Translations under genes and position numbers: made by a program
Notes under the pieces: model-generated
The model's input: only the letters and a program-made list of their open reading frames with translations
Database searches by the model: none
Told to the model about the DNA's origin: nothing
NCBI GenBank assembly: GCA_043228905.1
Contig: JBHGNT010000014.1
Span: forward strand, 11,966,001 to 12,030,000
From: Azolla caroliniana
Lineage: Eukaryota > Plantae > Polypodiophyta
Reading direction: 5' to 3'
Length of the DNA: 64,000 nt
In this document: positions 1 to 64,000 of the stretch, piece after piece
How positions within the stretch are numbered: the stretch's first letter is position 1
Layout of the letters: each line of letters starts with the position of its first letter

Positions 1-158
1 ACCTAGTAGTCTAGGAGTATAGGCTACTACTAGCCTTCCAGTTCACATTTGAATCCAGCTCTCCGATCCGGCTCCTTGTTCCAGACACCGATTCGGATAT
101 CGATCCGCCTTTGGCTTGTTCAGCCGATCCGGATACGGTTGAGCTTGCTCGCTCAACA
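1..158 (-). mobile_element. Start of a Copia LTR (related to the 7126-20229 element), truncated by the window edge and inserted in the neighbouring Copia
   Basis: Minus strand from 158 reads TGTTGAGCGAGCAAGCTCAACCGTATCCGGATCGGCTGAACAAGCC, closely resembling the LTR start TGTTGAGCGGCAAGCTCAACCGGAGCCGGATCGGCTGAATAAGCC at 7126. Confidence 0.75.
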
Positions 159-189
159 CGTAGAATACGCGTTTTTTAACAACTATGAC

Positions 190-3100
190 CGAAAGTCAGT
201 TGTGTATCTTCGGTCCCTCTCAGGTACCTGAAGATGTGCTTGACGGCCTCCCAATGCTTCCGTCCTAGATTTGACATGTACCAGTTGACCACCCCTACGA
301 CATAGGCTAGGTCGGGTCGGGTCGCCACCATTGCGTACATGATACTTCCTACGGCCGATGCGTAGGGTATCTTTCCATTAAACTCTCTCTCCTTGTCTAT
401 TGAAGGAGATTCTTTGTCCGATAGTCAGATCGACGTCGAAAGCAGTGTTGGTGCTGGCTTTGCATTCTCCATGTTGAAGCGCTTCAGCACCTTTCGGATA
501 TTGTCAGACTGGGAGAGTCGGAGAGTCTTGGTCATCCGATTTCACTCAATCCTCATGTGCAGTATGTGACGGGCTTGTCTATGTTCCGTCTTCGCGAACT
601 TGTCGTGAAGGCTCCGCTTAAGCTTTCCGATCTCAACTTGGTTGCTTCCTGCAATCAGTATGTCATCGACATATAGGATCAGATAAATCCTAGACTCGTC
701 GACTAGTTGCCAAATATATGTATGCGTGGGTCGGAGTCAGATCGATGGTATCCAAGTTGCCTTATGTAGGAGTTGAACTTCTGGTACCACATCCTCGGCT
801 CTTGTTTCAAGCCATAGAGGCTTTTCTTCAGTCGACATACGAGGTGACTTTCCTCCCCTGTCGTCGTGAAGCCTGCCGGTTGAGACATGTAAATGTCTTC
901 TTCCAGATCTCTATGAAGGAATGTCGTCTTTACATCCAGCTATTCTAGCTCTAGGTCTTCTGTCGCCACAACTCCTAGTAAGAGTCGGAGGGTGGTCATC
1001 TTGACTACTGGTGAGAATATCTCGTCGTAGTCGACCCCATGTTCTTGTTGGAACCTTTTCGCGACAAGACGAACTTTGTACTTGGGTTTCTCTGAGTCAA
1101 ATACATATTTGTATCGGAAAACCCATTTGCAAGGTAGTGGCTTTCTTCTAGTTGGTGGTTCGACCAGCTCACATGTCTGATTCTTGTGAATCGAGTCCAT
1201 TTCGGATTCATGGCATTGTGCCATGTTTTGGCGTCGGTTGCGGCCATAGCTTCTTCATAAGTGCTTGGTTCGCTTGCATCGATGTAGTTGACGTAGTCAA
1301 GGCCAGGTTGGTGGAACTCTATCTGTCTTCGAGCTCGTCTAGATCTCCTGGGTACTAAGATAAGAGGTTCAAATTCTTCGATCAGTTTTGCAGGTCGATC
1401 GGTATTTGTCGAACCGTTTGTGTCAGGAGTCTTGTTAGGTGACCCACCCTCATGCTAGGATTTCAGTGGTGTCATGGCTTTCTCCCCCGTGAACTTTGTC
1501 GACTCGGGTCTGTTTCCAAATCGCATCATGTTGACTTTGCTTTGTTCAACTCTTATCAAATGGGCTCTGTCTTTGATGGCTTTCTCTTCAAGATCGACTA
1601 GTGGACCTCCAACCGATTCGGAGTCAGTAGGTATGTTGTCAGCTTCGTCGAGTTCGAATGTTTGTTGAATCTTTAAGTCGGCCCTGTGGATCAGTCCTTC
1701 TGCGATGTCTCTGTCGTCTTTGAAGGATAGCTTTTTACCGACTATTTTCCGTTGGTTCCGCTAAGAGAAGATAGAGTCTTCATTGAAGACTACGTCACTA
1801 CTCCGGATCCGTTTCCGGTTCTCAGGGTTCCATAGCCTGTAGTCAAAGTCCACATCGGTTCCATAACCGAGAAATATGCACTTCGTCGCATGGGGTGCGA
1901 ACTTTGTCCTTTTCTCCTTGGGGATGAACACGTAGGCTTCGCATCCAAATATACAGAGCCTATCATAGGTCGCCTGTTTTCCTGACCATAGTGCTTGTGG
2001 CACTTCGTGCCTGATTGCTTTCGACGGTACTAGATTTACGAAGTATATTGTCGCCTGCAATACCTCAGCCGAGAACTCCAGCTTCAATCCAGCTTGTTGG
2101 AGCATTCCTGTCACCCTCTCTTGGATCATTCGGTTTATCTGTTCCACCACTCCATTTTGCATGGGTGTGTAAGGAACAGTCTTTTGATGCCGGATCCCTT
2201 TGTTGGACATGTACTGCTTGAAGGCTCTGTAGGTATATTCGTCTCCGTTGTCGGACCGGAGTGTCTTCACTCTGTGTCCCGACTAGTTCTCCACTTCAAA
2301 TGTCTACAAAGACCTCGAGCACTTTGTCTTTGGACCTGATCGAGTGGGCCCAGACCTTCCGTGTACAGTAATCTACAAAGGTGATGAAGTATCGGGAGCC
2401 TCCTAGTGATCTCTCTAGCATGGTCCCACATATATTTGTGTGCACAAACTCTAGGGGTTGTGTATCGTCTCGTAGTGGAGAGAGTGGGGACTTCGGGTCT
2501 GTTTCCTGTATCGACAATGCTCGCAGAAGTCCTTCTTTGCTTGGAGTTTAGGGATGTAGTCGACCGCCATCAACCCATCGAGTCCGGCTTGAGACATATG
2601 GCTGAGTCGATCATGCCATAAGTTCGGGTCGGTCTTTTCGGCTACATTCACGGCCCCTTCTGGAGTGATCGCCATTAACGGGTACAAGTTATTGTACTTG
2701 TGTCCACTCCCAATTCTGAGATTTCCCCGACTGATCATCCATATTGACTCACTTAGAGTCGTTTGATACCCGTCTTCGGCTAACATGCCGATGGAGACCA
2801 GACTCCTTTTCAGATCGGGTACTACCTGGCTTGGTGTAGGGAGATCATGTTGCCATTGGGCAATCAGATGGGAACCTCTCCGATCCCTGCGATTCTACAC
2901 TCTTGCCCATTGCCTAGTCAGACTGTGTCGATGGCGTCAGTTGAATAGTTCGAAAACCATTCAATGTTGGGGGTCACATGGAATGTGGCACTGGAATCCA
3001 GTAACCACGTATGTGCATCTTGTGCACAGTATAGGACTTCTCCAATCATTGAATCCTCTAGGGAGAGAATTTCTCCTGATCGAGTGATGGCAACGTTGAT

Positions 3101-4370
3101 TTGGTTGCTTGTAGGACAATGATCCAAGTTGGGTCATCCTCGATTCCACTCGAATCGCCGACTACTCTCTTTTTTCTGCATCGACCAGCAGTCGGAAACA
3201 TTGTGGCCGGCTTTTCTGCAGTGAGTGCAGAATTCACCTGATCGGCCTGTTCTCGACTTCGACCATTGTTGGTCTCCCCTCATTTTTTATCAATTGGTAT
3301 TCCGACTGGTTCAGTCGGCTTGTTCTCTCGTTCGACTCTATTGGTCAAACGACTCGGTCGAGTGATGGGCTTCTACCGATTCATCGATGGTAAGTCCCAT
3401 CGATTTTCACCGAATGTCCATGGTGAGGACTTGGTCGATTGTCTAATCTAGGTTTAGGATCGGTCGGCTATTGGCATATGTCGTGCAGAATAGCTCCCAA
3501 CTCGTCGACAAGCTCGATAGGAGGGCAAGGGCTTTCACTTCTTATTCGAAGTTGATCCCTTGTGAGGAGAGTTCTGACAACACCCGACTGAAGGTGTTGA
3601 TGTGCAAGGTAGCCGGATCGGTCTCTCTCATCTTCATGTTCAACAGTTGTTTGATCAAGATCAATTTTGAAGATGAGGACCTTTCTCGTCCATGGCTTGT
3701 AGCTTCTCCCATAATGAGAACACTATCATCTCTTTTGCCATGCTCAAGTAGATGTTTTCAACCAGATGCATTCGGATGGTAGAGCGTGCGATTTCATCAA
3801 TAGATCTCCACTCTTCAGTTGTCATTGAGGCAGGTTTTTCACTGTGTCGAATGGCTTCGACTTGTCTTCTAATGATCAACACATCCTGCATCATCTCCGT
3901 CCAAAGGGCAAAGTTTTTGCCATTGAATTTTCTGATTTCAACTCTTGTTCTGGATGTTGAAGCCATATTCTTCTTTGAGTGTGAGATTTTACTAACCTGG
4001 TCTTTTTCCTTTTAGTTTTTTTTTTCTATTGTTTGTTGCCGCCGAGTAGCAAGTTGCTCTGATACCAGTTGTTTACATATATGTGTGGATGTGAGGACCT
4101 GTCAGTTATGCTCAGCAAACAACACAAAAGGAAGGCAAGAAGATATAGATAGATAATAGACACACACGACGGATGAAGCTTTAATGGAAGCTCTCTTTAT
4201 TTCTGTTCTCTCTCTCTCTCTCTCTCTCTCTCTCAGAGACTCGATGTACAGGATGATCAAGAGATCATCTCTTTACAACGTTAGGTTATCGCTTATATAC
4301 TAAGCCCTAACTATATGGACAAGTTCACACTAGGATACAAAGTGGACGGAGTCGGTCTTTTATGCCAACA
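190..4370 (-). mobile_element. Degenerate Ty1/Copia LTR retrotransposon (5' LTR, PBS, gag-PR-INT-RT; 3' end outside the window)
   Basis: Fragmented ORFs: gag KFNGKNFALW (3661-3966), protease WLLDSSATFH, GAG-pre-integrase LWHDRLSH, integrase LRSDNGDEY...[16 protein letters not shown]...[11 protein letters not shown] and [10 protein letters not shown]. tRNA-iMet PBS (TGGTATCAGAGC) at 4056-4067; putative LTR 4070-4370 with TG...CA ends and a CT microsatellite. Confidence 0.9.
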
Positions 4371-4489
4371 AGCACATTGTATGTATAGAGTATTATTTTT
4401 TTAATAGATTTTATGCTTTCTACTCTCTCTGCCTCTCCTGTGTATTCTAAGCTTCCATTAAATCTCTCTGTTTTTCTGTAGCTGACCGG

Positions 4490-4574
4490 ATAAACTGGTT
4501 TGCTTCCACATATTAACTTTGACACTTTGTAAGTTGTCTGAGCGGAAAAATAAGCTTTGAGTAGTCATGTATAA
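4490..4574 (-). pseudogene. Displaced 3' piece of the old Gypsy pol split by the DNA transposon
   Basis: Joining 27287 to 4570 on the minus strand reads [31 protein letters not shown], the Gypsy RT connection motif. Confidence 0.8.
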
Positions 4575-4600
4575 GGGTCGAAGCACGCTATGGTGTACCA
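4575..4600 (+). repeat. Left terminal inverted repeat
   Basis: Reverse complement of 27261-27286 with one mismatch; preceded by the ATAA TSD. Confidence 0.92.
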
Positions 4601-5098
4601 GAAAAGTACTGTTTTTGGCCATAAAAATTGTCAGTACTTTCAATACTATTAGTACTGAATAATTCAGAAAAAAAATTAGAGAAAAAGAAAATCGATTTTG
4701 GAGAGTGGGGTGACTTTAGTACAAGTGTCATTTACTGTAGAAGGAGTGGGGGGAACACATGAGGAGATGTTCTTCCATTTTGGGGGTTATTTTCCCCTCA
4801 CGTCGATTTTGGCGCTTCCCCTCATACTCCTCTTCCTCTATCCCTCTGAGCTTTTCATCATAGACATCCATGTCACGTTTCTGATTTTCCTTCAATCTAA
4901 ATCTCAGACATCCATGTCTGGTTGGAGAGTTTGAGTTGAGGATTTCTGATTTTTTTAGGGTTTCTGTTTTTGTTAGGGTTTAGGTTGAGGTACAGAGACT
5001 GTTCTGAGGGTTTAGGTAGCAGCCAATAGTGATTTCTTCGACAACGACTTTCTTACTTCCACCGATTGCAGTTGATGTCGTGGTGATTTGGGGCTTTT

Positions 5099-5347
5099 TC
5101 CACCAAATCGAGGCGGCATTGGAGGTTCCTTCCACCAAATCGAGGCGGCATATCCAACGCTCCCTCCACCATTGGAGGTTCCTTCCACCAAATCGAGGCG
5201 GCATATCCAAACGCTCCCTCCACCATTGGAGGTTCATTCCACCAAATCGAGGCTGCATATCCACGCTCCCTCCACCATTGGAGGTTCCTTCCACCAAATC
5301 GAGGTGGCATATCCAACGCTCCCTCCACCATTGGAGGTTCCTTCCAT
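5099..5347. repeat. ~53-bp tandem repeat, about 4.5 copies, upstream of the transposase
   Basis: Unit TCCACCAAATCGAGGCGGCATATCCAACGCTCCCTCCACCATTGGAGGTTCCT starts at 5131 and 5184, with further copies. Confidence 0.9.
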
Positions 5348-7125
5348 CCATTTTTTTATTTTCAGTACTAAAATGTTTCATTTCTTCATATTTCAATACT
5401 AAATTTTTAGAATTGACACTTGTCATATTTGATATGTAATTCTAATGTTTGAAACAAAATATTTCTCACTTTGCAGGCCACATTTAAAAACATTTGATTG
5501 TGTTTTCTTAGTTGAGTCTATATAACATTAACTACTTTCACAAGACACTTAATTTTTGTGGATAAATCTAGTGACCGAATGGGGGTTCCTAACGAGAGTG
5601 AGTTGTCAAGTAACTCATGCATATCTGAAAGGACTAAGAGACGAGTGGTTCTTCACATAGTCCGTTATTTGGTAGAAATAACGAAGAGATTTAGTGAAGA
5701 GGATCGTAGGGATATTATCTGTAGAGTGTTACACCATCAAAGTTTGAATGAAGACATGGAGAGAATAAAATTTAGGGACCAATGTGTTTCAGAAGAGATT
5801 GTGGAGTCTATGAAGTCATCCCTAGACTTAGTGAAAGGTGTAGAGAGCTTAGACAAACTTGTTGCAAAGAGGGCAGCCCTACACATGGTTGTGAACGGTG
5901 CGAGAGAAAAAAAATATAGTGATACTAAAGTTGCCTTAGCCCTGGGTATTCAAAGAAGGAACTTGAGGAAACATCGCCGAAATATACACTCAAGCAAATT
6001 CAAGTGGCTGGGGTTGGGACGTAGACGACGATGTGATGCCTTATCTCAAGAGATTATTGAGAAAGTGGATTCATTTTGGGCCAAAAATACGCGTGTCTCA
6101 CCAAATAAGAAGGACATGTGTAGACAACGAATAAGTCAGGGTAAGTACCAGATTCACCCTAGACACTTCTTGGAGATGACAGAGGTATTCCATTTTTTTA
6201 TATCAATTCACATTCCATAACTTTGCGTTTTGACCAAGTGTATATTAATGTTTGCTATATATATTGGTTGATGTAGGCTGAATTGTACATGAACTTTAAA
6301 GACCAACATCCAAGCTTGACTGTTGGATTCCGCAAGTTCCAAGGTTTGAAACCATTTTATGTTAGAAAATTAAATGAGAGGAATACATGTTGTTGTGTGT
6401 ACCATGTGAAGATGGACATGTTAAGGCTAGCAGTGAATGCAATGCATACTGATTCTAAGGGTATACAAGGGGAATTATGTGTCTGCACTTGTGAGATTTG
6501 TAGACCAAATGGGGAGGATAATAGGTGTAATGCACGAAACATGACTTATGCATCCGTTTCTGAGCTATGGAGGTCTTGTGTTTGTGAAAAAGAACCATCA
6601 TGTGAGTGGCATCGTCGTACATGTCTATTAAGAACGTGTAAGGTTTGTCCGCTACCATTATTTTGTAGGCAGGAGCTTGATTTGGGAAATAGTCATATCG
6701 TGAAATGGAAATATTTGCGACTGAAAATATTGGCAAGGGAGTTGTCACTAAGCGTATCAAGGAAGTATATAAGGAGACATGTGCTGCTACCCTTGTCTCA
6801 GAATTTAAGAAACAACTTGGGGAGTTCATTCCACATAACTTCCGGAGTTATTGGCAAAATTCACAGTTCAAGGAATGTATTAATAACTTACCAACGGGTG
6901 TCATCGTATCCATTATTGATTTTGCAGAAAACTATACATTTAAAGTTCAAAATGAGGTTCAATCAATGCATTGGTACAATGATCAATGTACAATACTTGT
7001 ACATATTTGCTATTGGAGGCAAGACGGTGAGTTACATAAGAAATCAATATTTTACATTTCAGATGATAAAAAGCATAATACACTATCTGTTCAACATTGT
7101 TTTAAGCTTCACCATGCAGATTTAT

Positions 7126-7459
7126 TGTTGAGCGGCAAGCTCAACCGGAGCCGGATCGGCTGAATAAGCCGGAGCCGGTAAGCGAGACGGATCGGGCGAA
7201 ACGGATCGGTATGACGGTGAGCAACCGAACCGGCATGCAGTGGAGGCCGGGTGCAATCCGTAACCGGAAGTCCAATCGGAAGCCTAGTATAGGATAGACT
7301 ACTAGGTAGCTATAGTCTCATAGTAAGTGTTAGATGCTCGTGTGAGCATTGAAATACATGGTACTTCTGTCAGTCCCAAGAGGACTTGTATAAATAGTGC
7401 TACTTAGCACAGTGTGTATATAGAGTCTTGATATAATTTTGAAATTGTGTTCTGCTCTC

Positions 7460-7541
<82 letters not shown>

Positions 7542-7580
7542 GTTCTCTGATTTACACTTCCGCAAACACTTACGTTTACA
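7126..7580 (+). repeat. 5' LTR of Copia, containing (CT)n
   Basis: Direct repeat of 19795-20229; followed by the tRNA-Met PBS. Confidence 0.96.
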
Positions 7581-10500
7581 TGGTATCAGAGCGCGAGGGT
7601 TGAGAACCTCTGCTGCAGACATTTACTCTTGAGAAGAAAACCCTAACAGGTCGAAAACAGACACAGTAAAAGACATGGATAGAGGCATGGCTACGTCGCT
7701 CCCGGTGGAGAAGCTCGACAGGAGCAACTACGCATCCTGGTCTTACAAGATGCACCAGTACCTGCTTGGACACGGGTACTGGAGTTATGTCGAAGGAGCG
7801 AATGATGCGGCGCCCGACTTGGCACACACGCACTTCCCGGTATGGGAACAGGCGGCAAGCAGGGTGATGTACTGCTTCGCGTCCAGTGTCGGCGATCAGC
7901 TCCTCAGCCACATCCGTGACGCCAAGACACCGAAGGATGCTTGGGGGAACCTGAAAAAGGTTTTCGCCGCAAGCACCACTACCCGGAAGCTGCAACTCAA
8001 ACAGGAGTTGAACAATGTTCGACAGAAGAACATGTCCGTGGCAGACTACACGGGCCGGATAAAGGAGATTTGCGACTCGCTCGCCTCTATCAATGTTACC
8101 GTAGAGGAAGACGAGATGGTGCAGGTATGTCTCGGAGGCCTGGCGTCCAAGTTCGGAGCGTTCCGGACTACGGTGTGTACAAGGGAGAATACCCCCTCAT
8201 TCTTCGACTTATAGTCGATGCTCCTTGTAGAGGAGAACCACGCCGGTGCATCTACCAGTGCATCCCCGGAAAGCCGAATGTTGTACACGGGAACAAATCG
8301 GCTCCGTGGGCGTGGTGGAAGAGGTGGGTCGGCACGCAATGGAGGCGGCCGGCAAGAGCAGGAACGGAGGCACTATGAGCGTGCCGACAGCAGTTCCGGG
8401 ACTTCCACAAGCAGGGGGAGTCAAGGCTGTGCCGGAGGCCGGCAAGACAAATCCGCTACGGAATGTTGGTACTGTGGCAAAAAAGGCCACAGGGAAAGTG
8501 AGTGCTGGAGAAAGCGTGCTGATTCGGACAAATCCGGATCCGGCAAGACCGGTAAGGATGGCCGGCAAAACTCGCACTACGCAAACGGATCAGGAGGATC
8601 CGGAACCGGAAAGGCCGGTAAGGGGCCAGCCTTGGTGATGAATCACAAGGCAAACTCAATGAAGAAGACCACTTCCAAAATGGAGGAAGTGTGGTATGTT
8701 GATTCCGGCGCGTCGAACCACATGACGAGCCACAAAGAGTGGTTCTCCTTTTTGGAGAAACCGGATCAACCAAGAGTAGTTGAAACCGGAGACGACACTC
8801 CTCACCAAATCGTGCACGTCGGAGAAGTCCCTCTAAGCCACGTCAGACAGAAAGGGAAGCTGATGAACGTATTACACGTTCCGACAATCACGAAGAACCT
8901 GGTTTCCGTCGGTCAGATTGTCGACCAGGGGATGCAGGTGCGGTTTACGCACCTCGGGTGCTTCATTGAGGATGAGGGCGAAGTCATTGCGCAAGGGCGC
9001 AGAGACGGGAGGATGTTTATCCTCAACACCAATGACTTTGGCACCACTCTGTTCACGAAACGACAGAAGGTCGAGTCGGACATTGACCTGTGGCACAAGC
9101 GGATAGGCCACGTCAACTACCGGAGGCTTCAAGACCTGCAAACGAAACAAGTCGTTTTTGGTTTGCCGAAGTTCAGCAGCCGGAGAGCCGAAATTTGTGA
9201 AGCCTGCCAACTTGGGAAGCAACACCGGCTTCCATTCCCCACCGAACAGAACCGGAGCCGTAACAAGCTCGATCTCATCCATTCGGATGTGTGGGGACCG
9301 GCACAAAGTGTAAGCCTTGGCGGGAGCCGATACTTCATCTCCTTCATCGACGACTATACACGACATACTTGGATCTACCTCATTGAGCGGAAAAGCGAAG
9401 TCTTCGACTGTTTCCGGAGCCTCCAGAAGATGGTGGAACGGGAATCGGAGAGGAAGATCAAATGCCTTCGGTCGGATGGCGGAAAGGAATATTTTTCTGG
9501 CCAATTCACTAGTCATCTGCAGCAGAAGGGAATTCGGCGAGAGTTCAGCTACAGATACACACTGGAGCAAAACGGTGTGGCCGAAAGGAAGAACCGGACA
9601 CTCGTCGAAGCGGCAAGGGCAATGCTGGAGGAGAAGAGCATGCCCCGGTTCTATTGGGTGGAGGCGGTCCAAACGGCCGTCTACATACAAAACTGCATTG
9701 GTGACAAGGTGTCAGCTCATGAGCTGTATTTCGGGTGCAAGCCGAACTTAAGACACCTTCGGATATTCGGCAGAATAGCGTATGTGCATGTGCCGGTTCA
9801 GAAGCGGAGAAAGCTGGATGCAAAATCAGAAAAATGCATCCTAGTCGGCTATGCTCAAGAGCAAAAGGGGTATAAGTGCTTTAACCCCCGGACGAAGGAA
9901 GTCCGAATTAGCCAGGATGTCGAGTTCGATGAATCGGCATCCTGGTACTCCGTACCGACTCCGACTTCCGATCCCGACCCAATGTCGGAAGATCAGGCCA
10001 GTGAGCCGGAATCAGCCCTGGCAGAGGATGATGAAGCCGGGACTCAAGATGAGAGTCCGGAATCGTTACGGTTGAGTGGACCGAACGAGCGACTGAGTCG
10101 GTTGGACCAGTCGGATGAAGAGACGGCAAGTGGTGGAGACTCTGCCATGCTCTCCCCGCGCAAGGAACCGAGGAAACGGTTCACGCGCAAAGAGAAAGGG
10201 AAGAGGAAGATGCCGGAATTCGAAACCGGCAACGATGAGTCGGATCGGTGCGTATCCGACTCCGGAAAGGAGAAAGGCGGATCTTCGGCAACGAAGACCG
10301 AACTGGCCAAGAAGGGCCTCAAATCAGGTGACGGTGCGTTGCGCCCATCAACCCGCCAGAAGGATCCCGTCATGCGGTACGGGTACAATGAATACATGGC
10401 GCATCATTATGCGTACATGACTAAGGTGACCGAAGTGCGTGAGCCGGAGAGCTACGCAGACGCGGCAAAGGACGCAAATTGGCGTGCCGCTATGGACGAA

Positions 10501-11755
10501 GAAATGCGGGCACTCGATGCCAACGAAACTTGGGACCTAGTTGATCCTCCCCGTCATTGTAAACCGATCGGATGCAAGTGGGTGTACAAGGTCAAGTACA
10601 ACGCCGACGGTTCTGTTAACCGGTACAAAGCCCGGTTAGTGGCGAAGGGATACGCGCAGACCCACGGAATCGACTACGACGAGACCTTCGCTCCTGTGGC
10701 GAAGATGACGACGGTTCGTGTGGTACTGGCGGTTGTTGTGGCAAGGGGGTGGCATCTTCACCAATGGATGTGAAGAACGCCTTCCTTCAAGGAGAGCTTG
10801 AAGAAGAAGTCTTTATGACTCAGCCCCTCGGATTTCAATCGGAGATGAACAAGTCGGTGGTATGCCGACTGAAGAAGTCGCTTTACGGCTTGAAGCAAGC
10901 CCCCCGAGCTTGGAACGCGAAGATCAGGCACCGGTTGCGTCAGCTGGGGTTTGCTGTCTCTAAGTCGGACTCTTCGTTGTTCATCCGGCAAGGCTCTGAC
11001 GGTCCGGTATGTTTACTCTTGTATGTGGATGATTTAGTCATCACCGGACCGGGTTGTCGGACGCATTCGAAATGAAGGACCTGGGGGACCTTCATTATTT
11101 TCTTGGGATCGAAGTGATCCGGACCCCTGACAACATATTGCTCTCACAACGACATTACGTGTTGAATATGCTGTATAAGTTCGGCATGACGGATTGCCGA
11201 CCTGTCTCCACACCCCTGGACCGGAACCAGAAGCTTTGTCCCAACTCCGGACCGGCCTGCAATGAGAAACAGTTCTGACAGGTTGTCGGAAGCCTGATCT
11301 ACTTAACCATCACCCGACCCGACATCAGCTATCCGGTCGGCATGGTAAGCCAGTTCATGCAGAAGCCGACCGTGGAGCACCTTCAGTGCGCACAACGAAT
11401 ATTACGGTATGTCAGCAACACTAAGGACCGGGGACTGCTATACCGGCGAGGTATACCCGAAGAGCTTGTCGGTTACACAGATGCTGACTGGGCCGGCGAT
11501 GCGTCTGATCGCCGCTCCACTTCCGGATACATGTTCTCCATAGGTAGCGTGGCCATTGCGTGGAGCAGCAAGAAGCAGCCCACAGTGGCTTGGTCAAGCA
11601 CTGAGGCTGAGGACCGGGCCGCTACCGTTGCCACTTGTGAAGCCATCTGGCTTCGACGACTGCTGCGAGACTTGCGGATCGAGGTACCGACCCCGATCCC
11701 GATTTACTACGATAACATGAGTAGCTTGCAGCTCGCCAGGAACCCTGTGTTCCAT

Positions 11756-12226
11756 TGTTATGTACACATAACGTTGGTGAGGGTAGGTCACTAATATTTA
11801 CATTAGTGAAGGGTATGTTCACTATTATTAAAAAGGGGACTAATGATTGGATAGAATGAATGATATGTGCATGCACTATCATGATTTAGACAACCAATGA
11901 ATAGAGAGCCTTTTAGAAAGGCACATCTATTCAAGGGGCCTAGGAAAAGGTATAAATATGAGGCTTAGCTACCCTCATAGGAATCACGTCGGAAGGTTGC
12001 TGTCGTAGACACCGGTGGTGCGGGCTAGGCTTTCGTCTCGACGATCGTGTTTATCTCTTCCAAGGTATTAGTCATCCTAATATCCGGCGGTATGGGACGT
12101 CGGTGGTAGGTTGGCTATGTCTAGATCATAGCTCGGGGGTGGTCGGGTGGAACGGGTTCTTCTATCCAATCTATTTTCTTCCTTATTACTTGATTTGGTC
12201 TATTGATTAGTAATAGACTCTTAACA
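11756..12226 (+). repeat. 5' LTR of nested chromovirus
   Basis: TGTTATG...TTAACA; near-identical to 18395-18865. Confidence 0.96.
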
Positions 12227-12664
12227 GTGGTATCAGAGCTTTTACTAACAATTTTTTTGTTGTTTTGATGTTTTTTGCGTGTGAGCGAGGGGGATCTAAC
12301 AAGGCTCGTCATGCTCTTCTCAGGATCAAAACAACACTCTAAACCTGGTATTCTTCTTTTTTGATCTCTTCTCTTTTTCTATTATGTGTTCTTTATGGTC
12401 GAATCAAATTGGTATTACGTTTTATTCTCTTTCTTTCTACCTCCTACTACGCTACGATTTTACTTATTATTATGCATCGGGCCGAGCGTGTTTGCACTAA
12501 TCGCACACGCTCAACTCATGGCCTTTTGCATATTGCGATATATATCCCACTCTCTCCTCTCTTGAACTCTTACGATAATAATTATTCTTGTGCATTGGGT
12601 CGAGCGTGTTTGCTCTAATCGCACACGCTTATCTCATGGCCGTTTTGCATATGATGTTGAGTAT

Positions 12665-12990
12665 ACCACTCTTCCTCTCTATTGAGCCATCACTTGGCCA
12701 ATTCTAAGGGATGATGTGGCCTTGACGAGGTGTATGTTGCCTACCTATGCCACTCTACTCTCTATTAAGCCATCAATTGGCCGATTCTATGGGATGTTGT
12801 GGCCTTGACAAGGTATATGTAGCTTACATATGCCACTTTCCTTTTTAATTAGCCATCAATTGGCCGATTCTAAGGGATTATGTGGCCTTGACGAGGTATA
12901 TGTCACTTACCTATGCCACTTTCCTCTTTAATTAGCCATTACTTGGCCGATTCTAGGGATATGTGGTGGTCTTGAGGAGGTGCATGTCAA
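12665..12990. repeat. 83-bp tandem repeat (about 4 copies) in the chromovirus leader
   Basis: AGCCAT anchor at 12685, 12768, 12851 and 12934. Confidence 0.85.
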
Positions 12991-13982
12991 CTACCCTAGG
13001 GTTTCGTATCTTAGGGCATGTTTGATTCCATACACCTAATTGTTGATTATTCTAATTAAATCTTAATTTCATAAGTATTGTTTCACTTATATGATTTTCT
13101 AGTAATTATTATTTACCCGCCCACAATTAACTCTCCTTTTTCCACTTCCTTTTCATGTATAAAGTATTTACATCGTTTATTTTTAATGTAACCTTTACGT
13201 GTAGACTATTTTTTTCGTATGGAGTGACTTGTTGAACGATTTTTTTTCAACGGGTCATCTAGGTTTAACTCTTATCATCAAGCCTTAGAAAACGAGTAAA
13301 ACCATATGAGTTCCCTTATTGATGTTTTACTCATGGATTTGAGTATTGCATCTTTGCGCACAACACCGTCATCACTTGTATCAATTTGTGGCTTATGTCA
13401 CAATTGTGCAAGTTATAACAATCATATTGGGATGTATATGTGCATACCTTGCACTTCCCATTTATTTGTGACATTGTTTTTTTCGTAGGTAACACATGGG
13501 TTCTTTTTTTTTTTACCCTTGTTTTCGTCACTACTTAACTCTTATGAGTAGTGCCTTATTTTATCATTTTATCATCACGTTTGCTTATTGCTCGCAAGAC
13601 TAGAATATTACTTGTGAGTGCACTTGTTTTTTCACGTAATACACTTTCTCGACCATATAATACATGATGGGTTGGCATTAATATAAGGCTATCTAGGAAA
13701 TTTCATTGATGTAAGAACCATGGTTGAGCCTCGGGGAGCCGCCATGATTACTCAAGATAGAGATCCGAGAAATACATCTTAGCTATGTTTTCCCCCATGG
13801 TTTTTAAAACACCATAGTGTTACCATAGTTATCGGATCTCGAATCACATCTCATATGTCTAGAGGGGTAAAGACATGAGATACTTTCTTGGATAAAGTTC
13901 TTTCAATCAAAATTTCAAGCATTCATTTTGCTTGTGTATTTTCTGAACCTCCTTATTTTATTGCATACCCACAGCGTGCATC

Positions 13983-16900
13983 ATGGAACAAGTTTGGAAC
14001 GCAGTTGGAACGATCTCTCCAAATGAGACCTCTCAACCCCAATCCGCATCTCGCACACAAGCTGAGATCACTATTGAGCAATTGCTCACTACTACCTTGA
14101 ATCAATTGGCCGAAATGAGACAGGCCAATATGGCATTGGAAAAGAAATTCCAAGAATTAACTATTGAGTCCAAGAAAGAAGGTGAACCTTCCTTCGTAGT
14201 CACGCCTTTCAAGGGAGATAAGAAAGAAAGAACCGAGGAGGCCATTAGCACTTGGCTTGGTCGTTGGGAGTCTCACTTTGAGCTTCATCCCAAGCCCGAT
14301 GCAGTAAAAATTGGTTATGTCGGTCGTGAGTTAGGTGGCCGAGCTGCTGCTTGGTGGCGTGGCCTAAGGACCGCAAAAAAACTTACCCACAACTTGGGAA
14401 GGTTTCGTTGATGTTTTTAAGAAACAATTCTTGCAGCCACCTTCTCAAACCGAACAAGCGCAACACTTGCTCACATTGTCTAGTAAGCCATTTACCTCTC
14501 TCGAGGATTATGTGCATCACGCTCGGACCCAGATCCAAAAATCGGGACTTACGGGTGAGAAATGGTTTGTCGCTTGTTTTTTAAATGGTATTCCCAATGG
14601 GGATTATCATTGGATTGTCCATGACAAGGACCCCACAACTTTCGAGGAAGCCGTCAACATTGTGCTGCGATACCATAGGACTTCCAAGAAAGACCACAAT
14701 AAACCTGAGTTCACCAAAACTCCGAATGTCAAGTTCATTGGGAAACGTAAGCAATCCAGTGACACTCTTGACCGCGACTCAAAGAAACCGAACCTCTTCT
14801 GTGCATATTGCAAGAAGCGGGGCCACACAAAGGATACCTGTCGTCGTCTTGAGAGGAAGTCAATGAACACCCCTCCTCAAGACAAATCTACGAGTCACAC
14901 AGGTGAGTCTTTTGATATTGTTGAAGTTCATACCAATCACTTAAGTTTATGTGAATGCACTTTTCCTTCACATTTACTTGGACCTAATGATTTACTCCGA
15001 GCAGTCGGATATATCAATGGAACACAAGCACATTTCTTGTTTGATTCCGGTAGTTCTCACAATTTTCTTAATGATCACTTTGTGCAGCAAATGGAGCTCC
15101 ACATAAACGCAAGTGATCATATCTATCAAGTTCACATGGCAAATGGAAACGTTCAATACATCAGTGGCATTGTTTGTCAACTGCCAATTCAAATAGATAC
15201 TTATTTGGAGAAGCTTGACTTTCATGTTATGAAATTACAATCCGCAGATGTCATTTTAGGATATCCTTGGTTTTTTAATAAAAACCCTTCTTTGTCCATT
15301 GATTGGGTTAATCACTCAATCACATTTGAACTTAATAATTGTAAACATTTTATTCAATGTTCCAAACTTCCTTCTCATTCACTTGTGTCTTCTAAATCTT
15401 TAAGTGAGTATTCTAGTTCATTAATTTATTCGTGTGTAATTGATCCTGCGGTTCAATTTTATTATTTTAATATTGACGCCACACAATTACCACATTTTGA
15501 GCAACGATTACTCGACTCTATTTTAGAGGATTTTCAAGATGTGTTTCATACTGAATTACCGCTTACTTTACCACCTAAACGTAATGTGGACCATCAAATT
15601 GAACTCATCCCTGGGGCTGCTCCTGTGAGCATTCCACCTTACCGACTTAGTCGATTAGAAGAGGATGAGATCGCTAAACAACTTAAGGAATACTTGAGTA
15701 TGGGCCACATTAGGTATAGTAAATCACCTTGGGGTGCGCCAGTTCTATTAGTCAAGAAGAAGGAAGGTTCGTGGCGAATGTGTATCAATTATCGCCGTTT
15801 GAATAAAATGACAATTAAGAATGCATATCCATTACCTCGTGCCGATGATTTGATTGATCGTTTGCACGGGGCTCGATATTTTACGAAAATTGACTTACGA
15901 ACTGGTTATCATCAGATTCGCATCGCCGAGGATGATATTCCTAAAACCACTTTTCGTACGCGCTATGGCCATTATGAGTTTTTAGTCATGCCGTTTGGGT
16001 TGACTAATGCTCCAGCCACATTCCAACAAGCGATGAATGATGTTTTCCGAGATCAACTCGGTGATTTTGTTGTCGTCTTCTTGGATGATATTTTGATATA
16101 TAGCCGTACCTTGCAAGATCATGTTCAACATGTTCGATTTGTTTTGCGAAAGTTGCGTGACAACTCTTTCTATGCAAAACATTCAAAATGTGACTTCTTC
16201 CAAAAATCTATTGTGTACCTAGGTCATTTAATTACAGAAAATGGCGTTGAAATTGAACCTTCTCGTATTGAAAAGGTTAAACTTTGGCCCATTCCTCGTA
16301 ATATTCGTGAACTTAGATCATTCTTAGGGTTTGTTGGATTTTTACGAAAATCAATTCGTAACTATTCCAAATTGACTACGCCATTAACTGACCTTTTAAA
16401 AGGTCATCCACGTAAGTCTGTCAAACCAATTTCATGGAATGAACAACTTGACAAATCATTTGAGACACTCAAGGAGCATGTGTGTCAAGCTCCCACTCTT
16501 CTATTACCAGACCCTTCTAAGCCTTTCTCAATTGAAACCGATGCTAGTGATTATGCTATTGGTGCCGTTCTTTATCAAGGTGGTCACCCTATTGCTTTTG
16601 AAAGTAAGAAGCTTGATGCTGCTCAATCTCGGTATTCGGTTCAAGAGAAAGAGTTGTTTGCGGTGATACACGCACTTAAAACATGGAGGCACTATCTCTA
16701 TGGAAATAAATTTGTGGTTACAACAGACCATCAATCATTAAAGTATTTTTGTGACCAGCCCGATCTTGTTGGTCGTAAAGGCCGTTGGGCTGACCTTATG
16801 CAAGATTTTGATTTTTCCATACGATATCGCAAGGGTTCTATGAACACCGTTGCTGATGCTCTTAGTCGCATTAAAGAAGTTAACATGCTTAGCTTCACGG

Positions 16901-18387
16901 AAATAAAATCTGATCTTTTAGATCACCTTCGAGGGAAATACCTTGATGACAGTTATTTCTCAAAATACTGGACGAAAGCCGAATCTGGTTTAGATGCCGA
17001 TACTAGCACCCTACCCTCGAAGGCGACCTTTCACATTACAAACGGTTTGCTCTACCGTAGTGGAAAGGTCTGTGTTCCAGATTTACCAAATGTTAAACAG
17101 AAAATTTTTCATGAATGTCATGATGCACCATCTGCTGGTCATCCTGGAATACAACGCACACTCGTTCTCATCTCGTGTACTTTTTTCTGGCCTAAGATGC
17201 GCTCTGACGTGCATAAATACGTAACTCAATGCTTACAATGTCAGATTAATAAGTCAGAACGACTTAAAGCTGCTGGTCTTTTACATCCCTTAGATATTCC
17301 CAACAATAAATGGGAAAGTATCTCGATGGATTTTATTGTTAGTTTACCTCGTACACAGAGGGGTCATGATGCCATATGGGTTGTCGTTGACAGGCTAACA
17401 AAATTAGCTAGATTTATTCCTACAAAAACCACGGTAACCGCTCAACAGTTGGCTTATCAATTTGTTGATGAGTTATTTCGTTTTTATGGATTACCGATGG
17501 ATATTGTTAGTGATCGAGATTCCAAGTTTACTAGTGACTTTTGGACTCAGGTCTTTAAGAAACTAGAAACTACGTTGAGCATGAGTTCCGTAGATCATCC
17601 TCAGTCTGATGGACAAACTGAACGAGTTAATCAAATTATTGAGGACATGCTTCGAGCTTATGTAGCAAAAACCCCGTCTAAGTGGGAGCAATACCTTCCT
17701 ATCTTAGAATTTGCCTATAATAGCTCTAAACATACATCCACTGGATATAGTCCTTTTATGTTGATGTATGGTTTTCAGCCACGTGCCCCAGTTGATGTCA
17801 CGATTCATCGTGATACATTAGACAGTACACGCAATTTTTTGCAAGACATGAACCAAATGTTGCATATTGCCAAAGAAAATGTCAAGACAGCTCAAGATCG
17901 TGCTCGATTTTATGCTGATCAGGATAGACGTCCTCGTGCATTTACTATTGGTCAAAAAGTTTTTTTGCGTGTCCCGACTGATCCTACGTCATTATCTACG
18001 GGCAAGTGCGCTAAGTTAGCCCCACGATATTGTGGCCCATTTGAAATCCTTAAGCGAGTTGGGTCATCTGCTTATCACCTTGCCTTACCTCGTAACGTTG
18101 GTATTCATCCTGTTTTTCACGTCAGTCGTCTAAAACCATTTTTAGGCTCTGGTGATAACACCATCACAATCCAAGATCTTGTAACATTAGAGGATTTTTC
18201 TTACAAACCTCATGTTCCTGAACGAATTCTTGATTCTCGTACTAAACGTTTACGTTCTAAAGAGATTCGGCTATTCAAGATCAAATGGATGGATAAACCT
18301 ATTGATGATGCCACATGGGAACGCGAGCATTCGCTTAAGGCACAATTTCCTCACTTTATATTGCAAGAGTGCAATCTTTTGAAGTAG
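13983..18387 (+). CDS. Gypsy Gag-Pol polyprotein (gag, CCHC, PR, RT, RNase H, INT, chromodomain) with one frame break near 14390
   Basis: ORFs 13983-14411 and 14431-18387 (1318 aa): CAYCKKRGHTKDTC, LFDSGSSH, FLDD, ETDASD, integrase HHCC and core, and a C-terminal chromodomain PERILDSR...IKWMDKPIDDATWE. Confidence 0.93.
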
Positions 18388-18394
18388 GGGAGTA

Positions 18395-18865
18395 TGTTAT
18401 GTACACATAACGTTGGTGAGGGTAGGTCACTAATATTTACATTAGTGAAGGGTATGTTCACTATTATTAAAAAGGGGACTAATGATTGGATAGAATGAAT
18501 GATATGTGCATGCACTATCATGATTTAGACAACCAATGAATAGAGAGCCTTTTAGAAAGGCACATCTATTCAAGGGGCCTAGGAAAAGGTATAAATATGA
18601 GGCTTAGCTACCCTCATAGGAATCACGTCGGAAGGCTGCTGTCGTAGACACCGGTGGTGCGGGCTAGGCTTTCGTCTCGACGATCGTGTTTATCTCTTCC
18701 AAGGTATTAGTCATCCTAATATCCGGCGGTATGGGACGTCGGTGGTAGGTTGGCTATGTCTAGATCATAGCTCGGGGGTGGTCGGGTGGAACGGGTTCTT
18801 CTATCCAATCTATTTTCTTCCTTATTACTTGATTTGGTCTATTGATTAGTAATAGACTCTTAACA
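18395..18865 (+). repeat. 3' LTR of nested chromovirus
   Basis: Direct repeat followed by the TCCAT TSD. Confidence 0.96.
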
Positions 18866-19794
18866 TCCATGCTCGCACAAAGCACATCGAGGTGCACTAC
18901 CACTTCGTGCGTGAGCGGGTCCTGAGCGGTGAAGTTGACCTACGGTATGTTCATACGGATCGGCAAGTTGTCGACATCTTCACCAAGCCGCTCGGATCGG
19001 ACAAGTTGCAGCACTTTACCGACATGCTTGGTATTCAGCATCTCGACGTGCCGCACTTGAGGGGGAGAAGCAAGGGCAAAGTCTCTACCGAAATGGGCAA
19101 AGGCCAAAAAACTATTGAACACGTCGGTAAGAGGAGAGCCGGAAGAAGAGGAGACAAGAAGATGAAGGAAGCCGAGTCGACAAAGGAAGTCGACACATCC
19201 GAACAGGTCGGAGCAAGCGGCTGTGAAGAAGAGTTGTGCACTCAGGAAGAGAAGTGCATGTTGTGCGGAGGTCATCACGACGGTACTGACCATGATGCAG
19301 AGTCGAATGAAGAATTCGATTTCGGTTCACCGGCTGAAGAAGCTGAAGGAAGCATGGAGAAGGCTAGGACTCGAAAGTGGTTCGATGTGGTGAGAGGCCT
19401 GAAGCCGGAAGTCGAATCGGAGTGTACCGATTCGGACAAGAGCTGGAACGAGTCGGAGACAGCTGACTCGGATCAATAGATGGATCCGGATGAGTCGGAT
19501 CGACTGAAGACCAAGGGGACACGGACACAGCGGAAGTCGATGCCATCGTGGGAGAACCGACGGATCGGCAAGCGCCGGAGTCACAGCAACGTGAGTGCTG
19601 AGATGGGCCTATTGAGCAGACATGTCAACCGAGAGGGTTGAGGCGCGCAGAACCGAAGGGGTCGCGGCAAACGGGACCAGACCGGACTAGGAGCGCGAGC
19701 AAGGCGAAGTGATGCCAGGAGAAGTCGGTTGGAAGAACCGACTGCCACAGAGGTCGACACTACGACCCCACCTCAGGTTGAGCTTGAGGGGGAG

Positions 19795-20124
19795 TGTTGA
19801 GCGGCAAGCTCAACCAGAGCCGGATCGGCTGAATAAGCCGGAGCCGGTAAGCGAGACGGATCGGGCGAAACGGATCGGTATGACGGTGAGCAACCGAACC
19901 GGCAAGCAGTGGAGGCCGAGTGCAATCCGTAACCGGAAGTCCAATCGGAAGCCTAGTATAGGATAGACTACTAGGTAGCTATAGTCTCGTAGTAAGTGTT
20001 AGATGCTCGTGTGAGCATTGAAGTACATGGTACTTCTGTCAGTCCCAAGAGGACTTGTATAAATAGTGCTACTTAGCATAGTGTGTATATAGAGTCTTGA
20101 TATAATTTTGAAATTGTGTTCTGC

Positions 20125-20189
<65 letters not shown>

Positions 20190-20229
20190 TGTTCTCTGTT
20201 TTACGCTTCCGCAAACACTTACGTTTACA
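19795..20229 (+). repeat. 3' LTR of Copia
   Basis: Preceded by the PPT, followed by the TTTAT TSD. Confidence 0.96.
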
Positions 20230-20519
20230 TTTATTTTCTCTAGGGTTAACCTTTAACCGTCATTGGGTTTGGTCTGATGGTGCTGCCTCGCAGTTTAAGG
20301 CAGCACGATCGTTCTACTTTATCGCCAGGTAATTTTTAATCCATATGTTTAGTACTTATCATGCAATGTGTAAGGAAGTAATTCTTGTGTTAGTGGATGC
20401 ATACTAATTATGTTTGTAACTATTAACAAACAGTACTATTCACATGGATGCATACTAATTATGTTTGTAACTATTCAAATCTTGCACTTGTGAATGGATG
20501 CATGCATACTAATTTTGTT

Positions 20520-21340
20520 TGTACTATGTTGTGTGTTGTATCTGTACTAAATCAGTATTTATTGAAGGATGTAAAGTACTCGTATTGTACTCTATAGTAT
20601 TGTCTGTCCTTAAGAGAATTGTACTAAGTAACTTTTAATCCATGTGAAGTGTTCTCCATAGACACATTGTACTATGTTGTGTTTACAAAAGGATGTAAAG
20701 TACTCATCTTGTACTCATAGTATTGTCCGTCCTTAAGAGAATTGTACTAATTATCTTTTTATCCATGTGAAGTGTTCTCCATAGACACATTGTACTATGT
20801 TATGTGTTGTATCTGTACTATGTTGTGTGTATAGAAGGATGTAAAGTACTCATATTGTACTCAGAGTATTGTCCGTGCTTAAGCGAATTGTACTAAGTAT
20901 CGATTAATCCATGTGAAGGGTTCTCCATAGACACATTGTACTATGTTGTGTGTTGGTTCTGTACTATGTTGTGTTTACAAAAGGATGTAAAGTACTCATC
21001 TTGTACTTATAGTATTGTCCGTCCTTAAGAGAATTGTACTAATTAAGTTTTAATCCATGTGAAGGGTTCTCCATAGACACATTGTACTATGTTGTGTGTT
21101 GTATTTGTACTATGTTGTGTTTACAGGAGGATGTAAAGTACTCATCTTGTACTCATAGTATTGTCTGTCCTTAAGAGAATTGTACTAAGTATCGATTAAT
21201 CCATGTGAAGGGTTCTCCATAGACACATTGTACTATGTTGTGTGTTGGTTCTGTACTATGTTGTGTTTACAAAAGGATGTAAAGTACTCATCTTGTACTT
21301 ATAGTATTGTCCGTCCTTAAGAGAATTGTACTAAATCAGT
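20520..21340. repeat. 146-bp tandem array in transposase intron 2
   Basis: CCATGTGAAG anchors at about 20640, 20763, 20909, 21055 and 21201; variants alternate. Confidence 0.9.
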
Positions 21341-22476
21341 ATTTACTCATGTTGTACTCATAGTATTGTACTCATCTTGTACTCATCTTTTAAACACACT
21401 ATGTGGTACTGATTATCTATTAATCAATGTTCAGCGTTCTCCATGAACACACTGTATTGTACTATGTGTTGTATCTATACTAAATCAGTGTTTATTGGGG
21501 GATGTAAAGTACATGTCTTGTAGTACTAATGATCTTCTAAGGAGGGTTGTGTTCTCTGTGGACACATTGTACTGTACTATCCGATATTGAACATTTTGTA
21601 CTATTTATCTGTTAATACATGTAGAGTGCTTTCCATGAACTCATTGTACTATACTTTGTGCTATATCCATACTAAGTTAGTATTAAATGGATGCCAGGTA
21701 CTGTTGGTTGACAACATAGTACTATTTATCTTTTAATAAGTGTAGAGTGTAGTACTCTCAATTGACAACGTAGTACTAATTTTGTTGGAAACCTGAGATA
21801 CCAAAGCAGGTATTTCTCCTTATTCAATATTCGTATGCAATGGAATTACTTCAGGTCTGGACATGGAAAAGGAGAGCATGATGGCGCGGGGGCTGTGATC
21901 AAACGTGCCCTTACAAGTGAGTAGTTGGATAATAATGGTGCTAAGTTACAAAATGCACATGATGTTGTGCAGTGGCTAACATGGAAGATGTCAAATGATG
22001 GCAAGAACAGATTGTTTGTTGAAGTTCACGTTGATGAGGTCGATAGAACTAAATCATATGGTTGTAAAACCGTGAAAGGCACACGCAGCACCCATTGTGT
22101 GTTAGGGTTTAGCTGCAAGGACACAACACAATTGTTACTCCGTAGTTTATCATGCTTTTGTTCCATGTGTCTAGATGAAGCTTGGGATAAATGCATCAAC
22201 CTATCAATCGTGGAGCCCTGGAAGCTGCAGAAGCTTGAGCCTGAACGACAAGATGATATTGAAGAGGATGTGCATTCAAACGATATTGTATACTACAACC
22301 AAAATCAAGACTTGGCAGTTTTATTGGAAGTTGGAGATCATTTTGCAGTGCTCAAATCTCCTCATTTTGCAGTGTTTTCAAAGTCTGACTTTTGACATGT
22401 ACCTGGGAGTGTGATAAATTCGTCTTCACGATCAGGTTTTGGACTCGTATCTCCGTCACCAAATATCATTTCGTCA

Positions 22477-25400
22477 TCAGCTAGTAACACAAGTACATGG
22501 TATTAGACAATGGATTAGGTTGACAATGCTCCGGACAGGTGAGAACTTATATGACTCACCATTGCATTCAACTTTGCCTTTCTTGCCGTTTCCATACAAC
22601 TTTCTTGCAGCATTTCTCTTCTTACTGGGCTCTATTTGTAAAGAAACTGCATTTCTCTTCTTAGTGGGCTCTATTTCTTGATGTTGACCGGAGCTTGGGG
22701 AATTTGTTTGTAGAAGCATATGTTCCACTGCTCCAATGGCCCTTCTCATACATTCATCCTCATCATAAAAATCATAGGTTATTGGTAATGATGGTCCCTG
22801 AACCTTGGAATGTGCAGCAGATATTGAGGGTTTAGGCACAGGGGCTGGTTGTTCCATTACCTTCCTTGGCGTGGAGTTGCTTGACACTACAACATTCATT
22901 GCAAGAAACAAAAAAACCTTAAATGTTAGTACCATCATCTAAAATATATAATGTAGGTCACAAGAGCTGCTTCCCATATTACACAATGTACCAATCATGA
23001 ACAATGTACTACTCACATAGTTCCTAAATTACTGAACTAGTACTAATAAGGAACATTGTACTGCTCACTTAGTTCACAATTTACACAAGTAGTACTAATC
23101 ATGCACAATATACACAAGTAGTACTAATCATGCACAATATACTACTCACTTAGTTACCAAATTACACAAGGAGTACTAATCCCGAACAATGTACCACTGA
23201 CTTAGTCAAATTAAAAAGTAGTACTAATCTTGAACAATGTACTACTCACTTGTTTCCTAAATTACTGAACTAGTATTAATAAGGAACAATGTACTACTCA
23301 CTTAGTTCCCAATATACACGATTAGTACTAATCATGCACAATATACACAAGTAGTACTAATCATGCACAATATACTACTCACTTAGTTACCAAATTAAAC
23401 AAGTACTAATCCCGAAAAATGTACCACTGACTTAGTCAAATTAATAAGTAGTACTAATCTTGAACAATGTACTACTCACTTAGTTACCAAATTACACAAG
23501 GAGTACTAATCCCGAACAATGTATTGCTCACTTAGTTCCCAATTTACACAAGTAGTACTAATCGTGCACAATATACTACTCACTTAGTTACCAAATTACA
23601 CAAGGAGTACTAATCCCGAACAATGTAATGCTCACTTAGTTCCCAATTTACACAAGTAGTACTAATCATGCACAATATACTACTCACTTAGTTACCAAAT
23701 TACACAAGGAGTACTAATCCCGAACAATGTACCACTGACTTAGTCAAATTACACAATTAGTACTAATCCTAAACAATGTACTACTCAACAATGTACCACT
23801 GACTTAGTCAAATTACACAATTAGTACTAATCCTACAAAATGTTCTACTCACTTATTTTCTAGATTACTGATCTAGTATTGATAAGGTACAAAACTAGTA
23901 CTAATAAGGAACAAAGTACTACTCAGTTCCCAAATTACAAAACTAGTATTAATCATGAGCAATGTACTAATAACTTAGTTCACAAAGTACAGAACTAGTA
24001 CTAATCATGAACCATGTAGTACTTACTAAGTACTAATCCAACAAATGTAGATTGGTATTTTGCACACAAGTAATACTAAACGTGATATGTGTTCTACACA
24101 CCTAGTTACATAACTTGTACTAATTACACCAACAGTATTAATCTTGAACAGTATTAGTACTAAACGTGATATGTGTTTGACACACCTCATTTCCAAATTA
24201 CAATAATTGTACTATTATTCAGCAATTTACTATACACCTTGTTCCCAAATTACATTACTAGTACTAATTCCCAAGTTACACAAACAATACTAACAGTCAA
24301 CAGTGTACTATAAGTATAGTGTTTACTCAACTAATACTAGGCAAGTTGCAATATAGATTGGACAATGTTGTACCTGGTTCCCTTTTAGTACTACTAATTC
24401 TGGAAAATATCCCTTCAACTACACATACCAATTATATATTAAGAGTACTGCCAATACTAACCCACATAATTAGGGTTCCACATAATAGTTGTTAGAGATT
24501 ACACTAAATTTGAAGTATGAATTGTGGCATACACTAGTTCTAGTCCAAATGTTAATTGACATCATATAATACAAACAATAGAATAGTAGAGCCACATACC
24601 GTACGGGTGTACTTTTAAACCCCAAGCATTGTACCACTCAGCCGCAATTGTAGTTTTACAGTCCATACATGTATTCTCTTTCTCAAAATGATACTTAGCA
24701 CATAGCACATGATATGTGTGCAAGCATGGTGTAATCACAACATCCATAGCCTCCAGCTTGAATCCGAGGCCACAAAATATACACCTGGAAGATTGCAAAC
24801 ACACTTATAATATATTAGCTACTCACTTATTTATACCAGAGAAGTAGAAATAAATAACTTTTAAAGCCAATACCGTGATATAGCTATACTAGTAATGGTA
24901 CTTTCTATACCACTTGGGTGCTCAATTACAGATGGACACAAAGTATCAAAACCATTTTGTTTTAAATCCTGCATCAAGCATGCAAGGTTCTCAGAATGCA
25001 ACTTTAAGGCTGACAACTTATTATCTATTTCTTCATGTGCATTCCTGCAAGTATCAAGGTCTCTCATCTGTGAACCTAATTGAGTGCCCATATTGTTCAG
25101 CTCTTTCTTCAACTCCTCTTTCAACACCTCACTTTCTGAATTTTGGATTGTCGATGCAATCCATTCATATGTAGTTTTTATTGAAGAAAATTTCTTTTCT
25201 GCCTGTATCTCAGCTGATTTAACTGCTTCCAAATCAGCAAGTAGTGCTTGTATTCTTGAGCTCATAGAAGCTATGCAACCGGCCATCATCTGTTCATGCT
25301 TTTCAGTCATTGTGGCCCGTACCTTTGCCTCTAGAACTTGGTGGACAGGTGTTGTAGCTGGAATATCCACATGAGAGGTTCCAGATGACTTCAAGCCAGT

Positions 25401-25868
25401 GTTGGTACTGGAGGACCCTTTGTAATGTTCTGACCGGTGCCGATTAAAATCTCCCCAATTTACGTCAATGCCACCTTGAACTTCACATGCAAAAGCACAT
25501 GCAAAAACAGTACCCACCTCATTGTTAGTGATTTGATTTGTATCATAAACATGTTCGTATCTCGTCTTCAATAAATTCATGTATTCCCTCTTCAAACCAC
25601 TTATGTGGAATCCTCGCCTTGTGTCGGGATGTGCTAACCCCTAGGTTTTTAACAACCACTCTCTCAGCTCTGGATAAACGCCAGGTCATGCTCGAAGGAA
25701 ATAATTCCATCCAAGAGGTGTGTCTCGACTGATGGAGTGGTACATCTTCTTTCTCTGTGTTGATGAATTCATCACCCTTTCTCTTGTGGGTGTCCTTCTT
25801 CCTTCCTTCACTGGTGTCTTCACTTTCTCTTTCATCAATGTCTTCTTTATGGGTGTCCTTCTCGTCAT
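22477..25868 (-). pseudogene. Second gene of the DNA transposon: basic N-terminus, coiled-coil and RING-H2 finger protein, about 530 codons
   Basis: Exons 25868-24874, 24784-24600 and 22886-22477 join in frame across GT-AG introns 24873-24785 and 24599-22887. RING-H2 pattern CIFC-x15-CLHTYHVLC-x10-CMDC. In-frame stops at 25686-25688 and 25641-25643. Confidence 0.75.
22990..24330. repeat. ~52-bp AGTACT-rich tandem array in the intron of the RING gene
   Basis: AGTACTAAT at 23502, 23554, 23606, 23658 and 23710, alternating between two variants (104-bp higher-order unit). Confidence 0.9.
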
Positions 25869-25929
25869 TGTCCTAGTCAACACAATTCTCAGGGAATGAA
25901 TATGCATGTACTAGAAGAAAACTCAAGCA

Positions 25930-26300
25930 ATTACCATCAACACATAGCAAATCATCACATTGCATGTACAAACCATGTCAAACACACAATAACCCTAAAT
26001 AGTCGGAAAAATACTCATCCATGTCAAACACACAGACAATAAAAACAGACGGATAGGAAAGTCAAAGAAAACGAAAACATTGTAAATCATCATAGCCAAC
26101 TCCATCACATCGCATGTACAAGCCATGTCAAACACACAAAAACCCAAAATAGTCGGAAAAAAACTCATCCATGTCAAACTCACACAAAATAAAACAGATG
26201 GACAGGAAACAAGAACAAAACGAAAACATAGCAACTCATCATAGCCAACTCCATTTACGTTGCATGTACAAACATGTCTAACACACAACCACCTCAATCA
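25930..26300. repeat. 150-bp tandem repeat, about 2.5 copies
   Basis: GCATGTACA anchors at 25962, 26112 and 26262. Confidence 0.8.
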
Positions 26301-26920
26301 AAATATTGTCATACATTTTTAAAAGAAACACAGAGAAAACAAAAACATACCAGTTAGGCATGCAACACATAAACTATGAATAATCAAAACCTAAAAATGG
26401 CCATACACATGCAAATAAAAAACAGACAGACAGGAAACATTCAGAAAAAGAAAACATACCAGTCGGGCATGCAACACAGAGAATACCTGGAGGTTGTACA
26501 ACTTGCAGAGGTACCACACCGTGTTGATTTCGACACCTTGGGAGCACACCAAGCCTTCAAAATCACCTATATGCAAGAGGTTGTTGACGAGGCTGTTGTA
26601 GAGGAGACAAACGAGCATACACAGAGGAGACAAACGAGCATACACAAGGAAGGAAAATCAACAACACATACAACGAGCAGGGGAAACAAAAATCTCTGCG
26701 TATACAGAGTTCAGAGATCGAACCTGGCACAAAGGGGAACACAAGAACAGCTACGCGGGGAAACAGAGAATCGAAGGTGGAGTGAGAGAGAGAAACTGAA
26801 AGAAAGAAAGAAACAGAGCTTCGAAGGTGGAGTGAGAGAGAGAAAGAGAGAGATAGACCTATAATAGATATGTCGTCTTTCTTTAACTTTCTGCCACTGT
26901 CTGTCTGACAACTTCGAGAC

Positions 26921-26966
<46 letters not shown>

Positions 26967-27260
26967 CCAACTGACACGTTCGACTACCCATACCAGAGAG
27001 AGAGAGAGAGAGATACTGAGACTGACCAACTGTCACAATGGATACCTTCTCTAGGTGTGCTTTCATACAACTCTACCTAGGAGACTGGGGCAACAATTAA
27101 TGTATCAAATATGGCCTAGGGACATTTCGAGTGTGACGTATAATATCTTTGTGCATTCGAGTGTGACGTAATGAATTTGTTTTTTGTTTTTTGAAATTTA
27201 TTTACAATTTTTAATGTTTATTTTCTTCTTCGATTTAGTACTAAATTTTTGGCCAAAAGT

Positions 27261-27286
27261 TGGTACACCATAGCATGCTTCGACCC
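27261..27286 (-). repeat. Right terminal inverted repeat
   Basis: TGGTACACCATAGCATGCTTCGACCC followed by the ATAA TSD. Confidence 0.92.
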
Positions 27287-28650
27287 ATAAACTTGTGATA
27301 GAAGTTTACGAATCCTAAAAAGCATTGCACATCTTGCAATCAACGTGGAGTCTACCACTTCAACACTGTTTGGACTTTAGCTGGATCCATAGAGATGTCT
27401 TCCGATGAGATGACATAGCCTAGAAATTCCACCTAATTACAGTCAAAGCCACACTTTTCCAGCTTTGCATAAAGACCATGTTCTCATGATCGTCTTAGCA
27501 CTAATAGTACATGAGAATCACGCTCCTCTTGTGACTTTGAATAAACTAGCAGATCATCCAAGTAGATGATCAAATAGATGTCCAAAAGATCTCGGAATAT
27601 AATGTGCTAGAAAACCGTTGGTGCATTGGTGAGACCAAATAGCATAACTTTATATTCAAAGTGCCCATATCGGTTGCGGAAAGTTGTCTTCCATTCGTCT
27701 CCCGGTCGAATCCGTTCAAGGTTATATGTTCCTCATAAGTCGATTTTTCTAAAACACTTTGCGGCATTAATTCCTTCTAAAAGACTCGAGATCAGGGGAA
27801 GTTCATACCTATTCCTAATGGTGACCTTATTCAAGCCACGATAATCCATGACTAGATGAAGTGATCCATCTTTGTTCTTGACAAAAAAAATAGGTATACC
27901 AGCTGGAGATTTTGAATGTCAAATGAACCCATTTGCCAAATTTTCCTCTATGTAGGCTCGAAGAAATTCAAGCTCGATTGGTGACAAGTTATAGATCGGT
28001 CCCCACAGTGGCTCTTTTCCGGGTTGTAAGTCAATGGAACAATCATACGGTCAATGATGAGGAAGAGTACTAGCTTTTACCTTATCAAAAACATCAGTGT
28101 AATGATGATACTTATTTAGAAGTTGAATTGTTGACTCCTCCTTAGTGGTGTTGGAAGGTTTCATTGATACTGTGAATACATGTGTTGCTTCCTTGCGTCC
28201 TTCCTCACGCAATTGATGTAACGAAATCATTGAAATCTTATGAGTAGATCCTCGAGGTTGTCAATACCCGATTTCTCTTGTTCTCCGATCTACGTCCGGA
28301 TTGTGTAATTAGAACCATGGTAACCCCAAAACAAGTGGATGCTCTGGACTACTAATTATATTAAATGATACTAAACATTCCAAATTATTTAGGACAACAT
28401 TAATCAGCTTTGACTCTTCTACAATATTTCCAGAAGCAATAGGACGACCATCAATGACTACTACAGAAGCTGGGCAAGGGAGTTTTCTTAAGGATATCTA
28501 ATGACCTTGGGCAAAATTATTATCCATGAAGCAAGAATTGGCTCCGGAATCTAGGAGTGCTAAGACATGTATTGGAGGATTACGTTTAGTACTAATTGTT
28601 ACTTGAGCTAGGAAGACATTGTTAACTTGATTGGAGGGAATGGAACCACT
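27287..28650 (-). mobile_element. Old degenerate Gypsy (Tcn1-like) protease-RT fragment
   Basis: The minus strand encodes ALLDSGANSCFMD, PLVLGLPW, IYLDDLLVYSK and FLGFVNFY, with many stops and frameshifts. Confidence 0.8.
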
Positions 28651-28790
28651 AATGGGCTACACATATCTCTTTTATAGTACTCTCAGGAGTACTCCTGAAG
28701 TTTCTAGAATGTTCCAAAGTAATATGGAATATACATGAATTTCCTATGGTGAAATAATAAATGAAAATAATATCTTCTATATTACAATTC

Positions 28791-28856
28791 ATGGTTTAAT
28801 GGTAAGGGTTCAACCCATGTAACACAAGGTCATGGGTCCAAATCCTCTTGGAGCCA
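28791..28856 (+). mobile_element. tRNA-like (A/B box) SINE head or tRNA pseudogene
   Basis: TGGTTTAATGGTAAGG...GGTCATGGGTCCAAATCC; similar to 37675-37747 on the minus strand. Confidence 0.45.
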
Positions 28857-28869
28857 TACCATGCCATAT

Positions 28870-31800
28870 CATGACAGGTGTTGGTTAGAGACATAAAGAA
28901 CTACCAACAGCGATTAGAGTCCACACAGAGGATTTTGGCCTAAGGGCGGTGAAGGTTGGTTATGAAGGCTTGCCGAGTCAGTGCTTTACATGTAAGAAGA
29001 TGGGCCATATGGCCAAACAATGCCCTCTATATGGGAAGAAAAGAGCGGATAGGGGACATCAAGGCATCATGTTGCCGGTTAACCCAAAATCAAGGACGGG
29101 AGGCCAGATGATCCTGGTTCACAATGGGAAGCAAGTAGTGGGGGAAAAAGGATGGCTATCGCCGAGGAAAGTGGCCAGGCCTGACCTCCATGGTCTCAGC
29201 AGTCCACCTACAAGTGGCGGATCCATTTTGAACAGATTTGACATCCTATAACAAATGGAAGAGGAATCCCAAGAAGGCGAAATAATTTTAGCAACTCCAT
29301 TCGATTTATTGCCATGAGTCAAGACCCACGAAACACCTGTAGAGCCCTTCGAGGGACGTGGCAATAGATTTTCATCAGACCTGAGAACGGTTAAGGCATG
29401 GATCAAGAAAGTGAAGGACAAGGAAAGTCAAGCGGACATTGGGAATAGTGAATAATGATCACACGAATTGAGGTCGGAAATCCCTTGACTGTGGGAGTTG
29501 AGTTTGTTATGTTGAAAGAATTGAGGATGCAAGTTATGCAGGTACCCAAGGTCACGGTGAACATTGGTAATCCCAAGGGAAGAGTTCACGGGTGGAGTAG
29601 AGCACACATGGTCCTCATCAACAACTCAGGTAGACCGGAGACCGGTTGTTTTTTTGACTTGTAGCTTGATTTGGAAGATGAAAGGGGAGAAGACTCGTCC
29701 TTGAAGTCGTTTTATACAGGGTAGCAGTATGTTTCTGGTACCTTACATCTGAAAACGAGGTTGTGGGGCTACAAACATTATGGAAGAGCTCCCCGATACA
29801 AGGGGAACTTATGGAACTTGCTCAAGATGTTCCATTGGTTTGCATATGGAAGGTACATGATCTAGTGTTGAAGCCTGGTTTGTTCCACTTCCATTGTGAT
29901 GAATTACCCAAGAATCAAGAATGGAAAATAAGCATGGAGTGATAATTTCTATGGTGTATGGTGGAGACATATTTGTCGAGCATGGGAGATTCCCCCTCGG
30001 GTTTTCTCGTGAACCCAAGTCAATGAGAATTTGTTCTTGGAATGTGCAGGGACTTGGTGGGCCACAACATCTACTAGAGAAGAGAATTTTTAGGAGAGAG
30101 TTGGACGTTGTTGGCTTATGTAAGACAATCGATATTTTGCTCTTAAAAGAGCATCACCTTGGACGAGAAAGAACAGAACTTTTCAAAGACCCGTTGCCAG
30201 GGGATTGGTACACATGGTGGGCCCCTGCTCACAGTGTGTTAGAGAGGAGAGGTGGAGTCTATATTTCGGTGAGGAAATTACCGGATATTGCCATTTTGGA
30301 TCATCGTATACTAATAGAAGGCATGGCCATGTTCAGCTACCTGGAATGGAGGAATGCAAAATTTGGGGTGTTGAATGTCTATGCACCAAATAGTAGCAAT
30401 GAGAGGACCTCATTTTGGAGTATGTTGACCAACAAAATTCCCTCCTTTGACAATTGGATAGTGGTGGGGGATTTTAACATGACAGAGAGAATGAAATATT
30501 GTCTTGGGGCTCATTCGAACTTGTTACAGGGGGAGGAGCTTAGAGCATGGGGTTTCTTAATTTCTATGTTGGAAATCCAGGATTCATGGTATTCTAGTAT
30601 GGCGGTTGAGGCGAATTCCTTGAGGTTTTCACGATTTGGTTGGAAGGAGAGTGAAGGATGTCACTCTAGATTGGACCACATCTATGTGAGCCCCGGAATA
30701 GAAAAATGGAGTAGCTACACATACATTCTAGTTGGCTTTACCTATTCGGATCGCCTTCTAGTCTCTTGATTCTCGAACCTATTTATAAGAAGAAGAGTGA
30801 GAGCAATTTGAGGATTCCTCTGAAGATTTTGAGCAATGAATAACATTTGGGCGGCATCCCCATCATTTGACGATCCGGTACAAGTACTAGTGGAAAAGAT
30901 AATTATTAATTCTTCTTTTGTTCTTTAGAAAGTGGCTAGGGAGGAGCTAGGGAGGTGTCAATACCGGTTACAACGCCTAAGGAAGGCAGTCATCTCAACT
31001 CAAAAGCTCACGCAAGTAGACCCATGTTGTGCTTGGACAAAAGACAGGCTACAAGAGGCCACTAGGGTGCCACATGAGATTAGGCAGCAACATGAGCAAT
31101 TCCTCTTCAGAAAGTCGGCAGCATGGTGGGTTGTCAAGGGAGATAAAGTTAACAGGGAGTTTTTTCTTACCAAGGCTTCGAAACGGAGAGGAACGCATAT
31201 TCAAAGTCTCAAACAAGAGAATGAATCGATGGTGTCTGATTAAGAGGAAATCTTGCAAATTGCGACTAATTACCACAAAGACCTTTTAGCTCCAATGTTG
31301 ACAAACGGCTCTCCGAGTAACCTGATGCATGATGTGCTTGCATGCTTGAAGACCAAGATTGGAGAGGTAGCTAAACCTCAGTTGCCAAAGGCCATAGAGA
31401 AGGAAGAGATTGTAGCGGGGCTAGACAAGACACATAGTATGGCTTGTCCTGGAGCTGACGGCCTTCCCAAAGCCTTCTTCAAGGAGTTTTGGGGCCAAAT
31501 TTGTCCAAGCTTGGAAGCTGGATTGCAGGAGATGTGGAGAACGGGAAGGATGCCGAGTAGCTTCAATGAAGGCTTGATATACCTGATTCCTAAATCAGAG
31601 ACTACGTTGTACGATATTAGACAATGGAGGCCCATTACAATTTAAATCTAATTTATAAAAAATTTACTAACATACTAGTGCAGAGAATCAAGCCCTTTCT
31701 AGGAGATATCATCCAGACCAATCAAATCGGTTTCATGGAGCATCTATCTATTATGGACAACGTGATATTGTTTTGGGAGGCTGTTGCAACGTCAAGGGAG

Positions 31801-32950
31801 ACCAAGCAAAACATAGCATGTCTGATGCTCGACTTCGAGAAAGCCTATGATCGAGTGCAATGGTCTTTCCTTGAAGTGATGAAGGTCATTGAGCTACCAT
31901 GGGAATGGAGGTGTGTTGCCCAAGCCTTATATAGGAATGGCTCGAGTAAGGTGTTGATTGCAGTGAGGAAAGGAGCTTGAATCTCTCTAACTAGATCCAT
32001 CAGACAGGGTTGTCCTCTCGCCCCCTTTCTATTCCTCGTTATTACTGAAGCAATGTCTACCTTTTTTAATAGTCAGGTGGAAAATCTACATGGTCTTTTG
32101 ATCCCTAACTCAAGGAAGTCCCTATTGAACTCGGAGTTTGCGGACGATACGATGTTGTACCTCCAAGGCAATGAAGCGAATCTTGAGAGGGCATAGAGTG
32201 CTATCGATCTCTTTTTCAAAGCATCGAGAACCTCCATCAATTGGAATAAGTCCAAGGGTTTTTGGATTAGCTCGGAGGCAAAGTCTGTATGGGAGCCAAA
32301 TGCTGAATTCAGATGGATTGTAGGGAACGTGGATTGGTGTAGATATCGACAAAGGAATACAATTGCAACAAATTCAAAGTAAAATTTTGACAAAATACGC
32401 AACTAGTCCGGGATGAACTTATCATTGGATGGTTGGATCATAGTAGCTAACCATTTGCTCTTGTCTACGTTATGGCATGCAGTCTCCGTGTGGATGTTAT
32501 TAGTGGTCGGTCTTACAGTTTGGCAAGTGTGGGTATCTAGATGCAAGGAGACTTTCTTAGGTAAGCGAACCCCACCGGCTAAGAGTTTAATGATGATCTG
32601 GTTTAATCTTATTTCTACGTTACGAGGAGAGTTTGAAAGCCTTCAAGGGCCCTCGGACGCGAGTGAAGAAGCTAGAGCTCGGTTCCTTCTGAAATGGAGA
32701 GGTTCTCCGATGCTACAGATAGTGGATGGCAAAGCGAAGTGGAATTATCAACCATCATGGTGGTTGTTCCCTCCAAATGTACCTAACATATAGATGGGTG
32801 CTGCAACGAGAAGAGATTGGAGGATGTCTATGTTGAATTTGGGTTGTATGAGGCTCACGTGGAGGGTATGTGGTCGAGTAATGTTATGCTCATCGGATGA
32901 TGTGGTGTTTTGGAGTTTTTTTGTTGTTTCCTTTACACATGTTGTTTTCT
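28870..32950 (+). mobile_element. Degenerate L1-type LINE (ORF1 zinc knuckle, APE endonuclease, RT)
   Basis: CFTCKKMGHMAKQC; ICSWNVQGL, NVYAPN, GDFN, SRLDHIY; PGADG, WRPITI, LDFEKAYDRV, RQGCPLAP, FADD. Many stops, and an internal deletion near 32500. Confidence 0.9.
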
Positions 32951-34940
32951 TTTCGCCATGCAAGTTGGCATGAAAGATATGAGTTGTATATTATCCTATG
33001 TACATTGCCTTAACTAATGGAAGTAGTGTTTTTTTTTTGGAAAGACATGTTTCACCTGTCAAGTCATGAGGAAAGCTCTAAGATGCACCTCACCATAATA
33101 TTCATCAACAATGCTTAGAGTTGGGGATATGGCATATGGTTTCTTCCTCAAGGCACAAGTCATTTTTTCATTCAGGATGCAAATAATGGCTCAGAGGAGG
33201 CCTTTACTAGAATCGATAGGATGTTTATTCTTTTGTGATCCACCGCAAACAACCTATCGCCAAAGCAAAACGTGGTGGTATCGCTATCATATGCAACAAA
33301 AAGAGATAAACTATGATGGTTGTCCTTTACTAGAGTAGATATTATATGATCGTACTACGTTCGACATCTTCATAGATTACTTGATTCCTAATCGATTTGC
33401 CCCTTTCCATATCATAGGTAATGGAATCAAAGAGTATTTTACACAATGTCAATAGATTGGCCAAAATTGTAGTTAAATGTTGATGAGGGGTTGTTTGCGT
33501 AGACTCTTGCGTGAGCATGATGTACAACATAGTAAGCAAACATTGAAGGGGAGTTACAAACATAGTTGGAGTAAAGTCAGATACACTCAAAATAGCCTTG
33601 CTAGTTGGAAGGAAACCACTTAAATCTTATTGAGAGAAACATTTTTCAACTTTAGAAACCATCTAAGATAGGAAATTGTGTTACGATGGTAACACCAAGC
33701 TACCATAGATTATATGTTTAGAAGTATCAACATATATTTGCAAACTGTCTTTACATTGTCATTAGTTGTTAACATTGATTGTCTGGATTAAGATACTAAG
33801 GATGTGAGATAATAAGCACACAGTGCAAGCCTTCTGAATACGACAAACGATTCTTTTGTGGGTACAAAAAACATAAGCTGTTCTAAAAATGACACATTTA
33901 GTTAGTAGGCATAGATTTAAAAGACCTCTAGCCCAACATCTAATCACAAGATCCATGAATGGATGCAGATAAATATATAAGTATTCCACATCATACCTAA
34001 TCGCACAAATTCAAATCATGCCACATCATTTGACTAAATGCAAGTTTGTGTTTGGACGGGTCAGCATACCTCAAAAACATGGGTCCCAAAAAAGAAAAGA
34101 TGGTTTCCCATCTATCACGTGCAAGCATGTCAAACCTCCCTCACTATCAATGGTCTAATGTGAATCTAGTCTTAATCAATAAAAGCACTCAAATTTGCAT
34201 TGGATATGCTTGTATTGTGAGTATTTCCTCATTAGAAAGTACTATATAGAGTTAAGTATATGTATTTTCTTACACATGATGATCTAAAGCAGATATGAAC
34301 ATACATATTCTTATACATCATGTAAACCAAGGTTAAGTAAAACACATCATCTAAACCAAACCAAGATAAGTAACATTCTAGAAAAAATGTATCACACAGA
34401 CGACTTGTATATATTTTTTAAATGGAACCCTAAACGCTACAACATTCTTTCATACACTACATTATCCACACTCATACTATATAAAATTCATACGGCCACA
34501 CACCATGCAGGAATTATTTTTTCAATTGTCTGTTTATACTTGGGTATTATTTGGCAGCATGAATCTTACTAGATAAAATGATAACAGCACAAATCATGAA
34601 CCAGAATTTGTGTAGTATTCTAAATGGAGCCCTAATTCCTATCACTGCTCTCATTATTGGACTACTACAGATGGATCAATTTGTATTCTTATGAGATTCA
34701 CAAGAGGGATTAATTCATTCTCTTATGAGATTGACATAAGAAATCAATCCATATTCTTATGAAATTCCCAAGAGGATTGATCAGACCACAAAGAAAAGTA
34801 AAGTTTTCGAACTGCTAGAATATTAGTATTTCTTTATTTCATGTGGTATCACAAACCTCTTAATGAGTCTGGGAAGCTCAAAGTTCACAAAGAGTAGTAA
34901 ATGACCATTTGCAGCTTATCCTTAACAGAAGGAAAAATGA

Positions 34941-37149
34941 TTAATTCTTTTCCTCCTCTTTCTTTGAGCTGGGACGGATGAATAACCAACCAACCGCAAG
35001 AAGACCGGCAACACCTGCAAATACTGCAAAATTTTTGGAAGAATCCTTTGATGGCCCGGGAATTGAATAAGAACCAGAGTCAGATGGTTTGGAGCTCCCC
35101 CCATGGTCCGATTCTTCATGTGCAGTTGCCTGCATTCATTATTGTGTGTCACAATCACTTTGCTCAAAATCTTTGGAGACATAAATGTATGTATTGAAAA
35201 GATTCAAGTAAGAATACCTGCTTTGCTTTTTCCAGCTTCTCTTTCTCCATTTTCTAAGGGGAAATTAAAACAAAAGAAAAATGAAGTAGAGTACTTAGTC
35301 TCAAACATAGATACCCAAAGTTTTGGTTCACAAATCTAAAACACATTTCCAAATATAAGCACAAAAATTAGATTGACAGATCTCATGGGCTATGATTTGA
35401 CATTTTGGAAATTTGTTTCCAACAAGAACAGCGGAGTTCTTAGGATACTGCTGTTTATTTCAGATCCAGGGTAGTATTAACGATGCAGAATAATTAACCA
35501 CAGCAAAAGATGAACCAAAAATATGCACAACGTACGATTAACCACCTTCATAAATATATCAAAACAGAATTTAATGTCTAAAACATACAAACCAGAAGTT
35601 TTGCCTCGCAATATTAAAATACGTTTCCAAAATACAAATAACATTATTCGAGAGATCCCATGAGTTATGACCCAACACTTCACAAATTTATTTCCAAAGA
35701 GAGCAGCAACTTTAGTTAAGATACTCATGTTGATTTACACTGCAGCATAGTAATAGTTATGCGGAATGATTAACCGCGGAAAAAGAAGAACCAAAAAAAT
35801 ATCTACAATGCATGCCTAACTGCCTAAATAAAAAATAACCACCTGCATACTTCAGTACATGTATCAAGAAAGAAGATTTCTAAAGACTTTCATAATTGAC
35901 ATGCAAATCTCTGGTGGTATGAATGACAACTGTGAGTATACAACATGGCAAACTATAATAGCAAGAAATCAGTTGCCATACAAAAAAAACCTACAATGCA
36001 TCAATATAGTTTTAATTTATTCTTAAAACTTAGAAGAATTGATACTTGATTGCAGATTCGCAATGTAATAAAGCATCGCATGGTTTCTAAACAGTAAGGA
36101 GCTACAACGATACGAAACAAGAAAACCTTTATAAACGCAACAACCATTGTCAATTTGACAGAATATATACCTACTACAGTCCATAGAATGATGTAACAAT
36201 AGCAGCTACAAATGTTCGATTTTCAAACTAGACGAGGTCCACGAGAGGTGCATAATTCTCATATGACTCTGATGCATTCGCCACCATCAAAATTGAATCA
36301 TATATAATGGAATTTTCAGGAAAATAAACAACTTGTAGGTTTACTCTATGCTACTTATTTTCCATGACTATGGGTGCAAGAAAAGTATTTCCTGCTTCTA
36401 TCTGTGATGAAAGTACATAAGTTACATTGAACCTTTCACGATCATGAGATAAAGAATTTTATTCCAACATCATGACGAAAAAATCATGTACATAGAAACT
36501 GTTCTACAAAAAGTCTCGCAAACATAGCGATCATTCTATCTACGAGCTCATGGAATTGCGAGCAGTTAAAAGGATGGATAACAATTTCAGAATGAAGGAG
36601 AGATGAGAAGATTATGTGTGCCACAGAGATAGACGGGAGTGAGCATTATGAAGACGGAAAGCTCTGACATGAAATTATGTGCAAAGAAACGAAAAAGGAG
36701 ACAGTTTTAAGATAAAGCCTGTCCAAAGTTCCAATAAAAGGAGATATTTAGACAAGAAAGAGAAAAGAGGTGCTTCGAAAACATAAAATGCGCAACGAAC
36801 CAGAGAAAAACAGAGATCAATGATTCAGCTAAATTCTCAAAACGCGGCATGGACGCAGCATTAAGAGATCAGGACAGAAAACTATATAATTTCAAGAAAT
36901 CTTCGCATGGTATTAAGTAGCAGAAGAAGGGGGGGGGGGGGGGGGGGAAGATCATATATAAATCGAATGTCAAAGAAATAAAAGGAGGAAGGGAGAGGAA
37001 GCAGGAGGAGGAAATGGTACCTTGATGAACATGTTCTCAGCGGCACGTTCTTCTTCGCTGAGCACATTCCCACCGCTACTGAAAGCTCGTGCAGGAAGGC
37101 GACGAGGAGCAGATGAGCCGAAACGGGAAGCAAGAGATCGCAACGCCAT
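34941..37149 (-). CDS. Small mitochondrial protein, At2g27730-like (plant complex I P2/16-kDa subunit family), 117 aa
   Basis: Exons 37149-37021, 35253-35218 and 35129-34941, all GT-AG phase 0. Translation: MALRSLASRF...FSSGGNVLSEEERAAENMFIK-KMEKEKLEKAKQ-...KNFAVFAGVAGLLAVGWLF. Arg/Ser-rich presequence and C-terminal TM segment match the recalled Arabidopsis sequence. Confidence 0.88.
36929..36947. repeat. Poly-G run (~19 nt) in intron 1
   Basis: Seen directly. Confidence 0.9.
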
Positions 37150-37161
37150 AGCTTCTGGACG

Positions 37162-37199
37162 AGAAGAAGAAGAAGAAGAAGAAGAAGAAGAAGAAGAAA
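37162..37199. repeat. (GAA)n microsatellite in the 5' UTR
   Basis: Seen directly. Confidence 0.9.
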
Positions 37200-37674
37200 T
37201 GGTTTTGTTCTAAACACAGGAAAAATAAATATGTATAAAAACAAACCAGAGACAGAGAGAGAATAGAAGAAGGAGAAATTAGAGTGAAATGAAGATGAAT
37301 TGAGGAGGAGAGTTCGTGTAAATTAATTAGTCCAAAATTATCCGTCCAATGCAACGTGTTCACACCACGACTCGCCCGCCCATCCCATTTATATTTGTCC
37401 GTCTCATCTCAATCTCAGTCCCAGACTCCCCAGTCCCAGTGAAAACTCGTGTGCTCTTACTAACATTAGCTTTTTCTATCTTCCTTTCTCTCTATCGTAA
37501 TTAGCTTACCCTAGCGATAACTTATTTTTCTATCTTTCTTTCTCTCTATCGTAATTAGCTTACCCTAACCATAACTTATTACACTATAAGCACTACATTT
37601 TGAGGTCAAAACCCAATGTTCTCACCTCTCTATTACTTCAAACATATCTCCTTAATTCACTAAAATGTCACTAT

Positions 37675-37747
37675 GGAACCTAGGGGTTGAACCCATGACC
37701 TCATGATCTCCATTGGGCAACCTTACCGATGTGGCCTGTGGCTACCC
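37675..37747 (-). mobile_element. tRNA-like SINE head
   Basis: Minus strand GGCCACATCGGTAAGG...GAGGTCATGGGTTCAACCCCT (A-box/B-box-like). Confidence 0.45.
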
Positions 37748-38866
37748 CTTCATAGCTCCAGATACCTGCCTACCAGAATCTAGGGGTGGACACGTTAGGT
37801 GGGACAACTTCTTGACTATGAGTTTGCATTCGGTATCACCTGACACGATGTAAAGCAATGGGTTATGTTTGTGTTCACACTTGGGAGTAGAGAGGTAGGT
37901 AGTTTGAGAGAAATCATCATGTGTGCATTAAGAGTGCCATTTGGCGCAAGCATAATACTTATCTCTTGTAATAGTTTTCATCGAGATAAATTCGGGGAAA
38001 AGCTAATCAGGGGGAAACAAAGCACTCGCTCGAACCACACCAAGCTAAGGGGAAGAGTATAACATGAGATCTCTCTCTGGAGTGTTAAACGAGAGATCTA
38101 CCAATTGATCTTACAATCAATCTGCTTTCTATTTATTTGGGCTCATTGCCAATCTTTTGGTTGTTATTGTGATCAAATTCTACTATCGAGTTCTCTTGCA
38201 AATCTTTACTATCTTCTGTTTTCATATTGATTCTATTTACTCTTTTAAAATTTTCTAATATTGTAAGTTGTGATGATATGTTTGTGCTTCCTTGGTTTTC
38301 TCTTGGTCAAGAACTTGAGTAGCTCCACCAAAGCAAACATTATTTGTCATGGAAGGCAATCTTTACTATAAATTTTTGGTGAACCCAACATGAAATTTGG
38401 TTAAACACAAATTGCGCTACTTATGAGATGGTAAAGCAGAAAGGCTCCATGTAGAAATTTTGTAAGTTTCATCATTCAGTCGAGTTGCGACTGATGGGCT
38501 ACTAAAACCATATTGAAGAGCTCCAAGAAGGTGAGACGACATGGGTGGGCTATATGGATGGTGGAATGGGCCAAATCCACCCACAAAAAAAGTATCAATC
38601 AAAACATCCTTGCCAAATTCATGAACATATGAAAGCACCAAGGGTTCATAGAAAGTACAAGTTTTTGTTTAGCAACAATTGAAAGCTTATGTCGTAGGAA
38701 TTTTTACAAGGATACAAAGTGGTTTCATGGAACGACAATATGATCTTTGAGTACACAACAAACATTTGATCGTAAAAACAATACATACATGGAACAAGGA
38801 TACAATCTCGATTTGTGAAGAGCAAGCAAATTCTAACAATGATCACATGTAGTGAAGTATTTAAGA

Positions 38867-39055
38867 ATAATACTAATACTAATACAAGTACTAATTCTAA
38901 TTCTAATTCTAATACTAATACTAATACTTATACTAATACTAATACTAATACTAATACTAATACTAACAGTAATACTAATACTCATACTAATACTAATAAA
39001 TAAATAAATTAGATAAATAAAATAAATAAATGAATGAATGAATGAATAAATAAAT
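38867..39055. repeat. (AATACT)n plus (AAAT/GAAT)n microsatellite upstream of TIM8
   Basis: Seen directly. Confidence 0.9.
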
Positions 39056-39159
39056 TAAAAACAGGGCAAACAATTAATTAAACAAAAATCCGAGCCTCCC
39101 ACCCCCTCTGTTGCCCTAATTCATTCGGAAATCGAAGCCAACAAGATCGGAAGCTCTCC

Positions 39160-40610
39160 ATGGATTCTTCTAGAAACACCGCAGAGTTGCAGAAAATGCT
39201 GGAGGTAAGGCCGTATTTGGAACTCAATGAATCTCTTTTGCTCTGAAATGATAACATATGTGAGTAACTCCTGAGTTCTTGGAAACTTGGGTAAACAAAA
39301 AATTCTATTTTCGTTTGGTCTCTGTTTGTGATGATGATGATTTTATGTTTTAATATTAAGAAAATGTTATTCTGATCTGAGTGAACCATTGACGACTTTA
39401 TACACATGTCACATAGGATGTTATCCACAAGATACTCTGCAGCATTACATTAATCATGTAAACTTAATATATATAGATGAAATTTATGTGTTGGTGGTTT
39501 TTGTTTCTGTAAAATATTCTCACCAAGGATTAGACACACTATTGTATGAAATAACTTTCTTGAGGTCTATTCTGTCCTGAATTTTGTTTACATGATCGAG
39601 CACATTTTTCATATTCATCAAAGACAATAGTATGAATTGTATAATATCGTTTCCTTCAGATTCTTGTTGGATTGTGTTTGATCAGATGCACTAAAGACAT
39701 AACATAAGGCTGTATGAAATTAGCTCTTTTGACATTTACATGCTATCATATTTTGTTTCCTAATATTTACAATAAGTGTATGCAGTAAAGACATAGCATT
39801 AGCTTGTATAAAATCACTTTCTTGAAATTTTTGTATGGGATGATGTCTATGACCTTGGAGCGGTCATATGCTCTAGTACATAGCATAAGATTGTACGCGC
39901 AGAATTTCCTTAGACCAATATATGCTATTAGGTTTATTTTTGTAAGATTAAAATGACCATAGACTCTATGCTCTAAGAAAATAGCATGAGGTTGTACAAT
40001 ATCACTAGGTTGCTGGATGTGGTTTTGTGATAATACAAAGATCATAAATTTATATGCATGAAGGATAATATTTAAGATTATATGAATTTCTGTGACATAT
40101 CTTCCTTAAAGATTTACCATACAATTGTATGTATCAATCCCTTTCTTCGTATTTATGTTTATCAGATTTTGTGTCAATGACATATGTGCATTAAAGACAT
40201 AGTATAAGATTGTTTGAAATCACTTCTTGAAATTTATGTATGAAATCACCTCCTTGATGTTATTGTTTTGTTCATGCTTCTGTGACATTGCAATGTCATA
40301 TGTGCTAAAGAGATAGCATAAGATTCTATACATTCTTACTTTCTTGAGATTATATGTGTGTAGGACATAGCATAAAATTGAATGTACTCATTGTTTTATT
40401 GAAATTTACTTGGTTTTTCAGCAAGAGAAGCAGCGGGCAATGCTCAATGAATTAGTTGGCAAGGTGACAAGTGTATGCTGGGACAAGTGTGTTGGCACTC
40501 CTGGCAGCAAATTCAGTTCCAGTGAGACTTCATGTCTCCAATATTGTGCTCAACGCTATCTTGAGACTAGTGCTATTATTCTTCGTCGTTTTGGCAGTTT
40601 GCCACAATGA
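39160..40610 (+). CDS. TIM8: Mitochondrial intermembrane-space small Tim chaperone TIM8, 77 aa
   Basis: Exons 39160-39204 (MDSSRNTAELQKMLE) and 40422-40610 (QEKQRAMLNELVGKVTSVCWDKC...FSSSETSCLQYCAQRY). Twin CX3C motif; phase-0 GT-AG intron. Confidence 0.93.
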
Positions 40611-42936
40611 GGTCTTTTCTGACTTCAACATGTTTTTTGAATATTGAGAATGAGAAGGTTCATTTTCATGTGGTTTGGAATTGGTTGCAAATCGAACTTA
40701 GTTAATGATGAACTTGGACTTTCCCTATGCCCTAGTGTATATGATATGAGATCATAAATATTTGCGGTATAGCTGTTAAACATCTAGTGTCACTGTAATA
40801 GGTTTTAATGGGTGCATTTTATGTATGTTGTCTTGAGGGCATCTGACAGTAAAGGTTGCTGTACAAACTCAGCATTCTTGAGAATATTTTTTTTAGTCCA
40901 TAGAGATAATCTCTCAAGTTGTTTCAGATAGAATTTTTTTATGATCATTTCATCTGGATATGTGTATTGTATATTTATGATCCACTGACGAGATTCTTGC
41001 AACACAATCTTAAATTTTAAATCAACACAATCTTAAAGATGCCATTAACACAGAAGTGTGAACCGCATAAGAAATTTTTTCTTTTTTAACAGATGAGTAT
41101 ACTTTCTTACATGTACTATGGAAGCATAGCATGTGATAATACGTATCTATGTATGTTATGTGCAGATCATTATGACATCTTGTAATTAAGTATGATGAAT
41201 GAAGGTCATGGTATCTTAATATTGGGTGTACTGTGGCTAAATGTAAATCTGCGAAGAGTGGGTATCATGTGGAGAAGAGTAACAATTAGCTGATCTGCAG
41301 AGATTGTCAAATATTCCCATAATTGCATAGGAATTTCAATCATGCATATAACATTAAACATTTTTCTTTAATTGCGTAGGGATTCAATTATGTATGAATC
41401 ATTTTTATTTAAAGTAGTTCCTGTAAAACACAGGTGACCTTATTTAGAAATTAAACCAGCACCAGTAATATTTCAATACCTTCACCAAAATATATAGAAT
41501 TATGCTAGCCTGAGATAATCACGTTACATGAATTATACTAGCATGAGATAATCATGCAAAGTACCTATCCCTTTTTTGTTTAAGTGAATATTACACTACT
41601 TGAAATATCTAAGGCTGTTCTCCATTTGTATACAATGATGGAGTTTGGTTTGCCATCTTATCCTTGTATCTTTGATTATCGACTTAATAATTCTACCTTC
41701 TAATGAATGTGTGCTGTGTTGATGTCTATGCCAGTTATTCTCATCATGGCAAGAGGTGTAATGTAGTGACCTAAGTAAAAACTTGTGTTCGTTTATTAAT
41801 TAATTTGTAAAAGCAGTCATACCAAAAAGTTTAGTAGATTTAAAATTATAAGGACGTTGTATTCAATACACATGTTCCTCTTGTAGTATCACTCTTATTA
41901 CTCCCCTTATAATTCTCCACTACAATGTATTCCTCATCCTTTCCAACATCAAGACCTACAATTTGTTTCATCAATCTTTCTAAGATATTGAACGAGGAAA
42001 CCTATCATCTACCTCAAAAGGTTCAATTGTGTCAAGTACTTGATCGCTATTGTCCAGGATAATGTAAATGCAAGATCATTCATTTTTTATGTGAGTGCTG
42101 TAAAGGAGGTGAGGGAAAGTAAACATCAATCACAAGTTCTCGACCCAAGTCCAAGTGCCATGTTTTGACAACAAAAACATAAGAAAGACCTTCAGAATGA
42201 TTCATTACAATTTACCATCTACAAAAGGAGAATGGGGAATGTCTAAGCTTTTTAGTGCCATGGAATATTTTGATTCTCAAACAAATTATTTAGTCATATT
42301 TACTTTATTTATGTTCTGTGCACAAAATTCCTCTCAAAAAATCCCAAAAAGGATGGAATGTTTCCAAAGCTTAACCTTCATTTTCATTTGCATTGGATCA
42401 CTAAACCAATTACTGCTTCCCTCAATTGGATACCATAAATTTCTTATTGGTGATCGTTAACTCATTATTGACATTAATTGACCATGACCAGTTTTCATCT
42501 ATCAATGTTATCACCATCCATCATTAAAGAACTAAGTAGAGCAATATTCTGAAAGAGTAATTTCAACATTTGTTACAAGGGCATAGGGCATATAAAACAT
42601 TGATTCCCTCATCATCGACAATTTATACCATTGCCTTTATTATTAAAATTTTCCTGCTGAATAAAATCATTAATTCTAGAATATGTTTAAAGACAACTAG
42701 TAGAAAATGACTGAAACAGTCAATGTTCTTTTTCATATTCCAGCCAAGAATATACCTTTATTGTTCTTCCAACTTCAAACCAAAGTATATTCAATCAACT
42801 CAGGAGTATGAAAATACATGGATATCTCCTGAAATTTTGACACTGCCCATGTTTCTAATGATAGATTCGTAAAATTCTGGCTTGGCATTTCAGTAGAATA
42901 CAAAAATAAGGTTGCCCAATCATGAACTTGTTTGAG

Positions 42937-45900
42937 TTACGATGGCGATGATGACAATCTAGATTGTCGAGCCTTTTCTGCTTGTTTTGCTTTCTCGATG
43001 TAATCTTCATGTGATTGGTGTTTCGCATCTGTTTGATAAGATACAATTCTTGTTACAATTATCTTTTAAACTAATAAACGTAAATACAGGAGTATTTAAT
43101 ATAATGCAGCAACACAATAATGCAGGGGCCAGTTGATAAAGGTTTCCCTTTCATAAATTTGCATGTTTTGCTGGAAGATTCATTCACTCCTAAATAAGCA
43201 GATTACTCTAGTTTTATCCTGTTTAGAAACCAAAGGACTGAATGCCTGTTGAACTGTTTGCGGTGAAATTGGTTTACAAAAAAAAGAACTAGGCATGTAG
43301 ATATTAGCAAATAGCACATTATGAAAGGATTGAGACAAAAATGAGACCTACAGGGTGTTCTTTCAAGTGAATATCTGGTTGAGCTGCTCGTTCTAGCATC
43401 GCAATCTAGCTAGCTACCTCTAAGCCACAAATCAAATAAGTACGTTCCTAGCATCAAGTTGGCCACTACATCTTTTTGATTGGTTGGTTTAAACAGAAAA
43501 TTACAGTGGCATTTGGTTTTTTATCAAAAACATAAATAAGTTGCAGATAGAACCCCTTATAAATTGGAGAACTTCAAATAAAAAATCTAACTTTAATACT
43601 ATTTGGGACCCACAAAGATCCAGAAACATTTGATACATATATAAAAGCAGAGATGACAACCACATGTCAAGCTAGAAGGTCCATACCTCTGAAACGTACA
43701 AGCTCAGACACATAAAGAAGGACAAGCTTGGATATAGAAAAAAAGATTATGCATGCTATATAACATGAATATAGAGAAGAGATAGAAGAACATTCTTCAC
43801 GCAGTTATCCAACATATGGCAATAGCAGGGATAACTTTTCTTGGATTCTACAAAGATTTGAGAATATCAAAGATGATCCTACAGAAGTTCACTTTGTCTT
43901 TTGCATTTGTGTCATTGAGAGTGAAGAAGAGCTTGTGATGCAACCAAATGGATAAATGTTCAAAGGTGAACCATGATATTCACAGATGGACTTGCCGCTA
44001 TATAGGATTGTGGAGTTTAGGCAGGACGTAGAGTGCATGGACTGTATAACAATTGTATGATTCTTGAAGCATGAATCTAATTTTATACCTAGAGATTTGG
44101 GGAGGATAGTATCGAGGATTACGCTATGATTGTAAAACTCATCCATGGGCACCTACTCTACTCCATTTTAGAGAACTTGATGAGAAAGCTCCTGATTTTT
44201 CTTAGGACACAACGCCCCTGATTTTTGTCAGATAGCATGATGGAAATTTAAGTTGCATGGAGAGGATTATATTGTATCTCTCGACGGTGAATCCTCAGTA
44301 TGGGCACACATTCTATTGCTTTGTAGACAGCTTGATCGGAAGGTTGCCGATTGTCTGTAAGGTACCAATCTATGTCTAAGGGGTGCAGTTGCTGTTTTTT
44401 GTCTACTGACATGAAGACAATATTTGGGAGATGTGAAGGCAATTGCGGATGGATTCTTTGAGGTATTTCATCCTTTCCAAGGTGTCCCCAAACTAGCCTT
44501 TGGAAATGCTGTTTTCTCCACCATTCTGGTTGTCACATCTGGTGTTTCCACCTGGACTGTCTCTCAACTGAATTTCCCTATGTTTCTCTGAATCTGCGAT
44601 TAGGGTGTTGATATCTGGGTTACCTATCTAAGGCTTCTAAAGTCAATATGTGGTATTCTTCTTCCGAGGAAATCCACAAACCCAACGGTTCACCAGCAAG
44701 CAGCTGAGTCTAGAAATTAGCCATGAAACCAACAACCTAGGCATCAATTTATGACCATGAAATATATTCCTGATGCCAGCCAATGACCATGACCTACACA
44801 CTGGCGCTTGATCAAAACTCTGTAGCTCATACTCCAATGCCCAAACCTGAGCTACAAAATGAGGACGCCAGCCAATGAAGATAGGCTTCCACAGATGCAG
44901 ATCCTTTGAGACAAATTAGAACTAAAAAACAAACAAGTGGCAAAGGATCAAATTCAAGTTTGAAACAAAAGATGCTTTTTGGAAAGAAAATGGAACCTAT
45001 GCTCCTGAAAGAGTTATAAGAGCACAAAAGGAGCAATTATCCACTTCAAGAGAGAAATGCAGGAATGAGTGAAATAAATTCAAAACCTTAAAACACTGAT
45101 GGTGACCAAATTTAAGTAAGACATGAAAGTCATGATAAATGAAGAATGAGTTGTGAATTAACAAGTAGAGAAAAACCAATGAGCAGTGGAAAAACACATG
45201 TTCACTTTGAATGAGAATGTAGAAAAGAACAAAAGCATGGAATGAGGTGACAATAGATGAAAAAACTCAAGCAGATACTTATCATAAGGAAATCAAGGAG
45301 CATAAGCCCTAGATTGACATAATCAAAAAATGAAAAGAAATGTGAATGACTAGAAATGATAAATGTGACAGTTGATGAAGCACCAAAAGGAAGACCTTGG
45401 GCACTACATGTGATGGTAGTTAGGTGCACACAAAAGAAGTCCACAAGAAGACACCAACACCCTTGGAAACAAAAATTGTGCATCTGAAATCCCAAGCTCA
45501 TTGTTGCTGCATGAGAATGGGAAAGATGACTCCAGAATCGATGCCTTGATGATTTACTATGAGGTGATGAAGAACTTTCCATGTGAAGAAAACAACCATC
45601 AAGGAAGTGAAAATAAACATCACACCCCAAATAAAGTACCGAGATAAAAACATCTCAAAAAAACCTTTCAGAAAATAGTTTGTGAGGCTTGGCAGAGTTA
45701 TTATCATAATGAGAACTTATAGGCCATTTTGGCCTCTTAAAAGATGTTAATATATCTTTATTTCTTTCTTTCTTCCATGGCCCAAGAGACTATGTCTATC
45801 CATGTATGCAATGCCAATAAACTTCTCAGGATTAATGCAGAAAAGAAGGCTTAACAGACATAAAGATACATCCAAGGCCCAGGTACACACGCACACACAC

Positions 45901-47233
45901 ACCCAAGAAATTAGAACTTAACTTTTTGATATTCTCGGATTTCACCCCCAACCACACACAAGAGAAAACATCAGAGGTTCATGTGAGGTGGAGATCTGAG
46001 AAGCAGTGGTATACAAAAAGAATTACGAGAAAAATCAGAAGGGAAGCTTGTGATTTTCCATTTTTCTACTCAAGATTCACACCTCTAGGTAAATCAACTT
46101 ATTTTCTGCAATATAAAGATGTGATATTTCCAGCTATGGGGCACATACTACTATCAGGGAGTTTCAATCTTCAGTAGGGAAGGATCAAACATCATTGTTT
46201 GGCACAACAGATACTACGTGCAGAAACATTGGTTTGGAAAGGCATGCAAAAGAATCCAGGGTAGAGAGATTGCAACATATTATGGTGAAACATTTTCTTT
46301 CTTTAGGAATTCTTGCACTGGGGCAATTGAAATTAAGGAAAATCAAGCTTAAAAGTGCAGTCTGGATACTATTTCTAACCCCCAGAACCCACGCAAGCTC
46401 TTTCTCACACTATGACACATAGACTACAATACATGTGAGACCACATTCAACATCTTTTCACTAACCCACTAGAACCCATGCAATATTTTTCTCACACTTG
46501 GTTCTACAGACCAGATATAAGTCCAGATGTGGAGTACAAAGGCCTTAATATATACCTCACTTTTTGTCACACAAATATAAAATAGCAGAAATCCATATAA
46601 TGTTTTTTCTGCCATCTAAGGATATTACTAGACCTTTATCTCTCTCATAGGTCATGTTACTGGCCTTGCAAAGGACAAAAATACATCATCATCATCATCC
46701 TCGGTCATATTATTAGCCTCCAGAAGACAATAATTGATCACTATCATTGTAGTTCATGTCATTAGTCTCCATAATGACGAGAATATATCCTGACAATAAT
46801 AACCATCACCATCATAGATCGACTTACTGGCCTCCAAAGGGATGATAATACATCACCATCTTCATCATCATTGTCATCAGTTTTCTTCATCACATCATCA
46901 TCGTCGTCGTCATCATCATCAGCGGTCATGTTGCCTCCAAAGGATGATAATACATTAATTACCATCTATATATATCTCTCATAAGATCATACCACAAGAA
47001 ATGCATAAGAAACACATAAGACAAAACATTAGGTTGGGGGTGAACAGAGTAGTACCTCGAGTGAAGAGAAGCCAGGGGATGGCTCCAATAGCTGCAACGA
47101 TAAGAATTCCTGCTACCACGTGCTTCTTATCACCGCTATAGAGGAATTGATCGAGGCGAGAGAGGGGTTTCTTGCCACCATTAGTGCTGCCACTGCTACT
47201 GCTACCGCTGCCATCGCTATTACTCTTGCTCAT
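42937..47233 (-). CDS. GAG1At-like (At1g16000-like) small single-TM protein, 89 aa
   Basis: Exons 47233-47056 and 43028-42937, phase-1 GT-AG intron of about 4 kb. Translation: ...FLYSGDKKHVVAGILIVAAIGAIPWLLFTR-DAKHQSHEDYIEKAKQAEKARQSRLSS; family recognised from memory. Confidence 0.85.
43870..45720 (-). mobile_element. Highly decayed retroelement remnants (Gypsy-like and LINE endonuclease-like) in the GAG1At-like intron
   Basis: Only weak residual motifs, e.g. SSRHRFWSHL...WCLLVDF resembling the APE RFW...GDFN region. Confidence 0.35.
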
Positions 47234-47606
47234 TGTTTCCTCCTCCGTGTCCTCTCCAATGAAGCAGAACACCTACCTACGTGGTTCCTATAGACAAAAA
47301 GAGGGACAAACATATTTATAAAACTAGGCCTCTACTTGTCTGAAATATTTCGTGAGTAATTGAAATAATGTGTGTGTGAGAGACACTTGAGGTACCATAC
47401 TTAGGCTGCTGTGTTTGGGCCCTATTGCAAGTATTTGATTGGGAGCTACATACGCCTCGACCATTAGACATCGCTTCTTTGTCCGATGGTCTTCGTGGAA
47501 GTACCACCACCACAAGCATGTCGACCCAACATAGGAAATCAAGTCTTCGTAGTTCTCACAACTTAGCTCAGCTTGCGCGTTGTCCTTGGAGGAGTTGCTT
47601 TTATGT

Positions 47607-50600
47607 TGTAAAAGAATACGTGTGCGGAAGCGTATGCGTAAGAACACAGTGTACACGATTCGGTAGTACGACAGTTCGGTAGAACATAAAACCCACAGAG
47701 AAAGAGAGGGAGAGAGACAGAGAGAGCAGACATACAAAACTATATTCAAATAATTCTCAGATATGTTCTCTGTACATATTCCATGCTCAGTGAGCAACTT
47801 TTATACAAGCCCTGACTATCGGGCTGACACAAGTACTGCCAGTACTTGACCGCTCATAAATGGAGCCTTCTACATTAACTCCCAAAACTATTCCTTACGA
47901 GGAATAACGTTCTAACGGCCTCTTGGTTTAAACACCGCTACGACCATACTTTGCGTATGGTTTTATGCACCCAGTCTACGTACTGGGTTACGTACCCGTT
48001 TACGCACCCAATCTTGAGCTTGTCTCTCAACACTCCCCCTCAAGCTCAACTTGAGGTTCCATCTGCTTTTCCAGATCTTCGCTCCGGCCTCTCCTGGCTT
48101 CACGCTTCGCTTGCGCTCCTCGACCCGTTCGATTCCACGTGCTTCGACCCTTCCGGTCGTCTTGTCTGCTCATGCGGCCCTTTTCAGCTCCCTTGCTGTC
48201 GCGGTGTTGGTGACTCTTGCGTTGCCCTTTCCTTCGCTTGGTCCTCAATCGATTCGTAATATCCGAATCGAACATTTCGATTAAATCGGTCACTTCCGAT
48301 TCAATTCCACTTTCGCCCGAATTGGTTGTCTCCAATTCGTCTTCTATTTTCTAGCCCTTGACAACATCAGACCATATCTTGGCCTTGGCCTTTATGCCCT
48401 TCTTGGCTGTATTTCCTCTTTGTTCGGTTGTCTTCAGCTCTTCCTTGCGATTACGGCCCTTGTTTTCTTCTTCTTCAGCTTCTTCAACCGGCCCGAAATC
48501 AAATTCTTCATTTGATTCGGCATTGCAGTTACTACCACTCCTTTCACGCTCCTGTTCCTGTTCCTATCTCCCCCTCAAGTTCAGCGTGTCGAGGTGATGC
48601 AAACCCAGCTCACCCGAGAAATGCCGCAACTTGTCGAGACCAAGGGGCTTGGTGCAGATGTCGGCAAGTGGCCGACCCGTGGGAACATACGCCAGAAAGG
48701 ACACGCTTGCGGACAAAATGATAATGCACCTCAATGTGCTTGGTCCGTGCGTGGAATACATGGCTTTTTGCAAGGTGGATGCTGTTGAGGTTGTCACAAT
48801 AGATTATTGCCGGGTCGGACACCTCCACATGTAGATCCCGTAATAGCCGTTTCAGCCAGATGAAGTCAGACATAGCGACAATCGCCCCTCAATATTCAAC
48901 CTCCATGCTCGTTAGCGCTATTGTCGGCTACTTCTTATTGCTCCACACGATCACCAAACTTCCCAATGAGAATGCATATCCGGACGTGGATCTACGATCG
49001 TGGGCATTTCCATCCCAATCGGCATCCGTGTAGCTGACTAACTGCTCGGTTACATCTACACGATAAAACAATGCCATATCTTTCGTGCCGCTGACATATC
49101 GTAATATCCTTTGCGTGCACTAAAGGTGTTCGGTCGTGCACTGCGACATAAATTGACTGATCATTCTGACCGGATAGCTGAGGTTCGGAAGAGTGATCGT
49201 CAAGTAGATGAGGCTTTCGACAATCTGTTGAAACCGTGTTGGGTCGCATGCCTTTCCCGAATCTTGCCGAAGCTTTACGTTTCTATCCAAAGGGGTCGAG
49301 ATGGGCTTACAATCTGCCATTCCGAACTTGAAGAGCATATTCAGCGCGTAATGGTGCTGGCTGATCAATATGCCTTCAAGGGAACGGATCACTTCGATCC
49401 CGAGGAAGTAATGAAGATCTCCAAGATCCTTCATTTCAAATGATGCCGCAAGTTGAGACTTTACACGACGGATTTCTTCCAGGTCGGCACCGACGATGAC
49501 TAAATCATCAACATAAAGTAAAAGACAAACCAGTCCATGTCAACCTTGCTGAACAAATAACGAAGGGTCCGATTTGAACATCGTAAACCCCATTCTATGC
49601 AACTGTTGCGTAATCTTCTCGTTCCAAGCTCGCGGGGCTTGCTTAAGGCTGTATAACACCTTCTTCAATCGGCAGACTCCCGAAGTGTTCTGTTTGGATA
49701 GAAATCCAGGGGGTTGTTCCTTAAGATCGCCTTGCAGGAACACATTTTTTACATCCATTTGATGTAAGTGCCACCCCTTCACCATAGCTACGGCTAGCAG
49801 AACTCGCACGGTAGTCATCTTCACGACTGGGGCGAAGGTCTCGTCGTAATCTACGTTGTGCTTCTGGGCGTAGCCTTTCGCAACCAAACAGGCCTTATAT
49901 CGATTGACAGAGCTGTCGGTGTTGTATTTCACCTTATACACCCATCTACATCTGATCGGCTTTACACCTTTCGGTACGTCAACTAGGTCCCAAGTCTCAT
50001 TGTCTGTTAAAGCGCACATCTCTTCCTCCATTGTGGCACGCCAGTTTGCGTCTTCCACCGCTTCTGCGTAGCTCTCCGGCTCACGCACTTCCGCCACTCA
50101 TGTCGTGTATCCGTAATGGTGTGCCATGTATTCATTGTACCCGTACTTCTTTACAAGGTTCGTCAAGTGGGTAGATCGGCGTAATTCGTGATTACCCGAT
50201 TTCACGCCCTTTTTGGCCGGTTTTGACTTCTTCCATGGAGATTCCTTTTCGATTGGCTTGAAATCAGACTCACTTTGATTAGACTCGGCACTGCCAAAAT
50301 CGTATTCTGACATTTTGTTATTCCCTTTTTCTTGACACATAAACTGCCTCCTCTGTTCTTTACACGGGGACAACACGACCGAGTTTCCACTACTCACCGG
50401 CTCTTCATTTGGTTGGCCATCTCAGCCCAACCCCTCATTCAGCCCACTTAGCCGAAATGAGATCGGACTCTCTGTTAGAGCTCCGATATCCTCATCATGC
50501 AAAGGCATCTCAGCCTCGCTGACCTCTTCTTCAAAATTCGGAATGGAATCATGAGGTATTGGAGGTGGAGGCAAGTACCACGAAGCAAACTTGTCGAACA

Positions 50601-53358
50601 CGACATCGCGGCTTACGCGAACTTCCTTTGTCTGGGGGTTATAGCACTTATACCCCTTCTGTTCGTCTGAATAGCCAACCAAGATACACTTCTCGGCTTT
50701 GGCATCCAGCTTCCTCCTCTTCTCCTTCGGCACATGCACATACGTAATGCTGCCGAAAATCCTCAAGTGTGCCAAGTTCAGCTTCTTGCCGTAATACAAC
50801 TCATGTGATGACACTCCTCCATTAGCAAAGGTTTGATTCTGTAAGTAAACCGCTGTCCTTACGGCTTCAGTACAGTAAAACTTTGACATATTCTTCTCTT
50901 CAAGCATTGCCCTGGCGGCTTCTTCAATTGTTCAATTCTTCCGCTCGGCTACACCGTTATGCTCCAACGTATATCTACACGAAAATTCGCGTCGAATTCC
51001 CTCCTTTTGTAGATAACTCATGGACTAGTTGGAGAAGTACTCCTTCCCGCCATCGGACCGTAGGCACTTGATCTTACGTCCAGTTTCCCTTTCCGCAAGG
51101 CTCTTCACCTTCAGGAACCACATGAAGACTTCACTCTTTTTCGCGATCAAGCACGCCCAGGTATGTCGAGTGAAGTCATCGATGAAGGTTACGAAGTAAC
51201 GGCTTCCACCGAGATTCACGTTCTATGCCGGTTCCGACACATCCGAATGGATCAAATCCAACGGATTTCGACTACGATTACGCTCATTGGGGAATGGAAG
51301 TCGGTGCTGCTTCTCGAGTTGGTAGGCTTGGCCATTACGGCCCCGAAATTTCGGCAATCCGAAAACAATGTTCTTCGTATGCATTTCACGAAGCCGTGGG
51401 AAGTTAACGTGGCCGAACCGCTTGTGCCACAAATCGATGTCCGACTTGACCTTCTGTCCTTTCGCGAACAACGCGGTTCCGGCTTGATTGGTGTCGAGGA
51501 TGAACATCCTCCCTTCATGGCGCCCTTACGTGATAACTTGGCCTTCCTCTTTGATGTAGCACCCGAGCTACATGAAACAAACTTGCAACCCCTGCTCGAC
51601 GATCTGTCCGATTGACACCATGATCTTGGTTATTTTCGGGATGTGCAACACGTTGATAAGTTTCCCTTTCTGCCCGATGTGGCTGAGAGGAACTTCTCCG
51701 ACATGTTCGATGGTATGCAGAGTGTCGTTTCCCGTTTCGACCACTCCTTGTTTTTCTGGTTTCTCCAAGTACGAGAACCATTTCTCATGACTCGTCATAT
51801 GATTTGACATTCCGGAATCAACATACCACACCTCGCTCGATTTTGAGGTGTTCATGGCCATCGAATTGGCCTTGTGCTTCATTACGAAGGCTGGGCTTGA
51901 TCCATTTACGACTTGTTCAGAGCCCTCAGTGTAGTGCGATTTTTGACGCCTTCCTGCGTCTCTTCCGCTCGATCCGGCTTTATCCAAATCAGCTCTCTTC
52001 TTCCAGCATTCGTTCTCCCGGTGTCCTTTCTTGCCACAGTACCAACATTCCGTTATGGCCTTCTCTTGTCGGCTTTCGGCGCCACTATGACTCCCCTTAC
52101 TTCTGGAGAGTTTGGAATTGCTTTCGGCATTTCGATTATGCCGCACGTTCTGCTCTTTTCGGCTGCCTCCATTGCGCACCGATCTGCCTCGTCCGCCACG
52201 ACTACGAGGCCTATCTTCCTCCGTGTACAACATCTTGTTGTCGGTGTGCGTACTCGTTGACGCACTTGTGTGATTTTCCTCTACGAGCAACATTGACTGA
52301 AGCTCGAAGAACAAAGGCGTAATCTCCCTTGTGCAGACCGCCATTCGGAACGCTCCAAACTTTGACACTAACCCACCAAGACAAACCTGCACCATTTCTT
52401 CCTCCTCGATGTTCACATTGGCAGAGGCGAGAGAGTCGCAGATCTCCTTGATTCGGGCCATGTAATCAGCTACAAACAGATCTTTCTGTCAGACATTGTT
52501 GAGCTCCTGCATGAGCTGCAGCTTCCTGGCCGTTGTGCTAGCAGCGAAAATCCTCTTGAGATTCACCCACGCGTCCTTTGGCGTCTTAGCATCCCGAATG
52601 TAGCTCAAGAGCTGGTCGCTCACACAAGACGCGAAGTAGTAAAGAACTCTGCTTGCTGCTTGTTCCCAAGCCGAAAAGTCTCTGTGTGTCGATTCGGGTG
52701 CTGCATCATTAGCTCCATCGACATAACTTTAGTAGCCATGACCAAGTAGGTACTGGTGCATCTTGTACGACCAAGATGCGTAGTTGCTCCTGTCGAGCTT
52801 CTTAGTCGGTAGCGAGCTTCCCATTCCTCTGTCCATATTGCTGTCTTATCCTTTCCGAAAACAACAGCTTAACTCTGTCCTATCGCAAGCTTATCTGTCG
52901 GCCGCAAAGGAGTTTCAACCCTCATGCTCTGATACCATGTAAAAGAATACGTGTGTGGAAGTGTATGCGTAAGAACACAGAGTACACAGTTCGGTAGTAC
53001 ACAGTTCGGTAGAACACAGAACCCACAAAGAAAGAGAGGGAGAGAGACAGAGAGAGCAGAAATACAAAACTATATTCAAATAATTCTCTATGTTCTCTAT
53101 ACATATTCCGTGCTCAGTGAGCACCTTTTATACAAGCCCTGACTATTGGGCTGACACAAGTACTGCCAGTACTTGACCGCTCATAAATAAGCCTTCTACA
53201 CTAACTCCCAAAACTATTCCTTACGAGGAATAACGTTCTAATGGCCTCTTGGTTTAAACACTGCCACGACCATACTTTGCATACGGTTTTACGCACCCAG
53301 TCTACGTACTAGGTTACGTACCTATTTACGCACCCAATGTTGAGCTTGTCTCTCAACA
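47607..53358 (-). mobile_element. Full-length degenerate Ty1/Copia, same lineage as 7126-20229
   Basis: LTRs 52938-53358 (5') and 47607-48032 (3'); TATGT TSD at 47602-47606 and 53359-53363; PBS 52926-52937; PPT 48033-48044. Gag begins MDRGMGSSLPTKKLDRSNYASW at 52836. Multiple stops and frameshifts. Confidence 0.96.
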
Positions 53359-53841
53359 TATGTCATTCAATCCTTTCATTGGCTTAGGGAATTTACCTTG
53401 CCATAAGTTCCTCGCTATTGTTGTAGAGAATAACAAAGGTTATTTTTTTATATTGTCATGGCAGAGATGTTATATTTTAGGTTTGTTAGTAAGATTGTCT
53501 GCAAGAGACTAAAAGGTCATGCATTTGAACCTTGCATTTTCCAGAATTGTATCTAAGAAAGTAGTATGTAGACTCTAGAGTGATATTTGAGCCTTGGCAC
53601 ATGAGTTACTAGTAAAATTGTGGCTTTTTTCAAGGGTATGAGTAAACTTGAGCCTTGGCACATGAGTTTACAAGCTTTTCTAAGGAGTTCTTGTCTTTTG
53701 ATTTGCTTGACTGCTTTTGTGGTCGTTTCAAATTATGTTATCTGCTAATCTTCTTGTTGATCATCGGACAACAAAAAAGGAAGGAGTGTAAGCATTAAGG
53801 TGAACATGGAGAATGGAGTTGGGGGGTGGTGGTTGTAGACC

Positions 53842-54288
53842 CGCAATATCACCATTAATAGCATGGCTCAATAACATCCCTAACAAGGAATAAGTAACTA
53901 TAGCATACTGTCAAGATTCGAACTCTTGACACGAATCTTGACACGACCATTTTATAATATAGTATCTTGGGTTAACCAATATTTCTAGTGCACAGTTATG
54001 TATGTAATTGGTCCTTATTATTTTGCTAGCATCATGTGCATAGTTGCTCCCTTGTAGTATTTACACGCAATATCACCATTAATAGCATGGCTCAATAACA
54101 TCCCTAACAAGGAATAAGTAACTTAGCATACTGTCAAGATTCGAACTCTTGACACGAATCTTGACACGACCATTTTATAATATAGTATCTTGGGTTAACC
54201 AATATTTCTAGTACACAGTTATGTATGTAATTGGTCCTTATTGTTTTGCTAGCATCATGTGCATAGTTGCTCCCTTGTAGTATTTACA
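53842..54288. repeat. ~223-bp tandem duplication spanning the flank/5' LTR junction
   Basis: CGCAATATCACC at 53842 and 54066; CATAC-TGTCAAG occurs at both 53904 and 54127. Confidence 0.9.
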
Positions 54289-54529
54289 CTTGGCACATGC
54301 ATGCTATTGTAGATTCACATGCGTGCAACAAGTATGCATGCCATGTAGTATAAATAGAGGAGTTCACCTTGAAGGAATTCAAGGTGAACAACACCAGTTA
54401 TGGAGTCTTTCCATTAATACTACTCATCCATTTGTCTATCTTCTTTCTTGTCTCTTGAGCTTATGATCTATCCATGACAGTTTGTTCACCTTCCCATCCT
54501 CATAGCTCTCCCTCTCATAAGCCATAGCT

Positions 54530-55561
54530 ATGTCCGACTCAACTAGTGAGTTAGGCCAAATAATGGTAGCCTTACGACAACTCCAACTTGAAAATGAAGC
54601 TCTTCGAAATTCTTTACAAGAACTTCAAGTCGGTGCCTCCCTATCCTCACAACCCTCGAAGCCTAGTCTCCCACAACAACCTAGCCTAGAGCCCGATCTT
54701 CTACCAACATCTAGCTTAGCTTCATCGCATTTTCTTGAGCCTAAGGTTAGCCTCCCAGAAAAATTTGATGGAACGAGGTCGCGTTTCCGAGGGTTCATCA
54801 ACCAAGTTCAACTTATCATTCGGCTACAACCTCAACGCTATGGAGATGGTCTTCGACAAGTCGGCCTTGTGGGCACCCTTCTCTCTAGTCCGGCCCAAGC
54901 TTGGTTTGCACCATTGGTAGAAACCTCTTCACCTCTATTGGAGGACTTTCCCACCTTCCTCGCCGAGTTAGAGGCCACATTTGGAGAGACGGACCGACGA
55001 CGTACAAATCTTAACAAGATTTATGCACTTGAACAAGGTTCGCATGCAACTTCGGTCTATGCTTTAGAATTTCGACAACTAGCATGCGACGTCAATTGGG
55101 ATGATCAAGCTTTAGTTGATCACTTTCGGCGCGGCCTTCGAAGCAATGTCAAGAATCTTCTCTTAAACTTTCCGGAGCCCACCTCGTTATCCCAAGCGAT
55201 TTCACAAGCAATCCATTGTGACAATCGTCTATTCGAATTTCGCCTGGAACAGCGCCGTACTTGGGTTCCACCTCATTCACTTCCAGGACACGCCCCGGTC
55301 ATACAACCCCAACCATACCCCCCACCGACTGCATCACACTCCCCTACTTTGGCAGATGCTCCTGTCCCCATGGAAATTGATCAAGCCCGATTTCGACCAT
55401 TGACTGATGTTGAACGACAATTTCGGCGGGCTAATGACTTGTGCATGTATTGTGGCGCCTCCGGTCATGTCGTTCACCATTGTCCTAGGAGTAATCGCCA
55501 CAATTCCATCGAGCTAATGGACCCCAACCATCCGGAAAACGACATCGTTCGGTTGCAGTAG
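54530..55561 (+). CDS. Gypsy Gag, 343 aa
   Basis: PEKFDG, PVPMEID and CMYCGASGHVVHHC motifs; intact ORF. Confidence 0.9.
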   Translation: MSDSTSELGQIMVALRQLQLENEALRNSLQELQVGASLSSQPSKPSLPQQPSLEPDLLPTSSLASSHFLEPKVSLPEKFDGTRSRFRGFINQVQLIIRLQPQRYGDGLRQVGLVGTLLSSPAQAWFAPLVETSSPLLEDFPTFLAELEATFGETDRRRTNLNKIYALEQGSHATSVYALEFRQLACDVNWDDQALVDHFRRGLRSNVKNLLLNFPEPTSLSQAISQAIHCDNRLFEFRLEQRRTWVPPHSLPGHAPVIQPQPYPPPTASHSPTLADAPVPMEIDQARFRPLTDVERQFRRANDLCMYCGASGHVVHHCPRSNRHNSIELMDPNHPENDIVRLQ

Positions 55562-58500
55562 GAGCCATGCAACTGGACATCTCCCCTCGCCCACATTCTC
55601 TTGGTTCCATTGCCGGACCATCAGGCAATTTCACATTGGAGGTATGGCTTTCATTTAACTCTAGTTCCATTCAGTCTGTTGCTTTACTTGATTCTGGGGC
55701 ATCTTCTTCCTTCATCGACATCGCGTTTGCCCAAGCACATGGCGTACCTGTCGTTGGCCTCTCAAAACCCATTCCCGTTGAAGCCATCGACGGGTGCGTC
55801 CTCTCGTCAGCTGCAATTACTCAAGCTACAATCCCATTAGGGCTTTGTGTGGGTTCACACCAGGAGGAGCTCACCTTTTACTTCATTGCATCTCCTCGAC
55901 ATCTGATCGTCTTAGGACTAACGTGGTTGGAGGCGCACAATCCAATCATGGATTGGTGCAACCGCTCGATCACATTTAGCAAGCCAGGATGCTTGTGCAA
56001 AAGTATGAAGGTAAATTCAGTTTCCCATCCTTCGGAGAAGGTCGATTCCGATTTGACTACCCCATCATCGGTCTAGGATGGGTTTGTTTGTGGCGTTGTT
56101 TCTAACACACTCCATGTTATTCCCGACAAATACCAACACTTCTCCGACGTATTTGAAAAATGTAATGCTGATCGTTTGCCTGAACACCAGCTCAACGACT
56201 GTCCGATTGATCTTCAAGAAGATGCGTGTCCACCCTTTGGTCCTCTATATGCGTTGTCTGCACCAGAGTTGAAGGCCCTTCGTGTGTATCTCGATGAGAA
56301 CCTCGAGAAAGGATTTATTCAACCTTCTAAGTCACCAGACGGGGTCCCCATTTTATTTGTGAAGAAGAAGGACAACTCTCTACGCTTATGCGTCGACTAT
56401 CAAGGTCTCAACAAACTCACTGTGCGCAACCACTATCCGCTACCTCTGATCCCCGAACTCCTTGATCAACTCCGAATTGCGCGTGTCTTCTCCAAAGTTG
56501 ATCTGCGTGGAGCGTACAATCTAGTACGCATCAAGCCGGGGGATGAATGGAAAACTGCATTTCGAACACGGTATGGGCATTTCGAATACAAGGTAATGCC
56601 TTTTGGTTTTACTAATGCTCCAACAGTTTTTCAACATATGATGAATGATATATTCCGGGAATATCTTGATCATTTTGTTGTCATTTACCTTGATGATATT
56701 CTCATTTTCTCGCCAAACATGGAGGAGCACACTCGCCAAGTCCGATTAGTTCTTGCCAAACTTCGCGAGCATGGCCTTTATGCCAAAGGCGAGAAATGTG
56801 AGTTCGACCATACTTCGATCAAATTTCTGGGCTACATCATCTCGTCCACTGGCATCACCATGGATATGAAGAAGGTCTCTATCATTCAGGCATGGGCGAC
56901 TCCAAGGCGACTTAAAGATGTGCAATCCTTCCTCGGCTTCGCGAATTTTTACCGTTGCTTCATCAAGGGGTTTTCCACCCTAGCACAACCTCTTATCGAT
57001 CTCACCCGTAAAGGCACTCCATTTTTATGGACCTCGGAGGCGTAAAATGTGTTCGACTCACTCAAACACGCATTCATCACTGCCCTAGTGTTGCTACATG
57101 CCGACCCCACAAAACCCTTCCAAGTCGAAACCGATGCCTCTGACTTCGCCATTGGTGCCATCTTATCCCATGCAGATGACACCAACCTAATGCACCCAGT
57201 GGCTTACTACTCCCGGAAATTCACGACATCCGAAATCAATTATCCCATATACGACAAGGAGCTTACTGCTATCATTACTGCCTTTGAAGAATGGAGACCC
57301 TACTTGGCCGGCGCACAACATCGTGTCCAGGTAGTGATTGATCATAAAAATTTAGTCTATTTTTCCACCACTCGTACTTTAAATCGAAGGTAGGCCCGTT
57401 GGTTGACATTTCTCGCCGACTACGATTTTGAGATCGTATTTCGACCTGGTGACCAACATGGGAAGATTGATGTCCTTTCTCGCCAAGCTGACCTTGCACT
57501 CCGCCCTAGGGATGCTGCTTATGCTCAACAATCTAGACGTTTGTTGAAACCCAACCAATTGCATCTTTTTGCCACTTGTATGTTGCAGGAGGATTCATTA
57601 CTCCAACAGATCACTGATGCGTCCAAGACCAATGTATTTGCCAATGAGATTTGAGATAGTCTGTAAAACCCCTCCAAGGCGACCAAAAGGAAGGATCTTG
57701 ACACCTTCACCATACAAGAGGGTTTGTTGTTCCGAGATCATCTCTTATACGTCCCAGAGGGCCCATGTCACACCCGGGTGTTGCGGGAATGCCACGATGA
57801 CCCACTTGTAGGTCATTTCGGGGTCGCGAAAACCCTCGAGCTACTCTCTCGGGGGTATTTGTGGCCACAACCATGGAAGTTGGTCAAAGAATACATAAAG
57901 AGTTGTGAGGTTTGTGCTCGCTCCAAAGCCATTCACCATCGGCCATACGACTTACTACAACCGCTTCCATGTCCTCGTCATCCCTGGGCCTCTATCTCTA
58001 TGGACCTGATAACTGATCTACCCTTGGACAATAGCTATGACTCGGTGTTGGTCGTTGTCGATTGGTTTACGAAGATGGCTCACCTCACTCCGTGCTCCAA
58101 AACCATTTCCGGAGAAGGAATGGTGCATCTACTAATCAACAATGTGGTACGCTTGCATGGACTCCCCAATGATGTCATCTCCGATCGCGGACCCCAGTTT
58201 GTCTCTGACTTCTGGCAGCGCCTGCTACAAACTTTAGGCATCTTTGTCAAGTTGTCATCCGCTTATCACCCCCAAACTGACGGGCAAACGGAGCGTGTCA
58301 ACCAAATCCTTGAGTAGTATCTTCGGTGCTCTGTTAGTTACCAACAAGATGATTGGGTCAACTTACTTTCGCTCGCAGAATTCGCCTACAATAATTCTCT
58401 CCATGCATCGACTGGCATCACTCCCTTCTTTGCCAACTATGGTTTACATCCTCGCTTCAACATTTCCCTTCCTACCACTTCCGTGAACCCTTCGGCGGAG

Positions 58501-59040
58501 GATCGTGCTCGCATTTTGGAAGAACTACATCATGATTTATCCTTGGAGCTTAATCTTGCTAGTGAACGATACAAGCAACAGGCTGATCGCCATCGATCTG
58601 CCACTCCACACTTTGTCGTTGGAGACATGGTCTGGTTATTACATCGACACATCTCTACTACTCGTCCATGTGCGTAACCTGATTACAAGAAGTTGGGACC
58701 ATTCCGTATCATCGAGTGCATCAATCTCGTCGCCTTCCGGCTCGCCCTTCCATCCCACTTCCGGATTCATGATGTTTTTCATGTCTCCCTCCTCGAACCC
58801 CATTATGCTTCACAACTCCCAAGACGTTAGGCCCCTCCACCACCACCTATGTAATTGACGATAGGGGAGGAATACGAGGTCGACCAAATCCTTGACTCGC
58901 GTTGGCACCGTCAACACTTGCAATACCTTGTCCTATGGAGGGGTTACCCCATGTCTGAGGCCATGTGGGAACCATCGGAAAATTTACAAAATGCCCCAAA
59001 GGTCATCCAAGATTTTCATCACTGATATCCCCACAAACTA
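55540..59040 (+). pseudogene. Gypsy Pol (PR, RT, RNase H, INT, chromodomain) with stops
   Basis: LLDSGASS, YLDD, ETDASD, SDRGPQF and QTDGQTER motifs; several TAG/TAA/TGA stops. Confidence 0.9.
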
Positions 59041-59500
59041 GCGGCCGATTTGGGAAGGCGGCGTCGTAAGGGGGGATGATGTCAAGATTCGAACTTTTGA
59101 CACGACCATGTTATAATATAGTATCTTTGGTTAACCAATATATCTAGTACACAATTATGTATGTAATTGGTCCTTATTGTTTTGCTAGCATTATGTGCAT
59201 AGTTGCTCCCTTGTAGTATTTACACTTGGCACATGCATGCATACCTACATGCTCTATTGTAGATTCACATGCGTGCAACAAGTATGCATGCCATGTAGTA
59301 TAAATAGAGGAGTTCACCTTGAAGGAATTCAAGGTGAAAAACACTAGTTATGGAGTCTTTCCATTAATACTACTCATCCATTTGTCTATCTTCTTTCTTG
59401 TCGCTTGAGCTTATGATCTATCCGTGACACATACAACAATGGACTAAGTGGGTGTCATTGATGAATAAATCTCATGAGGGCAATATTTGATGTAACTCCA

Positions 59501-62250
59501 TGTTAGAGTTATGATCTAATGTAAGCATATGATAAGGATAAAAGATAGATAAATAGAAAGGAGAGAGAGAAAGAAGGGTCTAATCCACCCGACCACCCTT
59601 GGGCGAAGGGATTGAGACAGACTCGAGCCTCAATCGGTGTCCTATACCACTGCCGTGGCGTCGATTCGTATCTGGTGCTGGTGTGCTCGCTACAAGAGTT
59701 GATCCACCAAAAGGTTAGAGTCTCAACGTATTTGATAATGTGTCAAATGAGGGTAGCTAGGCCTCATATTTATAACCAGACATAAGGCCCCCAGGCAAGT
59801 TCACACTTGGCCTAAGGGGTTGTCTCAATCTCGAGGATTAAAAGTAATCCTGCCCTTCTTTACACTCTTGTTTAACCATCACACTTTATCCATGTGTATA
59901 GAATACTACGGTACATTCTCACCACGGGATATTATATGGTCATGCCTGTAAACTCTTTAAAACATTGCACTCTTGCAATGGAAAGTTAGGGAAGATAGTT
60001 GTAACTATATTTTCTCGTTCCCATGTGACATCTTTGATAGACTTATCCATCCATTTTATTTTAAATTCTTGGATTATTTTAGAACGCAAATGTTTTGTTT
60101 TAACATCGAGAATTCTTTCTAGTACATGTGGTTTAGAAGATAATTCTTCAGAAGTAACCAGAGTTTCAGTTGTCACTGTATTGTCGCCAGAACCAAGAAA
60201 TTCTATTAGCCGACTTACATGAAAAACTAGATGGATTTCAATGCCATCAAGAAGAGCAAGACAATAGGCTGATGAACCAATGCGTTTGAGAGCTGTAAAA
60301 GGTCCACAAAACTGTGGGGCTAACTTAGCGCACTTACTCGTAGACAATGTCTTAGAATTGTGAGGTACACGTAAAAATACCTTCTGTTCAGGGTTGAATA
60401 CACGAGGTTGCCTATTATGATCGGCATAAAACACTCTCTATCTTGAGCTATTTTTATATTATCTCGTGCAATATGCAACATATCTTGCATATCCCAAAGA
60501 AAGTTTTGTGTACTTCGCAACTCATCATGATGTATATTAACATCAATCAGAGCTCGTGGCTGAAAACCATAGATCAACATAAAAGGACTATATCCCGTCG
60601 ATGTATGCTTGGAGATGTTATAAGCAAACTCCAAAATTGGGAGATGACGTTCCCATTTTGTTGGTTTTGTACCAACATATGCACGGAGCATGTCCTCAAT
60701 AATTTGAATTACTCGTTCTACTTGTCCATCGGATTGAGGATGATCCGTGGAGCTCATGCTAAATGTAGTTTCTAACTTCTTCAAGACTTGCGTCCAAAAG
60801 TCTCTAGTAAACTTTGGATCTCGATCACTCATAATATCCATCGCTAACCCATAAAAACGAAATAACTCATGAACGAATTGGTAAGCCAATTCGAGAGTTG
60901 TTACCGTGGTTTTAGTAGCAATAAATTTGGCCATTTTAGTTAGTCGATCAACCACAACCCAGATGACATCATGAACTTTTTGGGTGCGAGGAAGGCTAAC
61001 AATAAAATCCATGGATATACTTTCCCATTTTTTATTGGGAATGTCCAAGGGATGTAAAAGTTCATTGACTTTAAGTCACTTGGCTTTGTTAACCTGAGAT
61101 TGGTGACATTTAGTCACATATCTATGTACGTCAGGACGCATCTTAGGCCAATAGAATTTTTGATTCGAATACCTTGGGCCTTGCAATATTCCTCGAATTT
61201 CCCTTTATATTCACCACCATTGTCGGTTCGGACAACCTTCAGCTTCTGACTTGACTCCCCTTTGACCCTTGCTAGGAACTCCTTGAAAAACGACAGTACT
61301 TGATCTTTAGACTTTAGTGCGAAAGCCCACAACTTCCGACTGTAGTCATCGATGAAAGTCACAAAGTATTGTCCACCTCGATGCGACGGAGCATTCACAT
61401 AACACACATCCGTGTGTACTAGTTCCAGTGGCACTTCTCTTCTTCTTGGTGGTCTTGAGTGGAATGTTGCTCTGTTCTGCTTTCCAACTAAGCAGTCGAC
61501 GCACTTCTCTAGGTGCACTCCCTTTACCTCTGGTAGAAGTTTCTATATGTTTGCTTCCTACAAAATACTAAATATGAAAAGAAAATATACAAATTTAAAG
61601 CACTTGGTAGTGGCTTTAGTGGAAAGTTAATTTATCTCCTATCTTGGAGGTGCAAGGCTCAAGTATTGCTTCCACTCCTATGTATGCACTTAAATGTTAC
61701 TAAGCTTTAGTCTTATTTTTATATTTACAATTGAGTGCACATCACACGTGCACATGTTTAACTTTACATCTAGGCTTTCCTTTTACGATTCTCATTTCAG
61801 TCCTATTTACAACATGCTAGCATATGCATGTGGCCTTCACCCCTTTCACACGTGCACATTGCATCTTCTTGATTTCCTTTGTTGGATACAATTTTCACAC
61901 CGTTGCCGAAAATCTTCACGATAGCGTTTGACCTTTGAGAAGACTAGTAAATGGTGTCGTCAATTGGGAGTAATTACGAAGAGATTTTCGCAAAAACCCA
62001 ACAAAACCAAGGAATGATCGAACTTCTCGAATATTTCGAAGAGTGGGCCAAAGTTTGACTTTCTCGATGCGAGAAGGATCAATTTCAACTCATTCGGTTA
62101 TGAGATGTCCAAGATAAGTAATTGATTTCTTGAAGAACTCGCATTTTGAGATCTTCGCGTAAACTGTTTGTCACTCAATGTTTGCAAAACAAAGCGGACA
62201 TGTTTAGCATGTTCTTCTAATGTACGACTATAAACTAGAATATCATCCAA
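59501..62250 (-). mobile_element. Truncated, rearranged chromovirus related to the 11756-18865 element
   Basis: Putative 3' LTR ~59501-59935; integrase and chromodomain 59940-61160 highly similar to the C-terminus of the 14431-18387 ORF; RT piece FLDDILVYSRTLEEH at ~61930-62255. Confidence 0.85.
61163..61540 (-). mobile_element. Copia integrase fragment embedded in the Gypsy
   Basis: CVDCLVGKQ...LELVHTDVC...FIDDYSRK...RTDNGGEY. Confidence 0.85.
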
Positions 62251-62255
62251 GAAAA

Positions 62256-64000
62256 TGTTGGGAATATGTCCCTCTAGTTGGAGGAGCCGACTATTTGAGC
62301 CAATAAGTGCCGACAGTCGAAGACAAGGAAGATCCAATTGTTCGGATGGTGTGCTGATGGTTGAAGAGTCGACTATGAGAAAGTCGATTGTGAGAGTCGA
62401 CTGGAAGGAGATCCAGGTCAAAGACACAATCGACTAGTCGGGAAGACCGTATGGTTGATGACCAGGCTGACTAGTCAAACAGACTAGACGGTCGACACTA
62501 GAGTTGGCTGATGGCTACTTATTATTAGGGACTACACTTCTAAATAGCCCATTCTGTGTATTAGTATAAATACACCTAGGGCAAACGAGAAAAACGTGCA
62601 GAGAAAAGAATGTAGAACAAAAAGAGAGAGTAAGAGTGTTGTGGTGAAGCGCGAGAGGAAGAAGAGCGAGAAAGTGGCACCATAGTTGTGTGTGTGAAAC
62701 AATAGGCATCAAGAGCCCCGTGAGGCTGACACAGTCCACAGAGAATGTTGTAATCTTCTCTATTTGTATATCCACTATATAATGAAGCTCTGTTCCAATG
62801 GTTTTCCCTGTTTAGGGTTTCCACGTAAAATATGTGTACACTGTGGTTGTGTGTGTTCCGAGTTGTGTATTTCAGCGTATTCTTCTTGTGAGTTAATGAT
62901 TTTTTTCACAACAAACTGGTATCAGAGCTTGAGGTACAAGCATGGAAGGAGGTGTGAGCGGCTTCCCAGGTATGATAGTTCTGAACTCTCAGAACTATGC
63001 ATATTGAAAGATAAAGATAGAGGACCTTCTCATAGTCAAAGACTTGTATGAGCCGATCGACAGAGCAAAAATACCCACGGTGGTATTAGAGTCGGAATGG
63101 AAACTTCTTAACAGAAAGGCAGTGGCCATTGTCCGACAGTGCGTCAATGTGAGTGTCCTTGAGTATGTGGCGAATGACATGAATGATCACGAGATGTGGC
63201 AGAGGCTATCAAGACTATATGAGAGGAAGAACGCCTTCAATAAAACCTCACTGATGAGAAAGGTCGTACGGTTGAAATACAGAGACGGTGAGATCATCGT
63301 CGAACACATCAACACATTCATGGGGTATGTAAATCAGCTTGCTGCAACCAAGTTTCCCCTTGATGATGCGATGCAGGCCATCCTATTGATGCGCACACTA
63401 CTGGATAGTTGGGAGAACTTGGTGGTTACTCTCAACACCTCCTACCAAGAAGAGAACTTGTCTTTACAGGTGGTGAAGACAAGCATCCTGAATGAGGAAG
63501 CGAGAAGAAAGGACAAGGGTGCCCTTTCTCATTCAAATGCGAATGTGTCACAACATTCGGATAGAGGAAGGAATTGACAAAGGAGTCCACCAAGGAGAGA
63601 AAAGTCCCATGCTAGATCGAAGTCCCAAGGTAAGCTCATGTGCTTTTATAGTGGAAAGCCTGGACATTTCCAGAAGGACTGCCAACATCTTAAAAAGGAA
63701 AACAGTGTTGGTAATAATGTCGAACCCAGGAAGATTCCTAAAGAAAAGAACACTTCAGTCATTGCTACGAGCAATGAAGAACTCCTGCTCATTTGTGAAT
63801 AGGCAAGTGCTAATCTTGCAAGCGAAGAATGCACTTGGGTGATCGACTCTGGTGCATCTTTCCATATAACTCCGTCGATGGAGTATTTCTTGACTTACAT
63901 AGCCGGTGATCATGGCTATGTAAAGATGGGTGATAATGGAGAGTGCAAGGTAGCCGGAGTTGGATGTTTGTTTGACGATGTCGACAGGGTGTCGACTAAC
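62256..64000 (+). mobile_element. Ty1/Copia (Tnt1/Tork-like) 5' part: LTR, PBS, gag, protease
   Basis: LTR 62256-62913 (TGTTGG...ACA); PBS 62917-62928; gag ORF 63044-63577; decayed knuckle CFYSGKPGHFQKDC; WVIDSGASFH near 63835. Confidence 0.9.

Follow-up and report, generated by a model that had tools for sequence, protein, structure and literature searches.

The window analyzed here is a 64,000-nucleotide stretch of the Azolla caroliniana genome (assembly GCA_043228905.1, contig JBHGNT010000014.1, positions 11,966,001 to 12,030,000 of the forward strand), and positions below count from its first letter. Between two ATAA duplications, it holds a Sola2 cut-and-paste transposon that is dead and carries an internal deletion; the family to which it belongs has two genes and is represented by near-identical intact copies elsewhere in the genome. 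The features of this copy are as follows:

4571..4574, unstranded: left target-site duplication ATAA (sequence, and empty site in 11/11 Gypsy copies)
4575..4600, + strand: 5′ terminal inverted repeat (TIR), 26 bp (sequence and genome-wide TIR pattern matches)
4605..4656, unstranded: three subterminal AGTACT palindromes (3 per 200 bases against a shuffle mean of 0.08)
5579..6184, + strand: transposase exon 1 (gene model; intron 1 joint in one contig of run X2)
6277..7125, + strand: transposase exon 2, first part, with Cys-rich region and Asp 1 (gene model)
7126..20229, + strand: nested Copia LTR retrotransposon with TTTAT duplication, not part of the transposon (Copia domains; site empty in 10/10 other copies)
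11756-18865: chromodomain Gypsy inside the nested Copia (sequence)
20235..20328, + strand: transposase exon 2, last part, with SDG and Asp 2 (gene model)
20329..21809, + strand: transposase intron 2, a 146-bp tandem array with 12 AGTACT (joint in one contig of run X2)
21810..22364, + strand: transposase exon 3 with HGKGEHDG and Asp 3, truncated by the internal deletion where the putatively BAH-like tail begins (gene model)
22365..22373, unstranded: internal-deletion junction, ~8 filler bases (comparison with other copies)
22403..22480, - strand: predicted gene 2 exon D (gene model)
22560..22886, - strand: predicted gene 2 exon C (gene model)
22887..24599, - strand: gene 2 intron 2, a 52-bp tandem array with 25 AGTACT (sequence)
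24600..24784, - strand: gene 2 exon B, RING-H2 finger (gene model and ligand spacing)
24874..25868, - strand: gene 2 exon A, with basic TP-repeat head, small helical domain, and long coiled coil (gene model)
27237..27242, unstranded: subterminal AGTACT (sequence)
27261..27286, - strand: 3′ TIR, 26 bp (sequence)
27287..27290, unstranded: right target-site duplication ATAA (sequence)

Sola2 termini begin with 5′-GRG, and the TIRs of this element start with GGG and agree at 25/26 positions (4575-4600 against 27261-27286). Chance is excluded for these repeats, since a genome search with two TIR patterns returned 15 and 202 exact matches and reversed controls returned 0. When the left and right flanks were searched separately, they abutted with exactly 4 bases in common in 11/11 other copies of the target Gypsy, the left flank matching it over only ~50 bases. 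The initial annotation had placed the TIRs and the ATAA duplication here and had confirmed the ends by the restored Gypsy; this placement holds, and the genome-wide TIR check that it proposed found other copies sharing the TIRs. Four-base duplications flank 20/20 two-ended copies (the window copy and other genomic copies) and are varied and mildly AT-rich, with no strong target consensus. No MITE-like short TIR pairs occur among the 100 listed of the 202 TIR matches.

Cutting 7126-20234 out of the element, as had been proposed, leaves 9,603 bases, in agreement with the earlier ~9.6 kb for this copy. As a family length that figure is wrong, since 9.6 kb and 710 codons describe a deletion derivative; intact elements span 11.9-13.1 kb and encode an 813-aa transposase and a tail-to-tail gene 2 product of ~922 aa. 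The internal deletion of 2.5-2.7 kb has cost the transposase its final ~110 codons and gene 2 its final two exons, and it looks like abortive gap repair. The transposase also carries a 7-bp frameshifting deletion at 6716 and a premature stop near 21922, while gene 2 exon A has two premature stops. The 7-bp deletion, the stops, the Copia insertion, and the internal deletion would all have struck the copy after it was established.

Elsewhere in the genome, eight copies inserted at distinct sites are 3-9 bases apart over ~12 kb and have an open exon pattern equal to that of the modelled copy. The family has thus been recently active, in a burst. A genome search with a distant transposase gave back the same families. 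The element is almost silent in three polyA runs, where 11 reads out of ~37 million records map to the gene 2 region.

Exon lengths in the window copy total ~714 codons with the frameshift ignored, close to the ~710 first estimated for the spliced transposase. That this gene contains introns is borne out by contigs of run X2, in which both intron joints are spliced; runs X1-X4 are probable RNA, assigned by guess, and their GT-AG joints rest on single contigs at a depth of 2.6-4.9 from one study. One contig joins exon 2 past exon 3, dropping Asp 3. The three Asp motifs named by the initial annotation are present, with codons at 6918-6920 (DFAENY), 20276-20278 (SDG), and 21880-21882 (HDG), corresponding to catalytic D419, D502, and D543 in the 813-aa model. 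By eye, DFAENY, SDG, and HGK..DG with the flanking CVC..H and GTRS.H follow the published alignment of Sola2 transposases from Hydra, Aedes, sea urchin, and Bombyx (PMC3627910, additional file 10). A 4-bp duplication belongs to the definition of Sola2, and TIRs of 11-1124 bp occur in the Sola superfamily, according to the available part of PMC10741241. The catalytic motifs, the duplications, and the GGG TIRs together uphold the designation Sola2-like DNA transposon.

A Pfam search of the transposase found no domain, and a PDB sequence search with a profile of 47 transposase homologues found no solved relative. In a tree of 177 of 245 rows, with no Sola1, Sola3, or Repbase rows, the transposase falls in a clade of its own (support 99), in which Klebsormidium and Ceratodon are the rows with names; homologues were found in Ceratodon, Calypogeia, and Klebsormidium. 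These blank searches and the makeup of the tree could favor another DDD/E superfamily with 4-bp duplications, yet such an assignment is scarcely credible, as the three motifs and their flanking words fit the Sola2 alignment and the same catalytic motifs occur in P0099, which shares its cluster with a coral protein.

The model of homologue P0003 (pLDDT 84) has a DDE/integrase fold matching integrases and Mos1 at Z 8.4-9.6 (best match Z 9.6, rmsd 3.5, 144 aligned). Over its residues 452-568, all of the 11/50 fold-search rows that align there are BAH-bearing (Z 6.0-7.1, a range that the tool calls common; rmsd 2.4-3.8, 78-95 aligned); seven are named as such in their titles, and the other four are known BAH-bearing proteins. 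Foldseek E values for these matches exceed 0.05, no Pfam BAH match occurs in the 47 homologue rows, and a protein atlas search with the tail returned unnamed clusters only. Judged from this homologue, the transposase tail may be weakly BAH-like. The tail alignment contains conserved aromatic columns.

The second gene anticipated by the initial annotation lies on the opposite strand, tail-to-tail with the transposase, and is open in intact copies as a ~922-aa model with five GT-AG introns, one of them seen in a run X2 contig. Its predicted protein comprises a helical domain, a coiled coil, a RING-H2 finger, and acidic repeats, with a 17-aa peptide repeat and a low-complexity tail. The RING ligands are of the C3H2C3 type (C-x2-C-x17-C-x-H-x2-H-x2-C-x10-C-x2-C), and their spacing is retained in most subfamily B copies and in distant loci. 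Pfam zf-RING_2 matches at E 4.5e-5 and 24.1 bits, below its curated cut-off of 27.3, and no other named Pfam family matches. The model of the N-domain is poor (pLDDT 50-70); PDB sequence searches with exon A and an N-domain profile gave no match, a protein atlas search with the N-domain gave no usable match, a fold search with exon A gave coiled coils only, and gene 2 found nothing when searched against phages. The contigs of the probable RNA runs include spliced transcripts that are antisense to gene 2.

Searches of the protein database with gene 2 brought up close relatives and no others (6 matches in one search and 1 in another), and distant ones were found in DNA loci. Among 20 long metagenome loci, namely those with at least 3 kb past the transposase, 10 contain homologues of the RING and/or N-domain near transposases of 30-44% identity, and no gene 2 was found in the other 10. 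In locus L198, gene 2 lies on the same strand as the transposase. Against an older subfamily, dN/dS is 0.22-0.35 for gene 2, with all five intervals below 1, and 0.12-0.17 for the transposase; these ratios point to a functional gene 2 kept by purifying selection. A reading of gene 2 as a captured passenger, with neutral satellites for motif arrays, is very improbable and already largely refuted. The faster evolution and low-complexity tail of gene 2 would suit a passenger, and AT-rich repeats arise readily, but selection, the architecture and orientation conserved beside such divergent transposases, and a single word maintained in four non-aligning arrays speak against it.

That word is AGTACT. 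In an intact copy, one long intron holds 15 sites and the other 20, so that 35/47 sites lie within the two, kilobases from the ends, and the word is absent from the three transposase exons and from gene 2 exons A-E. Subfamily B introns hold 9-12 AGTACT each, though they cannot be aligned with those of subfamily A, and the one word is thus common to all four arrays. The counts are inflated by tandem amplification. At eight loci of other families, selected for their enriched word and with words picked after looking, 200/203 occurrences fall outside transposase exons. One control stretch of the window likewise has an enriched word.

The first 200 bases contain three AGTACT and the last 200 contain one, and the word is retained at subfamily B ends. 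Since these sites lie 30-77 bases inside the ends, they fit a transposase or a transposition cofactor as the binder. Protein 2 could be such a cofactor, binding palindromes near the ends and helping transpososome assembly, with the intron arrays serving to concentrate it locally. Precedents are En/Spm TnpA and the Harbinger Myb protein. Complexes of TnpA with TnpD have been modelled (available part of PMC13547354). Gene 2 also accompanies the transposase across distant hosts. We nevertheless regard this role as doubtful given that most sites are intronic, that the animal Sola2 alignment covers transposases only and gene 2 is missing from half of the long loci, and that end synapsis needs no RING-H2 finger. 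Alternatively, the transposase itself might bind AGTACT and be titrated by the arrays, with protein 2 as a brake, either an E3 ligase degrading the transposase or another self-limiting regulator. The subterminal sites would agree with this, as would other signs of self-limitation (the exon 3-skipping contig and the antisense transcripts), but a brake is unlikely, as it leaves unexplained both the conserved helical N-domain and the family-by-family intron word arrays.

We prefer, at an even chance of being right, a motif-directed anti-silencing role for gene 2 like that of VANC proteins, with a ubiquitin-ligase module. VANC proteins act on VANDAL elements, which are of the Mutator type. The transposase, with high confidence from standard DDE chemistry, would bind the TIRs, excise the element, and insert it with a 4-base stagger, and its BAH-like tail might, more weakly, contact target nucleosomes. 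Protein 2, probably as a coiled-coil dimer, would use its small helical domain to bind AGTACT at the two ends and within the two long introns, and its RING-H2 finger would ubiquitinate silencing factors or chromatin at the arrays, keeping the element transcribable; the outcome would be that of VANC proteins on VANDAL elements, reached by unrelated means. More tentatively, streptophyte Sola2 may be an old lineage, still mobile here, in which a VANC-like system evolved independently: every family would have its own short word in intron arrays, a DNA-binding RING-H2 ligase addressed by that word would strip silencing from just those copies, and the BAH-like tail would steer insertion by histone marks.

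Few DDE superfamilies have been studied as little as Sola: the profile of 47 homologues retrieved no solved structure by sequence, and no Sola transposition assay is known. Near-identical copies with both genes open would allow tests of Sola2 chemistry, target choice, and regulation. Should gene 2 be a motif-directed anti-silencing ligase, plants would have evolved sequence-specific counter-defence twice, in superfamilies unrelated to each other, and a compact protein and motif pair would be available for targeted chromatin work. If the VANC-like lineage is real, it would include an E3 ligase that is encoded by a transposon and directed by DNA sequence, and a working Sola transposase could be had from the intact copies. 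If the architecture alone holds, a widespread accessory gene has apparently been missed by seed-free plant genome annotations.

In the available portions of published annotations, Sola2 is the most abundant DNA-transposon superfamily of Cupressus sempervirens (2026 preprint, 10.64898/2026.07.23.736688), SOLA is recorded in Azolla (PMC6786969, whose supplements gave 0 matches), Sola in Ceratopteris (PMC6890710), and Sola1 in Physcomitrella (PMC10741241, PMC9033089). With Ceratodon and Calypogeia, these cypress and fern records make the earlier remark that Sola2 is known mainly from outside land plants too strong. The annotations show Sola/Sola2 to be abundant in non-flowering land plants; in these portions, neither the structure nor a second gene, a motif, or any activity is described. 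The suggestion of an undescribed family stands in part: land-plant Sola2 and two-gene Sola are already in print as annotations, whereas the literature searched yielded no RING- or BAH-bearing Sola element and no such motif arrays, though Repbase, Repbase Reports, subscription papers, or preprint supplements may describe this family.

With the Sola2 group of PMC3627910, the element shares DFAENY, SDG..QFK, HGK..DG.G, the upstream Cys-rich region, short TIRs, and the 4-bp duplication; it differs in its RING-H2 gene 2, intron motif arrays, longer and putatively BAH-like tail, and separate clade. The dictyostelid Sola2-Fanzor1 elements (DFa-1/2/3, PPa-1/4/5), as described in the available part of PMC3627910, are likewise two-gene elements of ~12 kb with short TIRs and a 4-bp duplication, but their second gene is a Fanzor exchanged between families, and their duplications are AWWT, which only 2/20 here fit. 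Ectocarpus Sola1-1_Ec32 is also a large Sola, and on its opposite strand lies an accessory gene proposed to act on the element's own DNA; unlike the present element, it is a Sola1, and its accessory is given, in the part available, as ParB plus an amino-methyltransferase with no RING (PMC12477816).

For the Arabidopsis VANDAL/VANC system, compared by description, the available part of PMC5735166 leaves a RING unmentioned, and function is proven there and predicted from sequence here; no homology between gene 2 and VANC was detected, and Pfam names no domain of gene 2 outside the RING. Both systems have an accessory gene, a family-specific word in intron and end arrays, and peptide repeats: in that part of the source, the word bound by VANC21 is YAGTATTAY, which intronic tandem repeats array, and tandem peptide repeats are described for VANCs. 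The VANC21 word is one base off TAGTACTAA.

By every feature tested, the element at 4575-27286 is a real Sola2 transposon. Its outer ends carry a 26-bp inverted repeat (TIR) matching at 25 of 26 positions, both copies begin with GGG, and an ATAA duplication encloses them. The insertion target is the pol region of a decayed Gypsy element on the minus strand. When the two flanks were searched separately, they adjoined and shared exactly four bases in 11 of 11 other copies of this Gypsy, so the ends are fixed without recourse to the TIRs. The TIRs and duplication described in the initial annotation, and the ends it took as confirmed by restoration of a Gypsy frame, were borne out. Cut-and-paste transposition with a 4-base stagger follows from this anatomy. 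The target Gypsy extends only ~50 bases leftward (4525-4574) before another sequence begins, with a decayed minus-strand Copia further left of 4525. More nested retroelements occupy 28000-64000, and features of the window (G000:C14:11966001-12030000) include:

29903, LINE-type endonuclease frame
38850-39035, (TAATAC)n tract
~48000-53000, minus strand, decayed Copia related to the nested Copia
~54500-58900, Gypsy

The genome-wide TIR search proposed at the outset returned 15 and 202 exact matches to two TIR patterns in the 523-Mb genome, with 0 for controls, and a transposase exon search gave 150 scored matches among 904 candidates. Both ends fell within the fetched range in nine of the ten top-scoring copies, 11.9-13.1 kb apart. 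A 4-bp duplication was found in all 20 two-ended copies (these nine, 3 and 7 further copies, and the window copy). The family size of ~9.6 kb first suggested fits the window copy, which measures 9,603 bases without its nested Copia, but not the spacing of the other copies. Eight near-identical copies at separate sites differ by 3-9 substitutions across ~12 kb (26 variable columns); these are the youngest, since they were picked as top matches. Assembly polishing could contribute to their likeness, yet their flanks, duplications, and repeat lengths differ. Several young copies (loci L056-L057, L066, and L001) lie inside LTR retrotransposons, and the host Gypsy of one is 71% like the target Gypsy of the window copy.

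In the intact copy (loci L048 and L049), three exons encode an open 813-aa transposase, and contigs from probable RNA runs contain GT-AG joints for both introns. The catalytic Asp residues, D419 in DFAENY, D502 in SDGAASQFK, and D543 in HGKGEHDGAG, lie in motifs that agree with the published Sola2 alignment (PMC3627910, additional file 10), upholding the Sola2-like assignment of the initial annotation. Homologues are numerous: 99 proteins were retrieved and, with an E-value cutoff of 0.001, 16,731 cluster representatives. A quick tree of the 177 of 245 rows spanning the core, a minority of them named, was built without a Sola1/Sola3 outgroup and places the element in a 64-row clade with support 99. 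The named rows of this clade come from Klebsormidium (2) and Ceratodon; within it, P0193 is a Calypogeia protein and P0096 a Klebsormidium protein. Homologue P0003 shares 51% identity with the query exon; in its structural model the core is of integrase type (best Z 9.6), and the proteins aligning with the tail are all BAH-bearing (Z 6.0-7.1). A BAH-like transposase tail, as modeled in this homologue, may be regarded as a lead, short of a domain call.

Contigs also contain other splices. In one contig of run X1, a joint from L048:3506 to L048:7876 bypasses exon 3 and links transposase exon 2 to sequence antisense to gene 2; by hand reading, the product would lack the third Asp and stop after ~18 codons, and it is possibly a repressor or a decay isoform. 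Further GT-AG joints are as follows, two of them inside transposase exons and one in the 5′ leader:

L048:8171-8298, plus strand, antisense to gene 2 (runs X1 and X3)
L048:5091-5266, plus strand
L048:3312-3406, plus strand
L048:1340-1482, plus strand

The exon-3-skipping and gene 2 antisense splices, shown by single contigs, hint at further regulation.

The two-gene organization first claimed is supported by the intact copy, where gene 2 and the transposase occupy opposite strands in a tail-to-tail arrangement. Six exons separated by GT-AG introns are predicted for gene 2, and together they encode an open 922-aa protein; one joint is present in a contig and the others are predicted. The protein consists of a basic TP-repeat head, a small helical domain (~49-160), a long coiled coil, a RING-H2, and an acidic tail containing 17-aa repeats. 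The same genome has an older subfamily, B, that shares this layout: all 10 fetched loci, which were chosen by gene 2, contain that gene, and in seven of them it adjoins the transposase. When compared with the majority codons of 7-11 B copies, the transposase has a dN/dS of 0.12-0.17, and five parts of gene 2, all outside its acidic tail, have values of 0.22-0.35. The intervals are wide yet all below 1, and local alignment favors conserved codons. Among 80 metagenome loci, 20 reach at least 3 kb beyond the transposase, and 10 of these have a RING, an N-domain, or the two together, representing ~7 distinct elements whose transposases are 30-44% identical; neither domain was found in the other 10, some of which are decayed. 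The gene 2 homologue is on the opposite strand in nine of the 10 loci. At metagenome locus L198 (4745-6170), a homologue with stops shares the transposase strand, suggesting rearrangement or another layout. An N-domain profile built without the family of the window copy scores the N-domain of that family at E 0.0014, compared with 0.24 for the best of 500 shuffles.

The window copy is dead. It diverges from the nearer reference copy by 1.5% over the compared exons (55 of 3,613), with one stop in transposase exon 3 and two in gene 2, and carries these lesions:

6716, 7-bp deletion
7126-20229, Copia insertion with a TTTAT duplication
22365-22373, junction of a 2.5-2.7-kb internal deletion

The LTRs of this Copia, absent from 10 of 10 top-scoring fetched copies, differ at 11 aligned positions, and inside it sits a chromodomain Gypsy with LTRs identical at 470 of 471. 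Since the ~8 filler bases at the deletion junction repeat a word ~25 bases upstream (22345-22380), the sequence suggests abortive gap repair; such filler resembles template-switch repair.

In the intact copy, one long intron has 15 copies of the palindrome AGTACT and the other has 20. None lies in the transposase exons or in exons A-E of gene 2, and the 54 kb of the window outside the element contain 15. The word also occurs six times in the coding repeat of gene 2 exon F (in L066:1774-2050, once in each of six 51-bp units), and because each unit carries the word, expansion of the motif may have produced the peptide repeat incidentally. In subfamily B, each of these introns has 9-12 copies of AGTACT, and the word lies just inward of both TIRs in B and in the subfamily of the window copy, A. 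No A-B or intron-to-intron alignment among the introns compared reached E 0.001. Different words are arrayed in other families, for example CCATTAA (37), CTAATTA (49), GTAATTA (32), and ATCAGGA (18); nearly every occurrence falls outside the transposase exons, and a word frequently appears in the intron as well as the downstream region. A distant family (46% identity) at locus L160 has GGTGAAA arrayed in its intron and, near the contig start (37-50), the word GGGTGAAAGCA, like the subfamily B TIR. Because tandem repeats inflate counts and the words were picked post hoc, the retention of one word, AGTACT, across unrelated arrays is the stronger point.

Sola2 is named the leading DNA-transposon superfamily in cypress (10.64898/2026.07.23.736688), Sola is listed in ferns (PMC6786969, PMC6890710) and Sola1 in moss (PMC10741241, PMC9033089), and two-gene Sola elements have been described (PMC3627910, PMC12477816). 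A RING-bearing, motif-arrayed, or BAH-tailed Sola was not found in the literature searched, whose scope excluded most subscription papers and Repbase.

By analogy with VANC, the gene 2 protein would bind the arrayed word of its element and counter methylation, and its RING would act as the effector, a reading given roughly even chances. The subterminal AGTACT sites would suit equally well a TnpA-like cofactor, which is unlikely, or a self-limiting ligase, which is more doubtful still. Three polyA runs place 11 reads on the gene 2 region, which counts against anti-silencing. In VANDAL elements, the accessory protein VANC binds a family-specific word arrayed as tandem repeats in introns, then removes methylation (PMC5735166). 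The pairing of gene 2 with an arrayed word mirrors this VANC pattern.

Follow-up and report, generated by a model that had tools for sequence, protein, structure and literature searches.

A deleted, stop-carrying copy of a conserved RING-H2 accessory gene in a Sola2-type transposon of Azolla caroliniana

Results

A Sola2-type transposon nested among LTR retrotransposons

The window analysed here is a 64,000-nt stretch of the Azolla caroliniana assembly GCA_043228905.1 (contig JBHGNT010000014.1, positions 11,966,001 to 12,030,000, forward strand), to which all coordinates refer unless a locus is named. Self-comparison of the flanks delimited a Sola2-type DNA transposon at 4575-27286, bounded by 26-bp terminal inverted repeats (TIRs) and a 4-bp target duplication, with the following features.

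4571..4574, unstranded: left target-site duplication ATAA (4-bp duplication in 9 of 9 two-ended copies)
4575..4600, + strand: left TIR, 26 bp, starting GGG and matching the right TIR at 25 of 26 positions
5579..6184, + strand: Sola2-type transposase exon 1, splice ends placed by eye
6277..7125, + strand: transposase exon 2, first part, with the DFAENY motif and, in the window copy, a frameshift near 6720
7126..20229, + strand: nested copia-type LTR retrotransposon with a 5-bp duplication (TTTAT), interrupting the transposase
20235..20328, + strand: rest of transposase exon 2, with the SDG..QFK motif
20329..21809, + strand: transposase intron of 146-bp tandem units, with 12 AGTACT versus 0.47 expected
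21810..22364, + strand: transposase last exon, with the GHGKGEHDG motif, truncated by a deletion and ending at a chance stop (22393-22395)
27261..27286, - strand: right TIR, inverted repeat of the left TIR
27287..27290, unstranded: right target-site duplication ATAA, its flank being part of a gypsy-type reverse transcriptase

Gypsy-type reverse transcriptase sequence was read on either side of the element, which fits an insertion of the Sola2 element there. Four layers of nesting can be distinguished, namely the gypsy-type reverse transcriptase split by the Sola2 copy, the copia-type element, and a second LTR element at about 11756-18700 inside the latter. The LTRs of the copia-type element are 98% identical, and those of the inner element are identical over 300 nt. 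A G+C-rich 53-bp tandem repeat occupies 5117-5346, in the 5′ part of the element upstream of the transposase. The window transposase is broken in three ways, by the frameshift, the 13-kb LTR nest and the deletion.

The transposase, encoded on the + strand, gave no useful Pfam match; its homologues bearing names come from Klebsormidium and Calypogeia. Sola2 TIRs have 5′-GRG ends, and the TIRs start with GGG in lineages A and C (defined below), consistent with this rule. In a comparison made by eye, the transposase motifs of an intact copy agreed with the published Sola2 alignment (Additional file 10 of PMC3627910, the part of that source used here), including the DFAENY..Q.E.QS.HW, SDGA.SQFK and W.(F/Y)F...HGK...DG.G...KR motifs and an upstream C/H cluster. 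The short TIRs and 4-bp target duplication likewise match Sola elements, which generate 4-bp duplications according to the relevant passages of PMC10741241.

A five-exon accessory gene convergent with the transposase

On the opposite strand, an accessory gene begins with an ATG at 25868, and its exons 1-3 join in frame through GT-AG introns.

24874..25868, - strand: accessory exon 1, with TP-x-K/R repeats, a helical N-domain and a predicted coiled coil; two stops
24785..24873, - strand: intron 1, GT-AG, 89 nt, spliced here in 4 poly(A) reads from a relative's element
24600..24784, - strand: exon 2, encoding the RING-H2 (C3H2C3; dN/dS 0.19)
22887..24599, - strand: intron 2, of 52-bp tandem units, enriched in AGTACT and TAGTACTA
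22560..22886, - strand: exon 3, 327 nt, of low complexity with basic KKR clusters
22481..22559, - strand: intron 3, GT-AG, 79 nt, taken as coding in a preliminary description of this DNA
22373..22480, - strand: remaining 5′ part of exon 4 (255 nt in intact copies)
22364..22373, unstranded: junction left by an internal deletion of ~2.7 kb; its 8-nt filler duplicates nearby sequence

In intact copies the gene has five exons (1019, 185, 327, 255 and about 1028 nt) encoding a 937-aa product, in which basic TP repeats, a helical domain of ~100 aa, a coiled coil, the RING-H2 and an acidic tail follow one another. The preliminary description had joined three exons in frame through canonical introns; this holds for exons 1-3, but its third exon ran on through intron 3, where read-through in lineage B hits a stop immediately. 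The 81 bp that it had placed between the two convergent stops is correct as arithmetic (TGA at 22479-22477 versus TGA at 22393-22395), but the stops lie about 1.1 kb apart in undeleted copies. This short spacing is an artefact, because it results from reading through intron 3 and from the ~2.7-kb deletion, which takes the last ~110 aa of the transposase, the spacer, most of exon 4 and exon 5.

Exon 1 of intact copies encodes the N-domain at about residues 59-158 and the predicted coiled coil at about residues 191-312. The TP-x-K/R repeats at its start number four in intact copies and three in the window copy (25868-25770), in which a 24-bp in-frame loss falls within them. An alternative N-terminal frame (109 aa, acidic, 25872-25546) was dropped, the indel being 24 bp and the frame first described being open in the family. 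Two premature stops reported earlier are present, at 25688-25686 and 25643-25641, and both are rare in the family, the non-stop allele being carried by 29 and 28, respectively, of the 30 aligned copies. These stops (25688, 25642) are transitions at CG and CHG sites, matching a family-wide excess. The other protein features reported for this copy, i.e., a basic TP-rich start, a VNWGDF segment (VNWEDF in the family), a helical region and a C3H2C3 RING, were all recovered. With its deletion and its two stops, the window gene is a broken copy of a second gene conserved in these Sola2 transposons.

Element copies across the genome

A DNA search with exons 1-2 returned 358 candidate places, and the family analysis is based on the 40 best-matching of these (95-100% identity), which lean young because best matches were chosen. 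For the RING exon, at least 150 copies exist in the genome (150 scored places among 802 candidates). The transposase was convergent with the accessory gene in 37 of the 40 copies, the remaining three having no transposase within the fetched stretch, which included the right TIR for 35 copies. All five exons could be located in 34 of the 40, and the accessory frame was open from start to stop in half of these (17/34). Every copy fetched with both ends (9/9, lineage A) had a 4-bp duplication, and these elements measured 8.4-12.3 kb. One copy (L015+L044) combined open transposase frames with an intact accessory gene. Lineage A looks recently active, as 13 of 31 copies differ from the majority sequence by no more than 0.17% across exons 1-2.

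Further open reading frames accompany some copies. In subfamily A1, the spacer separating the two stops holds ORFs of 188 and 84 aa on the accessory strand (L059:3638-4482), a segment missing from the window copy. They had no Pfam match under E 0.1 and no counterpart in B or A2 copies, were open in 15 of 32 scored copies (some with in-frame indels) with most others sharing one +7 frameshift, and were covered in patches by poly(A) reads of a relative. These ORFs are possibly a captured host fragment.

Three lineages share the accessory gene under purifying selection

The convergent accessory gene is common to three lineages, A, B and C. Between A and B, transposases are about 84% identical and accessory exon 1 about 53-64%, the four introns are retained, and intron 3 sits at the same place. 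The lineage C transposase is 36-47% identical, and lineage C has its own, related TIRs with a 4-bp duplication in 6 of 6 copies, one of them within an AG microsatellite. Its convergent gene keeps the N-domain motif and the RING (41% identity, E 3e-8 to 2e-6). N-domain identity is 58-63% for A versus B and 17% for C versus A. Lineage C also looks recently active, with at least 150 matches at 94-99% identity. Three more candidate loci considered as new lineages proved to be C-type (two) and A-type (one).

The accessory gene is under purifying selection. The preliminary description had proposed a dN/dS comparison, which gave 0.33 for A versus B (95% bootstrap interval 0.24-0.44; Nei-Gojobori method on majority sequences, 401 codons), and single-copy changes within A gave 0.71, which we take as the near-neutral baseline of this method. 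The corresponding A versus B value for the transposase was 0.16. Along the accessory protein, dN/dS was 0.19 for the RING, 0.19 for the coiled coil, 0.38 for the N-domain, 0.54 for the basic start and 0.88 for the linker, and the RING was the best-conserved part (80% identity, A versus B).

The carboxy-terminal region varies among lineages. The A and B proteins have a poorly conserved acidic tail followed by SDDE-x-PL-x-x-L and a basic stretch (L059:3400-3523; L071 near 5400-5520), and the lineage C protein also has a basic C-terminal stretch. Lineage C carries in addition an ORF of its own further downstream, which encodes an FCP1/NIF-like phosphatase domain (L104:1141-2277; Pfam E 7e-7, above cut-off), whose product is likely a pseudophosphatase because the first catalytic Asp is replaced by Glu in 6 of 6 copies.

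Homologues beyond this genome were found with a profile of six N-domains, which identified 57 proteins among 1.84 billion, most of them short fragments; a single-sequence query with exon 1 against longer proteins gave no match. Among 30 homologues looked up, 11 carry an organism name, in all cases Adiantum, and the comparison with them was made at the protein level. Across the family, the conserved N-domain is the part that stays constant. Homologue P0064 has the N-domain, coiled coil and RING-H2 in the order seen in A, with 26% identity to A over all three. A RING-like motif is visible in 3 of the 57 homologues, and two others finish in a phosphatase-like segment in place of the RING. An Atlas search returned no usable N-domain match and, for P0064, only generic RING clusters scoring under 0.9. 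A transposase piece suspected in the Adiantum protein P0075 received no support from BLASTP.

The preliminary description had named three outcomes that would speak against it: a one-off capture, absence from other element copies, and neutral evolution. None was found, and therefore a transposon-encoded accessory gene, multi-copy, convergent with the transposase in three lineages and under purifying selection, is supported.

Domain organization and predicted structures

The RING-H2 of window exon 2 has the spacing C-x2-C-x15-C-x-H-x2-H-x2-C-x10-C-x2-C, and all eight of its zinc-binding residues recur in A, B, C and P0064. The window RING matched Pfam zf-RING_2 at 24.3 bits (E 3.7e-5; gathering cut-off 27.3), and P0064 matched zf-RING_11 at 27.3 bits (cut-off 27). 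The accessory RING resembles RING-H2 E3 ligases (PF13639) in its zinc ligands, C3H2C3 spacing and preceding coiled coil, but differs in falling below the Pfam cut-off and, in lineage C, in finishing with C-x3-C. Several E2-contact residues usual in RINGs are replaced, with His, Met and Lys at positions commonly occupied by Trp, Pro and Arg, and the usual contacts are only partly matched.

Upstream of the RING, predictions give an N-domain that is compact and helical, then a long coiled coil. The N-domain model comprises five helices (mean pLDDT 86.6), and the P0064 model consists of the N-domain, two long helices and the RING (mean pLDDT 71.6, pTM 0.39). The structure search suggested in the preliminary description, run on the N-domain, gave this confident model and no fold match: the best E value was about 1 with Foldseek against PDB and viral sets, and the best Z score was 2.9 with VIA-align against PDB. 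The few weak rows that corresponded to DNA-binding domains (Z 2.0-2.4) were not counted as evidence. A fold search with P0064 returned generic coiled coils only, and a PDB sequence search coiled-coil noise only. The N-domain fold may be novel, although empty searches of this kind are no proof of it.

Residues 1-58 carry a net charge of +14, and the N-domain is near neutral (+1). The TP-x-K/R repeats within the basic start match the consensus of CDK targets and also resemble DNA-binding repeats of the SPKK type. A profile comparison (hhalign) of the N-domain with Sola2-type transposases indicated no relation (probability 0.2%). A complex prediction for the lineage C transposase with its N-domain, run without alignments, scored 0.00 and speaks neither for nor against an interaction.

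Transcripts and mutational signature

Expression was surveyed in three poly(A) runs (~12% of each), in which reads from these elements were very sparse and came from another genotype. Fifteen reads overlapped exons 1-2 and the region upstream in part. In run X4, four reads join the RING exon, at the predicted acceptor, to a diverged exon-1 end, in frame. Allowing up to one mismatch, we found no counterpart of this exon-1 end in the genome, and it equals the end of homologue P0051, so the reads speak for splicing of intron 1 in a relative only. Among the joints listed, none spanned intron 3 or intron 4, and read coverage did not include intron 2. An intact copy drew 143 poly(A) reads over its 3′ half, many of them partial; these followed the strand of the accessory gene first and then that of the transposase, with a few opposite-strand exceptions in run X6. 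For the window stretch itself, none of the runs listed showed confirmed RNA.

Transitions at CG and CHG sites reached 18.6-19.9 per 1,000 site-copies, versus 2-3 elsewhere, and on account of this excess we consider the Sola2 family to be normally methylated.

Lineage-specific palindrome arrays in introns

Within the 9.6-kb element we counted 42 copies of the palindrome AGTACT, versus 15 in the remaining 54 kb of the window, counts of this kind being inflated by tandem amplification. Accessory intron 2 contains 25 AGTACT (0.52 expected) and 16 TAGTACTA (0.06 expected), and both lineage B introns are enriched as well (12 AGTACT versus 0.27 expected and 21 versus 0.66). Overall, the enrichment of AGTACT amounts to 25- to 48-fold across the four intronic arrays from A and B, between which a single 23-bp hit is the only BLASTN similarity. 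The arrays of lineage C instead use TAGCTA/AGCTAATTAGCT, with 205 TAGCTA and 5 AGTACT, whereas lineage A has 2 TAGCTA; this co-variation of motif and protein compares two clades only. Most AGTACT copies are internal, in introns far from the element ends, but the motif also adjoins both TIRs (4605, 4633, 4651 and 27237).

A comparison of A1 with six A2 copies gave no sign that the motifs are conserved beyond the rest of the introns: 62 of 302 motif bases (0.205) had changed, versus 502 of 3566 other intron bases (0.141), in tandem arrays that align poorly.

Discussion

Accessory genes have been described in Sola elements before, namely Fanzor proteins as passengers of Sola2 (PMC3627910, in the portion consulted) and a ParB-like/amino-methyltransferase fusion in the Sola1 element Sola1-1_Ec32 of Ectocarpus (PMC12477816). 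The gene described here shares with the latter, as presented in the main text of that paper, its place opposite the transposase strand and a proposed action on the element's own DNA, but differs in its domains and in belonging to a Sola2-type element; neither "RING" nor "ubiquitin" occurs in that main text. What distinguishes the present elements from other Sola2 is a conserved, spliced RING-H2 second gene together with intronic palindrome arrays. No RING accessory gene of Sola elements was described in the titles and abstracts searched, although Repbase or supplements (the Ectocarpus TE library, fern genomes) could hold one. The main text of the Arabidopsis atlas of element products contains no whole-word "RING" (PMC13547354), and a survey of DDE elements yielded no passage on the terms searched (10.1101/2021.09.26.461848).

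The closest parallels in organization come from two other superfamilies. Like VANC of Arabidopsis VANDAL elements, as described in excerpts of PMC5735166, the accessory protein combines a conserved domain with a variable peptide-repeat region, and family-specific motifs lie in intronic tandem repeats. However, VANC belongs to a Mutator-like element, and no RING is described for it in those excerpts; its binding and demethylation have been demonstrated (PMC5735166), whereas for the present protein both are hypothetical. Neither exon 1 nor 45 aligned members gave a DUF1985 or DUF287 Pfam match. TnpA of Spm/CACTA is likewise a second element-encoded protein tied to clustered, family-specific motifs, but the sections available of 10.64898/2026.08.24.746577 present it as transposase-derived and as binding termini, whereas the motifs here are mostly internal and the accessory protein has no transposase profile match. 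The element ends and duplication are not CACTA-like either, and the accessory protein belongs to neither VANC nor TnpA.

We tentatively propose, at somewhat less than an even chance, that the accessory product could be a self-targeting DNA-binding RING protein acting on the palindrome arrays of its own element. The N-domain and basic TP repeats would bind TAGTACTA, a step that we rate as nearly an even call, even though the absence of a match between the N-domain and any known DNA-binding fold counts against it. The coiled coil would likely turn the protein into a dimer, a form that would suit a palindrome. About the RING we see roughly an even chance of being an active E3 that would ubiquitinate proteins bound at the element. 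By analogy with VANC or TnpA, the outcome might be local silencing relief or activation, although this last step is rather doubtful; because the family shows a CG/CHG methylation mutation pattern, any anti-silencing effect would be conditional. In its fullest form, the proposal would describe a ubiquitin ligase that binds DNA sequence-specifically and has a new fold at its core, reading a family-specific intronic palindrome and ubiquitinating chromatin or silencing proteins, as an anti-silencing system independent of VANC with a phosphatase-like effector in sister lineages, and this composite picture is quite improbable.

Other readings place the protein at the transposition reaction or away from element DNA altogether. 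As a transposition cofactor, in the manner of TnpA in CACTA elements or the second protein of Harbinger, it might bind element DNA or the transposase, with a RING that would be structural or self-regulating and may turn over the transposase. This reading, which we consider unlikely, draws on a tail-to-tail two-gene layout that persists although the transposases are only 36-47% identical, on the AGTACT sites beside both TIRs, and on the TnpA-TnpD complexes modelled in the main text of PMC13547354. It sits poorly with motif copies located mostly in introns remote from the ends and with an N-domain unrelated to the transposase by profile, unlike the reported transposase origin of TnpA, and the consulted portions of the literature on other Sola2 elements describe no such partner. 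The transposase could itself be an alternative binder of the motifs (10.64898/2026.08.24.746577, in the sections available), as it might be if the accessory protein were an E3 ligase working off element DNA. On that reading, which takes up the ligase aimed at silencing factors or the transposase of the preliminary description, the N-domain would recognise a substrate of the host, for instance a silencing factor, and the arrays would be bound by the transposase or be by-products of repeat growth.

A substrate domain, a coiled coil and a RING form a common E3 build. Together with the RING being the best-conserved part of the protein and with the negative motif-conservation test, this argues for an off-DNA ligase, yet one palindrome is shared by four arrays that are otherwise unrelated and gives way to another when the lineage changes, some homologues keep the N-domain without a RING or with a phosphatase-like part, and our searches found no substrate evidence for the accessory RING; we likewise regard an off-DNA ligase as unlikely. 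Capture from the host, with the gene travelling as a passenger that has no role for the element, is very improbable and largely refuted. These elements do pick up cargo (the A1 extra ORFs, the FCP1-like ORF of lineage C), and N-domain homologues from other species were compared at the protein level, apart from their genomic context. A passenger would nevertheless be hard to reconcile with the constraint between lineages (dN/dS 0.33), with four introns kept in A and B, with the same position and strand in three lineages, and with genome searches in which every match opened, among the at least 150 listed, was an element copy.

How anti-silencing proteins act once bound to DNA is an open question (PMC5735166, Discussion section). 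Under the self-targeting model, a transposon protein combining a candidate motif-binding domain with a RING would offer a direct, testable biochemical route, and the young, intact natural copies, together with a second lineage that uses a different motif, allow a clean swap experiment. The N-domain is also of interest in its own right, as a confidently modelled domain without a Pfam family or solved-fold match in the searches run. Even if the self-targeting model fails, these elements carry a conserved accessory gene of a little-studied transposon superfamily in seed-free plants.
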